Source of the DNA: Mycobacterium sp.
GTDB lineage: Bacteria; Actinomycetota; Actinomycetes; Mycobacteriales; Mycobacteriaceae
DNA: 64,000 nucleotides
NCBI GenBank assembly: GCA_040509115.1
Contig: JBEVLO010000095.1
Strand: one strand, 5' to 3'
Shown here: piece after piece, positions 1 through 64,000 of the stretch
How positions within the stretch are numbered: the stretch's first letter is position 1
How the letters are laid out: each line of letters opens with the position of its first letter
The notes under the pieces: model-generated
What the model saw: the letters and a program-made list of their open reading frames with translations, nothing else
The model's database searches: none
What the model was told of the DNA's origin: nothing
Program-made: the position numbers and the translations under genes

Positions 1-356
1 CGGCGCAGCTGATGGGTCTGAAGGCCGGCGGCGCCCGGGTGTCGGTGTACGTCATCAGCGGGTTCTGCGCGTCCCTGGCGGGGATTCTGTTGGCCACCCA
101 GAAGTTGTCGGGCTACAGCCTGAACGGAATCGGTCTCGAGCTCGACGCGATCGCTGCCGCCGTCATCGGTGGCGTGATCCTCGCCGGAGGCGTGGGGTTC
201 GTCGCGGGCGCGGTACTCGGCGTACTGGTACTCGGCACCATCGAAACCTTCGTCACCGCGGAGAACCTCGACTCCTACTGGACCCGCATCATGACGGGTG
301 GACTCCTGCTGGTGTTCGTACTGGTCCAGCGCGTGCTGGTGAGAAAGCCCAAATGA
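1..356 (+). CDS. Sugar ABC transporter permease (YjfF/RbsC-like), 5'-truncated by window edge
   Basis: C-terminal BPD_transp_2 pattern 'GIGLELDAIAAAVIGG..L.GG.G'; stop overlaps the LacI start. Confidence 0.85.
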   Translation, partial: AQLMGLKAGGARVSVYVISGFCASLAGILLATQKLSGYSLNGIGLELDAIAAAVIGGVILAGGVGFVAGAVLGVLVLGTIETFVTAENLDSYWTRIMTGGLLLVFVLVQRVLVRKPK

Positions 357-1381
357 GCCGCAACGATAATGGCTTCATGACGCGCAAGCCGGTAATGGCC
401 GACGTAGCCCGACTCGCCGGGGTGTCGCACCAGACGGTGTCACGGGTGATCAACGGATCCAACAGCATTCGTCCCGCCACGCGGGAGCGCGTCGAACATG
501 CCATCGCCCAGTTGGGGTACCGGCCCAACACCGCAGCGCGGGCGCTGGTGACCAACCGCTCCGGGATCATCGGCATCATCGGCAGCAACACCGCCCAGTA
601 CGGACCTTCGAGCATCCAGCGGTCGGTCGAGGAGGCGGCCCGCGAGGCGGGGTTCTTCTCCAGCACGGTGACGTTGGCGTCGGTCACCCACCAGGAGATA
701 CGCGGTGCCCTCGACCACCTGTCCAGACTGGCGGTGGAGGCGATCGTCATGATCGCCGCCCAGCAGGACGCACTGACCGCCGTCAGGACCGAGGACTTCG
801 GTGTCCCGGTGATCGTCGTCGAGGGCGATCTGTCCGGAACGGGATCGTCGGTCGGCGTCGATCAGGTCGGGGGTGCCCGCCGGGCCACCCAGCATCTGAT
901 CGACCTGGGGCACACCGCGATCGCCCACGTCAGTGGACCGCAGAACTGGCCGGAGGCGACCGCGCGCACCAAGGGTTACGTCGACGCCATGCTCGCGGCC
1001 AGGCTCCTTCCCCGTCCCGAGTACCACGGTGACTGGAGCGCGGCCTGCGGCTACCAGATCGGTGGCCAACTCGCCGCCCAGGACGAGATCACCGCCGTCT
1101 TCGTCGCCAACGATCAGATGGCGATCGGCATCCTGCACGCCCTCGCCGAAGCTGGCCGACGCGTGCCCGACGACGTGAGCGTGGTCGGATTCGACGACAT
1201 CCCCGAGGCGGGGTACCTCATTCCCGCGCTCACCACGGTCCGTCAGGACTTCGCGACCGTCGGCAACCAGGCCATTGCGCTGGTCACCGCACAGCTGTCG
1301 GGCACCGAGGTGAAGACTGCGCTATTGCCCGCCGACCTGGTGGTGCGCGCCAGCACCGCCGCGCCGCGCGAAAGGGGTTGA
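353..1381 (+). CDS. LacI-family transcriptional regulator
   Basis: HTH 'MADVARLAGVSHQTVSRVIN', hinge 'YRPNTAARAL', C-terminal 'VSVVGFDD...LTTVRQD'; start could be ATG 377. Confidence 0.95.
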   Translation: MSRNDNGFMTRKPVMADVARLAGVSHQTVSRVINGSNSIRPATRERVEHAIAQLGYRPNTAARALVTNRSGIIGIIGSNTAQYGPSSIQRSVEEAAREAGFFSSTVTLASVTHQEIRGALDHLSRLAVEAIVMIAAQQDALTAVRTEDFGVPVIVVEGDLSGTGSSVGVDQVGGARRATQHLIDLGHTAIAHVSGPQNWPEATARTKGYVDAMLAARLLPRPEYHGDWSAACGYQIGGQLAAQDEITAVFVANDQMAIGILHALAEAGRRVPDDVSVVGFDDIPEAGYLIPALTTVRQDFATVGNQAIALVTAQLSGTEVKTALLPADLVVRASTAAPRERG

Positions 1382-2049
1382 TCGACGCCATGTCTCAGCG
1401 GATTCTCGACGTCGATGGCATCCTCTTCGACAGTGACGGCGTCCTCGTCGACTCCCACGAGGCTGCCGCCCGCGCATGGAACACCTGGGCCAGCACGTGG
1501 TCCCCGGGTTTCGACTTCCACCGCGACGCCCAGCACGGTCGCAGGATGGCGGACGTGGTGGCCGACCTGGTCGGCGAACCCCACGCCGCCCACGCGGCGC
1601 AACTCCTCGGCGAGATGGAAATCGAACTCGGAACGCAGGTTCCGCCGATGCCGGGTGCCGTCGAACTGCTGTCGTCTAGCCCCGCGGGTCGCTGGGCGGT
1701 CGTCACCTCCGGTGGACGCGCCATGGCATCGGCCCGGCTGGTGTCCGCCGGCCTACCCGCACCCGGCGTGTTGATCTCGGCCGACGACGTGTCGGCGGGC
1801 AAACCGGCGCCCGACCCCTACCTTGCTGGCGCTCGTTCACTCGGGCTCGAACCGGAGTCGTGCGTCGTATTCGAGGACGCGCACCTCGGCATCGTGTCGG
1901 CACGCGCCGCGGGGGTGAAATACGTTGTCGGCGTTGGCCCTCAGACCATCGGTGACGACGTCGACGTCAGCGTCGCCGACCTGCGCGGCATCACGTTCGA
2001 CGGCTACCACCTGAGCATCCCCGCATCGGCGGTCCTCGTCGGCCCATGA
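1378..2049 (+). CDS. HAD-superfamily sugar phosphatase (YfbT-like)
   Basis: Motif I 'FDSDGVLVDS', motif III/IV 'GKPAPD...VFEDA'. Confidence 0.9.
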   Translation: MIDAMSQRILDVDGILFDSDGVLVDSHEAAARAWNTWASTWSPGFDFHRDAQHGRRMADVVADLVGEPHAAHAAQLLGEMEIELGTQVPPMPGAVELLSSSPAGRWAVVTSGGRAMASARLVSAGLPAPGVLISADDVSAGKPAPDPYLAGARSLGLEPESCVVFEDAHLGIVSARAAGVKYVVGVGPQTIGDDVDVSVADLRGITFDGYHLSIPASAVLVGP

Positions 2050-2144
2050 GGGTGGTCGTCCACGACCAGTACGAACTGACACTTCGGGATTCGGGTCGAT
2101 CGGCCCGCGCGGTGGTCGGCGTCGTGGGCGATCGGATACGACGA

Positions 2145-2170
2145 CGGCCGCCGGTGGTAACCGGCGGCCG
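2145..2170. terminator. GC-rich hairpin between convergent genes, probable bidirectional terminator
   Basis: Perfect 11-bp stem CGGCCGCCGGT-ggta-ACCGGCGGCCG. Confidence 0.65.
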
Positions 2171-2184
2171 CCATCGGTCTGGAG

Positions 2185-3435
2185 CTACCGCCCGCCCCTG
2201 CGCCTGTTGTAGACGTCGAACCCGACGGCGGCGAGCAGCACCAGGCCCTTGATCACCTGTTGGACGTCGCTTCCGATCCCGAGGATCGACATGCCGTTGT
2301 TGAGCACGCCGAGCACCAGTCCACCGACGATGGCGCCGACGACGGTGCCGACACCTCCGCTGGACGATGCGCCGCCGATGAACGCCGCGGCGATCGCCTC
2401 CAGCTCGAAGTTGACCCCGGCCTGCGGTGTCGCGGAGTTCAGCCGGGCGGCGAACAGCAATCCGGCGACCGCGGCGAGCATGCCCATGTTGACGAAGACC
2501 ATCAGCGTTACCCAGCGGTTCCGGATGCCGGAGAGACTGGCGGCCGCGGCGTTGCCGCCTACTGCGTAGACCTGACGGCCGAACACGCTGTTGCGCATCA
2601 GGAATGCGTAGACCAACGTCAGCACCACCAGGATGATCCCGACGATCGGAACGCCGCGGTAGCTGGCCAGCAATAGGGTCACCGCCCCGAGTGCGACGAC
2701 GATCCCCGCGCACTTCGCCACGAAGACGGGTGCCGCCGAAACCTGCTGCCCGTAGCGGGTCTGGGAGCGTCTCCGGCGGATCTGCACGATCACCGCAGCC
2801 ACCATGATGACGGCACCGAGGATCACCGTCGGCCAGTGGTAGAGCGCATCGGCGCCCCACTCGGGCAAGAACCCGCTGCTGACCTGTTCGAGTCCGGCGG
2901 GCATCGGGGCGATCGACTGCCCCTCGAGGAGGTACTGGGTGGCGCCGCGGAATACCAGCATGCCCGCCAGCGTGACGATGAACGACGGTATCCCCACGAA
3001 GGCGATCCAAAACCCGTGCCACGCACCGATCAATGCACCCAGCGCCACGCACAACACCACGGCCAGCAGCCAGGGCACGTCATTGCGGACCATCAGGACA
3101 CCCGACATGGCCCCGATGAAACCCGCCACCGAGCCCACCGAGAGATCGATGTGGCCGTTGATGATCACGATGACCATCCCGATGGCCAGGACCAGGATGT
3201 AGCCGTTCTGCTGAATGATGTTGGTGACGTTGAGCGGCTTCAGGAGAATGCCGCCGGTCCAGATCTGGAACAGCACCACGATGGCCAGCAGCGCAACGAC
3301 CATGCCGGACTGGCGGACATGGGACATCAGGAAGGTGGACAGCCGTTGCCGCAGACCTGGGGGCGTCGGCGGGTGGGGGGCACCGCGATGCGGCGCCTTG
3401 GGGTTCGGCGATGGCTGTTCGACGGTGGCGGTCAC
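2185..3435 (-). CDS. mmsB: Multiple monosaccharide ABC transporter permease (MmsB/GguB/XylH type)
   Basis: Hydrophobic; 'HIDLSVGS', 'FELEAIAAAFIGGAS'; in an operon with the ATPase and ChvE. Confidence 0.9.
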   Translation of the reverse strand: MTATVEQPSPNPKAPHRGAPHPPTPPGLRQRLSTFLMSHVRQSGMVVALLAIVVLFQIWTGGILLKPLNVTNIIQQNGYILVLAIGMVIVIINGHIDLSVGSVAGFIGAMSGVLMVRNDVPWLLAVVLCVALGALIGAWHGFWIAFVGIPSFIVTLAGMLVFRGATQYLLEGQSIAPMPAGLEQVSSGFLPEWGADALYHWPTVILGAVIMVAAVIVQIRRRRSQTRYGQQVSAAPVFVAKCAGIVVALGAVTLLLASYRGVPIVGIILVVLTLVYAFLMRNSVFGRQVYAVGGNAAAASLSGIRNRWVTLMVFVNMGMLAAVAGLLFAARLNSATPQAGVNFELEAIAAAFIGGASSSGGVGTVVGAIVGGLVLGVLNNGMSILGIGSDVQQVIKGLVLLAAVGFDVYNRRRGGR

Positions 3436-4974
3436 TCAGGCACGCCCTTTCATCATGTACCGCATGAGGGTCTCCTGCGTTGCGTCTTCACGGGCCACCT
3501 CACCGGTGAGCTTGCCCTGGGCCAAGGTGTAGATCCGATCGCACAGCCCCAGGAGCTCGGGCAGTTCCGACGAGATGACGATGACGGCCTTCCCGCGGGC
3601 GGCGAGTTCGTTGATGATGGTGTAGATCTCGTATTTCGCGCCGACGTCGATGCCGCGGGTCGGCTCGTCGAGGATCAGTACGTCGGGGTCGGTGAAGAGC
3701 CACTTGCTCAGGACTACCTTCTGCTGGTTGCCGCCAGAGAGCTTGCCCGTCACCACCGAGGCCGACGCCGACTTGATGCCCATCGACGAGCGGAACCGCT
3801 CGCCGACACTGGCTTCTTCGTGATGGTCGATCACCGACCGTCTGCTGACCTTCGAGAGCGAGGCCAGCGAGATGCTCTGCGCGATGGTGTCCATCAGGTT
3901 CAGGCCGAGTTGCTTGCGGTCCTCGGTGGCGTAGGCGATCCCGTTGCTGATGGCCTCGGAGACGGTCTTGGTACTGATCTCCTTCTCGCCCTTGAAGACC
4001 CGACCCTCGACGTACCTACCGTAGGTGCGTCCGAAGACGCTCATGGCGAGCTCGGTGCGGCCTGCGCCCATCAGTCCGGCGATGCCGACGATCTCACCCG
4101 CGCGTACGTTGAGCGAGACGTCGTCGACGACCCTGCGATGTTGATCGATGGGATGCAGCACGCTCCAGTTGGCCACCGCGAACGCAACGTCGCCGATGTC
4201 GTGGTTCTCGCGGGGCGGGAAGCGGTGGGTCAGATCGCGTCCGACCATCCCTCGGACGATGCGATCCTCGTTGAGTTGGTCGTCGACGGCGATCGTCTCG
4301 ATCGTGCGGCCGTCCCGCAGGATGGTGATCGAGTCGGCCACCTCCATCACCTCGTTGAGCTTGTGGGAGATGATGATCGAGGTGATGCCGTGGGTGCGCA
4401 GGTCGGCGATCAGACCGAGCAGGTGACGACTGTCCGAATCGTTCAGTGCGGCAGTGGGTTCGTCGAGGATCAGCAGCCGGACGTCCTTGGCCAGGGCCTT
4501 GGCGATCTCGACGAGTTGCTGCTTGCCCACTCCGATGTCGGCGACCCGGGTCTGGGGGCTCTCGTGCAATCCGACTCGGTCCAGCAGGGCCTGTGCCTCG
4601 GTGAGGGTCTTGTCCCAGTCGATCACCCCGTACCGGTTGATCTCGTTGCCGAGGAAGACGTTCTCGGCGATGGAGAGATACGGCACCAACGCGAGCTCCT
4701 GATGAATGATCGCAATGCCACATCGCTCGCTGGACCGAATGTCCTTGAACTCGCAGAGGTCGCCGTCGAAGAGGATCTCGCCGTCGTAGCTCCCGTGCGG
4801 GTAGACGCCACTGAGGATCTTCATCAACGTCGACTTGCCTGCGCCGTTCTCCCCGCAGATGGCGTGGATCTCACCGGTGGGCACCGTCAGGTCGACGTCC
4901 GAAAGCGCCTTGACGCCGGGGAATTCCTTGGTGATGCCCCGCATTTCGAGAAGGGTTGACGTCGTTGCGCTCAC
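3436..4974 (-). CDS. mmsA: Multiple monosaccharide ABC transporter ATP-binding protein (MmsA/GguA)
   Basis: Two ABC domains; 'GENGAGKST', 'LSGGNQQKV', '[15 protein letters not shown]'. Confidence 0.93.
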
Positions 4975-6071
4975 TGCACCTGCTCTTCGGTGTAGTACCC
5001 CGAGTCGATCAGTGCCTTCTGGTAGTTGGACTTGTCGACGCTGACCGGCTGCAGCAGGTACGACGGCACGACCTTGACGCCGTTGTCGTAGGTGTCGGTG
5101 TCGTTGACCTCCGGGGTGCCACCGGTGATGACGGCGTTGGCCTCCTGGACCGCGGCCTTGGCCAGTTCGCGGGTGTCCTTGAAGACGGTCTGCGTCTGCT
5201 CCCCGGCCACGATCGACTTGACCGAGGCCAGCTCGGCATCCTGACCCGTCACGATCGGCAGCGGCTTGGCGGCGTTTCCGTAGCCGGCACTCTTCAGTGC
5301 GGAGATGACGCCGCGGGAGATGCCGTCGTACGGCGAGAGCACGGCGTCGACGCGGGCGGTGGTGTACGCCTGGCTGAGCAGGTTGTCCATCCGGGACTGC
5401 GCCAGTCCGCCGTCCCAGCGCAGGGTGGCGATCTGATCGAAGGAGGTCTGTCCGCTCTTGACGACGAGCTTGCCGCTGTCGAGGTAGGGCTGCAGCACGC
5501 TCATGGCGCCGTCGAAGAAGAACGTCGCGTTGTTGTCGTCGGGTGAGCCGGCAAACAGCTCGATGTTGAACGGACCCTTTCCGTTGGCCACTCCGAGCGT
5601 GTCGACGATGTACTGAGCCTGCAGCACACCGACTTTGAAGTTGTCGAACGTCGCGTAGTAGTCGACGTTGGGCGTTCCCTTGATCAATCTGTCGTAGCTG
5701 ATCACCGGAATCTTGAGGTCCGCGGCGTGCTGCAGCGTATTGGTCAGCGACGACCCGTCGATCGGCGCTATGACCAGGAGTTTGACGCCCTTGGTGATCA
5801 TGTTCTCGATCTGCGACACCTGGTTCTGGACGACGTCGTCGCCGTACTGGAGATCGGTGTCGTAGCCCAGTGCCTTGAATTGGTCGACCATGTTCTGTCC
5901 GTCGGCGACCCAGCGCTCCGACGACTTGGTCGGCATGGCGATCCCGATGGTGCCCTTCGCGTCGCCGCCATCACCACCGCCCCCTGCGGAGTCGGTCGAC
6001 CGTCCGCAGCCGGCCAACACCAGCGCGGTCAATAGGAACAGCAGAGCGGTGAGACGGGTGAACTTCCGCAT
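4971..6071 (-). CDS. chvE: Sugar ABC substrate-binding lipoprotein (ChvE type)
   Basis: Start placed at ATG 6071 after a GAGGAGG RBS; lipobox 'VLAGC'; '[15 protein letters not shown]' ChvE signature. Confidence 0.9.
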
Positions 6072-6142
6072 CGAAACCTCCTCGGTGAATGGCGCACGCT
6101 CGACGGGCTCCGCGGCGACGGTGGTCCTCGTCGGCAGCACGG

Positions 6143-6158
6143 ATGTGAGCGTTAACAT
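6143..6158. promoter_or_regulatory. LacI-type operator 1 (ATGTGAGCGTTAACAT)
   Basis: Near-palindrome resembling the LacI consensus TGTGAGCGCTCACA; upstream of chvE; near-copy at 6321. Confidence 0.7.
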
Positions 6159-6170
6159 GACGGCTTCAGT

Positions 6171-6186
6171 ATGTGAGGCGGCTCAC
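6171..6186. promoter_or_regulatory. Possible LacI-type operator 2 (ATGTGAGGCGGCTCAC)
   Basis: GTGAG/CTCAC inverted arms with longer spacing; 28 bp from operator 1. Confidence 0.4.
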
Positions 6187-6320
6187 TATCTTGTCAATCA
6201 GGTCTGCGGCGACATCACCCAAAGAGGTTCCTGAACAGGTTGATAGCCGACCGATCACTTTTCGATCCAGATGGCGTGGCCCCCGTGGGCCGCAGCGCCG
6301 CCGACCGATCTCATCTGTCG

Positions 6321-6336
6321 TTGTGAGCATTAACAT
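6321..6336. promoter_or_regulatory. LacI-type operator 3 (TTGTGAGCATTAACAT)
   Basis: 14/16 identical to operator 1. Confidence 0.6.
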
Positions 6337-6528
6337 TCAGGCGCCAGCAATGCGCTGGCGGACCGCTCCGGTCGCACGCCACGCCACCTCCGGCCGCGAG
6401 ATCAGCCCGGTGACGGCCGCCCGTGGGGCCCGCGTCGAGCGTAGGAAGACCCGGCGATGGCAAGGCAGGGGTGGGCATACGCTGATGCCGACGCAGATTC
6501 GACCGGTGCCCAGACGAGGAGCAGACGA

Positions 6529-8322
6529 ATGAAGTCCACCCTGTTGTCCCGACGCGACCTCGACTTCCTGCTGTACGAATGGCTCCGAGTGGAGGACCTG
6601 ACGAAGCGGGACCGGTTCGCCGAACACTCCCGCGAGACGTTCGACGGCGTTCTCGACCTCAGCGAGGAGTTGGCCGAGAAGTACTTCGCCCCGCACAACA
6701 AGAAGAGTGACGCCAACGAGCCCACCTTCGACGGCACCCGCGTCACCGTCATCGCCGAGGTCAAGGAGGCGATCGATGCGTTCGCGCAGGCCGACCTCAT
6801 CGGCGCCAGCATGGACGAGTCCCTCGGCGGCGCCCAGCTGCCAGCGTGCGTGGCGCAGGCCGGATTCGCGTACGTCTCGGCGGCCAACGTCAGCACGTCT
6901 GGCTATCTGATGCTCACGGTCGCCAATGCCAATCTCATCGCCAAGTTCGGCGACGACGAGCAGATCGAGGCATTCGTCAAGCCGATGCTCGCCGGGCGGT
7001 TCACCGGAACGATGGCGCTCTCGGAGACACAGGCCGGTTCGTCTCTCGCTGACATCCTCACCCGAGCCGAACCCCGCGATGACGGTACCTACCGCCTGTT
7101 CGGTTCGAAGATGTGGATCTCGGGCGCCGAACACGAACTCAGCGACAACATCGTGAACCTGGTGCTGGCCAAGATCCCCGGTGGGCCGCCGGGCACCAAG
7201 GGCATCTCGCTATTCATCGTGCCGAAGTACCTCAGCGGCCCAGATGGCGCCAATGGCCCCGTCGGCGAACGCAACGACGTCACCCTGGCGGGGCTGAATC
7301 ACAAGATGGGGCAACGGGGAATCACCAACACCGTGCTCAACTTCGGGGAGGGCGTCCACTCGCCGGGCGGTGAGGCGGGTGCCGTCGGCTATCTGGTCGG
7401 CGAGCCACACCGCGGTCTGACGTACATGTTCCACATGATGAACGAGGCCCGACTCGCGGTGGGGATGGGTGCGGTGTCACTCGGCTACACCGGGTACCTC
7501 AAGTCCGTCGCATATGCCCGCGAGCGGCCGCAGGGCAGGTTGGTCAAGGACCCGTCGACGCCGCAGGTGCCAATCGTCGAGCATACCGACGTCAAGCGGA
7601 TGCTGTTGGCGCAGAAGGCCTACGTCGAGGGCGGTCTGGCGCTGGCACTGTATTGCACCAGGCTCATCGACCTGCAGCGCTGCCCGGAATCCGCGGAAGA
7701 GGCCGAGTACGTCACCCATCTGCTCGACATCCTGGTGCCCGTCGCGAAGAGTTGGCCGTCGCAGTGGTGTCTCGAGGCCAACAGCCTGGCGATCCAGGTG
7801 CACGGCGGCTACGGATACACCCGAGAATACGACGTCGAGCAGCATTACCGGGACAACCGGCTGAACCCGATCCACGAAGGTACTCACGGCATCCAGAGCC
7901 TCGATCTGCTGGGCCGCAAGGTCACTCAACACGGCGGGGCCAGCCTCGTCGAGCTGGGCAAGGCCGTCGCCGCGACGGTCGAACAGGCCACCGCCGACGA
8001 GTCCGCAGCCCTTGCCGCTCAACTGGATTCGTCGTTCCAACGGCTCGTCGAGGTGACCGCCGCGATGTTCGCCACCGGTGACGTCGAGGCGGCCTTGGCC
8101 AACAGCGCCATCTACCTGGAAGCCTTCGGACACATCGTGATGGCCTGGATCTGGCTCGAGCAGTACCTGGTCGCCGAGGGCCAGTCGGGGGACTTCTACG
8201 ACGGCAAGCGGCAGGCGGCCCGCTATTTCTTCCGCTACGAATTGCCCAGGACTGCACCGCAACTCGACCTGCTGGCCGGTCTGGACCGGACGACGATGGA
8301 GATGCGTGACGCCTGGTTCTAG
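6529..8322 (+). CDS. Acyl-CoA dehydrogenase (about 600-aa long-chain type)
   Basis: 'GTMALSETQAGS', 'GSKMWISG', 'IQVHGGYGY...PIHEGT'; start at ATG 6529 after GAGGAG. Confidence 0.93.
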   Translation: MKSTLLSRRDLDFLLYEWLRVEDLTKRDRFAEHSRETFDGVLDLSEELAEKYFAPHNKKSDANEPTFDGTRVTVIAEVKEAIDAFAQADLIGASMDESLGGAQLPACVAQAGFAYVSAANVSTSGYLMLTVANANLIAKFGDDEQIEAFVKPMLAGRFTGTMALSETQAGSSLADILTRAEPRDDGTYRLFGSKMWISGAEHELSDNIVNLVLAKIPGGPPGTKGISLFIVPKYLSGPDGANGPVGERNDVTLAGLNHKMGQRGITNTVLNFGEGVHSPGGEAGAVGYLVGEPHRGLTYMFHMMNEARLAVGMGAVSLGYTGYLKSVAYARERPQGRLVKDPSTPQVPIVEHTDVKRMLLAQKAYVEGGLALALYCTRLIDLQRCPESAEEAEYVTHLLDILVPVAKSWPSQWCLEANSLAIQVHGGYGYTREYDVEQHYRDNRLNPIHEGTHGIQSLDLLGRKVTQHGGASLVELGKAVAATVEQATADESAALAAQLDSSFQRLVEVTAAMFATGDVEAALANSAIYLEAFGHIVMAWIWLEQYLVAEGQSGDFYDGKRQAARYFFRYELPRTAPQLDLLAGLDRTTMEMRDAWF

Positions 8323-8331
8323 CCCCTCCGC

Positions 8332-8380
8332 GATTTCGGCGCGCTCCCGTTCGCTCAGTGAACGTTTACGCGCCCAAATC
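8332..8380. repeat. REP-like bipartite hairpin / terminator between convergent genes
   Basis: Outer stem GATTTCGGCGCG/CGCGCCCAAATC (11/12) and inner stem CGTTC/GAACG. Confidence 0.6.
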
Positions 8381-8381
8381 A

Positions 8382-9482
8382 CTAGTCGAAGTCGATGATC
8401 TGCCGCACCGCGTGGCCGTCGGCGAGTTGATCCATCCCCTCGTTGATCTGATCCAGCCCGATCGTCGCCGACACCAGCGACTCCACCGGAAGTCGACCCG
8501 CCCGCCACATCGCCACGAAGCGGGGGATGTCCCTGGCTGGCACGGCCGATCCGAGATAGCTGCCGATGAGCGACCGCCCCTCGGCCACGAAACCCAAGGG
8601 CGACAATGTGATCCGCGCGTCGGGATGGGGGAGGCCGACCGTCACGGTGCGACCGCCTGGCGCGGTGAGCGCGATGGCCGTCTCCAGCGCCGCGGGATGC
8701 CCCGCCGCCTCGATGACGATCCGCGCCTTGAGGCCGCCGCTCTGCTCCGGTGTGACGGCGGCGTGCGCGCCGAGCTCGGTCGCCCGCGCGAGCTTGTCGG
8801 GCAGCTGGTCGACCGCGATCACCTCGACGTCGTCGTGCGCCAATGCCGTGAGAAGCGCCGCCATGCCAACGCCGCCCATGCCAACCACGGCGACGGTGTC
8901 ACCCGGCCGCGGTTGTCCCGCGTTGAGCACCGCACCTCCGCCGGTCAGCACCGCGCATCCCAGCAGCGATGCCACGACGGGCGGGACGTCGTCGTCCACC
9001 GCCACCACCGATCGACGGTCGACGACGGCGTGGGTGGCGAACGCCGAGACGCCGAGGTGGTGCAGGACCGGACCGCCGTCGGTGGACAGGCGCGTCCCAC
9101 CCGCCAGCAGGACTCCCTCGCCGTTCGCCGCGCTTCCCGGAATGCATGGGGCCAACCCATCGGTGGCGCAGGCCGAGCACTCGCCGCAGCGAGGCAGGAA
9201 CGTCATCACGATGCGCTGCCCGACGGCGACGTCGTCCACCCCGGCGCCGACCCGTTCGACGATGCCTGCCGCCTCGTGCCCCAGCAGCATCGGCACCGGC
9301 CTGACGCGAGAGCCGTTCACCACGGACAGATCCGAGTGGCACAGCCCGGCGGCTTCGATGCGGACCAGGAGCTCGCCGTCGCCGGGCGGCTCGAGCTCGA
9401 GGTCGACGATCGTCAGCGGCTTGGATTCGGCGTAGCGGGGCGGTGCCCCAATACGGTCGAGGACGGCTCCACGGATCTTCAC
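8382..9482 (-). CDS. Zinc-dependent alcohol dehydrogenase (Rv0162c/AdhE1-like)
   Basis: 'GLCHSD', 'LGHEAAG', 'CGECSAC..C' structural Zn site, 'GMGGVG'; start GTG 9482 (VKIRGAVL). Confidence 0.9.
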   Translation of the reverse strand: MKIRGAVLDRIGAPPRYAESKPLTIVDLELEPPGDGELLVRIEAAGLCHSDLSVVNGSRVRPVPMLLGHEAAGIVERVGAGVDDVAVGQRIVMTFLPRCGECSACATDGLAPCIPGSAANGEGVLLAGGTRLSTDGGPVLHHLGVSAFATHAVVDRRSVVAVDDDVPPVVASLLGCAVLTGGGAVLNAGQPRPGDTVAVVGMGGVGMAALLTALAHDDVEVIAVDQLPDKLARATELGAHAAVTPEQSGGLKARIVIEAAGHPAALETAIALTAPGGRTVTVGLPHPDARITLSPLGFVAEGRSLIGSYLGSAVPARDIPRFVAMWRAGRLPVESLVSATIGLDQINEGMDQLADGHAVRQIIDFD

Positions 9483-9522
9483 ACGACCAGCTTGCCAGTG
9501 CCTGGCCTGGAAGACTTGCCCG

Positions 9523-9990
9523 ATGACCATCGACGAACGGAAGCTGACCTCCCTCGACTTCCCCGTGCACTGGCCGGTGCTCACGCGGTGGGCCGACAAC
9601 GACATGTTCGGCCACCTCAACAACGCCGTTTACTACGAGCTGTTCGACACGGCGATCAACGCCTGGATCAACACCACCACCGGCGTCGACCCCGTCACCG
9701 CGCCGTGGCTGGGCGTCGTCGCGGAGTCGGGCTGCCGGTTCTTCGCCGAGCTGCAGTTCCCCGATCCGCTGGTCGTCGGACTGGCCGTGACCCGGCTGGG
9801 GAACAGCAGTGTCACCTACCGACTGTCGATGTTCAACGGTGTCGAGCCGTCCCAGGATGACGGGTCTCCGGTCGCCGCGGTGGGGCATTGGGTGCACGTC
9901 TACGTCGACAGGACCACGCGGCGGCCGGTCCCGATCCCCGACGCCGTCCGCACACTGCTGACGACCGCGCGCGCCACCGAGCGTTACTGA
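9523..9990 (+). CDS. Acyl-CoA thioesterase, hotdog/4HBT fold (Rv0163-like)
   Basis: 'RWADNDMFGHLNNAVYY' 4HBT motif. Confidence 0.9.
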   Translation: MTIDERKLTSLDFPVHWPVLTRWADNDMFGHLNNAVYYELFDTAINAWINTTTGVDPVTAPWLGVVAESGCRFFAELQFPDPLVVGLAVTRLGNSSVTYRLSMFNGVEPSQDDGSPVAAVGHWVHVYVDRTTRRPVPIPDAVRTLLTTARATERY

Positions 9991-10928
9991 TTCTCGTCGA
10001 GCCACTCGGCGATCGCGGCTACCGCGTCGCGGAAGAAGATCCGGTACGAGCGATCCGCCACGTAGCCGAGGTGAGGGGTGGCCAGCACGTTGGCCATCGT
10101 GCGAAACGGATGATCGACGGGCAATGGTTCGGTGCCGAACACGTCCAGCGCCGCACCTGCGATGGCACCGGTGCGAAGGGCGTCGAGCAGCGCCTCCTCG
10201 TCGACGATCGGTCCGCGTGACGTATTCACCAGCAGGGCGGTCGGTTTCATCGCATCGAGTTCGGCAACGCCGATCAACCCGCGGGATCGGTCACTGAGCT
10301 TGAGGTGAATGGACAGCACGTCGGCGGTGGCGAAGAACTCGTCGCGCGGGACGTAACGCACCCCGGCCGCTTCGGCGGCATCGGCGGTCAGGTTCTGGCT
10401 CCACGCCGTGACGTCCATCCCGAACGCTGCGCCGATCCGTCCCACCCGCGTGCCGATCCGGCCGAGCCCGAGCACCCCGAGCACCCGGCCGTCGAGTTCG
10501 CGGCCCACCGTGGTCTGCCAGCGGCCCTCGGCCATGGCCCGGCTCTCGACGGCGAGATGCCTTGCCGCGCCGAGGATCAACGCCCAAGTCAACTCCACCG
10601 TCGAGGCCACGCTGCCGCCGGTGGATCCGACGTGGATGCCTCGGTCGGCGGCCGCCGCCATGTCGATCGAGGCGTTGGACGGCCCCGTCGACGCGATCAT
10701 CCGCAAGCGTGGCAACCGTTCGATCACGGTGCGTGGCAACGGCGTCCGCTCCCTCATCACGAATACGACGTCGAAAGGTGCCAGGCGCGCCACCAGCTCG
10801 TCCGGGTCGGACACGTGGTCGTCGAACACGGTGACGTCGGCCCGTGAGGTGACGGGCGTCCAGTCCGTCATGGTCATCGCCACGCCCTGGTAGTCGTCGA
10901 TGACGGCGACCTGCGGTCGTACGTTCAC
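9984..10928 (-). CDS. D-isomer-specific 2-hydroxyacid dehydrogenase
   Basis: 'GVLGLGRIG', 'LVNTSRG', 'DVF..EPL', 'TPHLGY'; start GTG 10928 after a GGGAGG RBS. Confidence 0.9.
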   Translation of the reverse strand: MNVRPQVAVIDDYQGVAMTMTDWTPVTSRADVTVFDDHVSDPDELVARLAPFDVVFVMRERTPLPRTVIERLPRLRMIASTGPSNASIDMAAAADRGIHVGSTGGSVASTVELTWALILGAARHLAVESRAMAEGRWQTTVGRELDGRVLGVLGLGRIGTRVGRIGAAFGMDVTAWSQNLTADAAEAAGVRYVPRDEFFATADVLSIHLKLSDRSRGLIGVAELDAMKPTALLVNTSRGPIVDEEALLDALRTGAIAGAALDVFGTEPLPVDHPFRTMANVLATPHLGYVADRSYRIFFRDAVAAIAEWLDENQ

Positions 10929-10984
10929 TAGCCCTCCCGGTGTCCCTCGAACGACAGCCAATGCGCCGACGATAAACTCGCCCG

Positions 10985-11422
10985 ATGCCATTGGTGAGCA
11001 AGACCGTCGAGGTACAAGCCTCCGCCGAGACGATCCTCGCGATCGTCGCCGACTTCGAGTCCTACCCGCAATGGAACGAAGAGGTGAAGGGGGTCTGGGT
11101 CCTGGCGAACTACGACGACGGGCGACCCAGCCAGCTGCGTCTGGACGCCAAGGTCAACGGCTTCGACATCACCTACGTGCAGGCCATCTACTACCCCGGC
11201 GAGAACCAGATCCAGACCGTCATGCAGCAGGGCGACCTCTTCTCCAAGCAGGAGCAGCTGTTCTCGGTGGTGGCCATGGGGCCCTCCACGCTGCTGACCG
11301 TCGACCTCGACGTCGAGGTGACGTTGCCGGTACCCAAGCCGATGGTGAAGAAGATGGTCAACGACGCACTCGATCACCTGGCGGGAAATCTGAAGACGCG
11401 CGCCGAGGAACTGGCCGGCTAG
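10985..11422 (+). CDS. SRPBCC/polyketide cyclase-like protein (Rv0164-like)
   Basis: 'VADFESYPQWN' START-fold motif; position next to mce1R. Confidence 0.85.
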   Translation: MPLVSKTVEVQASAETILAIVADFESYPQWNEEVKGVWVLANYDDGRPSQLRLDAKVNGFDITYVQAIYYPGENQIQTVMQQGDLFSKQEQLFSVVAMGPSTLLTVDLDVEVTLPVPKPMVKKMVNDALDHLAGNLKTRAEELAG

Positions 11423-12099
11423 GTCCAAAGACCCAGCTCGTCGAGCCTGGCCGTGAGTCGGCGGGCGCCGTCGGTGAACTGGGCGTCGGTCAGCCGCACC
11501 GCGCTGTCGACGTCGCGACGCCGTAGCGCCTCGATCAGTTCGCGACGATTGGCCACGGCGTGTGCGCCCCACTGTGGGTCGCTGGCGTAGATGTCCGGCG
11601 GCAGGTACCGCGCCGCATGCAGCAGGAACCAGGCCAGCTTGATGCGGCCGGAGGACCGGTTGAAGGCGCGGTGAAACTCGAACTCCGCGTCGACCACCGC
11701 GGCGGTGTCCTTTCGGCCGATGGCGTCGGCAACCGTGTTCGCCAGCGCCTCGAGCTCGTCGATCTCCTGGTCGGTGATGCGCTCGGCGGCCGACCGCGCC
11801 AGCTGTCGGGCGATGACGGCCTGCAACCAGAAGATGTCCTCGATGTCGTCGCGGGTGAGGGGCGCCACCACGTGTCCCCGGTGGGGCTCGAGCTGGACCA
11901 TCCCCTCCCCGCGCAGCGTCCGTAAGGCCTCGCGGACGGGTGTGATGCTGACCCCCAGTTCGGCGGCGGTCTCGTCGAGTCGGATGAACGTGCCGGGCCG
12001 CAGGGTGCCCGACATGATGCCGACCCGCAGGTGCGCGGCGACCTCGTCGGAAAGCTGCTCACGACGTGCCGCGCGGCGGGGTCTGGTGGGTGCGGTCAC
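11419..12099 (-). CDS. mce1R: GntR-family repressor Mce1R
   Basis: wHTH 'LGVSITPVREALRTL' plus FCD domain; divergent from fadD5; start placed at GTG 12099. Confidence 0.85.
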   Translation of the reverse strand: MTAPTRPRRAARREQLSDEVAAHLRVGIMSGTLRPGTFIRLDETAAELGVSITPVREALRTLRGEGMVQLEPHRGHVVAPLTRDDIEDIFWLQAVIARQLARSAAERITDQEIDELEALANTVADAIGRKDTAAVVDAEFEFHRAFNRSSGRIKLAWFLLHAARYLPPDIYASDPQWGAHAVANRRELIEALRRRDVDSAVRLTDAQFTDGARRLTARLDELGLWT

Positions 12100-12202
12100 G
12101 ACGCTCGATTCCCCCGTAGTCCGTGCTAATTCGTGCGCAGTTCGCGTGCTGGCGAGGGTTGTTCCCGGGCCACCGAGGCCATAGTGTGACCGAGGCAACA
12201 CC

Positions 12203-12218
12203 ATGTTTGATCAAATAT
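12203..12218. promoter_or_regulatory. Palindrome ATGTTTGATCAAATAT, candidate Mce1R operator
   Basis: Perfect TTTGATCAAA core in the AT-rich mce1R-fadD5 divergent spacer. Confidence 0.55.
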
Positions 12219-12268
12219 AAAAATCGCGCAACCCGGCGCCTCGCCAGCCACGCAGGGAGCATCACCCG

Positions 12269-13933
12269 TTGAACGATCAGTCGCTCGAGCAGCCCTACCT
12301 CGCCCGCAGGCAGAACTGGACCACCCAGCTCGCCCGCCATGCCCTGATGCAGCCCACGGCGACGGCACTGCGCTTCCTCGGACGCACGACGACGTGGGGT
12401 GACCTGCAGCGCAGGGTCACCGCCCTGGCAGGCGCGCTGAGCAGGCGCGGCGTCGGCTCCGGGGACCGGGTGCTGATCCTGATGCTCAACCGCACCGAGT
12501 TCATCGAATCGTTCCTCGCCGCGAACCTGCTCGGCGCCATCGCCGTACCGGTGAACTTCCGCATGACGCCCCAGGAGATCGCGTTCCTCGTCAGCGACTG
12601 CGAGGCAAGGGTCGTCATCACCGAGCCGGTGCTCGCCGGGGTCGCCACCGCGGTGCGTGGCCTGGACCCGGCGTTGTCCGACGTGATCGTCGCGGGCGGC
12701 GCCACCGAAGACCTCGCTGGCTCACCCGTCCTCGGCTACGACGACCTGCTGGCCGAGGAGGGCGCCCCGCCTGCGCCCGTGGACATTCCCAACGACGCGC
12801 CAGCCCTGATCATGTACACGTCGGGAACGACGGGACGGCCCAAGGGCGCGGTGCTGACGCACCTCAACCTGGCGGGCCAGGCCATGACGCATCTGTTCAC
12901 CAACGGCGCCGACCTCAATAACGACATCGGTTTCGTCGGCGTCCCGCTGTTCCACATCGCGGGCATCGGCAACACGATCACCGGCCTGCTGCTCGGCAGG
13001 CCGACGGTGATCTACCCGCTTGGCGCGTTCGACCCCGGCGCACTTCTCGACGTCCTGGAGGGTGAGCACGTCACGGGCATCTTCCTGGTTCCCGCACAGT
13101 GGCAGGCGGTCTGCGCGGCGCAGCGCGCGCAACCGCGCGACCTGAGTCTTCGGGTGCTGTCCTGGGGTGCGGCGCCCGCCTCGGACACGCTCCTGCGCGA
13201 CATGGCGGCGACGTTCCCCGGCACGCAGATCCTGGCCGCCTTCGGGCAGACCGAGATGTCACCGGTCACGTGCATGTTGCTCGGCGACGATGCAATCCGG
13301 AAGCTCGGCTCGGTGGGCAAGGTCATCCCGACCGTCGCCGCCCGCGTCGTCGACGAGGACATGAACGACGTGCCCGTCGGCCAGGTCGGCGAGATCGTGT
13401 ATCGCGCACCGACGCTGATGGCGGGTTACTGGAACAACCCCAAGGCCACCGCCGAGGCGTTTGCGGGCGGCTGGTTTCACTCCGGGGATCTGGTTCGCCA
13501 GGACGACGAGGGCTACGTCTGGGTGGTCGACCGCAAGAAGGACATGATCATCTCCGGCGGGGAGAACATCTACTGCGCCGAAGTCGAGAACGCGTTGGCT
13601 GCGCACCCCGCCATCGGAGAGGTGGCGGTGATCGGTCGACCCGACCCCAAATGGGGTGAGGTGCCCGTCGCCATCGTCGCCCCGGTCGCCGTCTCGACTC
13701 CGACGGTTGCGTCGGCGGGCCTGACCCTCCAAGATCTAGACGAATTCCTCAACGAGCGGCTCGCGCGTTACAAGCATCCCAAGGCACTGGAGGTCGTCGA
13801 TGCACTGCCTCGCAACCCGGCAGGCAAAGTCCTGAAGACGGAACTGAGGGTGCGGTACGGCGGGACCAATTCCGTTGACGCCAGCGAAAGTTCTTCTGCT
13901 CCAACGGTTTCAACCCGCTCGGCGAAGGGCTGA
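12269..13933 (+). CDS. fadD5: Fatty-acid-CoA ligase FadD5
   Basis: 'YTSGTTGRPKG', 'FGQTEM', 'WFHSGD', 'DRKKDMIISGGENIY'; directly upstream of yrbE1A. Confidence 0.93.
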   Translation: MNDQSLEQPYLARRQNWTTQLARHALMQPTATALRFLGRTTTWGDLQRRVTALAGALSRRGVGSGDRVLILMLNRTEFIESFLAANLLGAIAVPVNFRMTPQEIAFLVSDCEARVVITEPVLAGVATAVRGLDPALSDVIVAGGATEDLAGSPVLGYDDLLAEEGAPPAPVDIPNDAPALIMYTSGTTGRPKGAVLTHLNLAGQAMTHLFTNGADLNNDIGFVGVPLFHIAGIGNTITGLLLGRPTVIYPLGAFDPGALLDVLEGEHVTGIFLVPAQWQAVCAAQRAQPRDLSLRVLSWGAAPASDTLLRDMAATFPGTQILAAFGQTEMSPVTCMLLGDDAIRKLGSVGKVIPTVAARVVDEDMNDVPVGQVGEIVYRAPTLMAGYWNNPKATAEAFAGGWFHSGDLVRQDDEGYVWVVDRKKDMIISGGENIYCAEVENALAAHPAIGEVAVIGRPDPKWGEVPVAIVAPVAVSTPTVASAGLTLQDLDEFLNERLARYKHPKALEVVDALPRNPAGKVLKTELRVRYGGTNSVDASESSSAPTVSTRSAKG

Positions 13934-14199
13934 CCTGCGCCGATGTGTTTGCCACCAGTTGCCTCGTCAATCCTGCCGATGCGGTGCCCCGGCCAGGATC
14001 GATCGGGTACAGTCCTGTGGTCCGCCTTACTACCGCTCAGTAGGGAGACGGTCATCACGCGTACGGAGCTCGGGCAAGGAGGAGGCGTGCGACAGGTTCT
14101 GCCGTGGCGCCTCGAGGGGCGAGCGCAGCGACGGGGGAAGTGCAGTGATCGTGGCTTCGTCGCAGACGACGGCCCGGGTGACGTGGTGAGGTCTCACCG

Positions 14200-15000
14200 G
14201 TGACGGCGCAGACGCCAGGTCTTTTCGACTACGTCCGCGATCAGGTACGGCCAGGGCTGGAGGCCGTCGGCGGCTTCGTCAAGATGTGCGTGCTGACCGG
14301 CAAGGCAACCTTCCGCAGGCCCTTTCAGTGGCGTGAGTTCATCCTGCAGGGCTGGTTCCTCATGCGGGTGGCCTTCCTGCCGACCGTCGCGGTCTCGGTA
14401 CCGCTGACGGTCCTCATCATCTTCACCCTCAACATCCTTCTCGCCGAGTTCGGCGCCGCCGACGTTTCGGGCGCAGGCGCGGCACTCGGAGCGGTCACCC
14501 AGCTCGGTCCCCTGGTAACCGTGCTCGTGGTCGCCGGCGCGGGCTCGACCGCCATTTGCGCGGACCTCGGCGCCCGAACCATCCGCGAGGAGATCGACGC
14601 CCTAGAAGTGCTCGGGATCGACCCGATCCACCGCCTCGTCGTTCCCCGCGTCATCGCCTCGACGTTCGTCGCGCTGCTTCTCAACGGCGCCGTCATCACC
14701 ATCGGTCTCGTCGGTGGCTTCATCTTCGGCGTCTACGTGCAGAACGTGTCCGCAGGCGCCTACGTCTCGACGCTGACCTTGGTGACGGGGCTGCCCGAGG
14801 TGCTCATCTCCGTCGTGAAGGCCCTGACCTTCGGTCTCATCGCAGGCCTGGTCGGCTGCTACCGCGGCCTGACCGTCGCCGGCGGCGCCAAGGGCGTCGG
14901 CACCGCGGTGAACGAGACACTGGTCCTCTGCGTCATCGCGCTGTTCGCCGTCAACGTCATCCTGACGACCATCGGCGTTCGATTCGGAACGGGGCGCTGA
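14200..15000 (+). CDS. yrbE1A: Mce1 permease YrbE1A
   Basis: MlaE motif 'ADLGARTIREEIDALEVLGIDP'. Confidence 0.95.
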   Translation: MTAQTPGLFDYVRDQVRPGLEAVGGFVKMCVLTGKATFRRPFQWREFILQGWFLMRVAFLPTVAVSVPLTVLIIFTLNILLAEFGAADVSGAGAALGAVTQLGPLVTVLVVAGAGSTAICADLGARTIREEIDALEVLGIDPIHRLVVPRVIASTFVALLLNGAVITIGLVGGFIFGVYVQNVSAGAYVSTLTLVTGLPEVLISVVKALTFGLIAGLVGCYRGLTVAGGAKGVGTAVNETLVLCVIALFAVNVILTTIGVRFGTGR

Positions 15001-15001
15001 C

Positions 15002-15871
15002 GTGTCGACATCAGCAGTAGTCAAGTCCCGATTCCCCAGGGCTGCAGCGCGGGGAGCAAAGCTCGCCAGTTCGCCAGTCCGCTTCCTGGACAGCATCGGC
15101 CACATCGCGTGGTTCGTCGTCACCGCGGTCGGCTCCATCGGCCACGCCTTTCGGTTCTACCGCAAGGAGATGCTGCGGCTGGTCGCCGAGATCGGCATGG
15201 GCACCGGCGCGATGGCCGTCATCGGCGGCACCGTCGCCATCGTCGGCTTCGTCACCCTGTCGGGCGGCTCGCTCATCGCGATCCAGGGCTTCGCCTCCCT
15301 CGGCAACATCGGCGTCGAGGCGTTCACCGGCTTCTTCGCCGCGCTGGTCAACGTGCGCATCGCCGCCCCGGTCGTCGCGGGCCAGGCCCTCGCCGCCACG
15401 GTCGGCGCAGGCGCGACGGCCGAACTCGGCGCCATGCGCATCAGCGAGGAGATCGACGCCCTCGAGGTGATGGGCATCAAGTCCATCTCGTATCTGGTGT
15501 CCACCCGGCTGATGGCCGGCTTCGTGGTCATCATCCCGCTGTACGCGATGGCGATCATCATGTCGTTCCTGTCGGCCCAGGTCACCACGACGCTGTTCTA
15601 CGGACAGTCGACCGGTACCTACGAGCACTACTTCCAGACGTTCCTCCGGCCCGACGACGTCGCGTGGTCGTTCGTGCAGGCGATCATCATCTCGGTCATC
15701 GTCATGCTGAATCACTGCTACTACGGCTTCTACGCCAGTGGTGGCCCGGTCGGCGTCGGCGAGGCCGTCGGTCGCTCGATGCGGGCCTCGCTGATCGCCA
15801 TCGTCGTGGTGGTCCTCCTGGCCTCGTTGGCGCTCTACGGCACCGACCCCAACTTCAACCTGACGGTGTAG
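15002..15871 (+). CDS. yrbE1B: Mce1 permease YrbE1B
   Basis: 'AELGAMRISEEIDALEVMGI', 'GGPVGVGEAVGRSMR'. Confidence 0.95.
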   Translation: MSTSAVVKSRFPRAAARGAKLASSPVRFLDSIGHIAWFVVTAVGSIGHAFRFYRKEMLRLVAEIGMGTGAMAVIGGTVAIVGFVTLSGGSLIAIQGFASLGNIGVEAFTGFFAALVNVRIAAPVVAGQALAATVGAGATAELGAMRISEEIDALEVMGIKSISYLVSTRLMAGFVVIIPLYAMAIIMSFLSAQVTTTLFYGQSTGTYEHYFQTFLRPDDVAWSFVQAIIISVIVMLNHCYYGFYASGGPVGVGEAVGRSMRASLIAIVVVVLLASLALYGTDPNFNLTV

Positions 15872-15875
15872 CGCC

Positions 15876-17108
15876 ATGACAGCTGCCAACCAGGTGCAAT
15901 CACCGGTCAACAAGCCTCGGACCCCTCCGTTCAAGGTGGCGGGCCTGGTGCTCCTCGTCGTCGTGGCGATCGTTCTCACGCTCGTCGGGTTGCAGTTCCG
16001 GGGGTACTTCGCCAACCCCGAGAAACTGACGCTGATCGCCGAGCGGTCGGGCCTCTCGATGGACCCGGGCTCGAAGGTCACGTTCAACGGCGTCGAGATC
16101 GGCCGCGTCGCCGACATCGTCGAGGTCGAGAAGGACGGCGTGCCGATGGCTCAGGTCACGCTCGACGTCAACCGCAAGTTCGTCAGCCTCATCCCGCAGG
16201 ACGTCAACGCGGAGATCAAGGCCAGCACCGTGTTCGGCAACAAGTACGTTGCCTTCGCCTCGCCGCAGGCGACGCAGCCGAGCCAGCCCATCAATCCGGC
16301 CATCGCGATCGAGGGATCGCACGTGACCACGGAGTTCAACACGCTGTTCGAGACGGTGGTCTCGGTGGCCCAGCAGGTCGACCCGGTCAAGCTGAACGAG
16401 ACGTTGACCGCGACGGCTCAGGCGCTCGATGGGCTCGGCACCCGGTTCGGCGAGTCGATCGAGAACGGCAACGCGATCCTCGCCGACGTCAACCCGCTGA
16501 TGCCGAGGATCCGCGAGGACAACCAACGGCTGGCAGACCTGGCCGACGTGTACGCCAACGCTTCCCCCGATCTGTTCGACGGCCTCAACAACGCCGTCAC
16601 CACCGCCAAGACGCTCAACGAGCAGCAGAAGAACATCGACCAGGCCCTGATGGCTTCCGTCGGGTTCGGCAACACCGCCGGTGACGTCTTCGAGCGCAGC
16701 GGCCCGTACCTGGTCCGCGGCGCCAAGGACCTGGTGCCGACCAGCGCCCTGCTCGACGAGTACAGCCCCATGCTGTTCTGCACCATCCGCAATTACCACG
16801 ACGTGAACCCGAAGATCGCCTCGTCACTCGGTGGCAACGGCTACTCGCTGAACACGCACTCGGAGATCCTGGGTGCGGGCAACCCCTACGTCTATCCCGA
16901 CAACCTGCCCCGGGTGAACGCCAGCGGCGGCCCCGAGGGTCGGCCGGGCTGCTGGCAACCGGTCACGCGCGACCTGTGGCCGATGCCCTACCTGGTGATG
17001 GACACCGGCGCCAGCATCGCGCCGTACAACCACATCGGGTTCGGTCAACCGTTCGCCATCGAATACGTCTGGGGACGCCAAATCGGGGAGAACACGATCA
17101 ACCCATGA
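15876..17108 (+). CDS. mce1A: MCE-family protein Mce1A
   Basis: N-terminal TM, MlaD domain 'GSKVTFNGVEIGRV', C-terminal 'WGRQIGENTINP'. Confidence 0.92.
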   Translation: MTAANQVQSPVNKPRTPPFKVAGLVLLVVVAIVLTLVGLQFRGYFANPEKLTLIAERSGLSMDPGSKVTFNGVEIGRVADIVEVEKDGVPMAQVTLDVNRKFVSLIPQDVNAEIKASTVFGNKYVAFASPQATQPSQPINPAIAIEGSHVTTEFNTLFETVVSVAQQVDPVKLNETLTATAQALDGLGTRFGESIENGNAILADVNPLMPRIREDNQRLADLADVYANASPDLFDGLNNAVTTAKTLNEQQKNIDQALMASVGFGNTAGDVFERSGPYLVRGAKDLVPTSALLDEYSPMLFCTIRNYHDVNPKIASSLGGNGYSLNTHSEILGAGNPYVYPDNLPRVNASGGPEGRPGCWQPVTRDLWPMPYLVMDTGASIAPYNHIGFGQPFAIEYVWGRQIGENTINP

Positions 17109-18136
17109 GAATCACCGGTACAGCGATCAAGCTCGGCGCCTTGTCTCTGGTGCTGTTGCTGTTCACCGCGGTCATCATCGTGGTGTTCGGGCAGATGCGG
17201 TTCGACCGCACCACGGGATACTCCGCGATCTTCAAGAACGTCAGTGGGCTGCGGGCGGGCCAGTTCGTTCGCGCCTCCGGCGTCGAGGTCGGCAAGGTCG
17301 AGAAGGTCGAACTCGTCAACGGCGGCAACGAGGTTCAGGTCGACTTCAACGTCGACCGGTCGTTGCAACTCTTCCAGGGCACCACGGCCTCGGTCCGGTA
17401 CCTCAACCTCATCGGCGATCGGTACTTGGAGCTCAAGCGCGGTGAGGACAACGCCGTGCTCCCCGCCGGCGGGACCATCCCGAACAGCAGGACCGAGCCT
17501 GCGCTCGACCTCGACGCGCTGATCGGTGGATTCCGGCCGCTGTTCCAGTCGCTGGACGCCGACAAGGTCAACAACATCGCCCAATCGATCATCACGATCT
17601 TCCAGGGCCAGGGCGGCACCATCAACGACATCCTCGACCAGACCGCGTCCCTGACCTCGGCGCTGGCCGACAGGGATCAGGCCATCGGCGAGGTGGTGAA
17701 CAACCTCAACACCGTGCTGGCGACCACCGTCAAGCATCAGCAGCAGTTCGACGAGACGCTGCAGAACTTCGAGACCCTGGTCACCAGCCTGAAGAACCGG
17801 GCCGATCCGATCGCCAACTCGGTCGCCGACATCAGCGACGCCGCGGGCTCGGTCGCCGACCTGCTCGGTGACAACCGGCCGCTGTTACAGCGGACGGTGA
17901 CCAGCCTGGAGATCCTCCAGCAGCCCCTCGTCGATCAGCGGGCGGAGGTCAACAGCACTCTGATCCAGATTCCCAACGCGCTCAAGATCATTGGACGTGC
18001 GGGCGGTGTGTACGGCGACTTCTTCAACTTCTACGCGTGCGACGTCACGCTGAAGCTGAACGGCTTGCAGCCCGGCGGCCCGGTCCGCACGGTCAAGGTC
18101 TGGTCGCAGCCATCGGGTAGGTGCACGCCGCAATGA
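17105..18136 (+). CDS. mce1B: MCE-family protein Mce1B
   Basis: ATGA-coupled start; 'SGLRAGQFVRASGVEVG', 'LDLDALIGGFRPLF'. Confidence 0.92.
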   Translation: MRITGTAIKLGALSLVLLLFTAVIIVVFGQMRFDRTTGYSAIFKNVSGLRAGQFVRASGVEVGKVEKVELVNGGNEVQVDFNVDRSLQLFQGTTASVRYLNLIGDRYLELKRGEDNAVLPAGGTIPNSRTEPALDLDALIGGFRPLFQSLDADKVNNIAQSIITIFQGQGGTINDILDQTASLTSALADRDQAIGEVVNNLNTVLATTVKHQQQFDETLQNFETLVTSLKNRADPIANSVADISDAAGSVADLLGDNRPLLQRTVTSLEILQQPLVDQRAEVNSTLIQIPNALKIIGRAGGVYGDFFNFYACDVTLKLNGLQPGGPVRTVKVWSQPSGRCTPQ

Positions 18137-19731
18137 GGACACTCGAGGGCGACAACCGGATCCGCAACGGGTTGATGGGCATCATCATCCTGGTGCTGGT
18201 CATCGGTGTGGGCCAGAGCTTCGCCAGCGTGCCGATGATCTTCGCGGCGCCCAAGTTCTACGCCCAGTTCTCCGATACCGGCGGACTCAACCCTGGCGAC
18301 AAGGTGCGGATCGCCGGCGTCGACGTCGGCGAGATCCGTTCGTTCGACATCCAGGGCGACAAGGTGGTGATCGGGTACACGCTCGACGGCACCACCATCG
18401 GCACCGACAGTCGCGCCAACATCCGCACCGACACGATCCTCGGCCGGAAGAACCTCGAGATCGAGCCGAAGGGCTCGACTGCGTTGGCCGCCAACGGAAT
18501 TCTGCCGCTCGGTCAGACCACGACGCCCTACCAGATCTACGACGCCTTCCTCGACGTCAGCAATGCGACGCAGGGGTGGGACACCCAGAGCGTGAAGCAG
18601 TCGCTGAACGTGTTGTCCGAGACCATCGATCAGACCTACCCGCATCTGAGTGCGGCGCTGGATGGTGTTGCCAGGTTCTCCGACACGATCGGCAAGCGCG
18701 ACGAGGACATCAAGCAGCTGCTGGCCAACGCGAACAAGATCGCAGGCGTGCTCGGCAGCCGCAGCGAGCAGATCAACCAGCTGCTGGTCAACGCGCAGAC
18801 CCTGCTGGGGGCCATCAACGAGCGGTCGTACGCCGTGAGTCAGCTGCTCGAACGCGTCGGCGACTTCTCCGCGCAGGTAAAGGGCTTCATCGACGACAAC
18901 CCGAACCTGAACAAGGTTCTGACGCAGCTCAATACGATCAGCGACGTGCTGGTAGCCAGGAAGTACGACCTGGTCGACACGTTGACCACGCTGGCCAAGT
19001 TCACCGCGTCGCTGGCCGAGGCGCTCGCCTCGGGTCCGTACTTCAAGGTCATGCTCGTCAACCTGTTGCCGTACTGGATCATTCAGCCCTGGGTCGACGC
19101 CGCCTTCAAGAAGCGCGGCATCGATCCCGAGGAGTTCTGGCGCAACTCGGGGCTGCCCGAGTTCCGGTACCCGGACCCGAACGGTCAGCGTCAGGCGAAC
19201 GGCGCGCCGCCGCCCGCACCCACACCGCTCGAGGGCACCGCAGAGCATCCGGGCCCCGCCGTGATCGCCGGCTCGCCGTGCTCGTACGCACCGGGGCCCG
19301 GCAACTTCCCGACGCCGGGCAACCCGTTGCCGTGCACGCAGGCCGAGAATGGACCGTTCGGCCCGAACCCGTACGGGGCCAACAACTATGGGCCGCCCGA
19401 CGTCCTCGGGCTCCCTCCTGACCCGAACGCTCCGCCGCCGGCACCGGGGGTGCCGAGCGCCGCGTTCCCCGGCGAGTTCTCCCCGCCCGTCCAGGGCACC
19501 CCGCCGCCCCCGTTCGTTCCTGGCCCGCCGGGAGCCAGGACGGTGCCCCCCACGGATGGTCCGTCGGACCCGTACATCGCCCCCGGATCGCTGCAGGGTG
19601 ACGGCACCTCGCCACCGCCACCCGCGCTCGTCGGACCGATTCCGCCGCCAGGACCTGGGCCTCAGGTCGGTGGCGCAGGCGTGCCGCTGCCCGGCAATCC
19701 GCCGTTCCTCCCGCCCGGATCACAGGGATAG
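18133..19731 (+). CDS. mce1C: MCE-family protein Mce1C
   Basis: ATGA-coupled start; 'GDKVRIAGVDVG'; Pro-rich C-terminus. Confidence 0.92.
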   Translation: MRTLEGDNRIRNGLMGIIILVLVIGVGQSFASVPMIFAAPKFYAQFSDTGGLNPGDKVRIAGVDVGEIRSFDIQGDKVVIGYTLDGTTIGTDSRANIRTDTILGRKNLEIEPKGSTALAANGILPLGQTTTPYQIYDAFLDVSNATQGWDTQSVKQSLNVLSETIDQTYPHLSAALDGVARFSDTIGKRDEDIKQLLANANKIAGVLGSRSEQINQLLVNAQTLLGAINERSYAVSQLLERVGDFSAQVKGFIDDNPNLNKVLTQLNTISDVLVARKYDLVDTLTTLAKFTASLAEALASGPYFKVMLVNLLPYWIIQPWVDAAFKKRGIDPEEFWRNSGLPEFRYPDPNGQRQANGAPPPAPTPLEGTAEHPGPAVIAGSPCSYAPGPGNFPTPGNPLPCTQAENGPFGPNPYGANNYGPPDVLGLPPDPNAPPPAPGVPSAAFPGEFSPPVQGTPPPPFVPGPPGARTVPPTDGPSDPYIAPGSLQGDGTSPPPPALVGPIPPPGPGPQVGGAGVPLPGNPPFLPPGSQG

Positions 19732-19743
19732 GGGCCAGCAGAC

Positions 19744-21372
19744 ATGTCAACGATCTTCAACGTCCGCAACATGAAGTTGCCCGCCCTTTCCAGGGCGTCG
19801 GTCATCGTCGGTGCGATCGTCATCATCCTGGCGCTGGTGCTCGGCTACTTCGGCATCCAGCTCTACAAGCGGCTCACCACGACGACGGTCACCGCCGAGT
19901 TCGCGCAGACGCTGGCGCTGTACCCCGGTGACAAGGTCCAGATCATGGGGGTGCGCGTCGGCTCGATCGACTCGATCGAGCCTGCGGGCGACAAGATGTT
20001 GGTGAAGTTCCACTTCGAGTCGAAGTACAAGGTGCCCGCCAATGTCACGGCGGCGGTGCTGAACCCGAGCCTGGTCGCGTCGCGCACCATCCAGCTGACC
20101 CCGCCCTACACGGGTGGCCCCGAGCTGGAGAACGGCGCCGTCATCACCAACGACCGCACCAAGGTGCCCGTCGAGTACGACGAGCTGCGTGACTCCATCA
20201 ACCGCATCCTGACCGATCTCGGACCCACCCCCGAACAACCCAAGGGTCCCTTCGGCGACATCATCGAGTCGTTCGCCGACGGCCTGCAGGGCAAGGGCCA
20301 GGAGATCAACACGACGCTCAACAGCCTGTCGGAGGCTTTGACGACGTTGAACAGCGGGCGCGGCGACTTCTTCGGCGTCATCAAGAGTCTGGCGCTGTTC
20401 GTCAACGCCCTTCACAAGAGCGATCAGCAGTTCGTCGCACTCAACGACGACCTCGCGCAGTTCACCAATTCGTTCACCAACACCGACCGCGAAGTGGCGA
20501 CGGCGTTGCAGGACCTCAACCAGCTGCTCACCACGACGCGTGGGTTCCTGGACGAGAACTCGCAGGTGCTCACGAAGGACGTCAACAACCTCGCCGACGT
20601 GACGAACGCGATCCTGCAGCCCGCGCCGCTCAAGGGCCTCGAGACGGGGTTGCACGTCTATCCGAACCTGGCCGCCAACATCGTCAACATCGCGTCGCCG
20701 AACGCGGGCGGCATCGTCGGTCTGCCGGTGATCAACAACTTCGCCAACCCAATGCAGTTCCTGTGCAGCTCGATTCAGGCGGGCAGCAGGCTCGGCTACC
20801 AGGACTCCGCCGAGCTGTGCGCGCAGTACCTCGCGCCGATCCTGGACGCCATCAAGTTCAACTACCTGCCGTTCGGCATCAACAACTTCAACACCGCGAT
20901 GACGTTGCCCAAGCAGATCGCCTACTCCGAGCCGCGCCTGCAGCCGCCGCCCGGATACAAGGACACGACGGTGCCGGGCATCTTCTCCCGCGACACGCTG
21001 TTCTCCCACGGCAATCACGAGCCCGGCTGGGTCGTCGCGCCCGGCATGCAGGGTGTCGACGTGCAGCCGTTCACCGAGAACATGCTGACGCCGGAGTCGC
21101 TGTCGGAGTTGATGGGTGGGCCCGACATCGTCGCACCGCCCGCACCGCCCGCCTTCGGGGTGAACAACGGCAGGCTGCCCGGACCCCCGAACGCCTACGG
21201 TGAGAACAGCCCACTGCCCCCGCCGTGGTACCCGCAGCCGGGTCCGCCGCCGGCACCGGCGCCTGGGGTCATCCCCGGCGATCCGGGGGGCGCGCCCTCA
21301 CCGATGGTCTCCGGCCCGGCTCCTGCAGGCCCGCCGGGACCGCTGCTGCCCGCCGAATCGGGAGGGGGCTAA
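19744..21372 (+). CDS. mce1D: MCE-family protein Mce1D
   Basis: 'LYPGDKVQIMGVRVG'; Pro-rich tail. Confidence 0.92.
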   Translation: MSTIFNVRNMKLPALSRASVIVGAIVIILALVLGYFGIQLYKRLTTTTVTAEFAQTLALYPGDKVQIMGVRVGSIDSIEPAGDKMLVKFHFESKYKVPANVTAAVLNPSLVASRTIQLTPPYTGGPELENGAVITNDRTKVPVEYDELRDSINRILTDLGPTPEQPKGPFGDIIESFADGLQGKGQEINTTLNSLSEALTTLNSGRGDFFGVIKSLALFVNALHKSDQQFVALNDDLAQFTNSFTNTDREVATALQDLNQLLTTTRGFLDENSQVLTKDVNNLADVTNAILQPAPLKGLETGLHVYPNLAANIVNIASPNAGGIVGLPVINNFANPMQFLCSSIQAGSRLGYQDSAELCAQYLAPILDAIKFNYLPFGINNFNTAMTLPKQIAYSEPRLQPPPGYKDTTVPGIFSRDTLFSHGNHEPGWVVAPGMQGVDVQPFTENMLTPESLSELMGGPDIVAPPAPPAFGVNNGRLPGPPNAYGENSPLPPPWYPQPGPPPAPAPGVIPGDPGGAPSPMVSGPAPAGPPGPLLPAESGGG

Positions 21373-22601
21373 TGCGCAACGTTCTGAAGGGCCGGATGGA
21401 CCTGTCCCTGGGGCGCATCGCACGGCGCTCCGGTGCCGCGGTGGTCGCCGCGCTGCTGCTGAGCTCTTGCGGCTGGCAGGGCATCGCGAACGTGCCGCTC
21501 CCCGGTGGTCCTGGCACCGGAGCGGACAAGATGACGCTCTACGTCCAGATGCCGGATACGTTGGCGCTCAACGTCAACAGCCGCGTCCGCGTGGCCGACG
21601 TGTTCGTCGGCAGCGTCCGGGCCATCGAGTTGAAGAACTGGGTGGCGACGCTGACGCTGGACGTGCAGCCGGGCCTCAAGCTGCCGACCAACACGATCGC
21701 CCTCATCGGTCAGACGTCCCTGCTCGGTTCCCAACACGTGGAACTCGACGCGCCGATGAACCCGTCGGGCCAGTACCTCAAGAGCGGCGACACCATCGCC
21801 ATCCGGGACAGTCCCGACTGCCGACCGGCGGGGACACCCGACGAGAACGCGAGCGCGACCTACCCCTGCACTTCGTCGTTCCCGACGACCGAGCGCACAC
21901 TGGCGAGCATCGCCACGATCCTCACCGGCGGTGGCATCCAAAACCTGGAGACCATCCAGACCGAGGTCGCCAACATCCTGACTGGACGCGGCGATCAGAT
22001 CCGAGAGTTCCTCGGTCGGTTGGACACCTTCACGGCGGAGTTGAACAACCAGCGCGAAGACATCACCCGCGCCATCGATTCGACGAACCGCCTGCTGGCC
22101 ATCGTGGCGCAGCGCAACGACACGCTGGATCGGGTCCTGACCGAGTTCCCGCCACTGATCAAGCACTTCGCGGACACCCGGGATCTGTTCGCCGATGCCG
22201 TCGTCGCACTGGGCCGGGTCAGCAAGGCAGCCGATGATGCGCTGTCTCAGGCGAATCCGGACATTCACACCAACCTGCAGAACCTCCAGCGGCCGCTGAC
22301 CCAGCTGGGCAAGGCGTCGCCGTACCTGCTTGGTGCGCTCAAGGTGATCGGCACCGCGCCGTTCAGCATCGAGAACGTGCCGAAGGCCATCCGCGGCGAC
22401 TACATCAACGTGTCGCTCAACGTAGACCTGACGCTCTCTGCGGTGGACAACGGATTCCTCAGTGGCACAGGCGTATCCGGCATGCTGCGGGCGCTGGAAC
22501 AGTCGTGGGGTCGCGATCCGGCCACGATGATCCCGGACGTGCGGTTCACCCCGAACCCGCACGACGCGCCCAACGGTCCTCTTGTCGAGAGAGGTGAGTG
22601 A
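21372..22601 (+). CDS. lprK: MCE-family lipoprotein Mce1E/LprK
   Basis: Lipobox 'LLSSC', 'WQGIANVPLPGGPG', 'NSRVRVADVFVG'. Confidence 0.92.
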   Translation: MRNVLKGRMDLSLGRIARRSGAAVVAALLLSSCGWQGIANVPLPGGPGTGADKMTLYVQMPDTLALNVNSRVRVADVFVGSVRAIELKNWVATLTLDVQPGLKLPTNTIALIGQTSLLGSQHVELDAPMNPSGQYLKSGDTIAIRDSPDCRPAGTPDENASATYPCTSSFPTTERTLASIATILTGGGIQNLETIQTEVANILTGRGDQIREFLGRLDTFTAELNNQREDITRAIDSTNRLLAIVAQRNDTLDRVLTEFPPLIKHFADTRDLFADAVVALGRVSKAADDALSQANPDIHTNLQNLQRPLTQLGKASPYLLGALKVIGTAPFSIENVPKAIRGDYINVSLNVDLTLSAVDNGFLSGTGVSGMLRALEQSWGRDPATMIPDVRFTPNPHDAPNGPLVERGE

Positions 22602-22604
22602 GCG

Positions 22605-24167
22605 ATGCTGACCCGCTTCATCAAGATCCAGCTGATCGTCTTCACGATCCTGACGTTGATCGCGCTGGCGGTGCTCGGGCTGTACTACCTGAAGCTGCCA
22701 AGCGTGGTGGGCATCGGCCAGTACCAGCTCAAGGCCGACCTGGAGCGGTCCGGTGGGCTGTACGCCACGGCGAACGTGACGTACCGCGGTCAGCAGATCG
22801 GCAAGGTCACCGACGTCGAGCCGACCGAGACCGGCGCGATGGCGACCATCAGCATCAACAGCGACTACAGGATTCCGGTCGACACCACGGCCTACGTCCA
22901 CTCGGTGTCGGCGATTGGTGAGCAGTACCTCGACCTGGTGCCTGCCAGTGCAGACCAGCCTCCGTACCTGTCGGCGGGCTCGACGATCCCGCGGGACAAG
23001 ACCGTGGTGCCCAGCGAGGTCGGACCCGCGCTCGACGCCGCGAACGACGGCCTCGCGGTGCTGCCGAGGGACAAGATCGACTCCCTGCTGACGGAGACGT
23101 CTCAAGCGGTCGGTGGGCTCGGTCCCGCCCTGCAGAGGTTGGTGGATTCGACGACGGCGATCGCGAGCGACTTCAAGGACAACCTGCCGCAGGTCAACGA
23201 CATCATCAACAATTCGACCCCGATCCTGAACAGCCAGGTCGACTCGGGTGACGCGATCGAGCAGTGGTCGCGGAACCTGAACACGATCACGTCGCAGACC
23301 GCCGAGCAGGATCAGACGCTGCGGACGGGCATCCAGCAGGCCGCGCCGACGGCGGACCAGCTGAACGCCGTCTTCGGCGACGTGCGCGAATCACTGCCGC
23401 AGACGTTGGCGAATCTGGCGATCGTCACCGATCTGCTCAAGCGCTACAACAAGGGGCTCGAACAGGCATTGGTAATCCTGCCGCAGGGCGCGACCATCGC
23501 GCAGGCAGGCACGATCTTCGAGGGCGAGGGCCTGTTGCACTTCGGTCTTTCGATCAACCAGCCGCCACCATGCCTCACCGGGTTCCTGCCCGCTTCGGAA
23601 TGGAGGTCGCCGGCCGACACCAGCACGGCGCCGCTGCCCGACGGGTTGTACTGCAAGATCCCGAAGGACTACCAGGCCAACGCCGTCCGCGGTGCGCGCA
23701 ACTATCCATGCGCGGACGTGCCCGGCAAGCGGGCGGCCACGCCCGAGGAGTGCCGGAGCAACACCCCGTACGAGCCGATGGGCACCAACCCCTGGTACGG
23801 GGATCCAAATCAGATCCTGACGTGCCCGGCGCCGGGGGCGCGCTGCGATCAGCCGGTCAAACCGGGGTACGTGATACCGGCACCGACCGTCAACAACGGC
23901 TTGAACCCGTTGCCCGCCGATCAGTTGCCGCCACCGCAGTCGACGGCGCCGATCAGTGACCCGTTGACGGCCCCTGGCCAGGGCTCCGTCAGCTGCAGTG
24001 GCCAGCAGCCCAACCCGTGCATCTACACTCCGGCATCAGGTCCTGCGGCGATTTACACCCCGTCCAACGGGGAGGTCGTCGGACCCGACGGAGTCACGTA
24101 CTCCGTCACCAACTCAAGTGACCCAGGAGACAACGGATGGAAGGAGATGCTGGCACCAGCCGGCTGA
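22605..24167 (+). CDS. mce1F: MCE-family protein Mce1F
   Basis: 'SGGLYATANVTYRG', 'SAIGEQY', Cys-rich C-terminus 'YCKIPKD..VRGARNYPC'. Confidence 0.92.
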   Translation: MLTRFIKIQLIVFTILTLIALAVLGLYYLKLPSVVGIGQYQLKADLERSGGLYATANVTYRGQQIGKVTDVEPTETGAMATISINSDYRIPVDTTAYVHSVSAIGEQYLDLVPASADQPPYLSAGSTIPRDKTVVPSEVGPALDAANDGLAVLPRDKIDSLLTETSQAVGGLGPALQRLVDSTTAIASDFKDNLPQVNDIINNSTPILNSQVDSGDAIEQWSRNLNTITSQTAEQDQTLRTGIQQAAPTADQLNAVFGDVRESLPQTLANLAIVTDLLKRYNKGLEQALVILPQGATIAQAGTIFEGEGLLHFGLSINQPPPCLTGFLPASEWRSPADTSTAPLPDGLYCKIPKDYQANAVRGARNYPCADVPGKRAATPEECRSNTPYEPMGTNPWYGDPNQILTCPAPGARCDQPVKPGYVIPAPTVNNGLNPLPADQLPPPQSTAPISDPLTAPGQGSVSCSGQQPNPCIYTPASGPAAIYTPSNGEVVGPDGVTYSVTNSSDPGDNGWKEMLAPAG

Positions 24168-24844
24168 ACCCCACCGGAGGGCAGGAGCGCAGCGACTCGG
24201 GAGGAGACAGCCCTCCAGAACCCGACACGTCCGACGCACAATCCGAAGAAGAGCAGGATCAGCTCGTCGAAGCAGTAACCGAGGCAGAGGCCCGCGCCGA
24301 TGTGGACACCGAGCCCACGGCCGACGGGGTCGTCGAGCGCAGGCCCGAACGATTAGGTCGGGGTTGGCTCGTCGCCATCTGCCTGGCGCTCGCCGTGGCC
24401 ACCGCAGGCGTCGCCGTCGGCGGGTACTTCGCGCACCGCTCGCACGCCCAGAGCGAGGCCATCGCCGCAGAGGACCAGGTCGCCCTTGAGCGCGCCAAGG
24501 AGTGCGTCGCCGCAACGCAGGCTCCGGACATCGCCACCCTGACGGCCAGCCAGACCAAGATCATCGAATGCGCGACCGGTCAGTTCGCCGTCCAGGCGAA
24601 TCTCTTCACCGGCATGCTCGTCGAGGCGTATCAGGCCGCCAACGTCGAGATCCAGGTGTCCGATCTCCGCGGAGCCATCGAGAAACACAACGACGACGGG
24701 TCGGTCGACATCCTGGTCGCCGTCCGCGTCAAGGTCACCAACACCCAGGCCGCGAATCAGGAGACGGGTTACCGGCTGCGCGTGAACATGGCGCCCGCCG
24801 ACGGGACCTACAAGATCTCCGACCTCGAGCAGGTCACGTCGTGA
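24137..24844 (+). CDS. mam1A: Mce-associated membrane protein Mam1A (Rv0175-like)
   Basis: 'MEGDAGTSRLNP' start, acidic N-terminus, one TM, SnoaL-like C-terminus; position. Confidence 0.8.
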   Translation: MEGDAGTSRLNPTGGQERSDSGGDSPPEPDTSDAQSEEEQDQLVEAVTEAEARADVDTEPTADGVVERRPERLGRGWLVAICLALAVATAGVAVGGYFAHRSHAQSEAIAAEDQVALERAKECVAATQAPDIATLTASQTKIIECATGQFAVQANLFTGMLVEAYQAANVEIQVSDLRGAIEKHNDDGSVDILVAVRVKVTNTQAANQETGYRLRVNMAPADGTYKISDLEQVTS

Positions 24845-25860
24845 CGGTGGTGTTGGACAAGACGTCGTCGAAGGCAGACAGCGCGGACGACACCGCCGTC
24901 GGCGCGGTTCGGTACGCCTCCTGGCCGGCACGTGCCGCCGCGTTCGGCCTGGACTTCCTGCCCGGTGTCGCAGTCATCGCGACCATGGCGCTGTTGGCCA
25001 TCACGACGCCTCGGGGCGGCTGGCTCTGGTGGGTGTTCACGGGGGTGGCCGCGGTCGCGGGCCTCGCGATGATCGTGAACCGGCTGGTGCTGCCGCCCTT
25101 GACCGGCTGGACCCTCGGGCGCGCCGTGTGCGGCATCCGGGTGGTGGCCCGCGGCGGCGACGGGGTGGGGAGCCTGCGACTGCTTGGCCGCGACCTCGCC
25201 CACCTCCTCGACACGGCTGCGTTGTTCCTGGGATGGCTCTGGCCGCTGTGGGATGGCCGGAACCGGACGTTCGCCGACCTGCTTCTGCGCACCGAGGTGT
25301 ACGCGCTGGAGTCCACCGAGGCGCCCGAGCGGGACGTCCGACGGATCGCCGGGGTGGTGCTCGTCGCGGCGGCCGTGGTGTGCGGGGCTGGTACCGGCCT
25401 GGGTTATCTGGAGGTGTACCGGCAGGACGTCGCGGTCGAGCAGACGCGCGCCGAGATCACCGAGCAGGGCCCCCGCATCGTCGAGCAATTGCTGAGTTAC
25501 GGCATGCAGACGGTCAACGACGACTTCAGCAGGGCCCAGTCGTTGGTGACCGACGACTACCGGGAGCAGCTGACCGCGCTTCAGCAGCGCGTGCAGAAGG
25601 CCGGCGTCATCAACAACGAGTACTGGGCGGTGAGCAGCGCCGTGCTTTCGGCCTCGAAGGACAGGGCCGCCATGCTGCTGGCCCTGCAGGGGCAGCGTGG
25701 CAACGATCAGCAGGATTTGAGATTCATCACCGCGACCGTGCGGGCGGACTTCGTCAAGACCGGCGACAAGTGGCAGGTCTCGGCCCTCACGGTGCTCAAG
25801 AAGCCCAGGTCGAATGACGTCGAACCGGCTGCCGAGCAACCCAGCGAGCCGGGTCGATGA
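24841..25860 (+). CDS. mam1B: RDD-domain Mce-associated protein Mam1B (Rv0176-like)
   Basis: GTGA-coupled start; RDD pattern 'WPARAAAFGLD...GWTLGR...WDGRNRTFAD'. Confidence 0.8.
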   Translation: MTVVLDKTSSKADSADDTAVGAVRYASWPARAAAFGLDFLPGVAVIATMALLAITTPRGGWLWWVFTGVAAVAGLAMIVNRLVLPPLTGWTLGRAVCGIRVVARGGDGVGSLRLLGRDLAHLLDTAALFLGWLWPLWDGRNRTFADLLLRTEVYALESTEAPERDVRRIAGVVLVAAAVVCGAGTGLGYLEVYRQDVAVEQTRAEITEQGPRIVEQLLSYGMQTVNDDFSRAQSLVTDDYREQLTALQQRVQKAGVINNEYWAVSSAVLSASKDRAAMLLALQGQRGNDQQDLRFITATVRADFVKTGDKWQVSALTVLKKPRSNDVEPAAEQPSEPGR

Positions 25861-26417
25861 GCCCGCGGCGCAGGATCGACGACACCGTCGTCGACTTCCT
25901 CGAAGCGCATCCCTACGAGCCGAAGCGGCCCACGCGCTGGGGCCTGCCGCTGACGGCGGTGCTGGCGTTCGTTCTGGTGGCGGCCGCCATCGCCGGGAGC
26001 GCCATCTTGGCCTACCGCCACGAGAGCTACCGCAACATTCAGGTCCGCGACGCCGCCGCGCTCGGCTACGTGCGAGGCTTCATGACCACCTATACGACGC
26101 TGGATCCCTTCAATGCCAACGCCTACGCCGACAGGGTCCTCGCTCAGGGCACCGGCCAGTTCGCCACGTCGTTCAAGGAGAAGGTCAACGAGATCGTCGT
26201 CCAGGTCGCCCGTGCCGAACCCACCACCGGATCGGTGACCGAGGCCGGGGTCCAGCGGTGGAACGACGATGGCAGCGCCGACGTTCTGGTGGCCACCACC
26301 ATCAAGACCACCGGCCCGGATGGCAAGACTCCGGTCGAAAGTGGAAACCGTTGGGTGGTAACGACTATCGAGGAGGGACAGCAGTGGAAGATCAGTCAGC
26401 TGATTCAGGTGATCTGA
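25857..26417 (+). CDS. mam1C: Mce-associated protein Mam1C (Rv0177-like)
   Basis: 'MSPRRRID' start, TM, Mam domain. Confidence 0.8.
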   Translation: MSPRRRIDDTVVDFLEAHPYEPKRPTRWGLPLTAVLAFVLVAAAIAGSAILAYRHESYRNIQVRDAAALGYVRGFMTTYTTLDPFNANAYADRVLAQGTGQFATSFKEKVNEIVVQVARAEPTTGSVTEAGVQRWNDDGSADVLVATTIKTTGPDGKTPVESGNRWVVTTIEEGQQWKISQLIQVI

Positions 26418-27427
26418 CCACCACGACCCCGGAGGAAGCTGCCACCGCCTCGGTCCCGCAGGGCAAGGCGGCACGCAGCCGCCATCGCCTACCGCGGCAG
26501 AAGGCAGGGCAGCTCCCCGAGACCGTGGACGACGTTGCAGAGGAAGGGGTTGCAGCGGAACAGGTTGCGGCGGAAGAGGGCTCGACGGAAGTAGTCGAGA
26601 CCGAGCCGGACGAGCCCGCCGTCGTCGTGGAGCCCGAGCCCGCCGTCGAGCCCGTGCCCACACGGCGCAAACTGTCATGGCGGCGCGCCAAGACACCGGT
26701 CGTCCCGCCTGCACCCGTGCCCGACGTCGACGAAGCCGCCGCAGCCGACGAGGTGGTCGAGGGCCCTGCCGTCGACTCCGACGCTGCTGCAGAGCCACCC
26801 GTGATCGAGCAGGACGTGATCGGGCAGGACGTGGCCGGGCAAGACGGGGCCGACGGCGACGAGACCACTGCCGCCGAGCCCGAACCCGACGCCGTTCTGG
26901 TGCCGCACCGCCCAGCGGGACCGCTGCTCAAGGCGACCGCGGTCGCAGCCGGCGTGCTCTTCATCGCCGCGGGCGCGTTCGCAGGGGCGTCATTGCAGCC
27001 CTACCTCGCCGACCGTGCCGCGGTGCACGAGAAGTTCGAGATCGCCGAGACCGCCGCCAGTGCGATCACCACGCTGTGGACGTACACGCCCGAGGACATG
27101 GACCAGCTTCCCGAGCGCTCGGCCAAGTTCCTCGGCGGTGACTTCGCCAGCGAGTACCGGAGCTACATCGACGGGATCGCCGAGACCAACAAGCAAGCTC
27201 AGGTCACCAACAACACCCAGGTGCTCGGGGCGGCCGTCGAGTCGCTGGGTCCGACGGACGCGACCGCGCTGGTGTACACGAACTCGGTGGCCACCAGTCC
27301 GTTGACCAAGGGGATCCCGTCGCTTCGCTACATCTCCTACCGGCTGTCGATGGTCAGGGCCGGGAGTCGTTGGCTCGTCACCCAGATGGTGGCGGTGACC
27401 AAGCTGGACCTCACGCCGCGGATCTAA
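26384..27427 (+). CDS. mam1D: Mce-associated protein Mam1D (Rv0178-like) with long acidic N-terminus
   Basis: GTG 26384 after GAGGAGG, reading 'VEDQSADSGDLT'; C-terminus 'LWTYTPEDM...PSLRYISYRL'. Confidence 0.8.
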   Translation: MEDQSADSGDLTTTTPEEAATASVPQGKAARSRHRLPRQKAGQLPETVDDVAEEGVAAEQVAAEEGSTEVVETEPDEPAVVVEPEPAVEPVPTRRKLSWRRAKTPVVPPAPVPDVDEAAAADEVVEGPAVDSDAAAEPPVIEQDVIGQDVAGQDGADGDETTAAEPEPDAVLVPHRPAGPLLKATAVAAGVLFIAAGAFAGASLQPYLADRAAVHEKFEIAETAASAITTLWTYTPEDMDQLPERSAKFLGGDFASEYRSYIDGIAETNKQAQVTNNTQVLGAAVESLGPTDATALVYTNSVATSPLTKGIPSLRYISYRLSMVRAGSRWLVTQMVAVTKLDLTPRI

Positions 27428-27448
27428 GCCGCCGCCTAGGCTGACCAC

Positions 27449-27626
27449 ATGCCTGCCGTTCTCGTCACCGGCGCCGGGCGATCACGCGCGTCGGCGTCGT
27501 CGACGACGCGGGTGTCGTGGTGAACGGACTGCTGGAGGCCGTGAGCTCGGATCGGTGGCGAAAGTCATTGGATGGCAGCGATATCAGCGTCACGGGCCAA
27601 CTCGCGGGGTACTGCCGAGGCTGCGG
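27449..27626 (+). pseudogene. Decayed short-chain dehydrogenase (SDR) remnant
   Basis: Fragments in shifted frames: MPAVLVTGAGR; VDDAGVVVNGLLEAVS..RWRK (compare VNNAG); VTGQLA; VLPRLR. Confidence 0.6.
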
Positions 27627-27658
27627 TGCTGGACCTTTCGCACGGTGACGGGTCAGCC

Positions 27659-28453
27659 ATGACGAATAGCGCGCCTCACTTCGTCAAGCGCAACGCCAAC
27701 GCGCCCCGCGACTTCTTTGGTTGCGAGGCCGCCGGTCTGCGCTGGCTCGGCGCCGTGGATGGGGGAGTGCCGTGCGTCCGGGTGATCCGGCACGATGCGA
27801 CCAGCCTCACCCTGGAGCGGTTGGCGCCGGTGCGCCCGGACCGGGCGGCGGCCCATGAGTTCGGTCGTCGTTTGGCCCGCACGCACGATGCGGGCGCGCG
27901 GCGGTTCGGCGCCGCGCCCGACGGTTGGACTGGGCCAGGCTTCTTCGGTCCGCTCGACCAACCGCTGCCGATGGCGTACTCGGTCGACCGGAGTTGGGGC
28001 CGGTTCTACGCGGCGCATCGGCTGGTGCCGATGGTGGAGCGCGCCGGGTCACTCTTGAACCGGGTCGTTCGCGAGGCCATCGCCGAAGTGGTGAAGCGTT
28101 GCGAGAACGGTGATTTCGACGACGGCGACCAACCGTCGCGACTGCACGGTGATCTGTGGAGCGGCAACGTCATGTGGACTGCCCAGGGCGTGGTGCTGAT
28201 CGATCCGGCGGCGCACGGCGGGCATCGTGAGACCGACCTCGCGATGCTGGCGTTGTTCGGGTGTCCGTTCTTGGGGGCCGTGATCGACGGCTATCAGACG
28301 CAGAATCCGCTACGCGCCGGATGGCAGGCCCGAGTCCCGCTGCACCAGCTGCATCCGTTGCTGGCCCACGTCGTGCTGTTCGGATCCGGTTACGTGCGCG
28401 GGGTGGCCGACGCAGCCGATGCAGCTTTGGCCCTTGACGCCCCGCACGGCTGA
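27659..28453 (+). CDS. Fructosamine kinase family protein
   Basis: 'LHGDLWSGN', 'IDPAAHGGHRETDLAML', 'QLHPLLAH'; start at ATG 27659. Confidence 0.9.
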   Translation: MTNSAPHFVKRNANAPRDFFGCEAAGLRWLGAVDGGVPCVRVIRHDATSLTLERLAPVRPDRAAAHEFGRRLARTHDAGARRFGAAPDGWTGPGFFGPLDQPLPMAYSVDRSWGRFYAAHRLVPMVERAGSLLNRVVREAIAEVVKRCENGDFDDGDQPSRLHGDLWSGNVMWTAQGVVLIDPAAHGGHRETDLAMLALFGCPFLGAVIDGYQTQNPLRAGWQARVPLHQLHPLLAHVVLFGSGYVRGVADAADAALALDAPHG

Positions 28454-28455
28454 GG

Positions 28456-29538
28456 TCAGATGAACGCGAGCCAGCTCGGGAGGGCGCGCTCGCGCGCGTC
28501 GCACAGCACCTGCATGGTGTCGCACGAACCCTTCGGAACGCCTGCGCCTGCCCACATGCCGCCGGTGTCGCGACGCAACACGATGGCCGACGAGCCGCCG
28601 CCGTCGAGCAGGATCGCGGTGTCGCTGCCGAGCCCGCGGAACAGGTCCTGGATCTGATCGGGCGTGTAGCTGCCACCCTGGAAGACGTACATCTCGTCCT
28701 TGCCCTTGGCGTAAGCCAGCGCCGTTCGGGCGGCACTCGGCCCGCCGTCATTCATTTGGCCAGTGTCCCCAGGTGCGAGCAGACCAAGGCCGCTGACGGC
28801 CACGAACCGGGTGCCGTTGTCCATCAGGTCGGCGATCACCGGTGAGGCGGCGTCATAGTCGTCGGGCGATCTCGGGGGGACGATGAAGGGCGCGCCGCCG
28901 ACGGGAAGGACCATCGTCGTCAGCGCCGTCCACACTTCGTCACCCCCGGACAGAGCCTGCTTGCCTGCGTAGGCGATGGTCCCGGTGACCGCGACGTTGG
29001 TCTTGCCGCCGCCGCGCGTGTTGTCGACGTAGGCCCCGAGCGGCGAGCTGCACCCCGTCGTCTTCCACGACCCGCCCTTTTGGCTCCGCACGTCGAAGAA
29101 GTTGGCGTTGATTGCGATCGTCGGCTGCCCGAGTGCCTGCCACGCCTGCAACGGAGTGAACGTCTCCGAGGCCTGCCAGAGGCCCTCGCTGGTACGCGCC
29201 GCCGGACTGCGCTCACAGCGCGCCTGGTACCCGCGGTGGGAATCCAGCAGCAACTTGGGCGACAGTCGTCCCGACGCGCCCTTGATGATCATCAGATGGC
29301 CGCCGCTGCCCATCTCGTACCAGTTGCCCGCTGCGTCGAGCATCGGTGCGGGGTTACCGCCGCCGAAGTTGTAGACCAGGTATGAACCGCGAGTGGTGGC
29401 TATCGCGGCTGCGAGCAGTTCGCGGGCGTCCGCGGCGCGCGCCACGGGTGCCATCACGATGGCCGCCAGCGCCGCACCGAGCGTCAGAATGGTCGCGAAG
29501 GCGGTGAATCTCTGGAGGTTCGCGGTGCTAGTCGACAC
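28456..29538 (-). CDS. lprO: Secreted phosphodiester glycosidase-family protein LprO (Rv0179c-like)
   Basis: Signal peptide; 'AINANFF', 'ARTALAY', 'AILLDGGGSSAI'; synteny. Confidence 0.8.
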   Translation of the reverse strand: MSTSTANLQRFTAFATILTLGAALAAIVMAPVARAADARELLAAAIATTRGSYLVYNFGGGNPAPMLDAAGNWYEMGSGGHLMIIKGASGRLSPKLLLDSHRGYQARCERSPAARTSEGLWQASETFTPLQAWQALGQPTIAINANFFDVRSQKGGSWKTTGCSSPLGAYVDNTRGGGKTNVAVTGTIAYAGKQALSGGDEVWTALTTMVLPVGGAPFIVPPRSPDDYDAASPVIADLMDNGTRFVAVSGLGLLAPGDTGQMNDGGPSAARTALAYAKGKDEMYVFQGGSYTPDQIQDLFRGLGSDTAILLDGGGSSAIVLRRDTGGMWAGAGVPKGSCDTMQVLCDARERALPSWLAFI

Positions 29539-29749
29539 GCTTGGCCCCTGTCACGAAGTTGCTGTGGAACACGACACCGCTATCACATCTGACGCACCGA
29601 CCGCTTTGGTCTCGGCGTCGTCTCGGTTTCGCATCTGTTCATTGGCAAACGGTTCGTGGCCGCACGGGAGACCCACTGGAGTCCACGATTCGGCCGTGGC
29701 CATCCGCGAGGTCGGGAGTGATTCCCGCTGACGCGGGTAATACCCACGC

Positions 29750-30181
29750 ATGCCTTCAGTGTCACGAACCTTCAACGTCGCCGTCCCCCCGGACCGCGTC
29801 ATCGACTACCTCAAGGACTTCGGCAACGCCGAAGAGTGGGATCCCGGCACGGAGTCATGTACCCGTGAGGGCAGCGGTCCCATCGACGTCGGGGCTTCCT
29901 GGCGCAACGTGTCCAAGATCTTCGGAGTGACCGCCAAGCTCACCTACACCCTGGACAAGCTGAGCAACCGCACGCTGGTCTTCGTCGGCAAGAACGACTC
30001 GTCGACGTCCGTCGACACCATCACGGTCGACGCCTCTGGTGCGGGATCGGTCATCACGTATGAGGCCGATCTGGAGATGCATGGCGCTGCCAAGCTGATC
30101 AGCCCTGCCATGAAACTCGTCTTCGAGAAGCTCGCCAACGACACCGAGAAGCAGATGACGACGGTCCTCAACGGCCTCTAG
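29750..30181 (+). CDS. SRPBCC family protein
   Basis: 'DYLKDFGNAEEWDPG' START-fold pattern. Confidence 0.8.
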   Translation: MPSVSRTFNVAVPPDRVIDYLKDFGNAEEWDPGTESCTREGSGPIDVGASWRNVSKIFGVTAKLTYTLDKLSNRTLVFVGKNDSSTSVDTITVDASGAGSVITYEADLEMHGAAKLISPAMKLVFEKLANDTEKQMTTVLNGL

Positions 30182-31500
30182 GGGCGCGGCGGCGCCACTC
30201 GGTAAATGGCGTCCGCGTAGTCGTCGGTGACGTACAGCGCGCCGTCGGGACCCGTCACCGCGGCGACCGGCCTGCCCCACCGAGAGCCGTCGTCGGCCTG
30301 GAAACCGCCGACCAGTGTCTGCTGATCTCCGAGACCACCGTTCTGCCACGGGAAGAACGACACCTCGGGGGCGCGCGGCGGCTGACGGTTCCACGAACCG
30401 TGCACACCGACCAGGGCACCGCTCGCATACGGCGCGGGCAGTGCTCCGTCGTCGAAACTCAAGCCAAGCGGGGCCGAGTGCGCACCCATGCTCTGCTCGA
30501 TGGCGGGGAGCGCCGCGCAGTCGAGCCGACTGCCGTCGGCGTTGGTCTGCACGTCGCGGATCAGCGGTAGATTGGCTGGTCCGCCGTCCGGATTGCAGTA
30601 GGGCCAACCCAATTCGCGACCCGGGGTCAACTTCGCGAGGGACTCCGGGGGGTTCTCGTCGACGTAATCGGGAACCACCTGGCCGTAGCTTGGCCCCTCG
30701 TCGGCGACCGCGACGTTGTCGCGGTTGTTGACGGCGGTCCACACCGAGCCGTCGGGGGCGACCGCCAGGCCGGTGCCGTTGCGGACACCCGTGGCGAACG
30801 GCTGGTACGGTCCGCCGCCGGGCGGGATCCGCATGATGGTGGCGCGCTGCGGCGTGGCGTCGCGATCCTCGGCGGAGACGTTTCCGGTCGAACCGATCGA
30901 GAAGTACACGGCGCCATCGGGTCCCACGGCGACGCTCTTCAAGGCATGCGAGTAGGCGCCGCCGAGTTCGGGGCTCCTCGCGTCGGGTAATCCGGTCGCC
31001 ACGGTGCGCGGCCGGTTCACGACGCCGTTCTCGTAGTCGAACGCCACCACCTCGTCGCTCTCGGCGATGTAGAGGGTCGAACCGGCGAAGGCCAGGCCGT
31101 GCGGTTGGTTCATGCCGTTGAGGAGCAGGAGCATCTGCGGTCCCGCGCCGGTCGGCTGCAGTTTGATGACCTGCCCGGCGCTGGGGATCGACACTAGGAG
31201 ACTGCCGTCCGGGGTCCAGGCCGCTAGTCGTGGCTTGGGCACCCGCGCCCACACCGACATGGTCCAACCGTTGGGCACCAACGCCTTTCGGGGTACGTCG
31301 AACGGCGCGGCGTTGAGATCGTCGGGAACTTGCACGGTCACCTCGACCAGACCCGCCTCCGCGGGCGGCCGCGTCGTCGTCGTCGCTGCCTCGGTCGGTG
31401 CCTGCGGAGTACTCGACGAGCACCCCGCCAGCAGAAGGACGCCGATGGCGCCGACCGCACCCGTTGCCTTGAACGCCTTACGCCGCAGCCAAACCCGCAT
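30178..31500 (-). CDS. Glucose/sorbosone dehydrogenase-family beta-propeller lipoprotein
   Basis: Lipobox 'LLAGC'; 'GVRNGTGLA', 'AHSAPLGLSF', 'GRPV..GPDGALYVTDD'. Confidence 0.8.
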   Translation of the reverse strand: MRVWLRRKAFKATGAVGAIGVLLLAGCSSSTPQAPTEAATTTTRPPAEAGLVEVTVQVPDDLNAAPFDVPRKALVPNGWTMSVWARVPKPRLAAWTPDGSLLVSIPSAGQVIKLQPTGAGPQMLLLLNGMNQPHGLAFAGSTLYIAESDEVVAFDYENGVVNRPRTVATGLPDARSPELGGAYSHALKSVAVGPDGAVYFSIGSTGNVSAEDRDATPQRATIMRIPPGGGPYQPFATGVRNGTGLAVAPDGSVWTAVNNRDNVAVADEGPSYGQVVPDYVDENPPESLAKLTPGRELGWPYCNPDGGPANLPLIRDVQTNADGSRLDCAALPAIEQSMGAHSAPLGLSFDDGALPAPYASGALVGVHGSWNRQPPRAPEVSFFPWQNGGLGDQQTLVGGFQADDGSRWGRPVAAVTGPDGALYVTDDYADAIYRVAPPRP

Positions 31501-32242
31501 GCATCTCCCAGATCAGGATTTCCGATGATTCCGTCGCGGTGACCCGTTGGCCACCGGATGCGGTGAAGCGCACCGCGTCACCTTCGTGGAGCGGGCCAGC
31601 GCCCTCCAGCACCACCTCGCCGCGGGGGACGAACAGGTGCAGATAGGGGGCCTGCGGCAGTTCGACGCTGTCGCCGGGCTGCAACCGCGCTCCACGCAGG
31701 GCTGCGTACTTGTTGCTGATGGTGATGGCGGCGTCACCCGAGTGTTCGGGCATGCCCGTGGCGATGGTCACCAGCTTGCCGCGCAACAGTTCGTCGTCGA
31801 TCTCGAGCTGCTGGTAGCCGGGGGTGATGCCCGACTCGTCGGGTACGACCCACATCTGCACGAAGTGCACGGGGTCGGCGTGTGAGCTCTCGCCCGTCAA
31901 CGTCCAGGAGTCGTTCTTCTCCGAGTGCATGATGCCGCGCCCCGCCGACATTCGCTGTGCCAGGCCGGGATAGATGACGCCCGAATGGCCGGTGGAGTCC
32001 TGGTGAACCAACGAGCCGCGCAGCACCCAGGTGACGATCTCCATGTCACGGTGGGGATGGGTGTCGAATCCCTTGCCCGGCTTGACCACGTCGTCGTTGT
32101 TGACGAGCAGCAGTCCGTGATGGGTGTTGGTGGGGTCGTAGTTACCACCGAACGAGAACGAGTGCTTCGAGTCGAGCCAGGAGATCTTGGTGCTGGCCCG
32201 GTCCTGCGCGCGTCGGATCTCGACGATGTCAGTGGTGGTCAT
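31478..32242 (-). CDS. Pirin family protein (Rv0181c-like)
   Basis: 'GFDTHPHRDMEIVTWV', 'QRMSAGRGIMHSE', 'QMW'. Confidence 0.92.
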   Translation of the reverse strand: MTTTDIVEIRRAQDRASTKISWLDSKHSFSFGGNYDPTNTHHGLLLVNNDDVVKPGKGFDTHPHRDMEIVTWVLRGSLVHQDSTGHSGVIYPGLAQRMSAGRGIMHSEKNDSWTLTGESSHADPVHFVQMWVVPDESGITPGYQQLEIDDELLRGKLVTIATGMPEHSGDAAITISNKYAALRGARLQPGDSVELPQAPYLHLFVPRGEVVLEGAGPLHEGDAVRFTASGGQRVTATESSEILIWEMHAGLAAA

Positions 32243-32304
32243 GGAAGAGCTCCTCGGGGATCATTTGCCAGCCTAGGTGGCTGTCACTGGACACGACAAC
32301 TTAA

Positions 32305-32316
32305 ATGATGTGTCAT
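32305..32316. promoter_or_regulatory. Candidate MarR operator (ATGA-tgtg-TCAT)
   Basis: Inverted repeat in the AT-rich pirin/marR divergent spacer. Confidence 0.4.
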
Positions 32317-32323
32317 ATATTCC

Positions 32324-32770
32324 ATGTGGCTGAGCGACGATCAACAGCGAGTGTGGCGCAACTACCTGGCGATGAGCGCCGGGCTGCAGATCGAGATGAA
32401 CCGCCAACTGCAGCGCGACTGCGGGCTCTCGCTGGCCGACTACGACGTGCTCGTCGCGCTGGCGGAGCTCGCGGTCTGCCGGGTCAACGAGCTCGGCGAC
32501 CGGTTGGGGTGGGAGCAGAGCAGGCTGTCGCACCAGCTGCGACGGATGCGTTCCCGCGGGCTCGTCGAACGTCGCGGCGCGGACGACGACCGCAGGGGGG
32601 CCACGGTCGAGCTGACCGACGCGGGACGGTCCGCGCTGGAGTCGTCGGCGCAGGGTCACGTCGAGCTGGTGCGCACCGTCGTGTTCGACGGGGTGAGTGC
32701 AGCCCAACTGCGCGCGTTGGACGGTTGGACGTCGCAGGTCCTGGCACGGCTCGGGGAGGGCTCTGCTTAA
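32324..32770 (+). CDS. MarR-family regulator
   Basis: 'LSLADYDVL', 'WEQSRLSHQLRRM', 'DRRG..VELT'. Confidence 0.9.
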   Translation: MWLSDDQQRVWRNYLAMSAGLQIEMNRQLQRDCGLSLADYDVLVALAELAVCRVNELGDRLGWEQSRLSHQLRRMRSRGLVERRGADDDRRGATVELTDAGRSALESSAQGHVELVRTVVFDGVSAAQLRALDGWTSQVLARLGEGSA

Positions 32771-32779
32771 TCTGTCAGC

Positions 32780-33556
32780 GTGGACATCAACGGAGCTAGC
32801 GCAATCGTCACCGGAGGTGCGTCGGGTATCGGCGCCGCATCTGCCCGCAAGTTGGCCGAAAGGGGAGCCAAGGTCGTCATCGCGGATCTGCAGGCAGAAC
32901 GCGGCGAGGCCCTCGCCAAGGAACTCGGGGGTGCCTTCGTCAGCGTGGACGTCACCGACACCGCGCAGATCGAGGTCGCCGTCAACGCGGCCACCGAACT
33001 CGGCCCGCTGCGGGCACTGGTCAACTCGGCAGGCATCGGGTGGGCCCAGCGCACGATCGGCAAGGACGGCGAATTCGCGTCGGCACACAACCTCGACGCC
33101 TACAAGAAAGTGCTCGCCATCAACCTGGTGGGCACCTTCGACTGCATCCGCTTGGCTGCCACGGCGATGAGCCGCAACGAGCTCACCGACACCGGCGAGC
33201 GAGGCGCGATCGTCAACATGACCAGCGTCGCGGCCTTCGACGGCCAGATCGGCCAGGCCGCCTACTCGTCGTCAAAGGGTGGCGTCGTCGGTCTGACCCT
33301 GCCGGTGGCCCGCGACCTGTCCGCGTCCGCCATCCGCGTCAACACCGTGGCGCCGGGACTCATCGACACCCCGATCTACGGCGAGGGCGAGGCGTCGGAG
33401 GCATTCAAGAAGAAGCTCGGTGAATCGGTGCTCTTCCCGCATCGCCTTGGGCAGCCCGAGGAGTTGGCGTCGATGGTCATCGAGCTGATCACCAACTCGT
33501 ACATGAACGCCGAAGTCGTCCGTGTGGACGGCGGTATCCGGATGCCGCCGAAGTAG
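32780..33556 (+). CDS. SDR oxidoreductase (3-hydroxyacyl-CoA DH type II/HSD17B10-like)
   Basis: 'TGGASGIG', 'VNSAGIG', 'YSSSKGG', '[11 protein letters not shown]'. Confidence 0.92.
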
Positions 33557-33562
33557 CCTCGT

Positions 33563-33619
33563 CGAGTGGCCAGTTAGCGCACGCCTTTTCGCGAATTGCG
33601 TGGGATAAGTGGCCACTCG
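33563..33619. repeat. 57-bp palindromic REP-like element, left copy
   Basis: Terminal inverted repeat CGAGTGGCCA/TGGCCACTCG extending as an imperfect stem of about 22 bp. Confidence 0.8.
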
Positions 33620-33671
33620 CGCCTGTGGATAACTTGAGCACGACACGGCGGATTCGTCGCATCGTGGGCTG

Positions 33672-34553
33672 GTGACCTCCGACTGGCCCTTCCTGGGAAG
33701 TGAAGCACTGGCTCGCGGCGCCGTGAGCAGGAGGGCGCTTGGTCATGGGTATGTCCGCGTCTACCGCGACGTCTACGTGCCACGGGGTGTAGTGCTGACG
33801 GCTGCCGATCGTGCGGTCGCGGCGTGGCTGTGGTCGGGGCGGGATTCGACGATGGCGGGTCTGTCGGCCGCGGCGTTGCAGGGCGCAAAGTGGATCGACC
33901 CCGCGAGGCCCGCCGAGCTGTTCCGTCGCAACGGAAAAGCGGCCGCCGGCATTCTGATCCATCGTGACGAGCTATCCGCCGACGAGCATCGGTACATCGG
34001 CAGGATCGCCGTGTCGACGCCAGCCAGGACGGCGTTCGACCTGGGGCGGCGGCCGGGACGCACCGCAGCCGTGGTCCGGATCGACGCGCTGGCCAACGCG
34101 ACGGGTCTGCGCATGTCGACAGTTGCTGAGCTGATCGGGCGGCATCCCGGTGTCCGGGGCTTGGCGCAGCTGCGCGAGGTGATCGGGCTCGTCGACGGGG
34201 GCGCGGAATCGCCGCAGGAGACCAGAACGCGTTTGGTGCTCGTCGATGCGGGACTACCGCGGCCAGAGACCCAGATCGTGGTCGACGATTGGCGCATCGA
34301 CATGGGGTGGCGGGAGTTCAAGGTCGGTGTCGAGTATGACGGCGTACAGCATTGGACCGACCCCCGCCAGCATCAGCGCGACATCGACCGCCTTGCGGAG
34401 CTGCTGGCCAGGGGGTGGCTGATCGTGCGAGTTAGCGCCGACATGCTGCGCGCCCGCCGCGACGTGATCATGCTCAGGACCTGCCAGGCACTTCGCCAAG
34501 CCGGTGCCGAATGGCCAGTTGTCACACGTCTTTTGGCCAATTGCGTGGCGTAA
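33672..34553 (+). CDS. AbiEi-like/DUF559 (Vsr-like PD-(D/E)XK) domain protein
   Basis: 'TPARTAFDLGR', 'GAESPQETRTRL', 'RIDMGW..KVGVEYDG.QH', 'GWLIVRV'. Confidence 0.8.
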   Translation: MTSDWPFLGSEALARGAVSRRALGHGYVRVYRDVYVPRGVVLTAADRAVAAWLWSGRDSTMAGLSAAALQGAKWIDPARPAELFRRNGKAAAGILIHRDELSADEHRYIGRIAVSTPARTAFDLGRRPGRTAAVVRIDALANATGLRMSTVAELIGRHPGVRGLAQLREVIGLVDGGAESPQETRTRLVLVDAGLPRPETQIVVDDWRIDMGWREFKVGVEYDGVQHWTDPRQHQRDIDRLAELLARGWLIVRVSADMLRARRDVIMLRTCQALRQAGAEWPVVTRLLANCVA

Positions 34554-34564
34554 GTGGCCACTCA
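34508..34564. repeat. 57-bp palindromic REP-like element, right copy (direct repeat of 33563-33619)
   Basis: CGAATGGCCAGTTGTCACACGTCTTTTGGCCAATTGCGTGGCGTAAGTGGCCACTCA aligns without gaps to the left copy and encodes the ORF's last 14 codons and stop. Confidence 0.8.
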
Positions 34565-34569
34565 CCCGC

Positions 34570-35565
34570 CTACAACGAGGTGGGCAGCCCGAACTTCTCG
34601 AACAGGCCGTTGCCGACCGCGTGGAACGCGACCACGTGGGAGACCCCGCCGCGGCGCACCTCCAGCACGTGCAGCTGGAACTCCTCGTGCGCGCCCGTCT
34701 GGCGGTTGAGCATGTACAGCGCGGCGGCGGGCTGACCGTTGGCGGTGGTCTGCACGAATCGCATGTCGCCTGCGCCCTCGGCGGGGCAGTGCGTCTTGGA
34801 CAGCGTGACGATGTCCTCCGGACCCTGATACCAGCCGTCGAACGGTGGCATCTCGAAGACCGCGTCGGCAGTGAAGAGCTCGACCAGCTTGTCGATGTCG
34901 TAGGTCTCGAAGGCTGCGATGTACTTCGCCAGAAGATCCCGCGCTTCGGGCGACTCCGGCGCGGCGACGTCGTCGTCCTGGCTGGGGTGCACCGCGTCGA
35001 GTTGTGCGCGGGCCCGCTGTAGCAGGCTGTTGACCGCGGCGGTGGACAGACCCACGGCGTCCCCGACCTCGGCAGCCTTCCACTGCAGCACTTCGCGCAA
35101 CACCAGCACCGCCCGCTGGCGCGGCGACAGATGCTGTAGCGCGGCGACGAACGCCAACCGGACCGCGTCACGGGATTCGACGATCACCGACGGGTCCGAC
35201 GGGTGCTCGCGAGGGGAGTCCGGTAGCGGCTCCAGCCAGGTGATCTCGTCGTTCTGGGCGATGTCGCCCGTGGGATCGGAGCTCGGCGCCCCGAGGCCGG
35301 TGGGCAGCGGCCTGCGCTGGCGCCCGTCGAGGGCGGTGAGGCAGGTGTTGGTGGCGATCCGGTACAACCACGTCCGGATCGACGACCGGCCCTGGAACCC
35401 CTCGTAGGACTTCCAGGCGCGCAGGTACGTCTCCTGGACCAGGTCCTCCGCATCGTGAAGCGACCCCGTCATGCGATAGCAGTGCGCCATGAGTTCCCGC
35501 CGGTAACGCTGCGCATCGGCGAGGAAGGCGTCTTTCGAGTCGAAGCTCTCGGCAAGCACGCTCAC
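34570..35565 (-). CDS. sigG: ECF sigma factor SigG (sigma-70 plus SnoaL-like C-terminus)
   Basis: 'ELMAHCYRMTGSLHDAEDLVQET', 'RTWLYRIATN', 'SLLQRAR'; GTG 35565 preceded by a TAGGCT -10 box; divergent from the Rv0183 ortholog. Confidence 0.9.
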   Translation of the reverse strand: MSVLAESFDSKDAFLADAQRYRRELMAHCYRMTGSLHDAEDLVQETYLRAWKSYEGFQGRSSIRTWLYRIATNTCLTALDGRQRRPLPTGLGAPSSDPTGDIAQNDEITWLEPLPDSPREHPSDPSVIVESRDAVRLAFVAALQHLSPRQRAVLVLREVLQWKAAEVGDAVGLSTAAVNSLLQRARAQLDAVHPSQDDDVAAPESPEARDLLAKYIAAFETYDIDKLVELFTADAVFEMPPFDGWYQGPEDIVTLSKTHCPAEGAGDMRFVQTTANGQPAAALYMLNRQTGAHEEFQLHVLEVRRGGVSHVVAFHAVGNGLFEKFGLPTSL

Positions 35566-35637
35566 CTCGATGAGCCTACCCAGAGGGTCCGACAGGTGGT
35601 AGCGCCATCGCCAAGCGCGTTCAGCATGGCCCGCTAG

Positions 35638-37601
<1,964 letters not shown>

Positions 37602-37610
37602 ACTCCAGCC

Positions 37611-38543
37611 ATGACGAGAGCAGTGGTTGCGCAGAACTACGGTGGACCGGAAGTCCTTGCGCTGCAGGACATCGAGATACCCGAACTCCGTGAAGGTCAG
37701 GTGCTGGTCGACGTGCGTGCGGCGGGCACCAACCCGATCGACGTCAAGCTGTACAGCGGGGCGATGGGGCAGGACCCCGCCAGGCTACCCATGCGGTTGG
37801 GGCTGGAGGCGGCGGGCGTGGTCGCGGCGATCACCCCGGGAGCGACCGCATACACCGGTCCACTGACAGTCGGCGACGAGGTGATCGTGACCAATGTCGA
37901 CGGCACCTACGCCGACCAAATCGTGGCAACCGCCGCTGAGCTGGGACACAAGCCGGCAGCGCTGAGCTTTCCCGAGGCCGCTGGGCTGGTGCTCGCCGCG
38001 GGCACCGCGTGGCACCTGTTGACGAAGACCGGGGTGGGGACCGGTGACACCGTGCTGATCCACGGCGCCAGCGGCGGCGTCGGGCTGATGGCGGTCCAGC
38101 TCGCGGTGGCCCGCGGGGCCACGGTGATCGCCACCGCGAGTCCCGGCAGGCACGCTCAACTGCGGGAATACGGTGCCGAGCCCGTCGCGTACGGCGATGG
38201 ACTCGCCGACCGGGTGCGGGCGATCGGTCCGGTCGACGTGGCGCTCGACCTCGTCGGCACGGACGAGGCGTTGGACACGTCGGTCGAACTCGTCGCCGAC
38301 CGCGCCCGCATCGCCTCGATCGCGGGCTTCGAGCGGGGACCAGAACTGGGCATCGCGGTCTTGAGCAGTGCCGATGGTGGTCAGGAGGTCCGCGACGCGG
38401 CCCGCCCCGACATCATCGCGCTGGCTGCGGACGGCAAGCTGGTGGTGACCGTGGATCGGACCTTCCCGCTGGACGAGGCCGCCGAGGCGCATCGCTACCT
38501 GCAGACCGGGCACGCCGGCGGAAAAGTCGTACTGGTTCCCTAG
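37611..38543 (+). CDS. NADP-dependent quinone oxidoreductase (MDR family)
   Basis: 'GGPEVL', 'NPID.K', 'LIHGASGGVG', 'GKVVL'. Confidence 0.9.
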   Translation: MTRAVVAQNYGGPEVLALQDIEIPELREGQVLVDVRAAGTNPIDVKLYSGAMGQDPARLPMRLGLEAAGVVAAITPGATAYTGPLTVGDEVIVTNVDGTYADQIVATAAELGHKPAALSFPEAAGLVLAAGTAWHLLTKTGVGTGDTVLIHGASGGVGLMAVQLAVARGATVIATASPGRHAQLREYGAEPVAYGDGLADRVRAIGPVDVALDLVGTDEALDTSVELVADRARIASIAGFERGPELGIAVLSSADGGQEVRDAARPDIIALAADGKLVVTVDRTFPLDEAAEAHRYLQTGHAGGKVVLVP

Positions 38544-38554
38544 CGTGGGCATCC

Positions 38555-38656
38555 ATGAGGATCAGCGAGAAGCGAAGCGGGATTGCGCATGAGGATCAGC
38601 GAGAAGCGAAGCGGGATCGCGCATGAGGGTCAGCGAGAAGCGAAGCGGGATCGCGC
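38555..38656 (+). repeat. Tandem repeat, 3 x 34 bp (ATGAGGATCAGCGAGAAGCGAAGCGGGATCGCGC)
   Basis: Three near-identical units (one substitution each in units 1 and 3) ending exactly at the DUF2786 start ATG. Confidence 0.95.
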
Positions 38657-39406
38657 ATGACTGACGACAAGATGCTGGCGCGGATTGCCGCGTTGCTGCG
38701 CCAGGCGGAGAACACCGATAACGTCCACGAGGCCGAGGCCTTCATGACGGCGGCCCAGCGGCTCGCCACCACGACATCCATCGATCTGGCAGTCGCGAGG
38801 GCACATTCGGCGACGAGGACCGCCGCGCAGGCGCCGGTGCAACGCACCATCACCATCGGTGAGGCCGGCACGAAGGGGTTGCGGACGTACGTGCAACTGT
38901 TCGTGGCGATCGCCATGGCCAACGACGTGAAGTGTGACGTCGCATCGAACTCCACCTTCGTGTACGCGTACGGATTCGCCGAGGACATCGACGCCGGGCA
39001 TGCGCTGTACGCCAGTCTGGTGGTGCAGATGGTCAAGGCGGCCGACGCCTACCTCGCGTCCGGTGAGCATCGTCCGACGCCCACCATCACGGCGCGCCTG
39101 AACTTCCACTTGGCCTTCGGGGCGCGCGTGGGTCAGCGACTGTCCGAGGCACGCGAGGACGCCAGGCAGGCCGCGACCTCGGGCCGTGATCAGCAGCCCG
39201 GTACTGCGGTCGCGTTGCGCAACAAGGACATCGAACTCAAGAGTTTTTACCGGGAGGCGTCCAAGGCGCGCGGCACGTGGCGGGCCACCAGCGCCTCGGC
39301 GGGGTACTCGTCGGCGGCACGGCGGGCCGGTGACCGCGCAGGGCGACGCGCCAGGCTCGGTCCCAGTGCCGAATTGGCCGGGGCGCGAAAGACATTGGGT
39401 CGTTAG
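38657..39406 (+). CDS. DUF2786 domain protein (Rv0184-like)
   Basis: 'DKMLARIAALLRQAE.T...EAEAF..AAQRLAT'; synteny after the Rv0183 ortholog. Confidence 0.88.
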   Translation: MTDDKMLARIAALLRQAENTDNVHEAEAFMTAAQRLATTTSIDLAVARAHSATRTAAQAPVQRTITIGEAGTKGLRTYVQLFVAIAMANDVKCDVASNSTFVYAYGFAEDIDAGHALYASLVVQMVKAADAYLASGEHRPTPTITARLNFHLAFGARVGQRLSEAREDARQAATSGRDQQPGTAVALRNKDIELKSFYREASKARGTWRATSASAGYSSAARRAGDRAGRRARLGPSAELAGARKTLGR

Positions 39407-39627
39407 GTCGGGGCCGCGATATCCATCGCTCGAAGGCATGTGAGGCCGAGCGCGCGCTTCGTGCGCACGCTCTTCGGGGGCGGGTGAGCACGCCAACCGC
39501 AGCCTGGAGTTCTTCGGTGGCAGGCTGGCGAACCGCTGTTCGTGCGTGCGCGTCGCGGCGTCACTGCCGCGCACCACGAGGACGACGGTCCCACCGCAGG
39601 CTGCCGGACCGGCCCACCACGTGGGCG
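39407..39627 (+). pseudogene. 5' remnant of the host Rv0185-like (TIGR04338-type) metallohydrolase
   Basis: Frameshifted fragments RDIHRSKACEAE, FVRTLF, EHANRSLEFFG, VRARRGVTAAHHEDDG, PDRPTTWA, in the order recalled for Rv0185. Confidence 0.75.
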
Positions 39628-39712
39628 CCGCGCACATGGGTGGGAGCCGTCGCCCCGGAGTAGGGCGAAAACACCCTAGGAACGGGACATTTGCGCTCGT
39701 AGGGTCGAAAGC

Positions 39713-40456
39713 ATGGCTCCAGCGATGCAGCGCACAGCCCTGGTGACCGGAGCGGCCGGGGGAGTTGGACGAGCGGTCGTCGCCGAACTTCTAGGGAACG
39801 GCTACGCAGTCATCGCCGAAGACGTCGACCCGAGCGTCGAAGAGCTGGCGCAGCCAGGTGTCGTGATCCCGTTCGTTGCGGATGTCACCCGAGAGTCCTC
39901 AGCTCGGGAAGCCGTGCAGCTGGCGCGTGAGAACTTCAGCCAGCTCGACCTTCTGGTGAACAACGCAGGCCGCTATCTCAGCCGTCCGCTGCTCGAGACC
40001 ACGGTCGCTGACTTCGACCGGCTCGTCTCGGTGAACGTCAAGGGCAGCTTCGTGCACGCTCGCGAATCGATCCTCGCGCTGCGTGAGACACGCGGCGCCA
40101 TCGTGAACGTCGCATCGATGTCAGGCCTGATCGGCATGACCGGGCAAGCGGTCTACGCGATCACGAAGGGCGCGTTGGTGCAGTTCACCCGCCAGCTGGC
40201 GATCGAGCATGCGCCGGCGGGTATCCGAGTCAACGCGGTAGCGCCCGGAGCGATCGACACCCAGTTCGTTGCGAAGTCTCGCACCGAGAACCCGGATCCC
40301 GACCCCGAGGCCACGCGCGCGGCTCAGATCGCAAACCACCCGCTTGGCCGCATCTCGACGCCCGAAGAAGTCGCGCAGGCAATCGTCTGGCTGGCCCAGG
40401 CGCAAGCAATCACCGGCGCGATCCTCTCGGTCGACGGCGGATTCACGGCTCGCTGA
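39713..40456 (+). CDS. SDR oxidoreductase
   Basis: 'TGAAGGVG', 'LVNNAG', 'YAITKGA', 'RVNAVAPG', 'SVDGG'. Confidence 0.92.
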   Translation: MAPAMQRTALVTGAAGGVGRAVVAELLGNGYAVIAEDVDPSVEELAQPGVVIPFVADVTRESSAREAVQLARENFSQLDLLVNNAGRYLSRPLLETTVADFDRLVSVNVKGSFVHARESILALRETRGAIVNVASMSGLIGMTGQAVYAITKGALVQFTRQLAIEHAPAGIRVNAVAPGAIDTQFVAKSRTENPDPDPEATRAAQIANHPLGRISTPEEVAQAIVWLAQAQAITGAILSVDGGFTAR

Positions 40457-41427
40457 TGATCGACCAAGACGCGACATCGACGACGCCGACGGCATCAACA
40501 CCGCCGCACCTCGCCGACGCCCTGCCCAGAGGTTTCAGCGATCTGATCGCCGGTGCAATCGATCTGCACGTTCACGGGCAGCCCGACCTCTCACGGGCTG
40601 TCGTCAACCGCGGCACTGACGCCGCGGTCGCGGCTCTCGCCCGGCAGTACGAAATCAACGGCTGGGTGCTCAAGTCTCACCTCTGGCCAACCATGGATCG
40701 AGCCGCCGCGCTTCAAGATCAGTTCGACCCGGAAGAATTCCGCGTCTTCGGCAGCATCACGCTCAACCCGCAGAATGGCGGCGTCTCACCGGCGGTCGTC
40801 GAACTCGCAGCGGCACATGGTGCCAAAGTGATCTTCTTCCCGACCTGGGGATCGGCTGCAGACGTCGAGCGTGGTGGGTACATCTCGACCCTGCTCGCTC
40901 GCGGATCCGCTCACTTCGACGACTACGCCAGATCCAATGCGATCAGTGTCACCGACTCGAACGGACGCTTGACGTCTGCGGCCGCCGACATCGTTCACGT
41001 CGCCGCCGCCCTCGGGCTCGTGATCGGCACCGGGCACCTGACCTTCGCCGAATCGAAGGCACTCGCCGAGGAGTGCAAGGAGAAGGACGTCCCCGTGTTC
41101 ATCAACCATCCGCTGCACTACGCCGCCGACCCGGCAGAGCTGAAACAGTTCACCGAGTGTGGCGCCTACGTGGAGTTCGCCGCGGCACCGCTGCTGCATC
41201 CCGACAGCCACCACACGATCAAGCAGGTTTTCGCGGCTATCGAAGAAGTAGGTGCGGAGCACACCGTGCTGTCGACCGATGTGTTCTCGCGCTGGGTCCC
41301 GCCGGAACCCGAGATGCTCCGAATCTTCGCCGAGCAGCTCAAATATCTCGGCGCGAGCGCCGAGGAGCTCCGTCAGATGCTCGTGCGCAATCCGCGCCGA
41401 GTCTTGGGAATCGAGGTCGCACGATGA
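40456..41427 (+). CDS. DUF6282-like amidohydrolase/TIM-barrel metalloprotein 1
   Basis: 'IDLHVH', 'LKSH', 'GTGHL', 'NHP', 'LSTD' amidohydrolase ligand pattern. Confidence 0.7.
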   Translation: MIDQDATSTTPTASTPPHLADALPRGFSDLIAGAIDLHVHGQPDLSRAVVNRGTDAAVAALARQYEINGWVLKSHLWPTMDRAAALQDQFDPEEFRVFGSITLNPQNGGVSPAVVELAAAHGAKVIFFPTWGSAADVERGGYISTLLARGSAHFDDYARSNAISVTDSNGRLTSAAADIVHVAAALGLVIGTGHLTFAESKALAEECKEKDVPVFINHPLHYAADPAELKQFTECGAYVEFAAAPLLHPDSHHTIKQVFAAIEEVGAEHTVLSTDVFSRWVPPEPEMLRIFAEQLKYLGASAEELRQMLVRNPRRVLGIEVAR

Positions 41428-41996
41428 ACCGTCGCCTTGAGCCGCGGCCACCGGAAACCCTCACGGTTGAGCAGCTCGAGTTCTACAACCTCTTCGCGAC
41501 AGGGCCCCGGGCAGCGCCCGACGTGGCCTTCTCCCTACTGGACGCCGACGGGGCGCTCACCGGTCCGCCATCGGCCTGGCTGCTCGCGCCGCCGGTTGCG
41601 AATGCGCTCGAAAGGCTCGGGGCAGCGATCCGCTTCGGCCTCACGCTCACTGCACGCGAATGCGAAGCCGCAATCCTCACTGTCGCGTATAGCGAGGCTC
41701 AGCCCTTCGAGTTGCACGCCCACCTTCCCGCAGCGCGCAAAGCTGGCTGGACAGCCGACGACCTCGAAGACATCCGCGAGGGCCGCGACCCCGAGGGGGC
41801 CAGCGCGGGGGAGAGAGCGGCGCTCGCCGTAGCCCGCCGGCTCGTCGACGCGAGAACCCTCGATGACACCGAGTACGCGATCGCCCGCGACGAGCTGGGT
41901 GAGCGCCGCCTCTTCGAGCTCGTCACCCTTGTCGGCTACTACCGAATGATGGCTCTGCAGCTCAACGTCTTCGCCATCGATCCTCCCTCCGAATAG
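41424..41996 (+). CDS. Carboxymuconolactone decarboxylase (CMD/AhpD-like) family protein
   Basis: ATGA-coupled; 'LTARECEAAIL...FELHAH', 'ELVTLVGYY'; no CXXC. Confidence 0.75.
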   Translation: MNRRLEPRPPETLTVEQLEFYNLFATGPRAAPDVAFSLLDADGALTGPPSAWLLAPPVANALERLGAAIRFGLTLTARECEAAILTVAYSEAQPFELHAHLPAARKAGWTADDLEDIREGRDPEGASAGERAALAVARRLVDARTLDDTEYAIARDELGERRLFELVTLVGYYRMMALQLNVFAIDPPSE

Positions 41997-42158
41997 CGGG
42001 GAAATACCTGAAATCGACTCGTCCAGTAGTGGTCCGACGAGAGCCCGCACATAGTTTGTGAGTGTGCTCACGGCGAGCTGCGGTCCTGTCCAGGCCCGGC
42101 AGATTGCCGCAGAATCGCTCGCCGATCCACTGTCGGATCCCCCCGAGGAAGAGACCAA

Positions 42159-43559
42159 ATGTCGCAGCCAACTTCTGCAGCGGTGTCGACGACCGACCCC
42201 GTCGTCCGTCGTCGCAGAGCCATCAGGGGAGCCTTCTGGGGCTTCCTGGTGGACTCGTTCGATATCTATCTGCCATCCGTGGCGCTGCTGCCGGCGATGA
42301 TCTACTTCACCAAGGGGCTGTCGACCGAAACGACCGCACTGGTGACCGGGCTCACCTTTGCGTCCACGCTCATCGGACGACCAGTCGGCGCCATCCTGTT
42401 CGGCCTATTCGCCGACAAGCTGGGCCGCAAGCGCGTGGGAGCCATCGCGATCTACGGATTCTCGATCGTCACACTGATCATCGGGCTCCTTCCCGGCGCG
42501 GAGCAGATCGGTGGCGGGCTCGCTATCGGCATCCTGCTCGCCCTTCGCTTCATCGACGGGATCTTCCTGGGCGGCGAGTACACGGCAGCCACTCCGATGG
42601 CGATCGAATACGCCAAGACCAACCGTCGCGGCCTCGTCGGCGGCTTCGTGCAGAGCGCGTCGACCATCGGCTACTTTGCCATCTCCTTGGTGACGTTCGT
42701 CTCGCTCACCATCTCGCCTGCAGGCGAAATCGACTCCCCATACGTCCAATGGGGTTGGCGCATACCGTTTTTCGTCGGCGCGATCTTCGCATTCGTGGTG
42801 GCCCGCTTCCTGCGCAACAACGTTGAGGAGAGCGTCATCTGGGAGAACGCCAAGAAGTCGGAGAACCCTCTTCGCGAGATGCTCAGCGGCGAGAACCGCA
42901 CGGCGTTCATCCAGGTGTTCCTGCTGATGACGGGTGTCTTCTTCATGGTCAACATGGTCGGGTCGGTGCTTCCGCAGCTGGTGCTCGCGCAAGACGGTTT
43001 CACCGGAACGACACTCACGGTCAGCCTCATCGTCGGAAACATCTTCATCCCGGCGGCGTACTGGGGTTCCGGACTGCTGAGCGACAAGGTCGGCAGACGT
43101 CCCGTGCTGATCGGCTGCGGAGCCCTGGTGGTTCTTGTCATGACGACGCTGTTCGCCGTGCTCGGCACGAATACCAACCTCGGACTGCCGTACGTGATCA
43201 CGATCGTGTTCTTCCTCAACGCGGTGAACGCCGCGACCATCGGAACCCTGCCCTCCTACATCAACGAACGCTTCCCGACCTCGGTTCGCTCGTCGGGCTG
43301 GGGCATCGGCTACAGCCTGGCCGTGATCATCCCCGGCTTCTTCGCCTTCTACCAGCTCGGTTTGGCGCAGCTCATCCCAAGCGGTCTGACGGCTGCGGTG
43401 CTGGTCGCGGTCGGCGGGCTGCTGATCATCATCACGGTGGCGCTCTCGCCAGAGACCCGCGGAACGGATCTGAACACCGCATCGATGGCAACACTGCACT
43501 CGAAGGGTGCCGCGGGAATCGCGGCCCGAGCGGCCGCGGCAAGCAAGTCGAACTCGTGA
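42159..43559 (+). CDS. MFS transporter (MHS metabolite:H+ symporter-like)
   Basis: 'GRPVGAILFG.FADKLGRK', 'GGEY', 'ERFPTSVRSSG'. Confidence 0.9.
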   Translation: MSQPTSAAVSTTDPVVRRRRAIRGAFWGFLVDSFDIYLPSVALLPAMIYFTKGLSTETTALVTGLTFASTLIGRPVGAILFGLFADKLGRKRVGAIAIYGFSIVTLIIGLLPGAEQIGGGLAIGILLALRFIDGIFLGGEYTAATPMAIEYAKTNRRGLVGGFVQSASTIGYFAISLVTFVSLTISPAGEIDSPYVQWGWRIPFFVGAIFAFVVARFLRNNVEESVIWENAKKSENPLREMLSGENRTAFIQVFLLMTGVFFMVNMVGSVLPQLVLAQDGFTGTTLTVSLIVGNIFIPAAYWGSGLLSDKVGRRPVLIGCGALVVLVMTTLFAVLGTNTNLGLPYVITIVFFLNAVNAATIGTLPSYINERFPTSVRSSGWGIGYSLAVIIPGFFAFYQLGLAQLIPSGLTAAVLVAVGGLLIIITVALSPETRGTDLNTASMATLHSKGAAGIAARAAAASKSNS

Positions 43560-44545
43560 TTCCGAGCTACCGAGAACTGGTCGCCCGCTCCGACGCTCCC
43601 TCAGGTTCGTCCTGGGGAGTGTTCGGTGAGAGCGATCAGCTCGGCACGCTGAACTTCATCACGTCGGAGGTTTCCGCGCGGGCGGCTGGTTTGGTACGCG
43701 AAGGCCGCATCATCAACCTCGACTACCCGATCAACACCTTCGTTCCGAGCATTGCCGGCACTCGTCCGCCGACCGAGCACTACGTGTTCTCCAATAACCC
43801 GAACCATCGGGACGACTGGCTGGACAAGTTCTATCTGCAGTCCACCTCCCAGATCGACGGACTCCGCCATATGCGGCATCCTGTGGCCGGCTTCTACGGA
43901 GGCGTTGCGGATGACGCCGTAGCGGTCGGATCCCCTGATCTCGGAATCGGACTCGTCGCCGAGAACGGAGTCTTCGGCCGCGGCGTGCTGATCGACCTCC
44001 CCCGGTACTACGCCAGCATCGGTACCACGTTCGACAACAGCACGAACCACATGGTGACGCCTGAGGATCTGGTCGCGGCGGCTCGGCACCAGGACGTGGC
44101 ATTCCACTCCGGTGACATCCTGCTCGTCAACACGGGGTGGGCAGCCGATTATCTCGCGCTCACCGATGACGGCCGCGCCCACCGCCGAGCCAACTGGGGA
44201 TCCCCGGGGCTGATGCAGTCGGATGCGATGCTCGAGTTTCTTTGGGACAGCCAGTTCTCGATGGTGATCTCCGACAATGCCGGTCTCGAAGCCTTCCCGG
44301 TCAATCCGGACTCCGGATTCATCGACCCCGATGAGCCGCTTCCCTGCCGTGGGCCGAGCCACAACGGCATGATGCACCGCCAGCTGATCGCTCTGCTCGG
44401 CCTCTTCATCGGCGAGCTCTGGAAGCTCGACGAGCTCGTCGAAGCCTGTGCCGCAGACGGCCGCTACGAATTCCTGCTCACTGCCAAACCCCTGAACGTC
44501 ATCGGTGGGGTCGGCTCCCCGCCGAACGCGATGGCAATCAAATGA
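43556..44545 (+). CDS. Cyclase-family (kynurenine formamidase-like) hydrolase
   Basis: 'WGVFGESDQLGTLN', 'QSTSQIDGLRH', 'GRGVLID', 'GELW.LDEL', 'GGVGSPPNA'. Confidence 0.85.
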   Translation: MIPSYRELVARSDAPSGSSWGVFGESDQLGTLNFITSEVSARAAGLVREGRIINLDYPINTFVPSIAGTRPPTEHYVFSNNPNHRDDWLDKFYLQSTSQIDGLRHMRHPVAGFYGGVADDAVAVGSPDLGIGLVAENGVFGRGVLIDLPRYYASIGTTFDNSTNHMVTPEDLVAAARHQDVAFHSGDILLVNTGWAADYLALTDDGRAHRRANWGSPGLMQSDAMLEFLWDSQFSMVISDNAGLEAFPVNPDSGFIDPDEPLPCRGPSHNGMMHRQLIALLGLFIGELWKLDELVEACAADGRYEFLLTAKPLNVIGGVGSPPNAMAIK

Positions 44546-44591
44546 CGGCGACGCGCATGCCCCCCCAAAGCCATTCGAGAGGAACCACCAG

Positions 44592-45476
44592 ATGAGTGCC
44601 GTAGACGACTTGCTCGTTGGGGCGATCGACCTCCACACCCATTCCGGCCCTTCGCCGATGCCGCGGCGCATCACACACGCCGAAGCTGCGAAGCAGGCGG
44701 CAGAGGCCGGCTTCCGCGCCATCGTCGTGAAGTGTCACTATCACGACACCGTCAACGACGTCCTGGCGATCGCGCCGCTGCTGGAAGACGTCAAGACCCA
44801 GGTCTTCGGCGGAGTCGCACTCAACAGTCCGGTGGGCGGACTCAACCCGCACGCTGCCGACCTGTCACTGAAGATGGGCGGCAAGATCGTCTGGTTCCCG
44901 ACGATCTCGTCCACCATCCATCTGGACCACTCGTCGCACCACCCCGAAACCCAATGCCACTTCCAGCCTCTGGGCATCAGGCAGGCCGAGGAGGTGTCGG
45001 TATTCGGAGACGACGGCGAGCTCCGGCCCGAGGTCGAGGAGATCGTCGGCCTTGCCAAGCAGGCGGGCGCGCTCATCTCCACCGGGCACTTGGACACGAA
45101 GTCCGCCGCAGCCGTCGTGGGTGCCGCGCAGAGGATCGGGCATCGCCAGATCGTCGTCAGTCATCCGAACTACGTGTCCGACATCGATCGCCAGCATGCG
45201 CAGGCAATGGTTGCCGCAGGGGCAGTCATCGAGCACGAGATCGCCATGTACGACAACGACAAGATCTTCCCGGTGCAGACCTTGATCGACTGGATTTCGG
45301 CGATCGGCGCCGAGAACACGATCATCGGATCCGACCTCGGCCAGGTCGGGAATCAGCTCCCGATCGACGGGTACCGAAGCTTGCTCGGGCGCCTCCTCGA
45401 CCTCGGCGTCACCGAGCGCGAGATCTCACTGATGATCCGCGAGAATCCAGCCCGCCTCATCGGGCTCGACTCGTGA
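44592..45476 (+). CDS. DUF6282-like amidohydrolase/TIM-barrel metalloprotein 2
   Basis: 'AIDLHTHSGPS..PR', 'KCH', 'STGHL', 'SHP', 'GSDLGQ'; start ATG 44592. Confidence 0.75.
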   Translation: MSAVDDLLVGAIDLHTHSGPSPMPRRITHAEAAKQAAEAGFRAIVVKCHYHDTVNDVLAIAPLLEDVKTQVFGGVALNSPVGGLNPHAADLSLKMGGKIVWFPTISSTIHLDHSSHHPETQCHFQPLGIRQAEEVSVFGDDGELRPEVEEIVGLAKQAGALISTGHLDTKSAAAVVGAAQRIGHRQIVVSHPNYVSDIDRQHAQAMVAAGAVIEHEIAMYDNDKIFPVQTLIDWISAIGAENTIIGSDLGQVGNQLPIDGYRSLLGRLLDLGVTEREISLMIRENPARLIGLDS

Positions 45477-46258
45477 GGGGTTTCGCGCGCGCACTCCGGG
45501 AGGCTGACCGCACTCTGATCGGAACGTGGGTGAAGATTCCGTCGCTCGAGACGGTCGAGATCCTGGCGCTGTCCGGATTCGATTACGTGGTCATCGACCA
45601 GGAGCATGCGCCGCTGTCGTTCGACTTCGTCTACTCGGCAACCGTGGTCGCGCAGGGGGCCGGAATGAACGTGCTGGTGCGCGTGCCCGACCGCAGCGGC
45701 AGCCACCTCCAGCGGCTTCTCGATGCGGGGGTCGACGGAATCCTTGTTCCTCGGGTCACGACTGCCGCCGAGGCCGCTCAATCGGTAGCGCAGATGACCT
45801 TCTCTCCGGCCGGTGAGCGCGGGATGGGCATCACGGCTCGGGCAGGGCAGTGGGGTGGCCTCTCGCGGGATGCCTACCTTGCCTCCGGGGATGACGTGTT
45901 GCGTGCTGTTCAGCTCGAGGATCGCGGGTCGCTCGAGGCGATCGCCGAGATCGTCGCGGTGCCGCATCTCAACGGGCTTTTCCTCGGCATGGGCGATCTG
46001 CAGCAGTCGAGCGGACTGGACGAGAAGGACCCGCAGATCCAGCGACTCGTCGCCAGCTTCCTCGAGCAGGCGCAGGCACACCGGATCCCGACGGGAACGG
46101 CGGTGCAGACCGCAGAACAGGCTGCCGCAGCTGCTGCCCGTGGGTTCTCGTTCGTCATGGTCAGCAATGACACCGGGCTGCTGCGCGCCGCGGCAGCCGG
46201 GCTCGTGGCCGAGACGCGCAGCCAGGTCGCCGAGCGCACCCAGCCGCAGCCCGCGTAG
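45473..46258 (+). CDS. HpcH/HpaI class II aldolase family protein
   Basis: GTGA-coupled; 'FDYVVIDQEH', 'LLDAGVDGILVP', 'QLED', 'FLGMGDL'. Confidence 0.9.
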   Translation: MRGFARALREADRTLIGTWVKIPSLETVEILALSGFDYVVIDQEHAPLSFDFVYSATVVAQGAGMNVLVRVPDRSGSHLQRLLDAGVDGILVPRVTTAAEAAQSVAQMTFSPAGERGMGITARAGQWGGLSRDAYLASGDDVLRAVQLEDRGSLEAIAEIVAVPHLNGLFLGMGDLQQSSGLDEKDPQIQRLVASFLEQAQAHRIPTGTAVQTAEQAAAAAARGFSFVMVSNDTGLLRAAAAGLVAETRSQVAERTQPQPA

Positions 46259-46306
46259 TCCGGCTCTCCTCGCGAACCTCCCTCAACGAACCGAAAGGAT
46301 TCTCCC

Positions 46307-47248
46307 GTGCCCTACGAAAAGGACGATGTCCGAGCCAAATTGGCGAGCTCCGGGCCCACCGGGCCAACTGCCACCGCGTTCTCCGGGATGGAGTATGCCA
46401 AGTTCTACGAGACCGAGCCGCAGGAGACCGGCGACGGCTTCTCCACCTGGTACGCGCGTGGCCAGAACTTCGTGCTCAGCTACACCGATCTCGCGGGTGA
46501 GGTGAGTTTCGAGCGAATCGCGGAGCCAGAAGAGCATGTCGTCCTGCTACCCGACACCGCCACCCGCGCAGTCGTGACTGCCGGGGAAGAGACGGTTGAC
46601 GCCTCGGGCAAGCGCCTGATGATCGTTCCGCCCGGTGACAGCACAGTGACGGTCACCGGCACCGGTCGCGTGGTTCGCCTGGTGCGTTCGACCGCTGCGG
46701 ATCTGGTGGCGCTCGCCGCCAACTCAGACTCATACGAGACCGCTCACGAGAACATCCCCGCGTTCGAACGCTGGCCGAATCCGCCGGAGGGCTTCAAGAT
46801 CCGGTCGTACGACCTGAACGTCCCGACCCTGGCGGGATCGAACTTTCGGCTCTTCCGCTGCACCACGTTCATGGTCAACTTCATCGAGCCGGCCGACGGT
46901 CCGCGTGACCTGCACAAGCTTTCGCCCCACTTCCACGACGACTTCGAGCAGTGCTCCCTCGTGCTGAATGGCGCATACGTTCATCACGTCCGCTGGCCCT
47001 GGACCACCGATCGCAGCGTCTGGCGTGACGACCAGCACGAGTTCTGCGGCGCCCCATCCGTCGCGGTCATCCCGCCCCCCAGCGTGCACACGAGCGAGGC
47101 AGTCGGCACCGAGATCAACCATCTGGTCGATATCTTCAGCCCGCCCCGACTCGATTTTTCGAACATGGATGGCTGGGTGCTGAACGCTGCCGACTACCCG
47201 ATGCCCGTGCCGGTCGCCGAACCCGTCGCTGGGGCAGCTGCTGTATGA
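46307..47248 (+). CDS. Uncharacterised two-domain cupin-like protein
   Basis: 'SPHFHDDFEQ' and 'IPPPSVH' cupin-like metal motifs; GAAAGGA RBS. Confidence 0.55.
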   Translation: MPYEKDDVRAKLASSGPTGPTATAFSGMEYAKFYETEPQETGDGFSTWYARGQNFVLSYTDLAGEVSFERIAEPEEHVVLLPDTATRAVVTAGEETVDASGKRLMIVPPGDSTVTVTGTGRVVRLVRSTAADLVALAANSDSYETAHENIPAFERWPNPPEGFKIRSYDLNVPTLAGSNFRLFRCTTFMVNFIEPADGPRDLHKLSPHFHDDFEQCSLVLNGAYVHHVRWPWTTDRSVWRDDQHEFCGAPSVAVIPPPSVHTSEAVGTEINHLVDIFSPPRLDFSNMDGWVLNAADYPMPVPVAEPVAGAAAV

Positions 47249-48711
47249 GCGGCCGTTCCAAGAGACCGTTCCGGGTTGCGATCATCGGATCCGGATTCGG
47301 CGGCATCGCCACCGCCGTGAAGCTGAAGAAGGGCACGTCCGCTTCGTTCGTGATCTTCGAGCAAGCCGCCGGGGTGGGGGGCACATGGTTCGAGAACCGT
47401 TATCCGGGTTGCGAAGTCGACATTCCGTCGCACGCCTACTCGTTCTCGTTCCTCAAATACGACTGGGCGCGCACGCACGCGACTCAGCCCGAGCTGTTGA
47501 AGTACGCCGAACACGTAGTGGACACGTTCGAGCTGCGTCCGCACGTGCGACTGAACACCCGGGTCACGAAGGCCGAATGGGACGACGGCCGCCAGGTCTA
47601 TGACGTCTATACGGATCTCGGTGAGAAGCACGAGTTCGACGCCGTCGTCTCGGCGGTCGGTCTGCTGAGCGTGCCGCGCTTCCCCGACTGGCCAGGACTC
47701 GACGAGTTCTCGGGTGTCTCGTTCCACACGTCGCGCTGGGAGCCTGACCACGATCTGACGGGCAAGACCGTGGCGATCGTCGGCACGGGATCCACTGCGG
47801 CCCAGGTCGTTCCGGCCCTCGCCCCGAATGTCGGCAAGCTGCTCGTGTATCAGCGTGAGCCTGGCTGGGTGGAGCCGAAGACCGAGCGCGCGTTCACCCC
47901 GCGTGAGCGTGCGTTCTACAAGCACGTCCCGTTTGCGCAGCGGATCCACCGCCTGTACCTGTTTGCGCAGGGCATCCGGCGGTTCAAAGCGAACGACGCC
48001 ACCAGCAAGAAGCAGAAGCAGATGCGCGCGATGTGCGAGGCGTACATCAAGTCGGCGATCAAGGATCCGGCGATCCAAGAGGCCGTGACGCCCGACTATC
48101 CGTGGGGCTGCAAGCGGCCGGTGATCGCGTCGACGTATTACCCGACGTTCAACCGGTCGAACGTGGAGCTGGTTCCGCACGCTGTTGTTCGCGCGACACC
48201 GGGCGGGTTGGTGGATGCGACCGGGACCGAGCGCGACATCGACGTGCTAGTGATGAGCACGGGATTCCAGCCTACGAGATTCTTGGCGAACATCGAGATC
48301 GTCGGCCGCAAAGGCACGCGGCTGCACGATGTTTGGGCGCATCGCGCATCCGCGTTCCTGGGTGTGACAGTGCCGAATTTCCCGAACTTCTTCGTGCTGT
48401 ACGGGCCGAACACCAACGGTGGGATGTCGATCATCGCCCAGCTGGAGCGACAGGCCGAGATCGCGGTCAGCTCGATTGCGCGGCTGCAGAAGGACGGCCT
48501 GCGCGCGGTGGACACCGACGCTTCGGCCGCTCGCGGCTACGTGCGATGGATCGACAAGCAGCTCGCGACGCACGCGTCAGCGATGAACTCGGGGTGCAAC
48601 AACTACTTCCACACGGCCAGTGGCGACAACGTGACGCAGTGGCCGCGCACCCACTTCGTCTACTTCGTGCTGACGCGCATCCTGCGGCGTCGCGGCCTGC
48701 GCTTCTCCTGA
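47245..48711 (+). CDS. Flavin monooxygenase, type I Baeyer-Villiger type
   Basis: 'GSGFGG', 'GGTWFENRYPGC', fingerprint FxGxxxHxxxW ('FSGVSFHTSRW'), 'GTGSTA', 'STGF'. Confidence 0.9.
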   Translation: MSGRSKRPFRVAIIGSGFGGIATAVKLKKGTSASFVIFEQAAGVGGTWFENRYPGCEVDIPSHAYSFSFLKYDWARTHATQPELLKYAEHVVDTFELRPHVRLNTRVTKAEWDDGRQVYDVYTDLGEKHEFDAVVSAVGLLSVPRFPDWPGLDEFSGVSFHTSRWEPDHDLTGKTVAIVGTGSTAAQVVPALAPNVGKLLVYQREPGWVEPKTERAFTPRERAFYKHVPFAQRIHRLYLFAQGIRRFKANDATSKKQKQMRAMCEAYIKSAIKDPAIQEAVTPDYPWGCKRPVIASTYYPTFNRSNVELVPHAVVRATPGGLVDATGTERDIDVLVMSTGFQPTRFLANIEIVGRKGTRLHDVWAHRASAFLGVTVPNFPNFFVLYGPNTNGGMSIIAQLERQAEIAVSSIARLQKDGLRAVDTDASAARGYVRWIDKQLATHASAMNSGCNNYFHTASGDNVTQWPRTHFVYFVLTRILRRRGLRFS

Positions 48712-48764
48712 GGTCGCCGGCAGTCACGCTGGTGGAGTCGCTGCCCGACCCTCGATCGGCGTGC

Positions 48765-49562
48765 TTACGCCAACCGCACCGCAACCTCCCCAGCCGCACC
48801 CTCCGCCGCCGGAAACCTCAGCCGAGTCCGGCCATCATGCCCCGGAATCACAACCGCTCCCGTCTTGGCCGCGAGCGCGCGGATCAACGCGAATCCCGCC
48901 TTCATCTCCTCGAGATCGGTAAAGGCGAAGAACGGCCAGTCCAGCTCGAACTGCTCGTAGAAGTGCGCGGCATCGGACGCGAGCAGAAAGGGTCCCGCCG
49001 CCGAGTCCACCACGGTCAACAGCTCGCCCGGGGAGTGCCCGCTCACGGGATGGACGGTCACGCCCCGGTGCACCTCGGTCGGTTCCTGCACCAGAACCAG
49101 CCGTCCTTCTGCCTCGGCCACCTTGATCGCGGCAAGGTGATGTTCAGACGCCAGGCTGCCCTCGAGTTGTCCCGCATCCCATAGTCCGAACCAGTATTCG
49201 CGCTCGGCGCTCCCCGCGACGATGGTCGCATCGGGGAACAGTCCGACATAGCCGATGTGGTCGTAGTGGAAATGCGAGGTGATGACCATGCTGACGTCGG
49301 CTGGGTCGATGCCAAGCAGCTTCAGGCCTTCCGGTGGCGACATCACGTGGACTTCGTCGTGCGTGTTGCGCTCGTGCAGCGGGTAGCCAGTGTCGAAGAG
49401 GATCACGTCGCTGCCGGAGCGGATCACCCAAAAGCTGTAATCCATCTCGAGGTCGTCGTCCGGTAACCCGTACTGCGCGTAGTCATGGAACGCGTAGCTC
49501 TTCTTCAGTACCCGCTTCGCGTAGCGCACCTGCCAGAGGTGAATGGCAGGATGCTCAGCCAC
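48765..49562 (-). CDS. N-acyl homoserine lactonase-like metallo-beta-lactamase-fold hydrolase
   Basis: HXHXDH 'SHFHYDH', 'FDTG', 'GHSPG', 'ASDAAH', 'PGHD'; start GTG 49562. Confidence 0.85.
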   Translation of the reverse strand: MAEHPAIHLWQVRYAKRVLKKSYAFHDYAQYGLPDDDLEMDYSFWVIRSGSDVILFDTGYPLHERNTHDEVHVMSPPEGLKLLGIDPADVSMVITSHFHYDHIGYVGLFPDATIVAGSAEREYWFGLWDAGQLEGSLASEHHLAAIKVAEAEGRLVLVQEPTEVHRGVTVHPVSGHSPGELLTVVDSAAGPFLLASDAAHFYEQFELDWPFFAFTDLEEMKAGFALIRALAAKTGAVVIPGHDGRTRLRFPAAEGAAGEVAVRLA

Positions 49563-50529
49563 GGCCTGCGCTGCTGGACTCGACGACGTACTCGGAGTCA
49601 GCTTCCAGTTGCCTCCAGAGGAACTCGGCGATTTCGGTGCGGCACTCCTTCGCCTCATCCATTTCGGGATCGCTGAGGAACGCGTGCCACATTCCCTCCC
49701 AAACGAGCAGCTCGGTTCGTGCACCGCTTCGACGGAGCTTCCAGTAGAGGCGCACGCAGTTGCTGAGGAAGAGGTCACTAGTCCCGCAAGTGATGATGCT
49801 CGGCGGGAAGCTCGCGTCATAGTCTGCGTAGATCGGCGAGACCAGCGGGTCGTCGTATGGGGCGACCCCTGCGTAGGCTGCGGCCGCCTCATCGAGTTGG
49901 CCGTTCCAGCGGATGATCGGGTCGCGGCCCTCGTTGCTCTCGTAGGTGTCGCCGATCGGGGCGAGATCCGACCATGGCGTGACGAGTGCGAGTGCGTGGG
50001 GTAGCGGTGCGCCGGTCGCCTGGAGACGTTGGACCAGGCTGAGCGCGAGGGACCCGCCGGCCGAAACTCCAACGACGACCACCTCGGGTCCGAATCGCTC
50101 GACGATCGCTAGGTAGGCATCGACGCACTCGCCGATCGCCTGGGGAAAGACGGCTTCCGGGCTCAACGAATAGTCGATCGAGTGCACCGGCAGGCCGAGC
50201 GCATCCGCGAGCAGAACGCCAGTGGCGTCGGCGGGTGCGCCGAGAATGTATGCGCCGCCGTGGATGTAGATGACGTGCCGATCACCAGCATCGGGTCTGA
50301 GCGACTTCGGATTGAGGATCACGACTCTCGCCAGGGACTCCGTGACCGAATCCGCGGTCGGGGCGGCGACCAGGAGCTCCCGCGTCAGTCTGTCGATCAG
50401 CGTCGCCGAATCTGCGACACGGGCGGCGCGGACGGCGTGAGCGGCCGCGAGAGTTATCGGGGCGGCTTTGGCGTAGGGGAGCTGGGCGGAGTCCGGTGCC
50501 ATCAGGTCAGCTAACTGCGCCGCGTCCAC
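49555..50529 (-). CDS. HSL-family alpha/beta hydrolase (esterase/lactone hydrolase-like)
   Basis: 'IHGGAY', 'DYSLSPE..FP', 'GVSAGG', 'EGMWH'. Confidence 0.88.
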   Translation of the reverse strand: MDAAQLADLMAPDSAQLPYAKAAPITLAAAHAVRAARVADSATLIDRLTRELLVAAPTADSVTESLARVVILNPKSLRPDAGDRHVIYIHGGAYILGAPADATGVLLADALGLPVHSIDYSLSPEAVFPQAIGECVDAYLAIVERFGPEVVVVGVSAGGSLALSLVQRLQATGAPLPHALALVTPWSDLAPIGDTYESNEGRDPIIRWNGQLDEAAAAYAGVAPYDDPLVSPIYADYDASFPPSIITCGTSDLFLSNCVRLYWKLRRSGARTELLVWEGMWHAFLSDPEMDEAKECRTEIAEFLWRQLEADSEYVVESSSAGRG

Positions 50530-50536
50530 CCGTTTC

Positions 50537-50554
50537 TAGCGTGGAACCACGCTA
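50537..50554. promoter_or_regulatory. 18-bp palindrome TAGCGTGG-AA-CCACGCTA
   Basis: Perfect 8-bp arms, 7 bp upstream of the esterase start in the divergent spacer. Confidence 0.55.
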
Positions 50555-50685
50555 TTCAGCGCCTCCGCAACCCGCTTCTGCCTGCTCCCGATATTGTCGG
50601 ACGAAGGTACAATTGCGCGGCGAGCAGTCGAGGTTCGGTCGCTTGCCGAAGGCCGAAGGCCTTCAGAAGACCTTCATGGAGCTCA

Positions 50686-52941
50686 ATGTCGAGTGACACG
50701 TTTTCTCTTCGCGACCTGATCGCGGCTGAGCGTACGAGTTTCATCGGGCGCAAAGCTGAGACGGTCGCTGCGCGCAAAGCGCTGGTCGACGCACGCCTCC
50801 TCACGCTCACCGGCGCTGCCGGAGCGGGCAAGAGTCGCCTTGCCCGAAAGACGATCTCCGACATCCAGAAGACCGGCAGCGTTCGGGTATTCGCGCTGGA
50901 TTTCGCTGAGCTCGCGCCCGAAGAGGTAGCCGATCGCACGCTGGCCGCCGCGTGGATCGCTGCGGTTCGAGACAGCGGCAACGCTGTCGTGCTGGTCGAC
51001 AACGCCGACTCGCATGCCGACTCGCACGCCGACGATGCCCGCATCATCATCGACGGGATTCTCGATGGAGCCCCGGAGGCGCGGGTGATCGCGACCTGTC
51101 GCCATGCGCTCGCGATCGCCGGTGAAGCGTTGCTCGAGGTCGCCCCCTTCACTGTTGATTCCGATGTCGCCGCTCACGAATCTCCTGCCGAAGCGGACTG
51201 CGTCAAGCTCTTCGCAGATCGCGCGCGATTAGCCGTTCCGACCTTCGCGCTCTCGGACGGCAATGCCGGCCAAGTTCTCGAGATCTGCGCTCAACTGGAT
51301 GGGCTTCCGGCAGCGATCGAGGTTGCAGCCTCTGCGCTTCGGATCATTCCGCTGGACCGCATCCGTGCCGCCCTGATCGGTGCCGACCCGATCGTCGACT
51401 TCGTGCCTGCGGCTCGCGCGCTCGCTGAATCCGTCGATGCAGAGTTCGCGCGTCGAACCCCGGCGGAGCGGCACCTGCTCGCTGTCGCTGCCGGTATGGC
51501 CGACAACTTCGCGATGGAGTGCCTGACGGATCTTCGGTTCATCGACCTTGGGCTCGCCGAGCGCACCGAGGCGTTCTTCGGATTGGTCGATCATTCGCTG
51601 TTCCTGCGCGCACCGAATGATGAAGGCAGGTTCCGCATCCTGCGCTCGGTGCGTCGTCGCGGGCTCGAGGAGTTGGCGGCGACAGATGCAGTCGGCGCCT
51701 TCGGGGCCGGGCTTGAGAAGCATCTCGTCGACCTGCTCACCAACGCCGCAGAGAAGTGGACCGGTCCACAGCAGCAAGCGGTCATCCGCCATTTGCGCTG
51801 GCACCGGCGCGACATTTCCAAGCTGCTCGAGACGTTGGCTGCCAGCTCGGACCGTTCAGGCGACGCAATCACGTTGATTGCTGGGCTCCGTCGGTACTGG
51901 CTCGTCGCGGGTCAGGTCGATCAGGCTCAGAAGTGGCTCGAGACCGCGATCGAGAACCATCCGATCCGTGACGTGCTGGTGGCGAGGGCACTGTGGGTGC
52001 GCGCCTACCTCGTGATCATGTCGGCCGATCAGACGCTGGCATCCGCACTGCTGCTCGAGAGCGTCTCCCTCAGTGAGCATTTGGATGAGCCGTCCGAACT
52101 ATTCTCGGCAAAGTTCATCCAGGCGATGATCGGGGTGAGTCGCTTCGAGATCGATGCCGCTGAGCAGGATCTGCTTTCCGTCGTCGAGCACACGAAACAG
52201 CAGGGGAGTGCGTCGGATCTCGGCGAGCAGTATTACTTCCTGGTGCTGATCAGCCTGCTGCGTGGCGACCACATTCAGGCCGAACTGCTGTTCCAGGAGA
52301 GCATTCAGAGTCTTCGGGTGCTGGGGGACACGTGGGGCATGGCGAATGCGATGCTGGTGCTGGCGATTTCGCTGCTGCACCGCGGGCAGGAGCAGCGCGC
52401 CGCAGAGCTGGCGAAGGACTGTCTCGCCGTCCTCGACGGCCTTGGCGATGAGACCGGTCTCCCGACGTGCCTGAAGCTGCTGGCAACGGTGGCATTCCGG
52501 CAGGGGGATGCGGTGAAGGCGGCGACCCTGCTGGCTGCGGCGCAGCAGCTGAGTTCGACTCGCACCATGGTCCGAAACGCGATCAGCGCGGAGACCGATT
52601 TGGGTCTTCGGAAGGTACTCGGTAATCGCGAGTACTACCGGATCACCGCCAAGGGGCGGCGGCTGGGGCACTCAGAGCTGATGGCGCTGGCCATGGGAGA
52701 GAGCGGTAGTGCGGGTGAAGTTGCCCTCACGCGCCGGGAACTTGAGATCGCGCAGAAGCTCGTCGAGGGTATGAGCAACTCGCAGATTGCTGCCGCGCTC
52801 GTCGTTTCGCCGCGAACCGTCGAGGGGCACATCCAGCGCATCTTGTCGAAGCTGCAGTTCCGTTCCCGTTCGCAGATCGCCGTCTGGATGGCGAAGCACC
52901 ACGAGAAGAACCGTCCGCGTCCCCTCCGCGCGATCGTCTAA
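50686..52941 (+). CDS. Large ATP-binding LuxR-family regulator (P-loop/NB-ARC-like plus helical repeats plus HTH)
   Basis: Walker A 'GAAGAGKS', 'LDGLPAAIE', C-terminal 'LTRRELEIA...GMSNSQIA..L.VSPRTVEGH'; TACAAT -10 box at 50608. Confidence 0.88.
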   Translation: MSSDTFSLRDLIAAERTSFIGRKAETVAARKALVDARLLTLTGAAGAGKSRLARKTISDIQKTGSVRVFALDFAELAPEEVADRTLAAAWIAAVRDSGNAVVLVDNADSHADSHADDARIIIDGILDGAPEARVIATCRHALAIAGEALLEVAPFTVDSDVAAHESPAEADCVKLFADRARLAVPTFALSDGNAGQVLEICAQLDGLPAAIEVAASALRIIPLDRIRAALIGADPIVDFVPAARALAESVDAEFARRTPAERHLLAVAAGMADNFAMECLTDLRFIDLGLAERTEAFFGLVDHSLFLRAPNDEGRFRILRSVRRRGLEELAATDAVGAFGAGLEKHLVDLLTNAAEKWTGPQQQAVIRHLRWHRRDISKLLETLAASSDRSGDAITLIAGLRRYWLVAGQVDQAQKWLETAIENHPIRDVLVARALWVRAYLVIMSADQTLASALLLESVSLSEHLDEPSELFSAKFIQAMIGVSRFEIDAAEQDLLSVVEHTKQQGSASDLGEQYYFLVLISLLRGDHIQAELLFQESIQSLRVLGDTWGMANAMLVLAISLLHRGQEQRAAELAKDCLAVLDGLGDETGLPTCLKLLATVAFRQGDAVKAATLLAAAQQLSSTRTMVRNAISAETDLGLRKVLGNREYYRITAKGRRLGHSELMALAMGESGSAGEVALTRRELEIAQKLVEGMSNSQIAAALVVSPRTVEGHIQRILSKLQFRSRSQIAVWMAKHHEKNRPRPLRAIV

Positions 52942-53039
52942 CCCACCCGGGATTGGCTGTGTCAGTTCCGGTCGCCGAACGCGCTGGACCCTCCATGTGG
53001 ATGACGGCTGGGTCTGAGATCCAACGCCGTGCTTCCTCT

Positions 53040-53531
53040 CTACCCGCTGCGACGAAGTCCCGACGAGTAGTACCCGCCGCGAAGAAGGAGTGCCGCCGGT
53101 TCTCCCAACACGACGCTGACCAAGAAGATCATCGCGCGTCGGAACTCCACTCCGTGCCATCGTGTTCCGCTCGACGTAGAGGGAAGCCCCTCGCTCACTG
53201 ACAGGTGGTGAGCCAACTCGTGCAACACGGTGCTCTCGCGACCAAAGGCCCTGTCCTTCATGGGAATCGCCACTGTCGCGGTCGAAGGCTCGTAGTGCGC
53301 CTTGCTCTGCCCACGGCGTTCTCGTACGTAGACCGGACCGGCGTTCGGGTACTTCTCGCGAATGGAGTCCGATGCCAGGACCCCGTCGACGTACCTCTGT
53401 ACGGATGGTATGTCGGCGAATCGCTTCTGCATCGGAACGTCCATGAGTGAACCGTGGAAGTCCACGAGTCCGCCCCTGTCGAGGATTGCAGACCACTGGT
53501 GTTCTGCCCCGTAGACTGCTGATGCGCTCAC
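53040..53531 (-). CDS. Island-borne TIGR04338-type HEXXH metallohydrolase (Rv0185 xenolog)
   Basis: 'AVYGAE', 'RFADIPSVQRYVD', 'VRERRGQSKAHY', 'VLHELAHH', 'WHGVEF'; start GTG 53531 (alternative ATG 53579). Confidence 0.8.
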   Translation of the reverse strand: MSASAVYGAEHQWSAILDRGGLVDFHGSLMDVPMQKRFADIPSVQRYVDGVLASDSIREKYPNAGPVYVRERRGQSKAHYEPSTATVAIPMKDRAFGRESTVLHELAHHLSVSEGLPSTSSGTRWHGVEFRRAMIFLVSVVLGEPAALLLRGGYYSSGLRRSG

Positions 53532-53654
53532 TTCCGACGCCCGAGCTGCCGTTGGACGGCCTTGTCGGCGTCGTGCCATCCGATGAGCCAATTCAAAGCG
53601 AAGCGGTCCATAGCTCCCCGTTGGAGGTGCACCGCTCGAACTTAACACCCCGTA

Positions 53655-53800
53655 TGTCCACAGAAGTGGGTGCTCCATCTGGCCGTGCCGAGCCGCCGCA
53701 CGGCAGCGAGTTCGTCACCTGTTTCGGCGATCTGGCTGGCGCCGTCATGGGTTTGGAGGCCGCGCCCGTGCTGCGCGTGGTCTATGCGAGGGTGCGCTAG
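53655..53800 (+). pseudogene. 3' remnant of the host Rv0185-like metallohydrolase
   Basis: Frameshifted HEV...HL, then AEPPHGSEFVTCFGDLAGAVMGLEAAPVLRVVYARVR*, matching the recalled Rv0185 C-terminus. Confidence 0.75.
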
Positions 53801-53824
53801 GCCGACGCGGCTAACGTGGTACGG

Positions 53825-54487
53825 GTGACTGATCCTGATCCGCGGGCCCTCGACGCCAAGTTCGACGAGCTGTTGAATACCGAGGACGACGTTCTCCTGG
53901 CGACCAGGGCTGCCGCCGACGCTGCGGGCATGCCCCAGATCGAGGTATCCGCCCAGCACGCCAAGTTGCTCTCCCTGCTGGCGACGATCACCCGGGCGAC
54001 GCGCGTACTCGAGATCGGCACACTGGCCGGATACAGCACCATCTGCCTGGCCCGCGGCGTGGCCCCCAACGGGCACGTGACGACGCTCGAATACGAACCC
54101 AGGCACGCCGAGGTGGCCAGGAAGAACCTCGCGGCGGCCGGAGTCGACGCCCGAGTCGACGTCATCGTCGGCGCGGCCCTGGACACCCTGCCCAAACTGG
54201 CCGAGCGCGGCGAGCGCTTCGACCTGTTCTTCATCGACGCCGACAAGGAGAACAACGTCGCGTACGTGCAGTGGGCGATCGACCTGGCGACGCCCGGCGC
54301 GTTGATCGTGGTCGACAACGTCGCCCGGTCCGGACGCGTGCTGGACCCGGCACCCGACGATCGGCAGGCCCGCGCCGTCCACGACATGTTCGTGATGATG
54401 GGCGACCACCCCCGGTTGGACACCGCGGCGATTCAGACAGTCGGCAGAAAGGGCTGGGACGGGTTCGCGGTCGCGCGGGTGACGTGA
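53825..54487 (+). CDS. O-methyltransferase (Rv0187-like, COMT family)
   Basis: 'VLEIGTLAGYST', 'FFIDADKEN', 'VVDNV'; TAACGT -10 box 7 nt before GTG 53825. Confidence 0.92.
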   Translation: MTDPDPRALDAKFDELLNTEDDVLLATRAAADAAGMPQIEVSAQHAKLLSLLATITRATRVLEIGTLAGYSTICLARGVAPNGHVTTLEYEPRHAEVARKNLAAAGVDARVDVIVGAALDTLPKLAERGERFDLFFIDADKENNVAYVQWAIDLATPGALIVVDNVARSGRVLDPAPDDRQARAVHDMFVMMGDHPRLDTAAIQTVGRKGWDGFAVARVT

Positions 54488-54502
54488 CCTCGCACCGGGT
54501 AC

Positions 54503-54886
54503 GTGCCGAGTATGTGGACGGTGAGCAGACGTATTCGGGCCTCTCCTGAGGCGACCTGGGACGTGCTGACGGATCTGGACGCCTGGCCCAAGTGGGGGTT
54601 GACGGTCAGTCGCGCGGAGGCCGACGGCGCCGTCCTGACGCTCGGTACGACGGGCAAGGTGTGGACGCCGGTGGGGGTGGCGCTGCCGTTCACGATCACC
54701 GAGTTCGTCCCAGGCCGGTCGTGGGGGTGGCAGGTCGCGGGGATTCCTGCGACCCGCCACGGAACCGACCCCGACGGCGACGGCTGCCGCGTGTGGATGA
54801 GCGCACCGATTTGGGCGCCCGCCTACCTGCCGGTGTTGGCGTTGGCGTTGCGTCGGATCGACGAGATCGCCTGCGCTCGAATCTAG
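54503..54886 (+). CDS. SRPBCC family protein
   Basis: 'WDVLTDLDAWPKW' START-fold motif. Confidence 0.8.
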   Translation: MPSMWTVSRRIRASPEATWDVLTDLDAWPKWGLTVSRAEADGAVLTLGTTGKVWTPVGVALPFTITEFVPGRSWGWQVAGIPATRHGTDPDGDGCRVWMSAPIWAPAYLPVLALALRRIDEIACARI

Positions 54887-55776
54887 TCGGTGGAATCCAG
54901 GCCCGACGCGTAGCTCTCCTTGACGACCGCCAGATGCGTCCAGCTGTCCAGGGCGCGCACCCCTGGCAGGGCGCGCACCGCGTCGAGCAGCTCGACCAAC
55001 TGTCCTGCCGAGAACGCGCGCACGGTCACCAGGACGTCGAACCTGCCGAGCGTGCGAGCCAGGAAGATCACCGATGGCATCGTGGACAGCGCCGCCACGA
55101 CCTCGCGGTGATCGCCTGCCAGCCCGATGCCGAAGCCCATGGCGCTCTGCCGGTCCTGGCCCGAATGCCGGACGACGGCGCCGACTCGGACCACGCTCGA
55201 TTCGATCAGCCGCACCACCCGGCGGCGTGCGCCCGCTGGTGACAATCCGACTGCCGCCGCCAAGTCGACGTAAGAGGCGCGGCCGTCGTTCTGCAGTTCG
55301 ACCAGTAGCGCGCGATCGGTGGCGTCCACGCTCGTCTCGACGTCGCCGACCGGTCCGACGACGTCGCGCACCACCTCGACGTAGCTGAGCGTGTCGACGC
55401 CCGACACCCCCGGCAGGGCCCGCAGCTGGGAGACCGCCGTGTCGATGCCGCGCGCCGACGACGCCCGTACCTCCGCGACCAACCCGTACGGGCCGCTGGT
55501 CAGGGAGAGGAAGGGGACGTCGTCGCGCTGTGCGACCGTCGCCGCGACCGGCGCGGCTGGTCCGTGGACGACGACGCTGACGTGGGCCAGCACGCCGCGC
55601 CCGAGCACCGCGGGATGCACGGCGCCGCGGATCACGAGCTGTCCGGTGGAGAGCAGTCTCTGCACCCGGGCCGCGGCGGCGGATCGCGACAGGCCGACGG
55701 TGCGGGCGATCTCCCGGTGCGTCAGCCGACCGTCGACTTCCAGAAGCTCGACGATCGCCTCATCGGTCTCGTCCAT
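54883..55776 (-). CDS. Tandem (double) Lrp/AsnC-family regulator
   Basis: Two HTH-AsnC modules: 'DEAIVELLEVDGR' and 'DRALLVELQNDGRASY'. Confidence 0.88.
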   Translation of the reverse strand: MDETDEAIVELLEVDGRLTHREIARTVGLSRSAAAARVQRLLSTGQLVIRGAVHPAVLGRGVLAHVSVVVHGPAAPVAATVAQRDDVPFLSLTSGPYGLVAEVRASSARGIDTAVSQLRALPGVSGVDTLSYVEVVRDVVGPVGDVETSVDATDRALLVELQNDGRASYVDLAAAVGLSPAGARRRVVRLIESSVVRVGAVVRHSGQDRQSAMGFGIGLAGDHREVVAALSTMPSVIFLARTLGRFDVLVTVRAFSAGQLVELLDAVRALPGVRALDSWTHLAVVKESYASGLDSTD

Positions 55777-55995
55777 CGCGGTCAGCCCACTTTCGGGAAA
55801 TTGGTCCGAAGATTTTTCACACTAGTTCGATAGGCAGATCGACAGTAATGAGGGGGATTGAAGCCAATTCTGATGTGATCGACCTGACGGCGCCAGCACA
55901 TCGTGTTTGGAAACCTGGTCGTAACGATTGAACTGCTTGCGATGCAGGTGAGGCGGCCTTAGCGTGATCCGCACCACACGACCGACAGGACCGAA

Positions 55996-57573
55996 ATGGC
56001 CGCCACCGACGCCTCCGCGCTCGCCCCTCCGCCCAAGGTCACCGATGTCGAAGCGCACGGCGTCGAACAGATCCCCGACGCCGAGCGCACCGCGGGTCCG
56101 CTTGACCTCTTCCGGCTGGTCTTCGGCGGGGCCAACACCATCGCGACCGTCGTGTTGGGTAGCTTCCCGATCATCTTCGGCCTGTCCTTCCGCGATGCGC
56201 TGCTGGCCACCCTGCTGGGCCTGATCCTCGGCGCGGCGATCCTGGCGCCGATGGCCTTGTTCGGGCCGCGAAACGGCACCAACAATGCCGTGTCGTCGTC
56301 TGCGCACCTTGGAGTGCACGGCCGGGTGGTCGGATCGTTCCTGTCGCTCTTGACCGCGGTGGCGTTCTTCTCGATCTCGGTCTGGACGTCCGGTGACGTG
56401 CTGGTCGGCGGCGCGACCCGCGCGTTGGGGGGAGCCGCTGACGCCGCCCCGAACGACGTGGCGGTCGGCGCCGCATACGGAGTCTTCGCGCTGCTGGTGC
56501 TCGTGGTGTGCATCTACGGGTTCCGATTCATGTTGCTGGTCAACAAGATCGCCGTCATCGCCGCCACGGTGTTGTTCCTGCTGGGCATCGTCGCCTTCGG
56601 GGGTGTCTTCGACCCGGGCTACGCAGGCATCTTCGGCCAGGACGCCGACGCCGCCACCAACGCGCTGTACTGGCCGTCGTTCGTCGGTGCCGCGCTGATC
56701 GTCATGTCGAACCCGGTGAGCTTCGGTGCCTTCCTTGGGGATTGGGCCCGTTACATCCCACGCGAGACGCCGGCGTGGAAGTCGATGTCGGCGGCCTTCC
56801 TGGCCCAGATCGCCACGCTGGTGCCGTTCCTGTTCGGTCTGGTCACCGCGGCGGTGGTGGCCACCAACGCGCCGGACTTCATCGCCGAAGGCAACTACGT
56901 GGGCGGCCTGCTCGCCGTGTCGCCAGGCTGGTACTTCGTGCCGGTGTGCCTCATCGCACTCATCGGCGGCATGTCGACGGGCACCACCGCGCTGTACGGC
57001 ACCGGCCTCGACTTCTCTAGCGTGTTCCCGCGCTTCAACCGGGTACAGGCCACCGTGTTCATCGGTCTCATCGCCATCGCGTTCATCTTCGTCGGACGCT
57101 TCGCCTTCAATGTGGTGCAAAGCATTTCGACGTTCGCGGTGCTCATCGTCACCTGCACGGCGCCGTGGATGGTCGTAATGATGATCGGGTGGGCGGTTCG
57201 CCGCGGCTGGTACGACTCGGACTCGCTGCAGGTGTTCAACCGCAGACAGCGCGGCGGCAGGTACTGGTTCAGGCACGGCTGGAACTGGCGCGGGCTCGGC
57301 GCCTGGCTGGTGTCGGCGGCGCTGTCGATCTGCTTCGTCAACGTGCCCGACCAGTTCGTCGGTCCGCTGGGCAATTTGGCGAACGGCATCGACCTGTCGA
57401 TTCCGGTGGGCCTCGGCCTGGCGGCCCTGCTCTACCCGGCACTGCTGTTCCTCTTCCCCGAACCGGCCGACGCGTTCGGCCCCGAAGGGCCGCGCTTCGT
57501 CCCCGAGGGACCCGCGGCCGGAATCCCGATCACGTCCGTGGACAACGTTGCAACGCAGGAGGTTTCCGCATGA
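55996..57573 (+). CDS. NCS1 purine-cytosine permease-family transporter
   Basis: '[11 protein letters not shown]', multiple TMs, 'YGTGLDFSS', '[12 protein letters not shown]'. Confidence 0.88.
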
Positions 57574-58592
57574 GTGCCCCCATCGGCCCGATCGATGCGT
57601 CGAAGACACCGAGGTTCGCGGGGCCGGCGTCGTTCGCCCGCATGCCCCGCCTCGACCAGGTGCCGCGCGCCGACATCGCCGTCGTCGGCGTCCCGTTCGA
57701 CTCAGGAGTGTCGTACCGGCCGGGCGCACGATTCGGACCGACGTACGTCCGGGAGGCGTCGCGGCTGCTGCGGCCGTACCACCCGGCCCTGGACGTGTCT
57801 CCGTTCGAGATCGCTCAAGTCGCCGACGCCGGCGACATCGCGGTGAACCCGTTCAACATCCACGAGGCCATCGAGACCATCGAGGCCGCGGCCGTCGACC
57901 TGACCAAGGACGGCACCCGCCTGGTCACCATTGGCGGCGACCACACCATCGCACTGCCCTTGCTGCGGGCCGCTGCGGCGAAGCACGGTCCCGTCGCACT
58001 GGTGCACTTCGACGCGCACCTCGACACCTGGGATACGTACTTCGGCGCCGAGTACACGCACGGCACGCCCTTCCGCCGCGCCGTCGAGGAGGGCATCCTC
58101 GATACCGAGGCGCTGTCGCACGTCGGCACGCGCGGACCGCTGTACGGGAAGAAGGACCTCGAGGACGACCGCCGGTTCGGCTTCGGCATCGTCACCTCGT
58201 CCGACGTCTACTACCAGGGCGTGCGTGAGGTGGTCGACAGGCTGCGGCAGCGGCTCGGCAACCGGCCGGTGTACGTGTCGATCGACATCGACGTACTCGA
58301 CCCTGCGCACGCGCCGGGCACCGGAACGCCGGAGGCGGGCGGAATGACCAGCCGCGAGTTGCTCGAGATCCTGCGGGGCTTCCGCGGCATCAACCTGATC
58401 GGGGCCGACGTAGTCGAGGTCGCGCCCGCCTACGATCACGCCGAGATCACCGGTGTCGCCGCGTCGCACGTCGCCTACGACCTGGTGTCGCTGCTGGCAC
58501 AGGGGGCGAGCGAAGCGAGGGGGAACGGGGCACAGGGGGCGAGCGAAGCGAGGGGGAACGGGGTGCAGCGGCAAGAGGAGCGTTCGACGTGA
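57570..58592 (+). CDS. speB: Ureohydrolase annotated-type agmatinase (agmatinase/guanidinobutyrase)
   Basis: '[18 protein letters not shown]', 'GGDHT', 'DAHLDT', '[14 protein letters not shown]'. Confidence 0.85.
58497..58562 (+). repeat. Two perfect 33-bp tandem copies in frame in the speB C-terminus
   Basis: GCACAGGGGGCGAGCGAAGCGAGGGGGAACGGG x2, encoding ([11 protein letters not shown])2. Confidence 0.95.
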
Positions 58593-60226
58593 CCAGAAAC
58601 GGCGGCGACGTCGTTGTCGAAACCCTGGCTGCACTGGGTGTTTCGCATGTCTTCGGCATACCCGGCCAACACGCGCTCGGGCTGTTCGACGCGATCCGGC
58701 GCAGCGATCTCACCTTCGTAAGTTCGCGCGTGGAGAACAACTCGGCGTTTGGTGCCGACGGATATGCCAGGGCGACAGGCGAAGTCGGCGTGTTGTTCCT
58801 ATCCACCGGGCCGGGAGCATTGACGGCCCTCGGTGCCCTTCAGGAGGCGTACGCGACGGGGGTGCCGCTATTGGTCATCACCAGTCAGGTGCCGCGCGAC
58901 GGTCTCGGCCTGCGGCGCGGCATGCTGCATCAGCTCGACGACCAGCAGCGCAGCGCCATCAACGTCACCAAGAGCACGGCGGTCGTGCATCGCGCTGCCG
59001 AGATCCCCACCCTGCTTGCCGACGCGTGGGCACTCGCTCAATCGGCACCTGCCGGACCGACGTGGGTGGAGATTCCGCAGGACGTGCTGCTGGAGTCGGC
59101 GGAGGGGGCGAGCGAAGCGACGCGGAACGGTTGGGTGCCACCGGTGACGTCGGTGGTCGCGCCGGTCGCGGAGCGTCCCGCACGCGCTGAACTGGTCGAC
59201 GCGGCAGCCGAATTTCTCAGCGCCGCCGAGCGGCCCGTGATTCTGGCCGGAGGCGGTGTCCGCCGGTCGGCCGGCGGTCCCGAGGCCCTGGTCGCGCTCG
59301 CCGAACTGCTTGACGCCCCGGTGGTCTCGACTGTCGGGGGCAAGGGCGCGATCCGGTTCGACCACCCGCTGTCGGCCGCGTCGTGGATCGAGGATCGCCA
59401 CACCACGGCGCTCCTGGAGGACGCGGACGTCCTCCTGGCGGTCGGCACCGCGATGGGAGAGGTGACGAGCAACTACTTCACGTTCGCGCCGAAGGGCCAG
59501 CTCATCCACGTCGACGCGGAGCCGCGGGTGCTCGAAGCCAACCACCCCGGTCTCGGCATTCACGCCGACGCCGGGCAGGCGCTGCGCGCGATCGCCGCGA
59601 AGGTGACGCGCCGTGACGGCACCGACGGCCCTGGTGTTGCTCGCCGATTGCGGAAGGCCGTCGAGGACCGACTGGCGGGCCAGGACGTCGCGACGGAGCT
59701 GACCCTGATGCGCGACCTGCGCGAAGCAATTCCCTCTGCGACCCAGACGTTCTGGGACATGACGATCGCCGCATACTGGGCATGGTCGGCATGGGACTCC
59801 CGCGACGGCGCGTTCCACTCCGCGCAGGGGTCGGGTGGGCTGGGTTTCGCATACCCGGCCGCCGTTGCTGCCGCGATCGGTTCTGGCGAGCGCACTTTCG
59901 CGGTGTCCGGAGATGGCGGCGCGATGTACTCGATCGCCGAACTCGCCACCGCGCGTCAGCACGACGCCGACGTCACGTGGCTGATCGTCGACGACGGCGG
60001 CTACGGCATTCTGCGCGAGTACATGACCGATGCGTTCGGCCGGGCCACGGCCACCGAGCTTACCCGGCCCGACTTCGTAGCACTGGCAGCCAGTTTCGGC
60101 GTCCCCGCCCACCTGGCGACGCTCGACAATGTCGGAGAGATCGTCGCCGACACGTTCCGCACCGCAGGGCCGGCCGTCGTGGTCCTGCCCGCGTTGCTGA
60201 AGATGTTCGCTCCCACCCACCTCTAG
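58589..60226 (+). CDS. Thiamine-diphosphate-dependent enzyme (ALS-like decarboxylase)
   Basis: 'VFGIPGQH', 'GPG', 'GDGG...DDGGYG' ThDP motif. Confidence 0.9.
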
Positions 60227-60251
60227 TCAGACCCATCCTAGGAGGCCCACC

Positions 60252-61721
60252 ATGGGCAAGCCACTCGACATCGTCATCATCGTCGTCTATCTCGCGGCGA
60301 TGCTCGCGTTCGGATTCTGGGGCAAGACCAGAACCAAGGACTCGGCGGACTTTCTCGTAGCGGGACGGAGACTCGGCCCGGCGCTGTACACCGGCACGAT
60401 GGCAGCCGTCGTGCTCGGCGGTGCGTCGACCGTCGGCGGTGTCGGTCTCGGCTACAAGTACGGCATCTCGGGGATGTGGCTGGTGGTGGCGATCGCCATC
60501 GGCCTGCTGGCGCTGAGCCTGTTCTTCGCCGGACGCATCCAGCGGTTGAAGGTGTACACCGTGGCGCAGATGCTGAAGCTGCGCTATGGCGTCGACGCCA
60601 CGTCGGCATCCGGGATCGTCATGGCGGCATACACGTTGATGCTGTCGGTGACGTCGACCATCGCCTACGCGACCGTCTTCAACGTGCTGTTCGGCACCAA
60701 CCGCACGGTGTCGGTGATCATCGGCGGCGCGATCGTGATGCTGTACTCGTCGATCGGTGGCATGTGGTCGATCACGCTGACCGACATGGTCCAGTTCATC
60801 TTGAAGACGGTCGGCATCTTCTTCCTGTTGTTGCCGTTCACGTGGAATCGGGCGGGCGGATTCGACGGCATCCGGGAGCGCGCGGGCGACGCGGTGTTCG
60901 ATCTCGGTGGCATCGGGACGTCGACGATCATCACGTTCTTCGTGGTCTACAGCTTCGGAATGCTGATCGGACAGGACATCTGGCAGCGTGTGTTCACCGC
61001 ACGGTCGCCGGGTGTGGCGAAGTGGGGTGGCACGACGGCCGCGGTGTACTGCGTGCTGTACGGCGTGGCGGGTGCGGTGATCGGGATGGCGGCGTCGACG
61101 TTCCTGCCCGAGGTCGAGGCGTCCGACGACGTCTACGCGCAGATCGCCGAGACGATCCTGCCCGTCGGCATCAGCGGTATCGTGCTGGCGGCCGCGGTGG
61201 CGGCGATGATGTCGACCGCGTCGGGCGCGCTGATCGCGACCGCGACGGTGGCGAAGACCGACGTGAAGCCGTTGCTGCTGAGGCTGATTGGACGGTCTGC
61301 TACCGCGGAGAAGCAGACCGCCGAGCGTGACGTGCACTCCGATCGGATCTACGTCGTGGTCCTCGGGGTGGTGGTCATCATCATTGCGGCACTGCTCAAC
61401 GATGTGGTGGCCGCGCTGACGATCGCCTATGACATCCTGGTCGGCGGCCTGCTGGTGGCGATCCTCGGTGGCTTCGTCTGGAAGCGCGCGACCGGCCTCG
61501 GTGCGCTGTGGTCGATGGCGGTGGGCACCGTGGTCACGCTTGGGACGATGGTCGTCGTCGGCGACGTGCTCGCCAACGAGCCGATCTATTACGGGCTCGG
61601 CGCCAGCCTTGTCGTCTACGTGGTCGTCAGCCTGCTGACGCCGCGGACGTCGCCAGAGGTGCTGCAGGTGTGGGAGGGACGGTTGGCGGGCAAGGAGGAG
61701 GCGGGGGTCAGCGCCGGGTAA
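60252..61721 (+). CDS. Sodium:solute symporter (SSS) family
   Basis: 'DFLVAGRRLG', 'GGASTVGG', 'SITLTDMVQF', 'AAMMST'. Confidence 0.9.
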   Translation: MGKPLDIVIIVVYLAAMLAFGFWGKTRTKDSADFLVAGRRLGPALYTGTMAAVVLGGASTVGGVGLGYKYGISGMWLVVAIAIGLLALSLFFAGRIQRLKVYTVAQMLKLRYGVDATSASGIVMAAYTLMLSVTSTIAYATVFNVLFGTNRTVSVIIGGAIVMLYSSIGGMWSITLTDMVQFILKTVGIFFLLLPFTWNRAGGFDGIRERAGDAVFDLGGIGTSTIITFFVVYSFGMLIGQDIWQRVFTARSPGVAKWGGTTAAVYCVLYGVAGAVIGMAASTFLPEVEASDDVYAQIAETILPVGISGIVLAAAVAAMMSTASGALIATATVAKTDVKPLLLRLIGRSATAEKQTAERDVHSDRIYVVVLGVVVIIIAALLNDVVAALTIAYDILVGGLLVAILGGFVWKRATGLGALWSMAVGTVVTLGTMVVVGDVLANEPIYYGLGASLVVYVVVSLLTPRTSPEVLQVWEGRLAGKEEAGVSAG

Positions 61722-61817
61722 CGCACGGACGACGCACCATGAATTCTCCTCTCGGGGCGTTGAATACGACCATCGCGGCGGACCAACTGCATCTGTCACG
61801 GCTGCCGATCGAACGCT

Positions 61818-62399
61818 TCACATCGACAAGCGGTCCGCGGTCCTTCGTCGACGTTTCCGCGATTGCCAGAACGCGATCACGCCGCCAAGTGCGAGACCTG
61901 CGACGGCAGCGGTGAGTACCGATGTCTTCGTGTCCGCTCCCGCAGGAGCAGCCGGTTGGGGCGCTGCTGGTGCGGTGCTGGTTGCGGCGGGCGACGAGGG
62001 CGAGGGCGCGGAAGGCTCATCGAGAACGCCGGCGATGGTGAAACCGAAGGAGCCGGTCACGGGGTGGCCGTCCGCTGAAACCACTCGGTAGCCGACGGTG
62101 TACTCGCCGTTGCCGGGACGGTCTGCCGCGACGCTGGCGGTGAGGCGCGATCCTTCCACGCGCGGTGAGCCGGAGACCCAGTTCCGACCGTCAGCGCTGC
62201 TGACGACGATGTGGGCGAACGACGGGTTGATGTCCTCGGTGAAGGTCAACACGATGGCGTCCGGCGACCCCGTCACGGTCGCATCCTTGGCTGGGTCGGA
62301 GCTGGCGAGGCCCGTGTGCGCCGTGGCGATCCCACCGCCGGAAGACCAGAGGATCAGCGCTCCCAGACAGATCATGGCAGTGCGTAGGTTTGTGTTCAC
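61818..62399 (-). CDS. copC: CopC-family copper-binding protein with C-terminal membrane anchor
   Basis: Signal peptide, then 'AHTGLASSDP', 'LTFTE', 'YRVVSADGH', a Pro/Ala linker and a TM helix. Confidence 0.85.
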   Translation of the reverse strand: MNTNLRTAMICLGALILWSSGGGIATAHTGLASSDPAKDATVTGSPDAIVLTFTEDINPSFAHIVVSSADGRNWVSGSPRVEGSRLTASVAADRPGNGEYTVGYRVVSADGHPVTGSFGFTIAGVLDEPSAPSPSSPAATSTAPAAPQPAAPAGADTKTSVLTAAVAGLALGGVIAFWQSRKRRRRTADRLSM

Positions 62400-62664
62400 G
62401 ATCCTCTTTTCGGTTCGCGCCCACGTGGCACTTCGCGGCGCACACCCGAGTGTATGTTTTCGGACAGCCGCGTGTGGGGGAGGCCGTCCCTCGAACTCAC
62501 TCGTCACGATCGTCTACTAAGTCACTACATACTAAGGCATTCAGTAGGTAGGAATACGCCGGATCGCCTCCGCAAGGGTGCTTTTGGCCCGTGGGGGGCG
62601 GGCTCGGGAGGGTCGTGCGGTCGCGCAATGCCACCGCAGGCGTGGACATCGAGGACCGTTACTC

Positions 62665-62680
62665 GTAATCTTTCCGTGAC
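62665..62680. promoter_or_regulatory. Possible MtrA/OmpR-type tandem site GTAAT-N6-GTGAC
   Basis: Direct half-sites 11 bp apart upstream of a cell-wall hydrolase. Confidence 0.3.
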
Positions 62681-62713
62681 CTACGTACCTAGACCATAGA
62701 TGTCCCTGCCGCT

Positions 62714-63829
62714 GTGAGGATCTGTGCTTTGAGAATGGAACGTCGTGCCGCGGTGGGTCGATCGGCTATCGGCCTCTTGTCGGCAATCGTCGTCGTCGTG
62801 ACGCTTGGCGACTCGGCAGGCATTGGCCGGGCTGACCCAGCATCGGACGCGCTGGCCCGCATGACGGAGCTGTCACGCGAAGCCGAGCAAACGACCGAGG
62901 CCATCTACTCCGCTGAACTCGATTTGGAAGCCAAGTTGGCACAACAGCGCGGTGCCGAGGATCGCCAGCGCATGGCGTCCGCGACGTCGATCGCCGCCCA
63001 AGCCGATCTGGCGAAGTACCAGGGCGCGGTGAACGAGGTGGCGGCCGCGTCCTACATGGGCGGGTCGACCAGCGGCATCAGCGCCGCGTTGAATGCCGAG
63101 TCCCCCCAGCGACTGCTGGAGGAACTGTCGCTGAACCAGCTCATGGCCACCCAGATGTCAGACCGCATGGCGGGGTTCCGTGCCGCGTCGACCCGCGCCG
63201 CCACCGCCGCTCGCGCAGCGGAGTCGTCGGCGCTGGCTGCACGGACGGCCACGGAGCAGGCGTCTGGCGTCCGCGCAGGCCTGCAATCGAAACAGAGTCG
63301 ACTGCGCCTCCAGATCGCCGACGTGGAGGCGCTATATCGGACATTGACGCCGGATCAGCGTGCGGCACTGGCAGATCCGGGCCCGGTGTCACCCGAGCAG
63401 CCAGGGCCACCGGCGGGCGACACCGCCATCGTGGCGATGCCCGAGCCGCCGCGGCCGGAAGCGGTCGCGGCGCCGCCAGGTTCGCCGGACGGCGCGGCAG
63501 TCGTGCAAGCGGCAATGACCCGGGTGGGCGCGCCGTATTCGTGGGGTGCGACGGGTCCGGATGCCTTCGACTGCTCAGGCCTCATCAAATGGTCGTTCTT
63601 GCAGAGCGGTAAGTCGCTTCCGCGGTCGAGTCAAGCCTTGGCGGCAGGCGGGCAACCCGTCGCGATGCCCGACCTGCAGCCTGGCGACGTCGTCACCTTC
63701 TACTCCGACGCCTCGCACGCCGGCATCTACATCGGCGACGGGAACATGGTGCACGCCTCGACGTACGGCACTCCGGTGAAGGTGGCGCCGATCTCGTCGG
63801 CTCCGATCTACAACGCCCGGCGCTACTAA
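62714..63829 (+). CDS. Secreted NlpC/P60 peptidoglycan endopeptidase (RipC-like)
   Basis: Coiled-coil N-terminus; '[19 protein letters not shown]', '[13 protein letters not shown]'; start uncertain. Confidence 0.9.
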
Positions 63830-64000
63830 CCGGTGGTTACGGCGTTGCCCGCCTTCCACTGATCCCAGGGGATGTTCCAGTCGCCGAGACCATCGGTGCC
63901 CGACAGCGTGGGGCCCACGGTGTTGAGGACCTCGACGATGTCGCCACGTTTGGTGTTGTCGTAGAACCACTTCCCGTTCTCAGTGCTGGCGTTGAGGCAG
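63826..64000 (-). CDS. L,D-transpeptidase, 3' end only
   Basis: Reverse strand reads [52 protein letters not shown], with the catalytic Cys of the SHGCLN motif at the window edge. Confidence 0.85.

Follow-up and report, generated by a model that had tools for sequence, protein, structure and literature searches.

A nuclease gene between direct copies of a long palindrome in Mycobacterium sp. suggests an undescribed nuclease-plus-repeat partnership in Mycobacteriales

Results and Discussion

In the window analysed here, the whole 64,000-nt stretch from a contig of Mycobacterium sp., a gene for a predicted nuclease lies between two direct copies of a 57-nt palindrome. The same layout recurs around diverged members of the gene family, each protein lineage having a palindrome of its own, and this suggests an undescribed nuclease-plus-repeat partnership. 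In our preferred reading, to which we give a rough probability of 0.5, the palindromes are the cognate DNA sites of the encoded protein, within an old cassette design found across Mycobacteriales. Our literature search found no paper describing a nuclease gene with flanking palindromes in this layout.

Organization of the locus

According to a repeat search of the window, positions 33563-33618 and 34508-34563 form a direct repeat of 56 nt (84% identical, no gaps), and each copy is an inverted repeat, in agreement with the preliminary description of two equal 57-bp hairpin elements that align without gaps. The arms of the left copy (33563-33584 and 33598-33619) are 86% complementary. No chance match to the pattern GAGTGGCCA..TGGCCACTC appeared in 100 shuffles of the window. 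The copies are truly direct, beyond their palindromic symmetry, because the asymmetric loops of both palindromes align in the direct sense (CTTTTnGnnAAT). The left palindrome folds well (-35.1 kcal/mol, z = -3.1), and the right one folds more weakly (-25.3 kcal/mol, z = -0.9).

Table 1. Coordinates of the features at the locus and of one gene-less palindrome
Feature	Position	Strand	Remarks
SDR (short-chain dehydrogenase) gene	32780..33556	+	upstream neighbour, outside the unit; assigned by Pfam
Left copy of the palindrome, 57 nt	33563..33619	.	22-nt arms, 13-nt loop
DnaA-box-like motif TGTGGATAA	33624..33632	-	reverse complement of TTATCCACA; directly 3' of the left palindrome
Nuclease gene, 293 aa	33672..34553	+	AbiEi-like DNA-binding N-terminal half and C-terminal Vsr/DUF559-type PD-(D/E)XK domain (predicted)
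Right copy of the palindrome, 57 nt	34508..34564	.	direct orientation; covers the 3' end of the nuclease gene
SigG-like ECF sigma factor gene	34570..35598	-	downstream; SnoaL-like C-terminal domain; convergent with the nuclease gene
Solo palindrome of another family	8330..8382	.	family that brackets a distant paralog on contig C275; 8 nt past a stop; abuts the stop of a convergent ORF

The SDR stop is followed after 6 nt by the left palindrome, which precedes the nuclease start by about 50-110 nt. At the other end, the nuclease ORF terminates (...EWPVVTRLLANCVA*) within the right palindrome, which contains its last 14 codons and its stop TAA (34551-34553), so that this copy does supply the end of the ORF as had been proposed; 5 nt then separate the palindrome from the stop of the convergent sigma-factor gene. 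The neighbours, an SDR gene upstream and a SigG-like sigma-factor gene in convergent orientation downstream, had been named SDR and sigG in the preliminary description. An Rfam search of positions 33300-34800 (E <= 1) returned no RNA family and no intron, and neither a classical promoter nor a U-tract terminator was found in 33400-34750. An IS- or MITE-type element was considered and rejected, since Pfam found no transposase domain and each end consists of an entire palindrome, with both in direct orientation.

The encoded protein

The AF2 model of the nuclease protein (pLDDT 92.4) supports a Vsr-type nuclease fold, and nuclease activity is predicted. In this model, the nuclease domain matches the folds of 3r3p (I-Bth0305I), 3hrl (NGO0050), 1vsr and 1cw0, the best match being 3r3p (Foldseek E 9.6e-4, TM (target) 0.72-0.78); the earlier claim of a Vsr-like nuclease accordingly agrees with the matches to 3r3p and 1vsr. 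In a PDB sequence search (phmmer), 3r3p was the sole match and a marginal one (E 0.65). Pfam DUF559 (PF04480) covers residues 200-268 with 23.4 bits, above its curated cut-off of 20.6, and MTES_1575 (PF18741) reaches 32.5 bits, under its cut-off of 38.2; NCBIfam holds no family for the protein. Across 79 sequences, D210 and Q226 do not vary, and conservation reaches at least 90% at E221, D223, H227 and D237. More than 5000 relatives were found, which carry PF18741, PF04480 and PF09407.

That the N-terminal half is AbiEi-like, in line with the earlier label of an AbiEi-like gene, is weakly suggested by a fold match of the model to Rv2827c (1zel; TM 0.37, prob 0.96) and by the annotation of PF09407 (AbiEi_1) in many close relatives; the window protein itself gave no match to a Pfam AbiEi domain at E <= 0.01.

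Both the gene and the non-coding arms are under purifying selection. The dN/dS of the nuclease gene is 0.10-0.25, with synonymous sites (dS) saturated between orthologous loci, and the non-coding left arms are 80-91% identical among these loci, the loops 27-73%. Conservation of the arms is at the sequence level, falls into two boxes and goes with little covariation within the family, on which ground we rejected a hairpin upheld by compensatory changes. Such conservation of sequence without compensatory changes is as expected for recognition by a protein; it would follow, too, from a purely regulatory (operator) role or from a role in RNA processing. Under cut-and-paste through the palindrome centre, pairing of inner with outer arms should be better from one copy to the other than inside a single copy; the two values are 0.758 and 0.758 (Wilcoxon p = 0.85).

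Distribution of the layout in the gene family

The combination of nuclease and palindromes is a trait of the gene family and specific to it. In this genome, six or seven of the nine family members lie between direct repeats of their own, mutually different palindromes. The flanking hairpins that the preliminary description had envisaged for other DUF559 paralogs therefore exist, differ from paralog to paralog, and each have a few gene-less copies. The layout is present at 38 of 80 loci in other mycobacteria and at 19 of 24 loci in other genera of Mycobacteriales, where protein identity is 30-41% and each locus has a different palindrome. Almost every mycobacterial genome searched contains between 1 and 16 diverged copies of the family with private palindromes; in one 16-copy genome, clear repeat pairs were seen at 5 of the 16 copies only. 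Both flanks of a family gene always carry one and the same palindrome family, and five of the eight multi-copy families of long palindromes in the genome have at least one copy that flanks such a nuclease gene.

As a control, 1500 random ORFs of 200-400 aa were taken from the same genome, and those with a flank-to-flank alignment score of at least 42 were counted. Chance is excluded because only eight of them reached this score and none was an unrelated gene with palindromes: four were members of the nuclease family itself and the other four paralogous genes in tandem that lack a palindrome, which leaves 0 unrelated genes with palindromic flanks in the sample of 1500.

The position of the palindromes relative to the gene is also regular, the register of the right copy (-45 to +15 around the stop) being constant in orthologous loci. 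Furthermore, the left and right copies at a locus are more alike than expected. When left copies were compared with right copies, 11 of 29 loci had their own right copy among the three best of 57, and the identity between left and right is 96-97% in two loci, one of which (L076) is a lineage-specific insertion.

On the promoter side, 28 of 80 related loci have the motif T[TG][AG]TCCACA at 55-95 nt before the start; it occurs in 0 of 80 3' palindromes, and 406 kb of control sequence contains it just twice. In the genome as a whole, perfect TTATCCACA shows no enrichment (13 copies vs 11.8 expected); it stands out only by its placement upstream of family members. Meanwhile, a PafBC/RecA-NDp-like promoter motif, defined according to PMC8151990, was found at 8 of 80 loci and at 3 paralogs in this genome, vs 5 per 820 kb of control sequence.

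Gene-less palindromes and other cargo

The 57-mer is not unique, and stand-alone copies, a search for which had been suggested, were found: the palindrome family of the window has five or six more copies, on other contigs of the genome. Six of the seven palindrome families in this genome have 2-10 gene-less copies each (hereafter solos), which are intergenic and lie mostly a few bases from stop codons (an example is given in Table 1). Solo copies resemble the resident cassette no more than they resemble orthologs in other species. Ortholog-bearing genomes show a tenfold excess of solos, an excess that is confounded by kinship.

The preliminary description had gone on to propose that the nuclease spreads or maintains its own palindromes. 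Two observations bear on this proposal. Solos of the window family are also present in genomes without a close ortholog (G061, G076 and G017, which have no protein of at least 61% identity), and palindromes occasionally bracket unrelated genes, one family surrounding unrelated, lower-GC cargo twice, as if the palindromes had been duplicated on insertion. This genome also has orphan palindrome families without a resident nuclease gene.

Synteny, gain and loss

At least four species have the nuclease cassette beside this sigma-factor gene, and the SDR gene is missing from this position in G024, G015 and G020. An empty site of the kind sought in relatives is seen in G020, in which the MarR and sigma genes are 42 nt apart and both the nuclease gene and the palindrome are lacking. 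Homing into pre-existing palindromes is not supported, since the empty sites found contain no palindrome and homing into a pre-existing site therefore fails to explain the entry of the unit. The position of the L076 cassette is taken by spacers of 30-51 nt in four relatives and by a solo palindrome of another family in a fifth, and the portion of the gap examined at this site in G089 contains no member of the nuclease family. At the empty sites, which are diverged, no short target duplication was discernible. At another place, one solo palindrome of this genome occupies the spot of a plain terminator in five relatives.

The presence or absence of whole units thus varies between species. Vertical conservation at this locus, which the preliminary description had set against a selfish unit, holds in part, with the sigma-factor neighbour shared and no recently copied paralog found. 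For the genomes examined, recent transposition was rejected because the closest paralogs reach at most 60% amino acid identity in this genome and at most 62% in a 16-copy genome. A phage collection gave no match to the family, and plasmids gave four weak matches, all on large non-mobilizable replicons. The cassette of the window is ancient and inherited vertically, and is probably sedentary.

Comparison with known systems

Like the REP/REPIN-RAYT systems of Proteobacteria (REPtrons), the present system has a gene flanked by palindromic repeats, gene-less copies scattered between genes, and a private repeat family per gene lineage. However, RAYT is an HUH/Y1 (IS200/IS605-like) transposase, whereas only a Vsr/DUF559-fold nuclease with an AbiEi-like half was found here by Pfam and fold searches. 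In addition, the flanks of REP/RAYT units are inverted and those described here direct, REP solos number in the hundreds in contrast to 2-10 per family here, and REPtrons are proteobacterial while the present host is actinobacterial. The parallel to RAYT/REP drawn at the outset therefore survives as one of logic, a gene living with its own dispersed repeats, and fails as one of family, since no RAYT-type transposase is encoded here.

Among published elements, the closest is the TRIT ("tuberculosis Rho-independent terminator") repeat of Mycobacterium (Gardner et al. 2011, PMC3152330). Its authors proposed an unknown binding factor (PMC3152330), and RNA processing was proposed for TRIT in PMC13714241. 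Both TRIT and the present palindromes measure about 50 nt with strikingly strong sequence conservation, are bidirectional, are situated at the 3' ends of genes, where they overlap stop codons or come close to them, and occur in mycobacteria including Mycolicibacterium species. In contrast, TRIT, which is compared here by description and not by consensus, has been presented as a motif for RNA termination or processing, with no partner gene. A 56-nt GAGCAGACGC...GCGTCTGCTC family brackets a distant subfamily of these nuclease genes. Our best guess is that TRIT is perhaps this family. The palindrome family of the window is low-copy and distinct from it.

Two further systems resemble the two halves of the protein. 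I-Bth0305I, one of the EDxHD homing endonucleases, is a multidomain homodimer with a footprint of about 60 bp around a pseudopalindrome (PMC3239194); as here, a Vsr-like catalytic domain is part of a multidomain protein, and the footprint approximates the size of the present palindromes. However, I-Bth0305I is encoded in a group I intron of a phage and has the intron-less allele as its homing target, whereas the gene described here is free-standing and intergenic and lies between two whole copies of its presumed site. AbiEi and Rv2827c bind paired 23-bp inverted repeats in their own promoters, with a gap of 13 bp in the case of Rv2827c (PMC7319586). The geometry of the present arms (22 nt with a 13-nt gap) is close to this and makes the left palindrome a candidate operator. 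In contrast to type IV AbiE systems, in which AbiEii (a DUF1814 nucleotidyltransferase) is adjacent, the window gene stands without it and its relatives form the same single-gene unit; the protein has a nuclease domain in place of the C-terminal antitoxicity domain of AbiEi. Nor do AbiE systems share the further site copy at the gene's 3' end or the solos elsewhere.

Possible mechanism

We infer binding and cutting of the palindromes, mobility, and a role of the protein in palindrome spread or upkeep. The unit would consist of palindrome, promoter region, gene and palindrome, with a different palindrome in each protein lineage. Two protein subunits might bind the two 22-nt arms, as AbiEi/Rv2827c do on pairs of 23-bp inverted repeats, and binding to the left copy could lead to autoregulation. 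The nuclease domain would nick or cut at the palindromes, as dimeric I-Bth0305I does on its footprint of about 60 bp. A PD-(D/E)XK nuclease alone cannot rejoin DNA. Repair from other copies would keep the arms alike and may occasionally leave a duplicated palindrome on both sides of inserted DNA, which would mostly be the nuclease gene and seldom other cargo.

In a bolder form, which we put forward tentatively and would not expect to hold in full, the AbiEi-wHTH/Vsr-fold nucleases of Actinobacteria would be the missing partners of mycobacterial palindromic repeats, possibly including TRIT. Each lineage would cut its own palindrome of about 56 nt, host repair would maintain, multiply and duplicate the palindromes around inserts, and the result would be a new transposase-free, nuclease-driven mobile cassette able to capture genes.

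If the protein recognises the palindromes, more than 5000 uncharacterised genes annotated as "DUF559 / very-short-patch-repair endonuclease" would gain a function and the palindromes at mycobacterial gene ends a partner. Alongside REP/RAYT, it would make an independent second example of a gene living with its own repeat family, this time based on a nuclease that is unable to rejoin DNA, and would provide a natural set of mutually distinct nuclease/site pairs with very long sites (about 57 bp).

Alternative explanations

The palindromes may belong to an ordinary host gene under autoregulation, such as a repair or defence nuclease induced by damage, a possibility that we take seriously while thinking it unlikely. 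The left palindrome would then serve as an AbiEi-type operator and the right one either as another operator or as a 3'-end hairpin; the solos would be operators or RNA 3'-end elements, and nothing would move. Much of the evidence fits: the cassette keeps its locus in at least four species, purifying selection acts on gene and arms, the geometry is operator-like and equal to that at Rv2827c sites, the PafBC/RecA-NDp-like motif precedes the gene at 8 of 80 loci and 3 paralogs, recent copies were not found, and the palindromes lie at gene ends like TRIT, for which RNA processing has been proposed. However, autoregulation leaves unexplained why a second full copy lies over the stop in a register fixed across an order, why genomes have 1-16 diverged copies with private palindromes, and why whole units are present or absent at syntenic sites in a lineage-specific manner; solos in place of terminators and palindromes around unrelated, lower-GC cargo are not accounted for either. 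Even so, the palindromes would provide useful annotation as operators and 3'-end elements of a large, possibly DNA-damage-inducible family.

It is improbable that the palindromes are independent small intergenic repeats (REP-, MITE- or TRIT-like, perhaps terminators or RNase III substrates) that pile up in gene-poor spots, where the nuclease gene merely lands or survives beside them without recognition. Solos in genomes without a close ortholog, the orphan families of this genome, other genes bracketed by the same palindromes and the description of TRIT-like elements without any partner gene would all be natural under such an origin. But it sits poorly with the lineage-specific pairing at 19 of 24 outgroup loci and six or seven of nine paralogs here, with flanks that always share one palindrome family and surround no unrelated gene among 1500 controls, and with a promoter-side motif and a right-copy register that keep a set position with respect to the gene. 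A single-chain toxin-antitoxin-like or abortive-infection module, with the AbiEi-like half as repressor and neutraliser, the nuclease as toxin and the palindromes as operators, would suit the resemblance of the N-terminal half to AbiEi/Rv2827c, the inverted-repeat operator geometry and the multi-copy, patchy occurrence of the family. We consider it quite improbable, given that the neighbours are an SDR and a sigma-factor gene with no AbiEii (DUF1814) gene nearby, that the locus is stable over several species, and that the 3' copy and the solos would go unexplained.

Apart from any role as sites of the protein, the palindromes of the window may also form hairpins at the 3' ends of the two convergent genes next to them.

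Structure of the unit in the window

The nuclease ORF is the only ORF between two palindromes in direct orientation (see the table), which were aligned by a repeat search of the window at 84% identity without gaps. The left copy has arms of 22 nt that are 86% complementary and separated by 13 nt, with a predicted fold of -35.1 kcal/mol (z = -3.1), and forms a stronger hairpin than the right copy. The end pattern of the palindromes gave no chance matches in shuffled windows. The final 14 codons and the TAA stop of the ORF lie inside the right palindrome. A short-chain dehydrogenase (SDR) gene stops 6 nt before the left palindrome, and a convergent ECF sigma-factor gene with a SnoaL-like domain has its stop codon 5 nt past the right one. 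The preliminary description had reported the two direct palindromes of equal length, the ORF end within the right copy and the SDR and sigma neighbours, and these observations were right in all details. The gene order of window 31478-36519, with a pirin-like gene, the sigma factor with SnoaL domain and an alpha/beta hydrolase, presumably resembles the M. tuberculosis Rv0181c-sigG-Rv0183 region.

Features of the palindrome-bracketed unit and of related elements
Feature	Position	Length	Sequence	Remark
Left palindrome	window 33563-33619	57 nt		direct copy of the right palindrome
DnaA-box-like motif	window 33624-33632		TGTGGATAA	just 3' of the left palindrome
Nuclease ORF	window 33672-34553 (+)	293 aa
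Right palindrome	window 34508-34564	57 nt		direct copy of the left palindrome
Solo palindrome	window 8330-8382	53 nt	GCGATTTCGGCGCGC...GCGCGCCCAAATCAC	same family as the palindromes around the distant paralog on C275
Solo palindrome	C459:39787-39843 (L006 1498-1558)			directly past a conserved 630-aa gene
Palindrome-bounded cyclase/NB-ARC gene	G015:C14 (L176 1281-4114)	879 aa		3' of whiA; window's palindrome family
Palindrome-bounded 3-demethylubiquinone-9 methyltransferase-family gene	G018 (L044 4345-4997)	163 aa		window's palindrome family
Distant-subfamily locus L247	G065:C1:2408976-2410039

The encoded protein

Pfam DUF559 barely exceeded its cut-off and REase_MTES_1575 stayed under it, both at residues 193-272, and no NCBIfam entry matched the protein. 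An AlphaFold model built with 79 homologs as input is confident (pLDDT 92.4, pTM 0.87). Its C-terminal domain matches the catalytic domain of the homing endonuclease I-Bth0305I (3r3p; E 1e-3, TM 0.72-0.78), as well as the DUF559 protein NGO0050 (3hrl) and Vsr. For the N-terminal two thirds there is a weak match (TM 0.37) to Rv2827c, the M. tuberculosis antitoxin-repressor of AbiEi type, and PF09407 (AbiEi_1) is recorded for many close relatives. D210 and Q226 are invariant among the 79 sequences, and E221, D223, H227 and D237 nearly so. With dN/dS of 0.10-0.25 against orthologs, the nuclease gene is intact and under purifying selection. More than 5000 relatives are named only "DUF559 domain-containing", "endonuclease domain-containing" or "very-short-patch-repair endonuclease".

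Bracketing as a trait of the gene family

The genome of the window (7.7 Mb in 568 contigs, Mycolicibacterium-type) carries seven more paralogs at 43-57% identity by tblastn (42-60% in a MAFFT alignment), plus a distant one at 26% (tblastn). For each gene copy, 300 nt of upstream sequence were aligned against the 3' end and 200 nt downstream. Direct repeats of 55-65 nt were found at the window's gene (contig C95) and on C213, C354, C101, C373 and C275, and weakly on C75; every one of them is a palindrome, and the sequence differs from paralog to paralog. Paralogs with flanking hairpins of their own, a search for which the preliminary description had proposed, exist on the five contigs other than C95, and weakly on C75. 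One-sided palindromes were detected by a palindrome scan on C507 and C442, where the C442 gene lies at a contig end. Among 1500 random ORFs of 200-400 aa from the same genome, eight reached a flank score of at least 42; four were family genes, and the other four were paralogs in tandem that aligned through their coding sequences and had no palindrome. The bracketing layout is therefore a trait of the gene family and not of chance.

Family genes occur in 59 of 60 genomes of the genus (1-14 copies each). A flank score of at least 36 was reached by 38 of 80 loci sampled from named Mycolicibacterium, Mycobacterium, Mycolicibacter and Mycobacteroides genomes, with the left copy occupying approximately positions -100 to -40 (or -150 to -85) relative to the start codon and the right copy positions -45 to +15 relative to the stop. 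An order-wide sample had family members in 52 of its 101 genomes and in 28 of its 47 genera. Of 24 loci from other genera, with a protein identity of just 30-41%, 19 lay between direct repeats of a 55-110-nt palindrome of their own. A genome with 16 copies has clear repeat pairs at only five of them, so the layout is not universal.

Selection on the palindromes and their probable recognition by the protein

The unit of a gene plus two palindromes is real, family-specific, ancient and under selection. When the window was compared with ten orthologous loci, synonymous sites were saturated (dS 0.9-2.9; four-fold sites 31-53% identical), while the non-coding left arms were 80-91% identical, versus 27-73% for the loops. 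Each arm in the window's palindrome family has two boxes, CGAGTGGCCAGTTA on the outside and GCACGC on the inside, with three free positions between them. The arms are kept as sequence with scarce compensatory change, which suits protein recognition better than a hairpin kept on thermodynamic grounds alone. Previous studies show that Rv2827c binds inverted-repeat pairs of 23 bp with a 13-bp gap (PMC7319586), the same geometry as the arms and gap in the window, and that the footprint of dimeric I-Bth0305I is about 60 bp (PMC3239194), equal to the overall size of the window's palindrome. Left and right copies within a locus are more alike than position-wise descent predicts (0.76, versus 0.69-0.74 between loci), and 11 of 29 loci had their own right copy ranked in the top 3 of 57. 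With a probability of about 0.7, the protein recognises its palindromes, judging from its fold, the geometry and the lineage-specific pairing.

History of the locus

Orthologs at the sigma locus share 65-77% protein identity, and the insertions between the pirin and sigma genes (MarR, SDR, cassette) differ by species. The order is pirin, MarR, palindrome-gene-palindrome, sigma in G024, and the same without MarR in G015. Genome G018 shows SDR, further genes, palindromes, the 3-demethylubiquinone methyltransferase-family gene, a palindrome, the nuclease gene, a palindrome and sigma, and G020 has pirin, MarR and sigma with a 42-nt spacer, no nuclease gene and no palindrome. This comparison indicates an old cassette, inherited vertically next to the sigma gene, whose neighbours on the other side differ between species as far as the left palindrome. 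Vertical conservation at the locus, which the preliminary description had regarded as telling against a selfish element, is borne out in part. The window's copy is an old, probably sedentary member of the family.

Solo palindromes, gain and mobility

Stand-alone copies, a search for which had been proposed, exist: 5-6 members of the window's palindrome family lie without a gene on contigs other than C95, and none of them adjoins a paralog. The families of C354, C101, C373, C275 and C75 have 2-10 solo copies each, and that of C213 has none. Among 92 long palindromes in this genome, eight families are multi-copy, five of which include a copy flanking a family gene; orphan palindrome families are also present. 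The solo palindrome within the window lies between two convergent ORFs, 8 nt past the stop codon of ORF 6457-8322 on one side and directly against that of ORF 8382-9623 on the other. The window's palindrome family occurs in 16 of 60 genomes of the genus, with a mean of about 2.6 solo sites in genomes whose protein is at least 61% identical versus about 0.27 in the others, the ortholog-bearing genomes being kin; G061, G076 and G017 lack a close ortholog, yet have 2-4 solo copies. Copy number varies among genomes (12 matches of the C101-type palindrome in G003).

At the site of the C459 solo copy, five relatives (L128-L132) have a plain, canonical GC-stem/T-run terminator. The two palindromes of the cassette at locus L076 are 97% alike; in four relatives the flanking genes lie 30-51 nt apart with no palindrome, and in a fifth a solo palindrome of a different family lies 5-6 nt from the same stop codon. 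The whiA site, occupied in G015 by the cyclase/NB-ARC gene of lower GC, holds a degenerate solo copy of another palindrome family in the window's genome and nothing in 29 other genomes. These three sites indicate that palindrome-bounded units do enter intergenic sites, the cargo rarely being other than the nuclease gene.

Several observations argue against active mobility. Pairs of paralogs do not exceed 60% identity in the window's genome or 62% in the 16-copy genome, and solo copies are few, diverging from the resident cassette as much as from orthologs in other species. Empty sites have no palindrome, so entry is not explained by simple homing into a pre-existing site. The family was absent from the phage collection searched and hardly found on plasmids. 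A PD-(D/E)XK nuclease has no rejoining chemistry. Pairing of inner versus outer arms, as a test of centre-cut cut-and-paste, gave no signal. That the protein spreads or maintains its palindromes, as the preliminary description proposed, is possible, with the odds somewhat against it.

A distant subfamily and TRIT

A distant subfamily of 295-aa proteins (loci L247, L246, L244, L245, L248 and L223) is similar in size to the window protein and shares 29% identity with it over residues 89-264. Its genes lie between 56-nt palindromes GAGCAGACGC...GCGTCTGCTC. Exact-terminus copies number 63 in G065, 26 in G079, 9 in G055, 1 in G005, 0 in G050 and 1 in the window's genome; reversed-pattern controls gave none. 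Two genes of this subfamily in G065 each have their own palindrome sub-variant, with 12 or more solo copies for one and 24 or more for the other, the clearest resemblance to REP/RAYT that we observed.

Full-text literature searches for DUF559 together with Mycobacterium or with palindromic returned nothing relevant. The nearest published element, likened by description only, is TRIT, a strongly conserved palindrome of about 50 nt with 147 copies in M. tuberculosis, which is restricted to mycobacteria, lies around position -8 of stop codons and was suspected by its authors to have a binding factor of unknown identity (PMC3152330). Later work proposed TRIT as a substrate of RNase III and not a terminator (PMC13714241); TRIT overlaps little with mapped termination sites. 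The GAGCAGACGC...GCGTCTGCTC palindrome may be the TRIT repeat.

Promoter-side motifs

In 28 of the 80 loci (among L049-L124), a DnaA-box-like motif, T[TG][AG]TCCACA, in the form of TTATCCACA and near variants, precedes the start codon by 55-95 nt, immediately 3' of the left palindrome or within its loop. It never occurs at the 3' palindrome of the 80 loci, matches twice in a 406 kb control and shows no genome-wide enrichment.

The motif TGTCGGTG-N8-nAnnnT lies 22-31 nt before the start in eight of the 80 loci (L059, L072, L082, L098, L107, L109, L114 and L120), versus 5 per 820 kb of control, and before three paralogs in the window's genome (C507, C101 and C75); the window's own gene matches it poorly. 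A similar motif, TGTCGG-N10-TA-N3-T, has been published for PafBC/RecA-NDp (PMC8151990), but in these loci the first T of the -10 element is mostly G or C. The position of the motif would suit leaderless transcripts, and part of the family may, judging from this upstream motif, be DNA-damage-inducible.

Follow-up and report, generated by a model that had tools for sequence, protein, structure and literature searches.

A 14-kb island in a mycobacterial TIGR04338 gene is probably the stranded remnant of a tyrosine-recombinase element that brought a divergent copy of its target

The 64,000-nt stretch of Mycobacterium sp. DNA analysed here (contig JBEVLO010000095.1; hereafter the window) raises the question of how a conserved gene came to be split beside its active-site motif by an island that carries another member of the same family and no intact integrase. 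The host gene, a TIGR04338 (Rv0185-type) gene of what is called clade 1 below, is interrupted at 39647/53673 by approximately 14.0 kb of DNA of lower GC content (0.62–0.67 within the island vs 0.68–0.70 outside). Two answers had been proposed in an initial annotation: complementation of the destroyed gene by the island, or integration guided by the homologous gene and followed by decay of the host copy. We hypothesize that the island is probably the immobilized remnant of a site-specific tyrosine-recombinase element which brought with it a divergent copy of its target gene.

Table 1. Features of the interrupted locus and of the island in the window
Feature	Coordinates	Strand	Basis or remarks
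DUF2786/DUF7168 protein gene (Rv0184-type), intact, host	38657..39406	+	Pfam PF10979 E 1e-11, PF23771 E 3e-9
5' half of host clade-1 gene, decayed	39407..39647	+	tblastn, nhmmer; last 14 nt by eye against attB
Spacer, 65 nt	39648..39712		contains 12-nt inverted repeat at 39673-39705
Cargo block	39713..52941		Pfam and NCBIfam; GC 0.62-0.67
SDR	39713-40456		cargo
DUF6282 amidohydrolase	40456-41427		cargo
CMD-family protein	41424-41996		cargo
MFS transporter	42159-43559		cargo
Cyclase	43556-44545		cargo
Second DUF6282	44505-45476		cargo
HpcH aldolase	45473-46258		cargo
Protein of no assigned family	46307-47248		cargo
Flavin monooxygenase	47245-48711		cargo
MBL-fold lactonase-like gene	~48765-49730	-	cargo
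Abhydrolase_3 esterase	49555-50529	-	cargo
LuxR-STAND regulator	50686-52941		cargo
Clade-2 TIGR04338 metallopeptidase gene (c2), intact, 163 aa, HELAHH, GTG start	53040..53531	-	TIGR04338 119.9 bits
Two gA tyrosine-recombinase scraps (~aa 425-434, 455-467: FALNWLIGWH...AVQRQLGRR)	53539..53602	-	tblastn E 2.9e-6
gA-proximal element terminus, conserved	53634..53665		94% identical to M. stellerae; same terminus in 10 other genomes
Variable junction hexamer/heptamer GTGGGT(G)	53666..53672		footprint-like or coupling sequence
3' half of host clade-1 gene, decayed	53673..53800	+	nhmmer; TIGR04338 positions 124-158; junction comparison
O-methyltransferase (Rv0187-type), intact, host, right flank	53816..54487	+	NCBIfam methyltransferase matches; syntenic in relatives

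The two host fragments are colinear with the genus orthologs, jointly span the gene and are best read as the non-functional halves of a pseudogene. In the left flank, a genus ortholog used in tblastn aligned at residues ~4–30 (39379–39462), 36–51 (39480–39527) and 81–116 (39515–39625), and nhmmer with a DNA profile built from 28 genus orthologs placed nodes 3–182 at 39347–39526 (E 1.7e-23) and nodes 274–396 at 39518–39633 (E 1.8e-12), which bears out the earlier description of shifted-frame N-terminal pieces of an Rv0185-type protein. The 5' half lies in three frames, lacks approximately 91 nt (nodes 183–273) and runs up to the attB point (ELVV), there reading CATGGGTGGGAG, a decayed form of GAGCTGGTGGTG, its final stretch (39634–39647) having been assigned by eye. 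Since it reaches ~39647, nothing would have been lost at the insertion, and the six or so residues once thought unaccounted for are not missing there. On the right, host sequence restarts at about 53673 (CT/CCATCTG...), with nodes 426–619 at 53675–53859 (nhmmer, E 2.4e-19) and an NCBIfam match to TIGR04338 (E 4.9e-7). This 3' half has lost the 15–16 nt or so for L-H-E-x-A-H, including the HE codons, has a 1-nt frameshift further on, and retains the C-terminus PPHGSEF...RVVYARVR-stop that had been recognized before. The 'broken HEV..H' motif described with it did not stand as host sequence, as CGTATGTCCACAGAA (53651–53665) is a conserved element terminus present in 10 other genomes; CACAGAAGTG at 53661, considered as a broken HE(V) motif, was likewise rejected, the same sequence being the element terminus in five other genomes.

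Relatives preserve the empty site. In every one inspected the DUF2786, TIGR04338 and O-methyltransferase genes follow one another, in the closest relatives an uninterrupted clade-1 gene directly adjoins the O-methyltransferase gene, and one high-scoring TIGR04338 copy is present in all 24 same-genus relatives sampled (genus orthologs score 210–238 bits). The Rv0184-type gene is the conserved TIGR04338 neighbour, syntenic in all relatives, with a dN/dS of 0.06 vs NPDC006124. DUF2786, which is frequent on mobile elements, accompanies TIGR04338 in every case.

The minus-strand gene of the island, c2, is an intact but divergent family member, as had been noticed: it matches TIGR04338 over positions 6–160 of 161 with a score above the NCBIfam curated cut-off of 90 bits, its HEXXH motif is intact, and it is 34–39% identical to the genus orthologs. 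An AF2 model (pLDDT 90.3) has a zincin-like fold. In the phylogeny it falls not with the host-lineage ortholog but in a separate, monophyletic clade 2 (support 99/99, with 97/95 for clade 1) that mixes genera, with Mycobacteroides, Gordonia and Williamsia represented too; the split host genes lie in three clade-1 sublineages, next to unsplit relatives. A rearrangement at the host locus itself (inversion or duplication of the gene), or a cluster that was ancestral here and has been lost by the relatives, would account for two family members at one locus but for nothing more, and the separate, multigeneric clade 2, the uninterrupted gene beside the O-methyltransferase in the 24 sampled and the closest relatives, and the lower GC of the island reduce its probability to next to nothing. 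The initial annotation had itself named three observations that would speak against an inserted island, namely flanks that do not align with Rv0185 orthologs, a minus-strand copy grouping with the host-lineage ortholog, and a cluster ancestral at the locus; each was looked for (by tblastn and nhmmer, in the tree and by synteny), and none was seen.

In 11 other genomes the clade-2 gene comes fifth in an operon, gA-gB-gC-gD-c2, which is complete in L038, L047, L048, L049, L050 and L052, partial in L043, and was found in four further genomes (G214, G325, G241 and G358). The first four genes encode proteins of 520, 582, 721 and 167 aa, respectively, and c2 overlaps the stop codon of gD, so that it lies inside the recombination operon in 11/11 intact elements. 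It follows gD in all 11 close modules, vs 0/24 distant modules in the genus, and one distant module outside that sample also lacks it; among the modules, c2 is confined to the subfamily that targets TIGR04338. Islands at this locus do, then, recurrently carry TIGR04338 genes, a recurrence that the initial annotation had suggested looking for. Intact elements have the operon at one end, followed by variable cargo (up to ~105 kb) and a conserved distal end of ~90 nt. Of 300 sampled genomes of the genus, ~2% have close members and another 8% distant ones.

Recombinase identity is clearest for gA, whose family profile matched XerD (1a0p) in four colinear segments across all boxes (E 3.3e-19); PF00589 was found in 71/81 family members and PF02899 in 55/81, and conservation is complete or almost complete at residues R251, K282, R422, H466 and Y476. 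With a core-binding and a catalytic domain bearing the R-K-H-R-H/W-Y residues, gA is, as judged from its sequence, a proven tyrosine recombinase. A PDB sequence search with a shallow gA alignment gave no match, the deep alignment succeeding, and an AlphaFold model from a 5-sequence alignment had a pLDDT of 32.8. The gC product is a probable long tyrosine recombinase: R357, E360, K399, R501/502, H524 and Y538 are invariant among homologues of 23–27% identity, some of which are named 'integrase' by PGAP, and its sole sequence match, a weak one, is to the integrase N-domain 3nrw (E 0.008). In hhalign, gA profiles, whether shallow or deep, matched neither gB nor gC significantly, and gB, diverse homologues included, had no PDB or Pfam match and no detectable recombinase homology.

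In 11 genomes the junctions were examined at single-base level. The integration point, between GTGGTG and CTGCACGAG (ELVV|LHE), is identical in all elements and lies two to three codons ahead of HEXXH, in agreement with the earlier placing of the insertion just before that motif; 3' halves begin at profile node 403–407, and the intact 5' halves (RTGN6, M. bacteremicum and M. stellerae) end at node 410. The element ends are conserved imperfect terminal inverted repeats, and there is no target duplication. At eleven proximal junctions (ten plus that of the window) a common terminus and host restart enclose ten different hexamers (nine among the ten non-window junctions), and four distal junctions directly abut host GTGGTG/GTCGTC. 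One target site, the absence of a duplication, and a variable footprint of 6 bp at just one of the junctions form the pattern of Tn554 and SE-type elements, and the hexamer would originate from the donor site; its similarity to the host flank on the other side is limited to a minority of elements (GTGGCG, GTGGGT). These junctions bear directly on the second answer proposed at the outset, homology-guided integration through the island's TIGR04338 gene, which could appeal to two genes of one family with similar codons round HEXXH (GTG YTG CAC GAG). We consider it very improbable and have set it aside, since the proteins are only 34–39% identical, the genes are oppositely oriented, c2 lies ~6 kb from the junction in intact elements, and integration is site-specific, with precise junctions, a tyrosine recombinase of the element's own and inverted repeats conserved at the termini.

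In the window, the inverted-repeat arm ATGTCCACAGAA (53654–53665) has exactly one perfect match, and the gA scraps are 85–90% identical (blastn) to gA of L038, L048 and L050. Because the terminus and the two scraps remain, the recombination module would have been deleted, and the lack of an intact integrase is put down to this secondary deletion; the statement that no integrase is visible holds for intact genes but had passed over the scraps. Neither gA nor gC was found elsewhere in the window's own genome. The gA-distal terminus (TTCTTTGGACAC...) has no recognizable copy in the window, with a single chance-level match at 57088, even though the host half apparently extends precisely to the att boundary; the left end is therefore less securely reconstructed. 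Searches at both window junctions gave short chance-level repeats only, a promoter and terminator scan round the right junction was uninformative, and the window's cargo genes were not found in other element copies.

The c2 copies are under purifying selection, with dN/dS of 0.06–0.28 overall, including among module-less copies, and of 0.09–0.28 for the window c2 vs other clade-2 copies. In genomes that have lost gABCD (the window's, NPDC006124, M. chelonae and MAGs) c2 is still intact, with dN/dS of 0.12–0.19, and in 5/5 element-bearing genomes searched whole (G000, G417–G420) the sole intact TIGR04338 gene belongs to clade 2. Because c2 is the sole intact copy, is under purifying selection, has a constrained DUF2786 partner and is strictly linked to the target of the element that carries it (11/11), the comparative evidence supports the first of the two original answers, that c2 complements the destroyed host gene. 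In the history we propose, an element would have integrated at one point in the host TIGR04338 gene, splitting it; its divergent c2 would have become the cell's only intact TIGR04338 gene, probably assuming the clade-1 function beside the still-constrained DUF2786 neighbour; and in this genome later deletions would have removed gB, gC, gD and the distal terminus completely and left very little of gA, while the host halves decayed and cargo and replacement gene were left stranded. The dS vs NPDC006124 is near saturation, where an independent hit and receipt of an already inserted locus by recombination are not separable.

A different role for c2 is conceivable, though we think it unlikely: it could serve the element itself, in its machinery or in its regulation, the link to the target reflecting function or origin, for example as a protease of the IrrE/ImmA or SprT type that governs excision or processes recombinase–DNA complexes, or as a protein that disables or mimics the host DUF2786/TIGR04338 system. 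Its place within the recombination operon, its small zincin fold resembling phage SprT-like and IrrE-like proteins, and the constant pairing with DUF2786 would suit such a role, but distant gABCD modules work without c2, c2 is a full-length family member with the HEXXH core of the host gene, and its constrained survival without gABCD is unexpected for a purely transposition-related gene. If c2 instead replaces the host gene, as we favour, one may speculate further on the choice of target. A possible, if doubtful, reading is that the element destroys the protease of the host DUF2786/TIGR04338 pair on purpose and installs its own variant, and that targeting catalytic-motif codons would ensure a universally conserved attB together with full inactivation of the host enzyme. 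The host pair may act on mobile DNA or DNA–protein adducts, and c2 would then work with the host DUF2786 while tolerating or processing, for instance, covalent recombinase–DNA intermediates; alternatively, gene replacement would act as a form of addiction, the host no longer being able to dispense with the element. PADLOC found no defence-system match in the module, c2 or DUF2786.

The transposition mechanism and mobility of these elements are inferred from comparative genomics, and several known systems come close to them. Actinobacterial Tn554-related transposons, described with an abnormally long recombinase of 611–828 aa and listed also from Novosphingobium (Van Houdt et al., 2012; PMC3414803), resemble them in the long recombinase (gC homologues here of 611–721 aa with invariant R...K...R(R)...H...Y), in a shorter recombinase with a small TnpC-like gene (compared by description), in occurring on replicons of Mycobacterium, Rhodococcus and Streptomyces (sphingomonad plasmids were matched here too), and in one preferred target that is not duplicated, a junction sequence of 6 bp that varies, and inverted repeats, imperfect ones, at the termini. 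Unlike those transposons, which have two or three core genes, the present elements have four, with gB between the recombinases, a cargo of up to ~105 kb, a protein-coding active-site motif as target, and a carried paralogue of that target. SEs (intA-tfp-intB-srap) share the order of an ordinary recombinase, a large protein without a clear RHRY, a large recombinase and a small protein, as well as target specificity, a 6-bp footprint and the absence of conjugation genes, and it has been suggested that cargo compensates for the insertion of Tn6283, an SE, in bcp. However, SEs have been reported only from Gammaproteobacteria, gB/Tfp and gD/Srap are matched by gene position alone, and the footprint here is at the recombinase-proximal junction. 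The GInt layout (ginABCD) is a recombination operon of three recombinase-like genes and a small fourth one at one end, with cargo beginning at the stop of the fourth gene; the four genes and the cargo position recur here, with gA a proven and gC a probable recombinase. Also alike are the size and variability of the cargo, a far end that is short, little conserved and comparatively AT-rich, and insertion at a specific site within a gene. The likeness is one of layout: GInts have imperfect flanking direct repeats of 10–17 nt vs the 6-nt variable sequence here, their GinA and GinB are clear recombinases and GinC is degenerate, whereas gB is the unrecognizable protein here, and none has been reported from Actinobacteria. 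The four-gene family of mycobacteria and their relatives, apparently undescribed, would extend the Tn554/SE/GInt world into Actinobacteria with a defined attB, ends and footprint-type junction. A literature search for TIGR04338/Rv0185 as an integration target found none, the lone 'Rv0185' match being irrelevant (it concerns Rv0185A, a metallothionein).

The closest parallel in outcome is the Vibrio cholerae RME (PMC4405046), an island with short terminal inverted repeats that is inserted site-specifically inside a conserved gene, inactivates it and carries a complete divergent homologue. There the target is recA, the recombination genes are unrelated (phage integrase, XerS) and complementation was demonstrated experimentally, whereas here it is inferred from comparison of sequences; the mycobacterial elements would be the second clear natural case in which a conserved gene is killed and a divergent copy supplied. 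A pseudogene and an island without integrase now have a reconstructed history, the 15-nt terminus together with 60 nt of recombinase remains having been enough to recognize the stranded element. Rv0184/Rv0185-type genes are conserved hypotheticals across mycobacteria, and the natural replacements, which show that their function is kept under selection, offer a way into its study in laboratory strains; in the window, the element-borne copy has outlived the element.

The island at about 39.7–53.6 kb of the window, with a GC content of 0.62–0.67 against 0.68–0.70 outside it, is best described, on comparison of sequences, as a decayed Tn554/SE/GInt-like element from an undescribed mycobacterial family whose members would 'disrupt and replace' their target. 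The initial annotation, which offered as the first of two readings an island complementing the TIGR04338 (Rv0185-type) gene that it destroyed, had picked out a real feature and was right in kind in its main interpretation. The disrupted host gene, here clade 1, does lie in pieces on either side: tblastn with relatives' proteins and a DNA profile built from 28 orthologs of the genus align both flanks to orthologs (see table), the three left-flank tblastn pieces falling in three different frames. Against the NCBIfam TIGR04338 profile the right flank matches positions 124–158 (E 4.9e-7) and the left flank gives a weak match only. Breaks in the DNA-profile alignment show that about 91 nt have been deleted within the left half, and that the halves are no more than 29 profile positions (ELVVLHExAH) apart. 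Read by eye, the left half reaches about 39647, where CATGGGTGGGAG is a decayed GAGCTGGTGGTG; compared with M. stellerae and Mycobacterium sp. NPDC006124, host sequence restarts at about 53673 with about 15–16 nt (L-H-E-x-A-H) deleted, and the right half has a 1-nt frameshift further on. The 'HEV' of the right flank, previously ascribed to the host motif, is element sequence, since the conserved proximal terminus sits at that position. Relatives provide the empty site, an uninterrupted TIGR04338 gene following the DUF2786 gene and preceding the O-methyltransferase gene with nothing between, the nearest of them being only 80–84% identical in DNA at this locus. We take these three genes to be Rv0184, Rv0185 and Rv0187, respectively, of M. 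tuberculosis. A 27-nt direct repeat (CGAGAAGCGAAGCGGGATCGCGCATGA) is also present, its second copy including the ATG of the DUF2786 gene, and relatives have related duplicated matches at the same site.

Positions in the window of the split host gene, element remnants and repeats
Feature	Coordinates	Strand	Basis
27-nt direct repeat, copy 1	38600–38626		
27-nt direct repeat, copy 2	38634–38660		
Host gene, profile nodes 3–182	39347–39526		DNA profile, 28 genus orthologs
Host gene, ortholog residues ~4–30	39379–39462		tblastn, relatives' proteins
Host gene, ortholog residues 36–51	39480–39527		tblastn, relatives' proteins
Host gene, ortholog residues 81–116	39515–39625		tblastn, relatives' proteins
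Host gene, profile nodes 274–396	39518–39633		DNA profile, 28 genus orthologs
12-nt inverted repeat	39673–39705		
Clade-2 TIGR04338 gene	53040–53531	minus	TIGR04338 profile
gA scraps	53539–53572, 53573–53602		85–90% identity to two parts of gA
Proximal element terminus	53651–53665		Conserved terminus, single occurrence
Host gene, ortholog residues 129–171	53663–53791		tblastn, relatives' proteins
Host gene, profile nodes 426–619	53675–53859		DNA profile, 28 genus orthologs

The island's own copy (clade 2) proved, as first read, to be an intact but divergent member of the family: the gene, with a GTG start and the motif HELAHH, scores 119.9 bits against a TIGR04338 cut-off of 90, and its protein is only 34–39% identical to orthologs of the genus. 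Alignment with 161–163-aa homologues, whose ATG falls at the same place, puts the true start at the GTG at 53531; a 212-aa ORF (53040–53678, minus) was rejected as the clade-2 gene, its N-terminal extension being an artefact that runs through gA debris and the element terminus. The clade-2 annotation in NPDC006124 (P0003, 226 aa) is likewise overextended upstream through recombinase debris and terminus. Its homologues are about 162 aa long and reach 94% identity, and their occurrence in Mycobacterium, Mycolicibacterium, Mycobacteroides, Gordonia and Williamsia is sporadic. The predicted structure is a small zincin (pLDDT 90.3) that most resembles uncharacterised phage proteins (E 7e-5, TM 0.6), with SprT-like and IrrE-like proteins next; PDB matches (minigluzincin, IrrE, Wss1) are weak.

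Three of the contexts in which clade 2 occurs place it near the same O-methyltransferase gene, and one of these, in NPDC006124, is arranged exactly as in the window. A search of species-representative genomes for clade 2 found 12 loci. Annotation of these loci revealed a 3' remnant of the clade-1 gene adjoining the O-methyltransferase gene and starting always at profile node 403–407. Mycobacterium sp. RTGN6, M. bacteremicum and M. stellerae each have an intact 5' half that stays in frame as far as node 410; in RTGN6 some 105 kb lie between the halves. In seven loci clade 2 ends an operon with overlapping stop and start codons, in the order gA (520 aa), gB (582 aa), gC (721 aa), gD (167 aa) and clade 2 (161 aa), and in M. 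chelonae and NPDC006124 the gABCD module is reduced to stubs of gC and/or gD. RTGN6 also carries about 1.3 kb of extra DNA between the O-methyltransferase gene and the 3' half of the split gene (L048, 2557–3855), which may be a second small insertion because the two genes adjoin in other species. In Williamsia sterculiae (L051) the DUF2786 gene and a clade-2-type gene are convergent and 55 nt apart, with no module, cargo or clade-1 remnant detectable at the locus; this may be the same decay carried to an extreme, or a native arrangement.

Read along the host gene, the insertion point (attB) is ...GAGCTGGTGGTG|CTGCACGAG... (E L V V | L H E), reading GAGCTGGTGGTGCTGCACGAG when uninterrupted. At the gA-distal junction, TTCTTTGGACACTTC... 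directly follows host GTGGTG (GTCGTC in M. bacteremicum) in four genomes, and about 90 nt of this element end are conserved in three species. The gA-proximal junction runs ...CTCGAACATAACACCnCGTATGTCCACAGAA, then six variable bases, then CTGCACGAR, the hexamers being TCAATG (twice), GCCCTG, ACCCTG, GTGGCG, ACGTTC, GTCGCT, ACCGGT, ACGGCG and ATCGTG, and GTGGGT(G) in the window. The element ends form an imperfect inverted repeat (TTCTTTGGACAC and ATGTCCACAGAA, complementary at 10 of 12 positions). No host sequence is duplicated or lost at the junctions. The distal terminus has no recognisable match anywhere in the window. Immediately before the first cargo gene (SDR) stands a 12-nt inverted repeat, ACCCTAGGAACG / CGCTCGTAGGGT, perhaps an operator or what is left of the element end.

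As a single sequence the gA product gave sub-threshold matches only, to the core-binding domains of XerC/D, and its relatives number 469 among 1.8 billion cluster representatives. An alignment of 81 of the family contains TGLRxxE ... AKG ... PHxLRHSFAL ... LLGHxSxxTTxxYL; the derived profile matches XerD (E 3.3e-19), colinear across all boxes, and 71 of the 81 members match PF00589. The one sequence match of gC is weak (3nrw, E 0.008). Its homologues (23–27% identical), some named 'integrase' by PGAP, are found on plasmids of Rhodococcus, Streptomyces, Mycolicibacterium and Sphingobium, and R357, E360, K399, R501/502, H524, Y538 and four cysteines are invariant among them. In gB the residues R, K, R, R and Y are conserved, as are four cysteines, and comparison of gB with gA, PDB and Pfam gave no match. 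The plasmid layout is that of the element, namely an integrase, proteins of about 550–600, 610–720 and 120–170 aa, and then cargo (type I restriction-modification, arsenic resistance and others), and plasmids may be the vehicle carrying these non-conjugative elements between cells. On pJCM12603, a 216-kb MOBF plasmid of Mycolicibacterium poriferae (L074), a module of the same plan is interrupted by an IS21 element, which has entered between integrase and second gene, and its cargo is a type I restriction-modification system.

No integrase had been visible in the island at first reading, and this stands in that only debris of gA is left; it fails in that two scraps of gA survive between the terminus and the clade-2 start. 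They translate as FALNWLIGWH...AVQRQLGRR, corresponding to gA residues 425–467 (E 2.9e-6), and therefore gA residues ~1–424, residue ~467 onward and gB, gC and gD have been deleted from the window. Elsewhere in its own genome (96% complete) no homologue of gA or gC was found.

As to replacement, each of the 24 same-genus relatives sampled (24/24) has exactly one TIGR04338 gene, of 210–238 bits; the window's own genome has the 120-bit copy plus fragments and no other. Whole-genome searches of this genome and of G417–G420 returned the 5' half, the 3' half and clade 2 only, with no intact clade-1 copy. Phylogenetic analysis placed clade 2 (99/99) apart from clade 1 (97/95), so the island protein does not group with host-lineage orthologs. 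Clade 2 ignores taxonomy, the window copy grouping with that of M. chelonae and the Gordonia and Williamsia copies nesting inside, and its dN/dS is 0.06–0.28 (0.12–0.19 among copies without the module). When the split genes of M. stellerae, M. bacteremicum and RTGN6 were rejoined and included in the tree, they fell in three different clade-1 sublineages beside uninterrupted relatives, which points to independent insertions. DUF2786 is strongly constrained in element-bearing genomes (dN/dS 0.06) and adjoins TIGR04338 in other Mycobacteriales families too; the two genes are always neighbours in three of them (L069, L070 and L071), although two of these families have the opposite gene order, which suggests that the pair is a functional unit.

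Close gC homologues were present in 5, and distant ones in 24, of 300 sampled genomes of the genus. Clade 2 lies downstream of all close modules and of none of the 24 distant ones, from which TIGR04338 carriage appears to go with TIGR04338 targeting. The distant gB-gC-gD modules (L083–L107; gC 23–31% identical) have no TIGR04338 gene and are found in about 8% of sampled genomes, in some of them in two or three copies (e.g. G081 and G358). An unrelated 544-aa gene follows one distant module from outside the 300-genome sample.

By published description, the element shares its junction behaviour with Tn554 and SEs, and its four-gene plan with SEs and GInts. Actinobacterial Tn554-related transposons carry, besides a TnpC-like gene, a recombinase that is abnormally long (PMC3414803), SEs consist of intA-tfp-intB-srap and leave a 6-bp footprint (PMC10214605), and GInts consist of ginABCD, with cargo beginning after ginD and repeats of 10–17 nt (PMC5385486). 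There is precedent for 'disrupt and replace' in a Vibrio recA island (PMC4405046), and it was suggested earlier for the SE Tn6283 too.

Cargo differs completely from one element copy to another. The 13 kb in the window form a putative catabolic cluster, comprising an SDR, two DUF6282 amidohydrolases, a CMD-family protein, an MFS transporter, a cyclase, an HpcH aldolase, a flavin monooxygenase, an MBL-fold lactonase-like protein, an Abhydrolase_3 esterase and a LuxR-STAND regulator. That both host halves are heavily decayed and the module is gone indicates that insertion in this lineage happened long ago. NPDC006124 shares the architecture and has a DUF2786 90% identical to that of the window, with different cargo and deletions; dS is somewhat lower for clade 2 (0.65) than for the flanks (0.89–1.01), which leans, though not decisively, towards separate acquisition.
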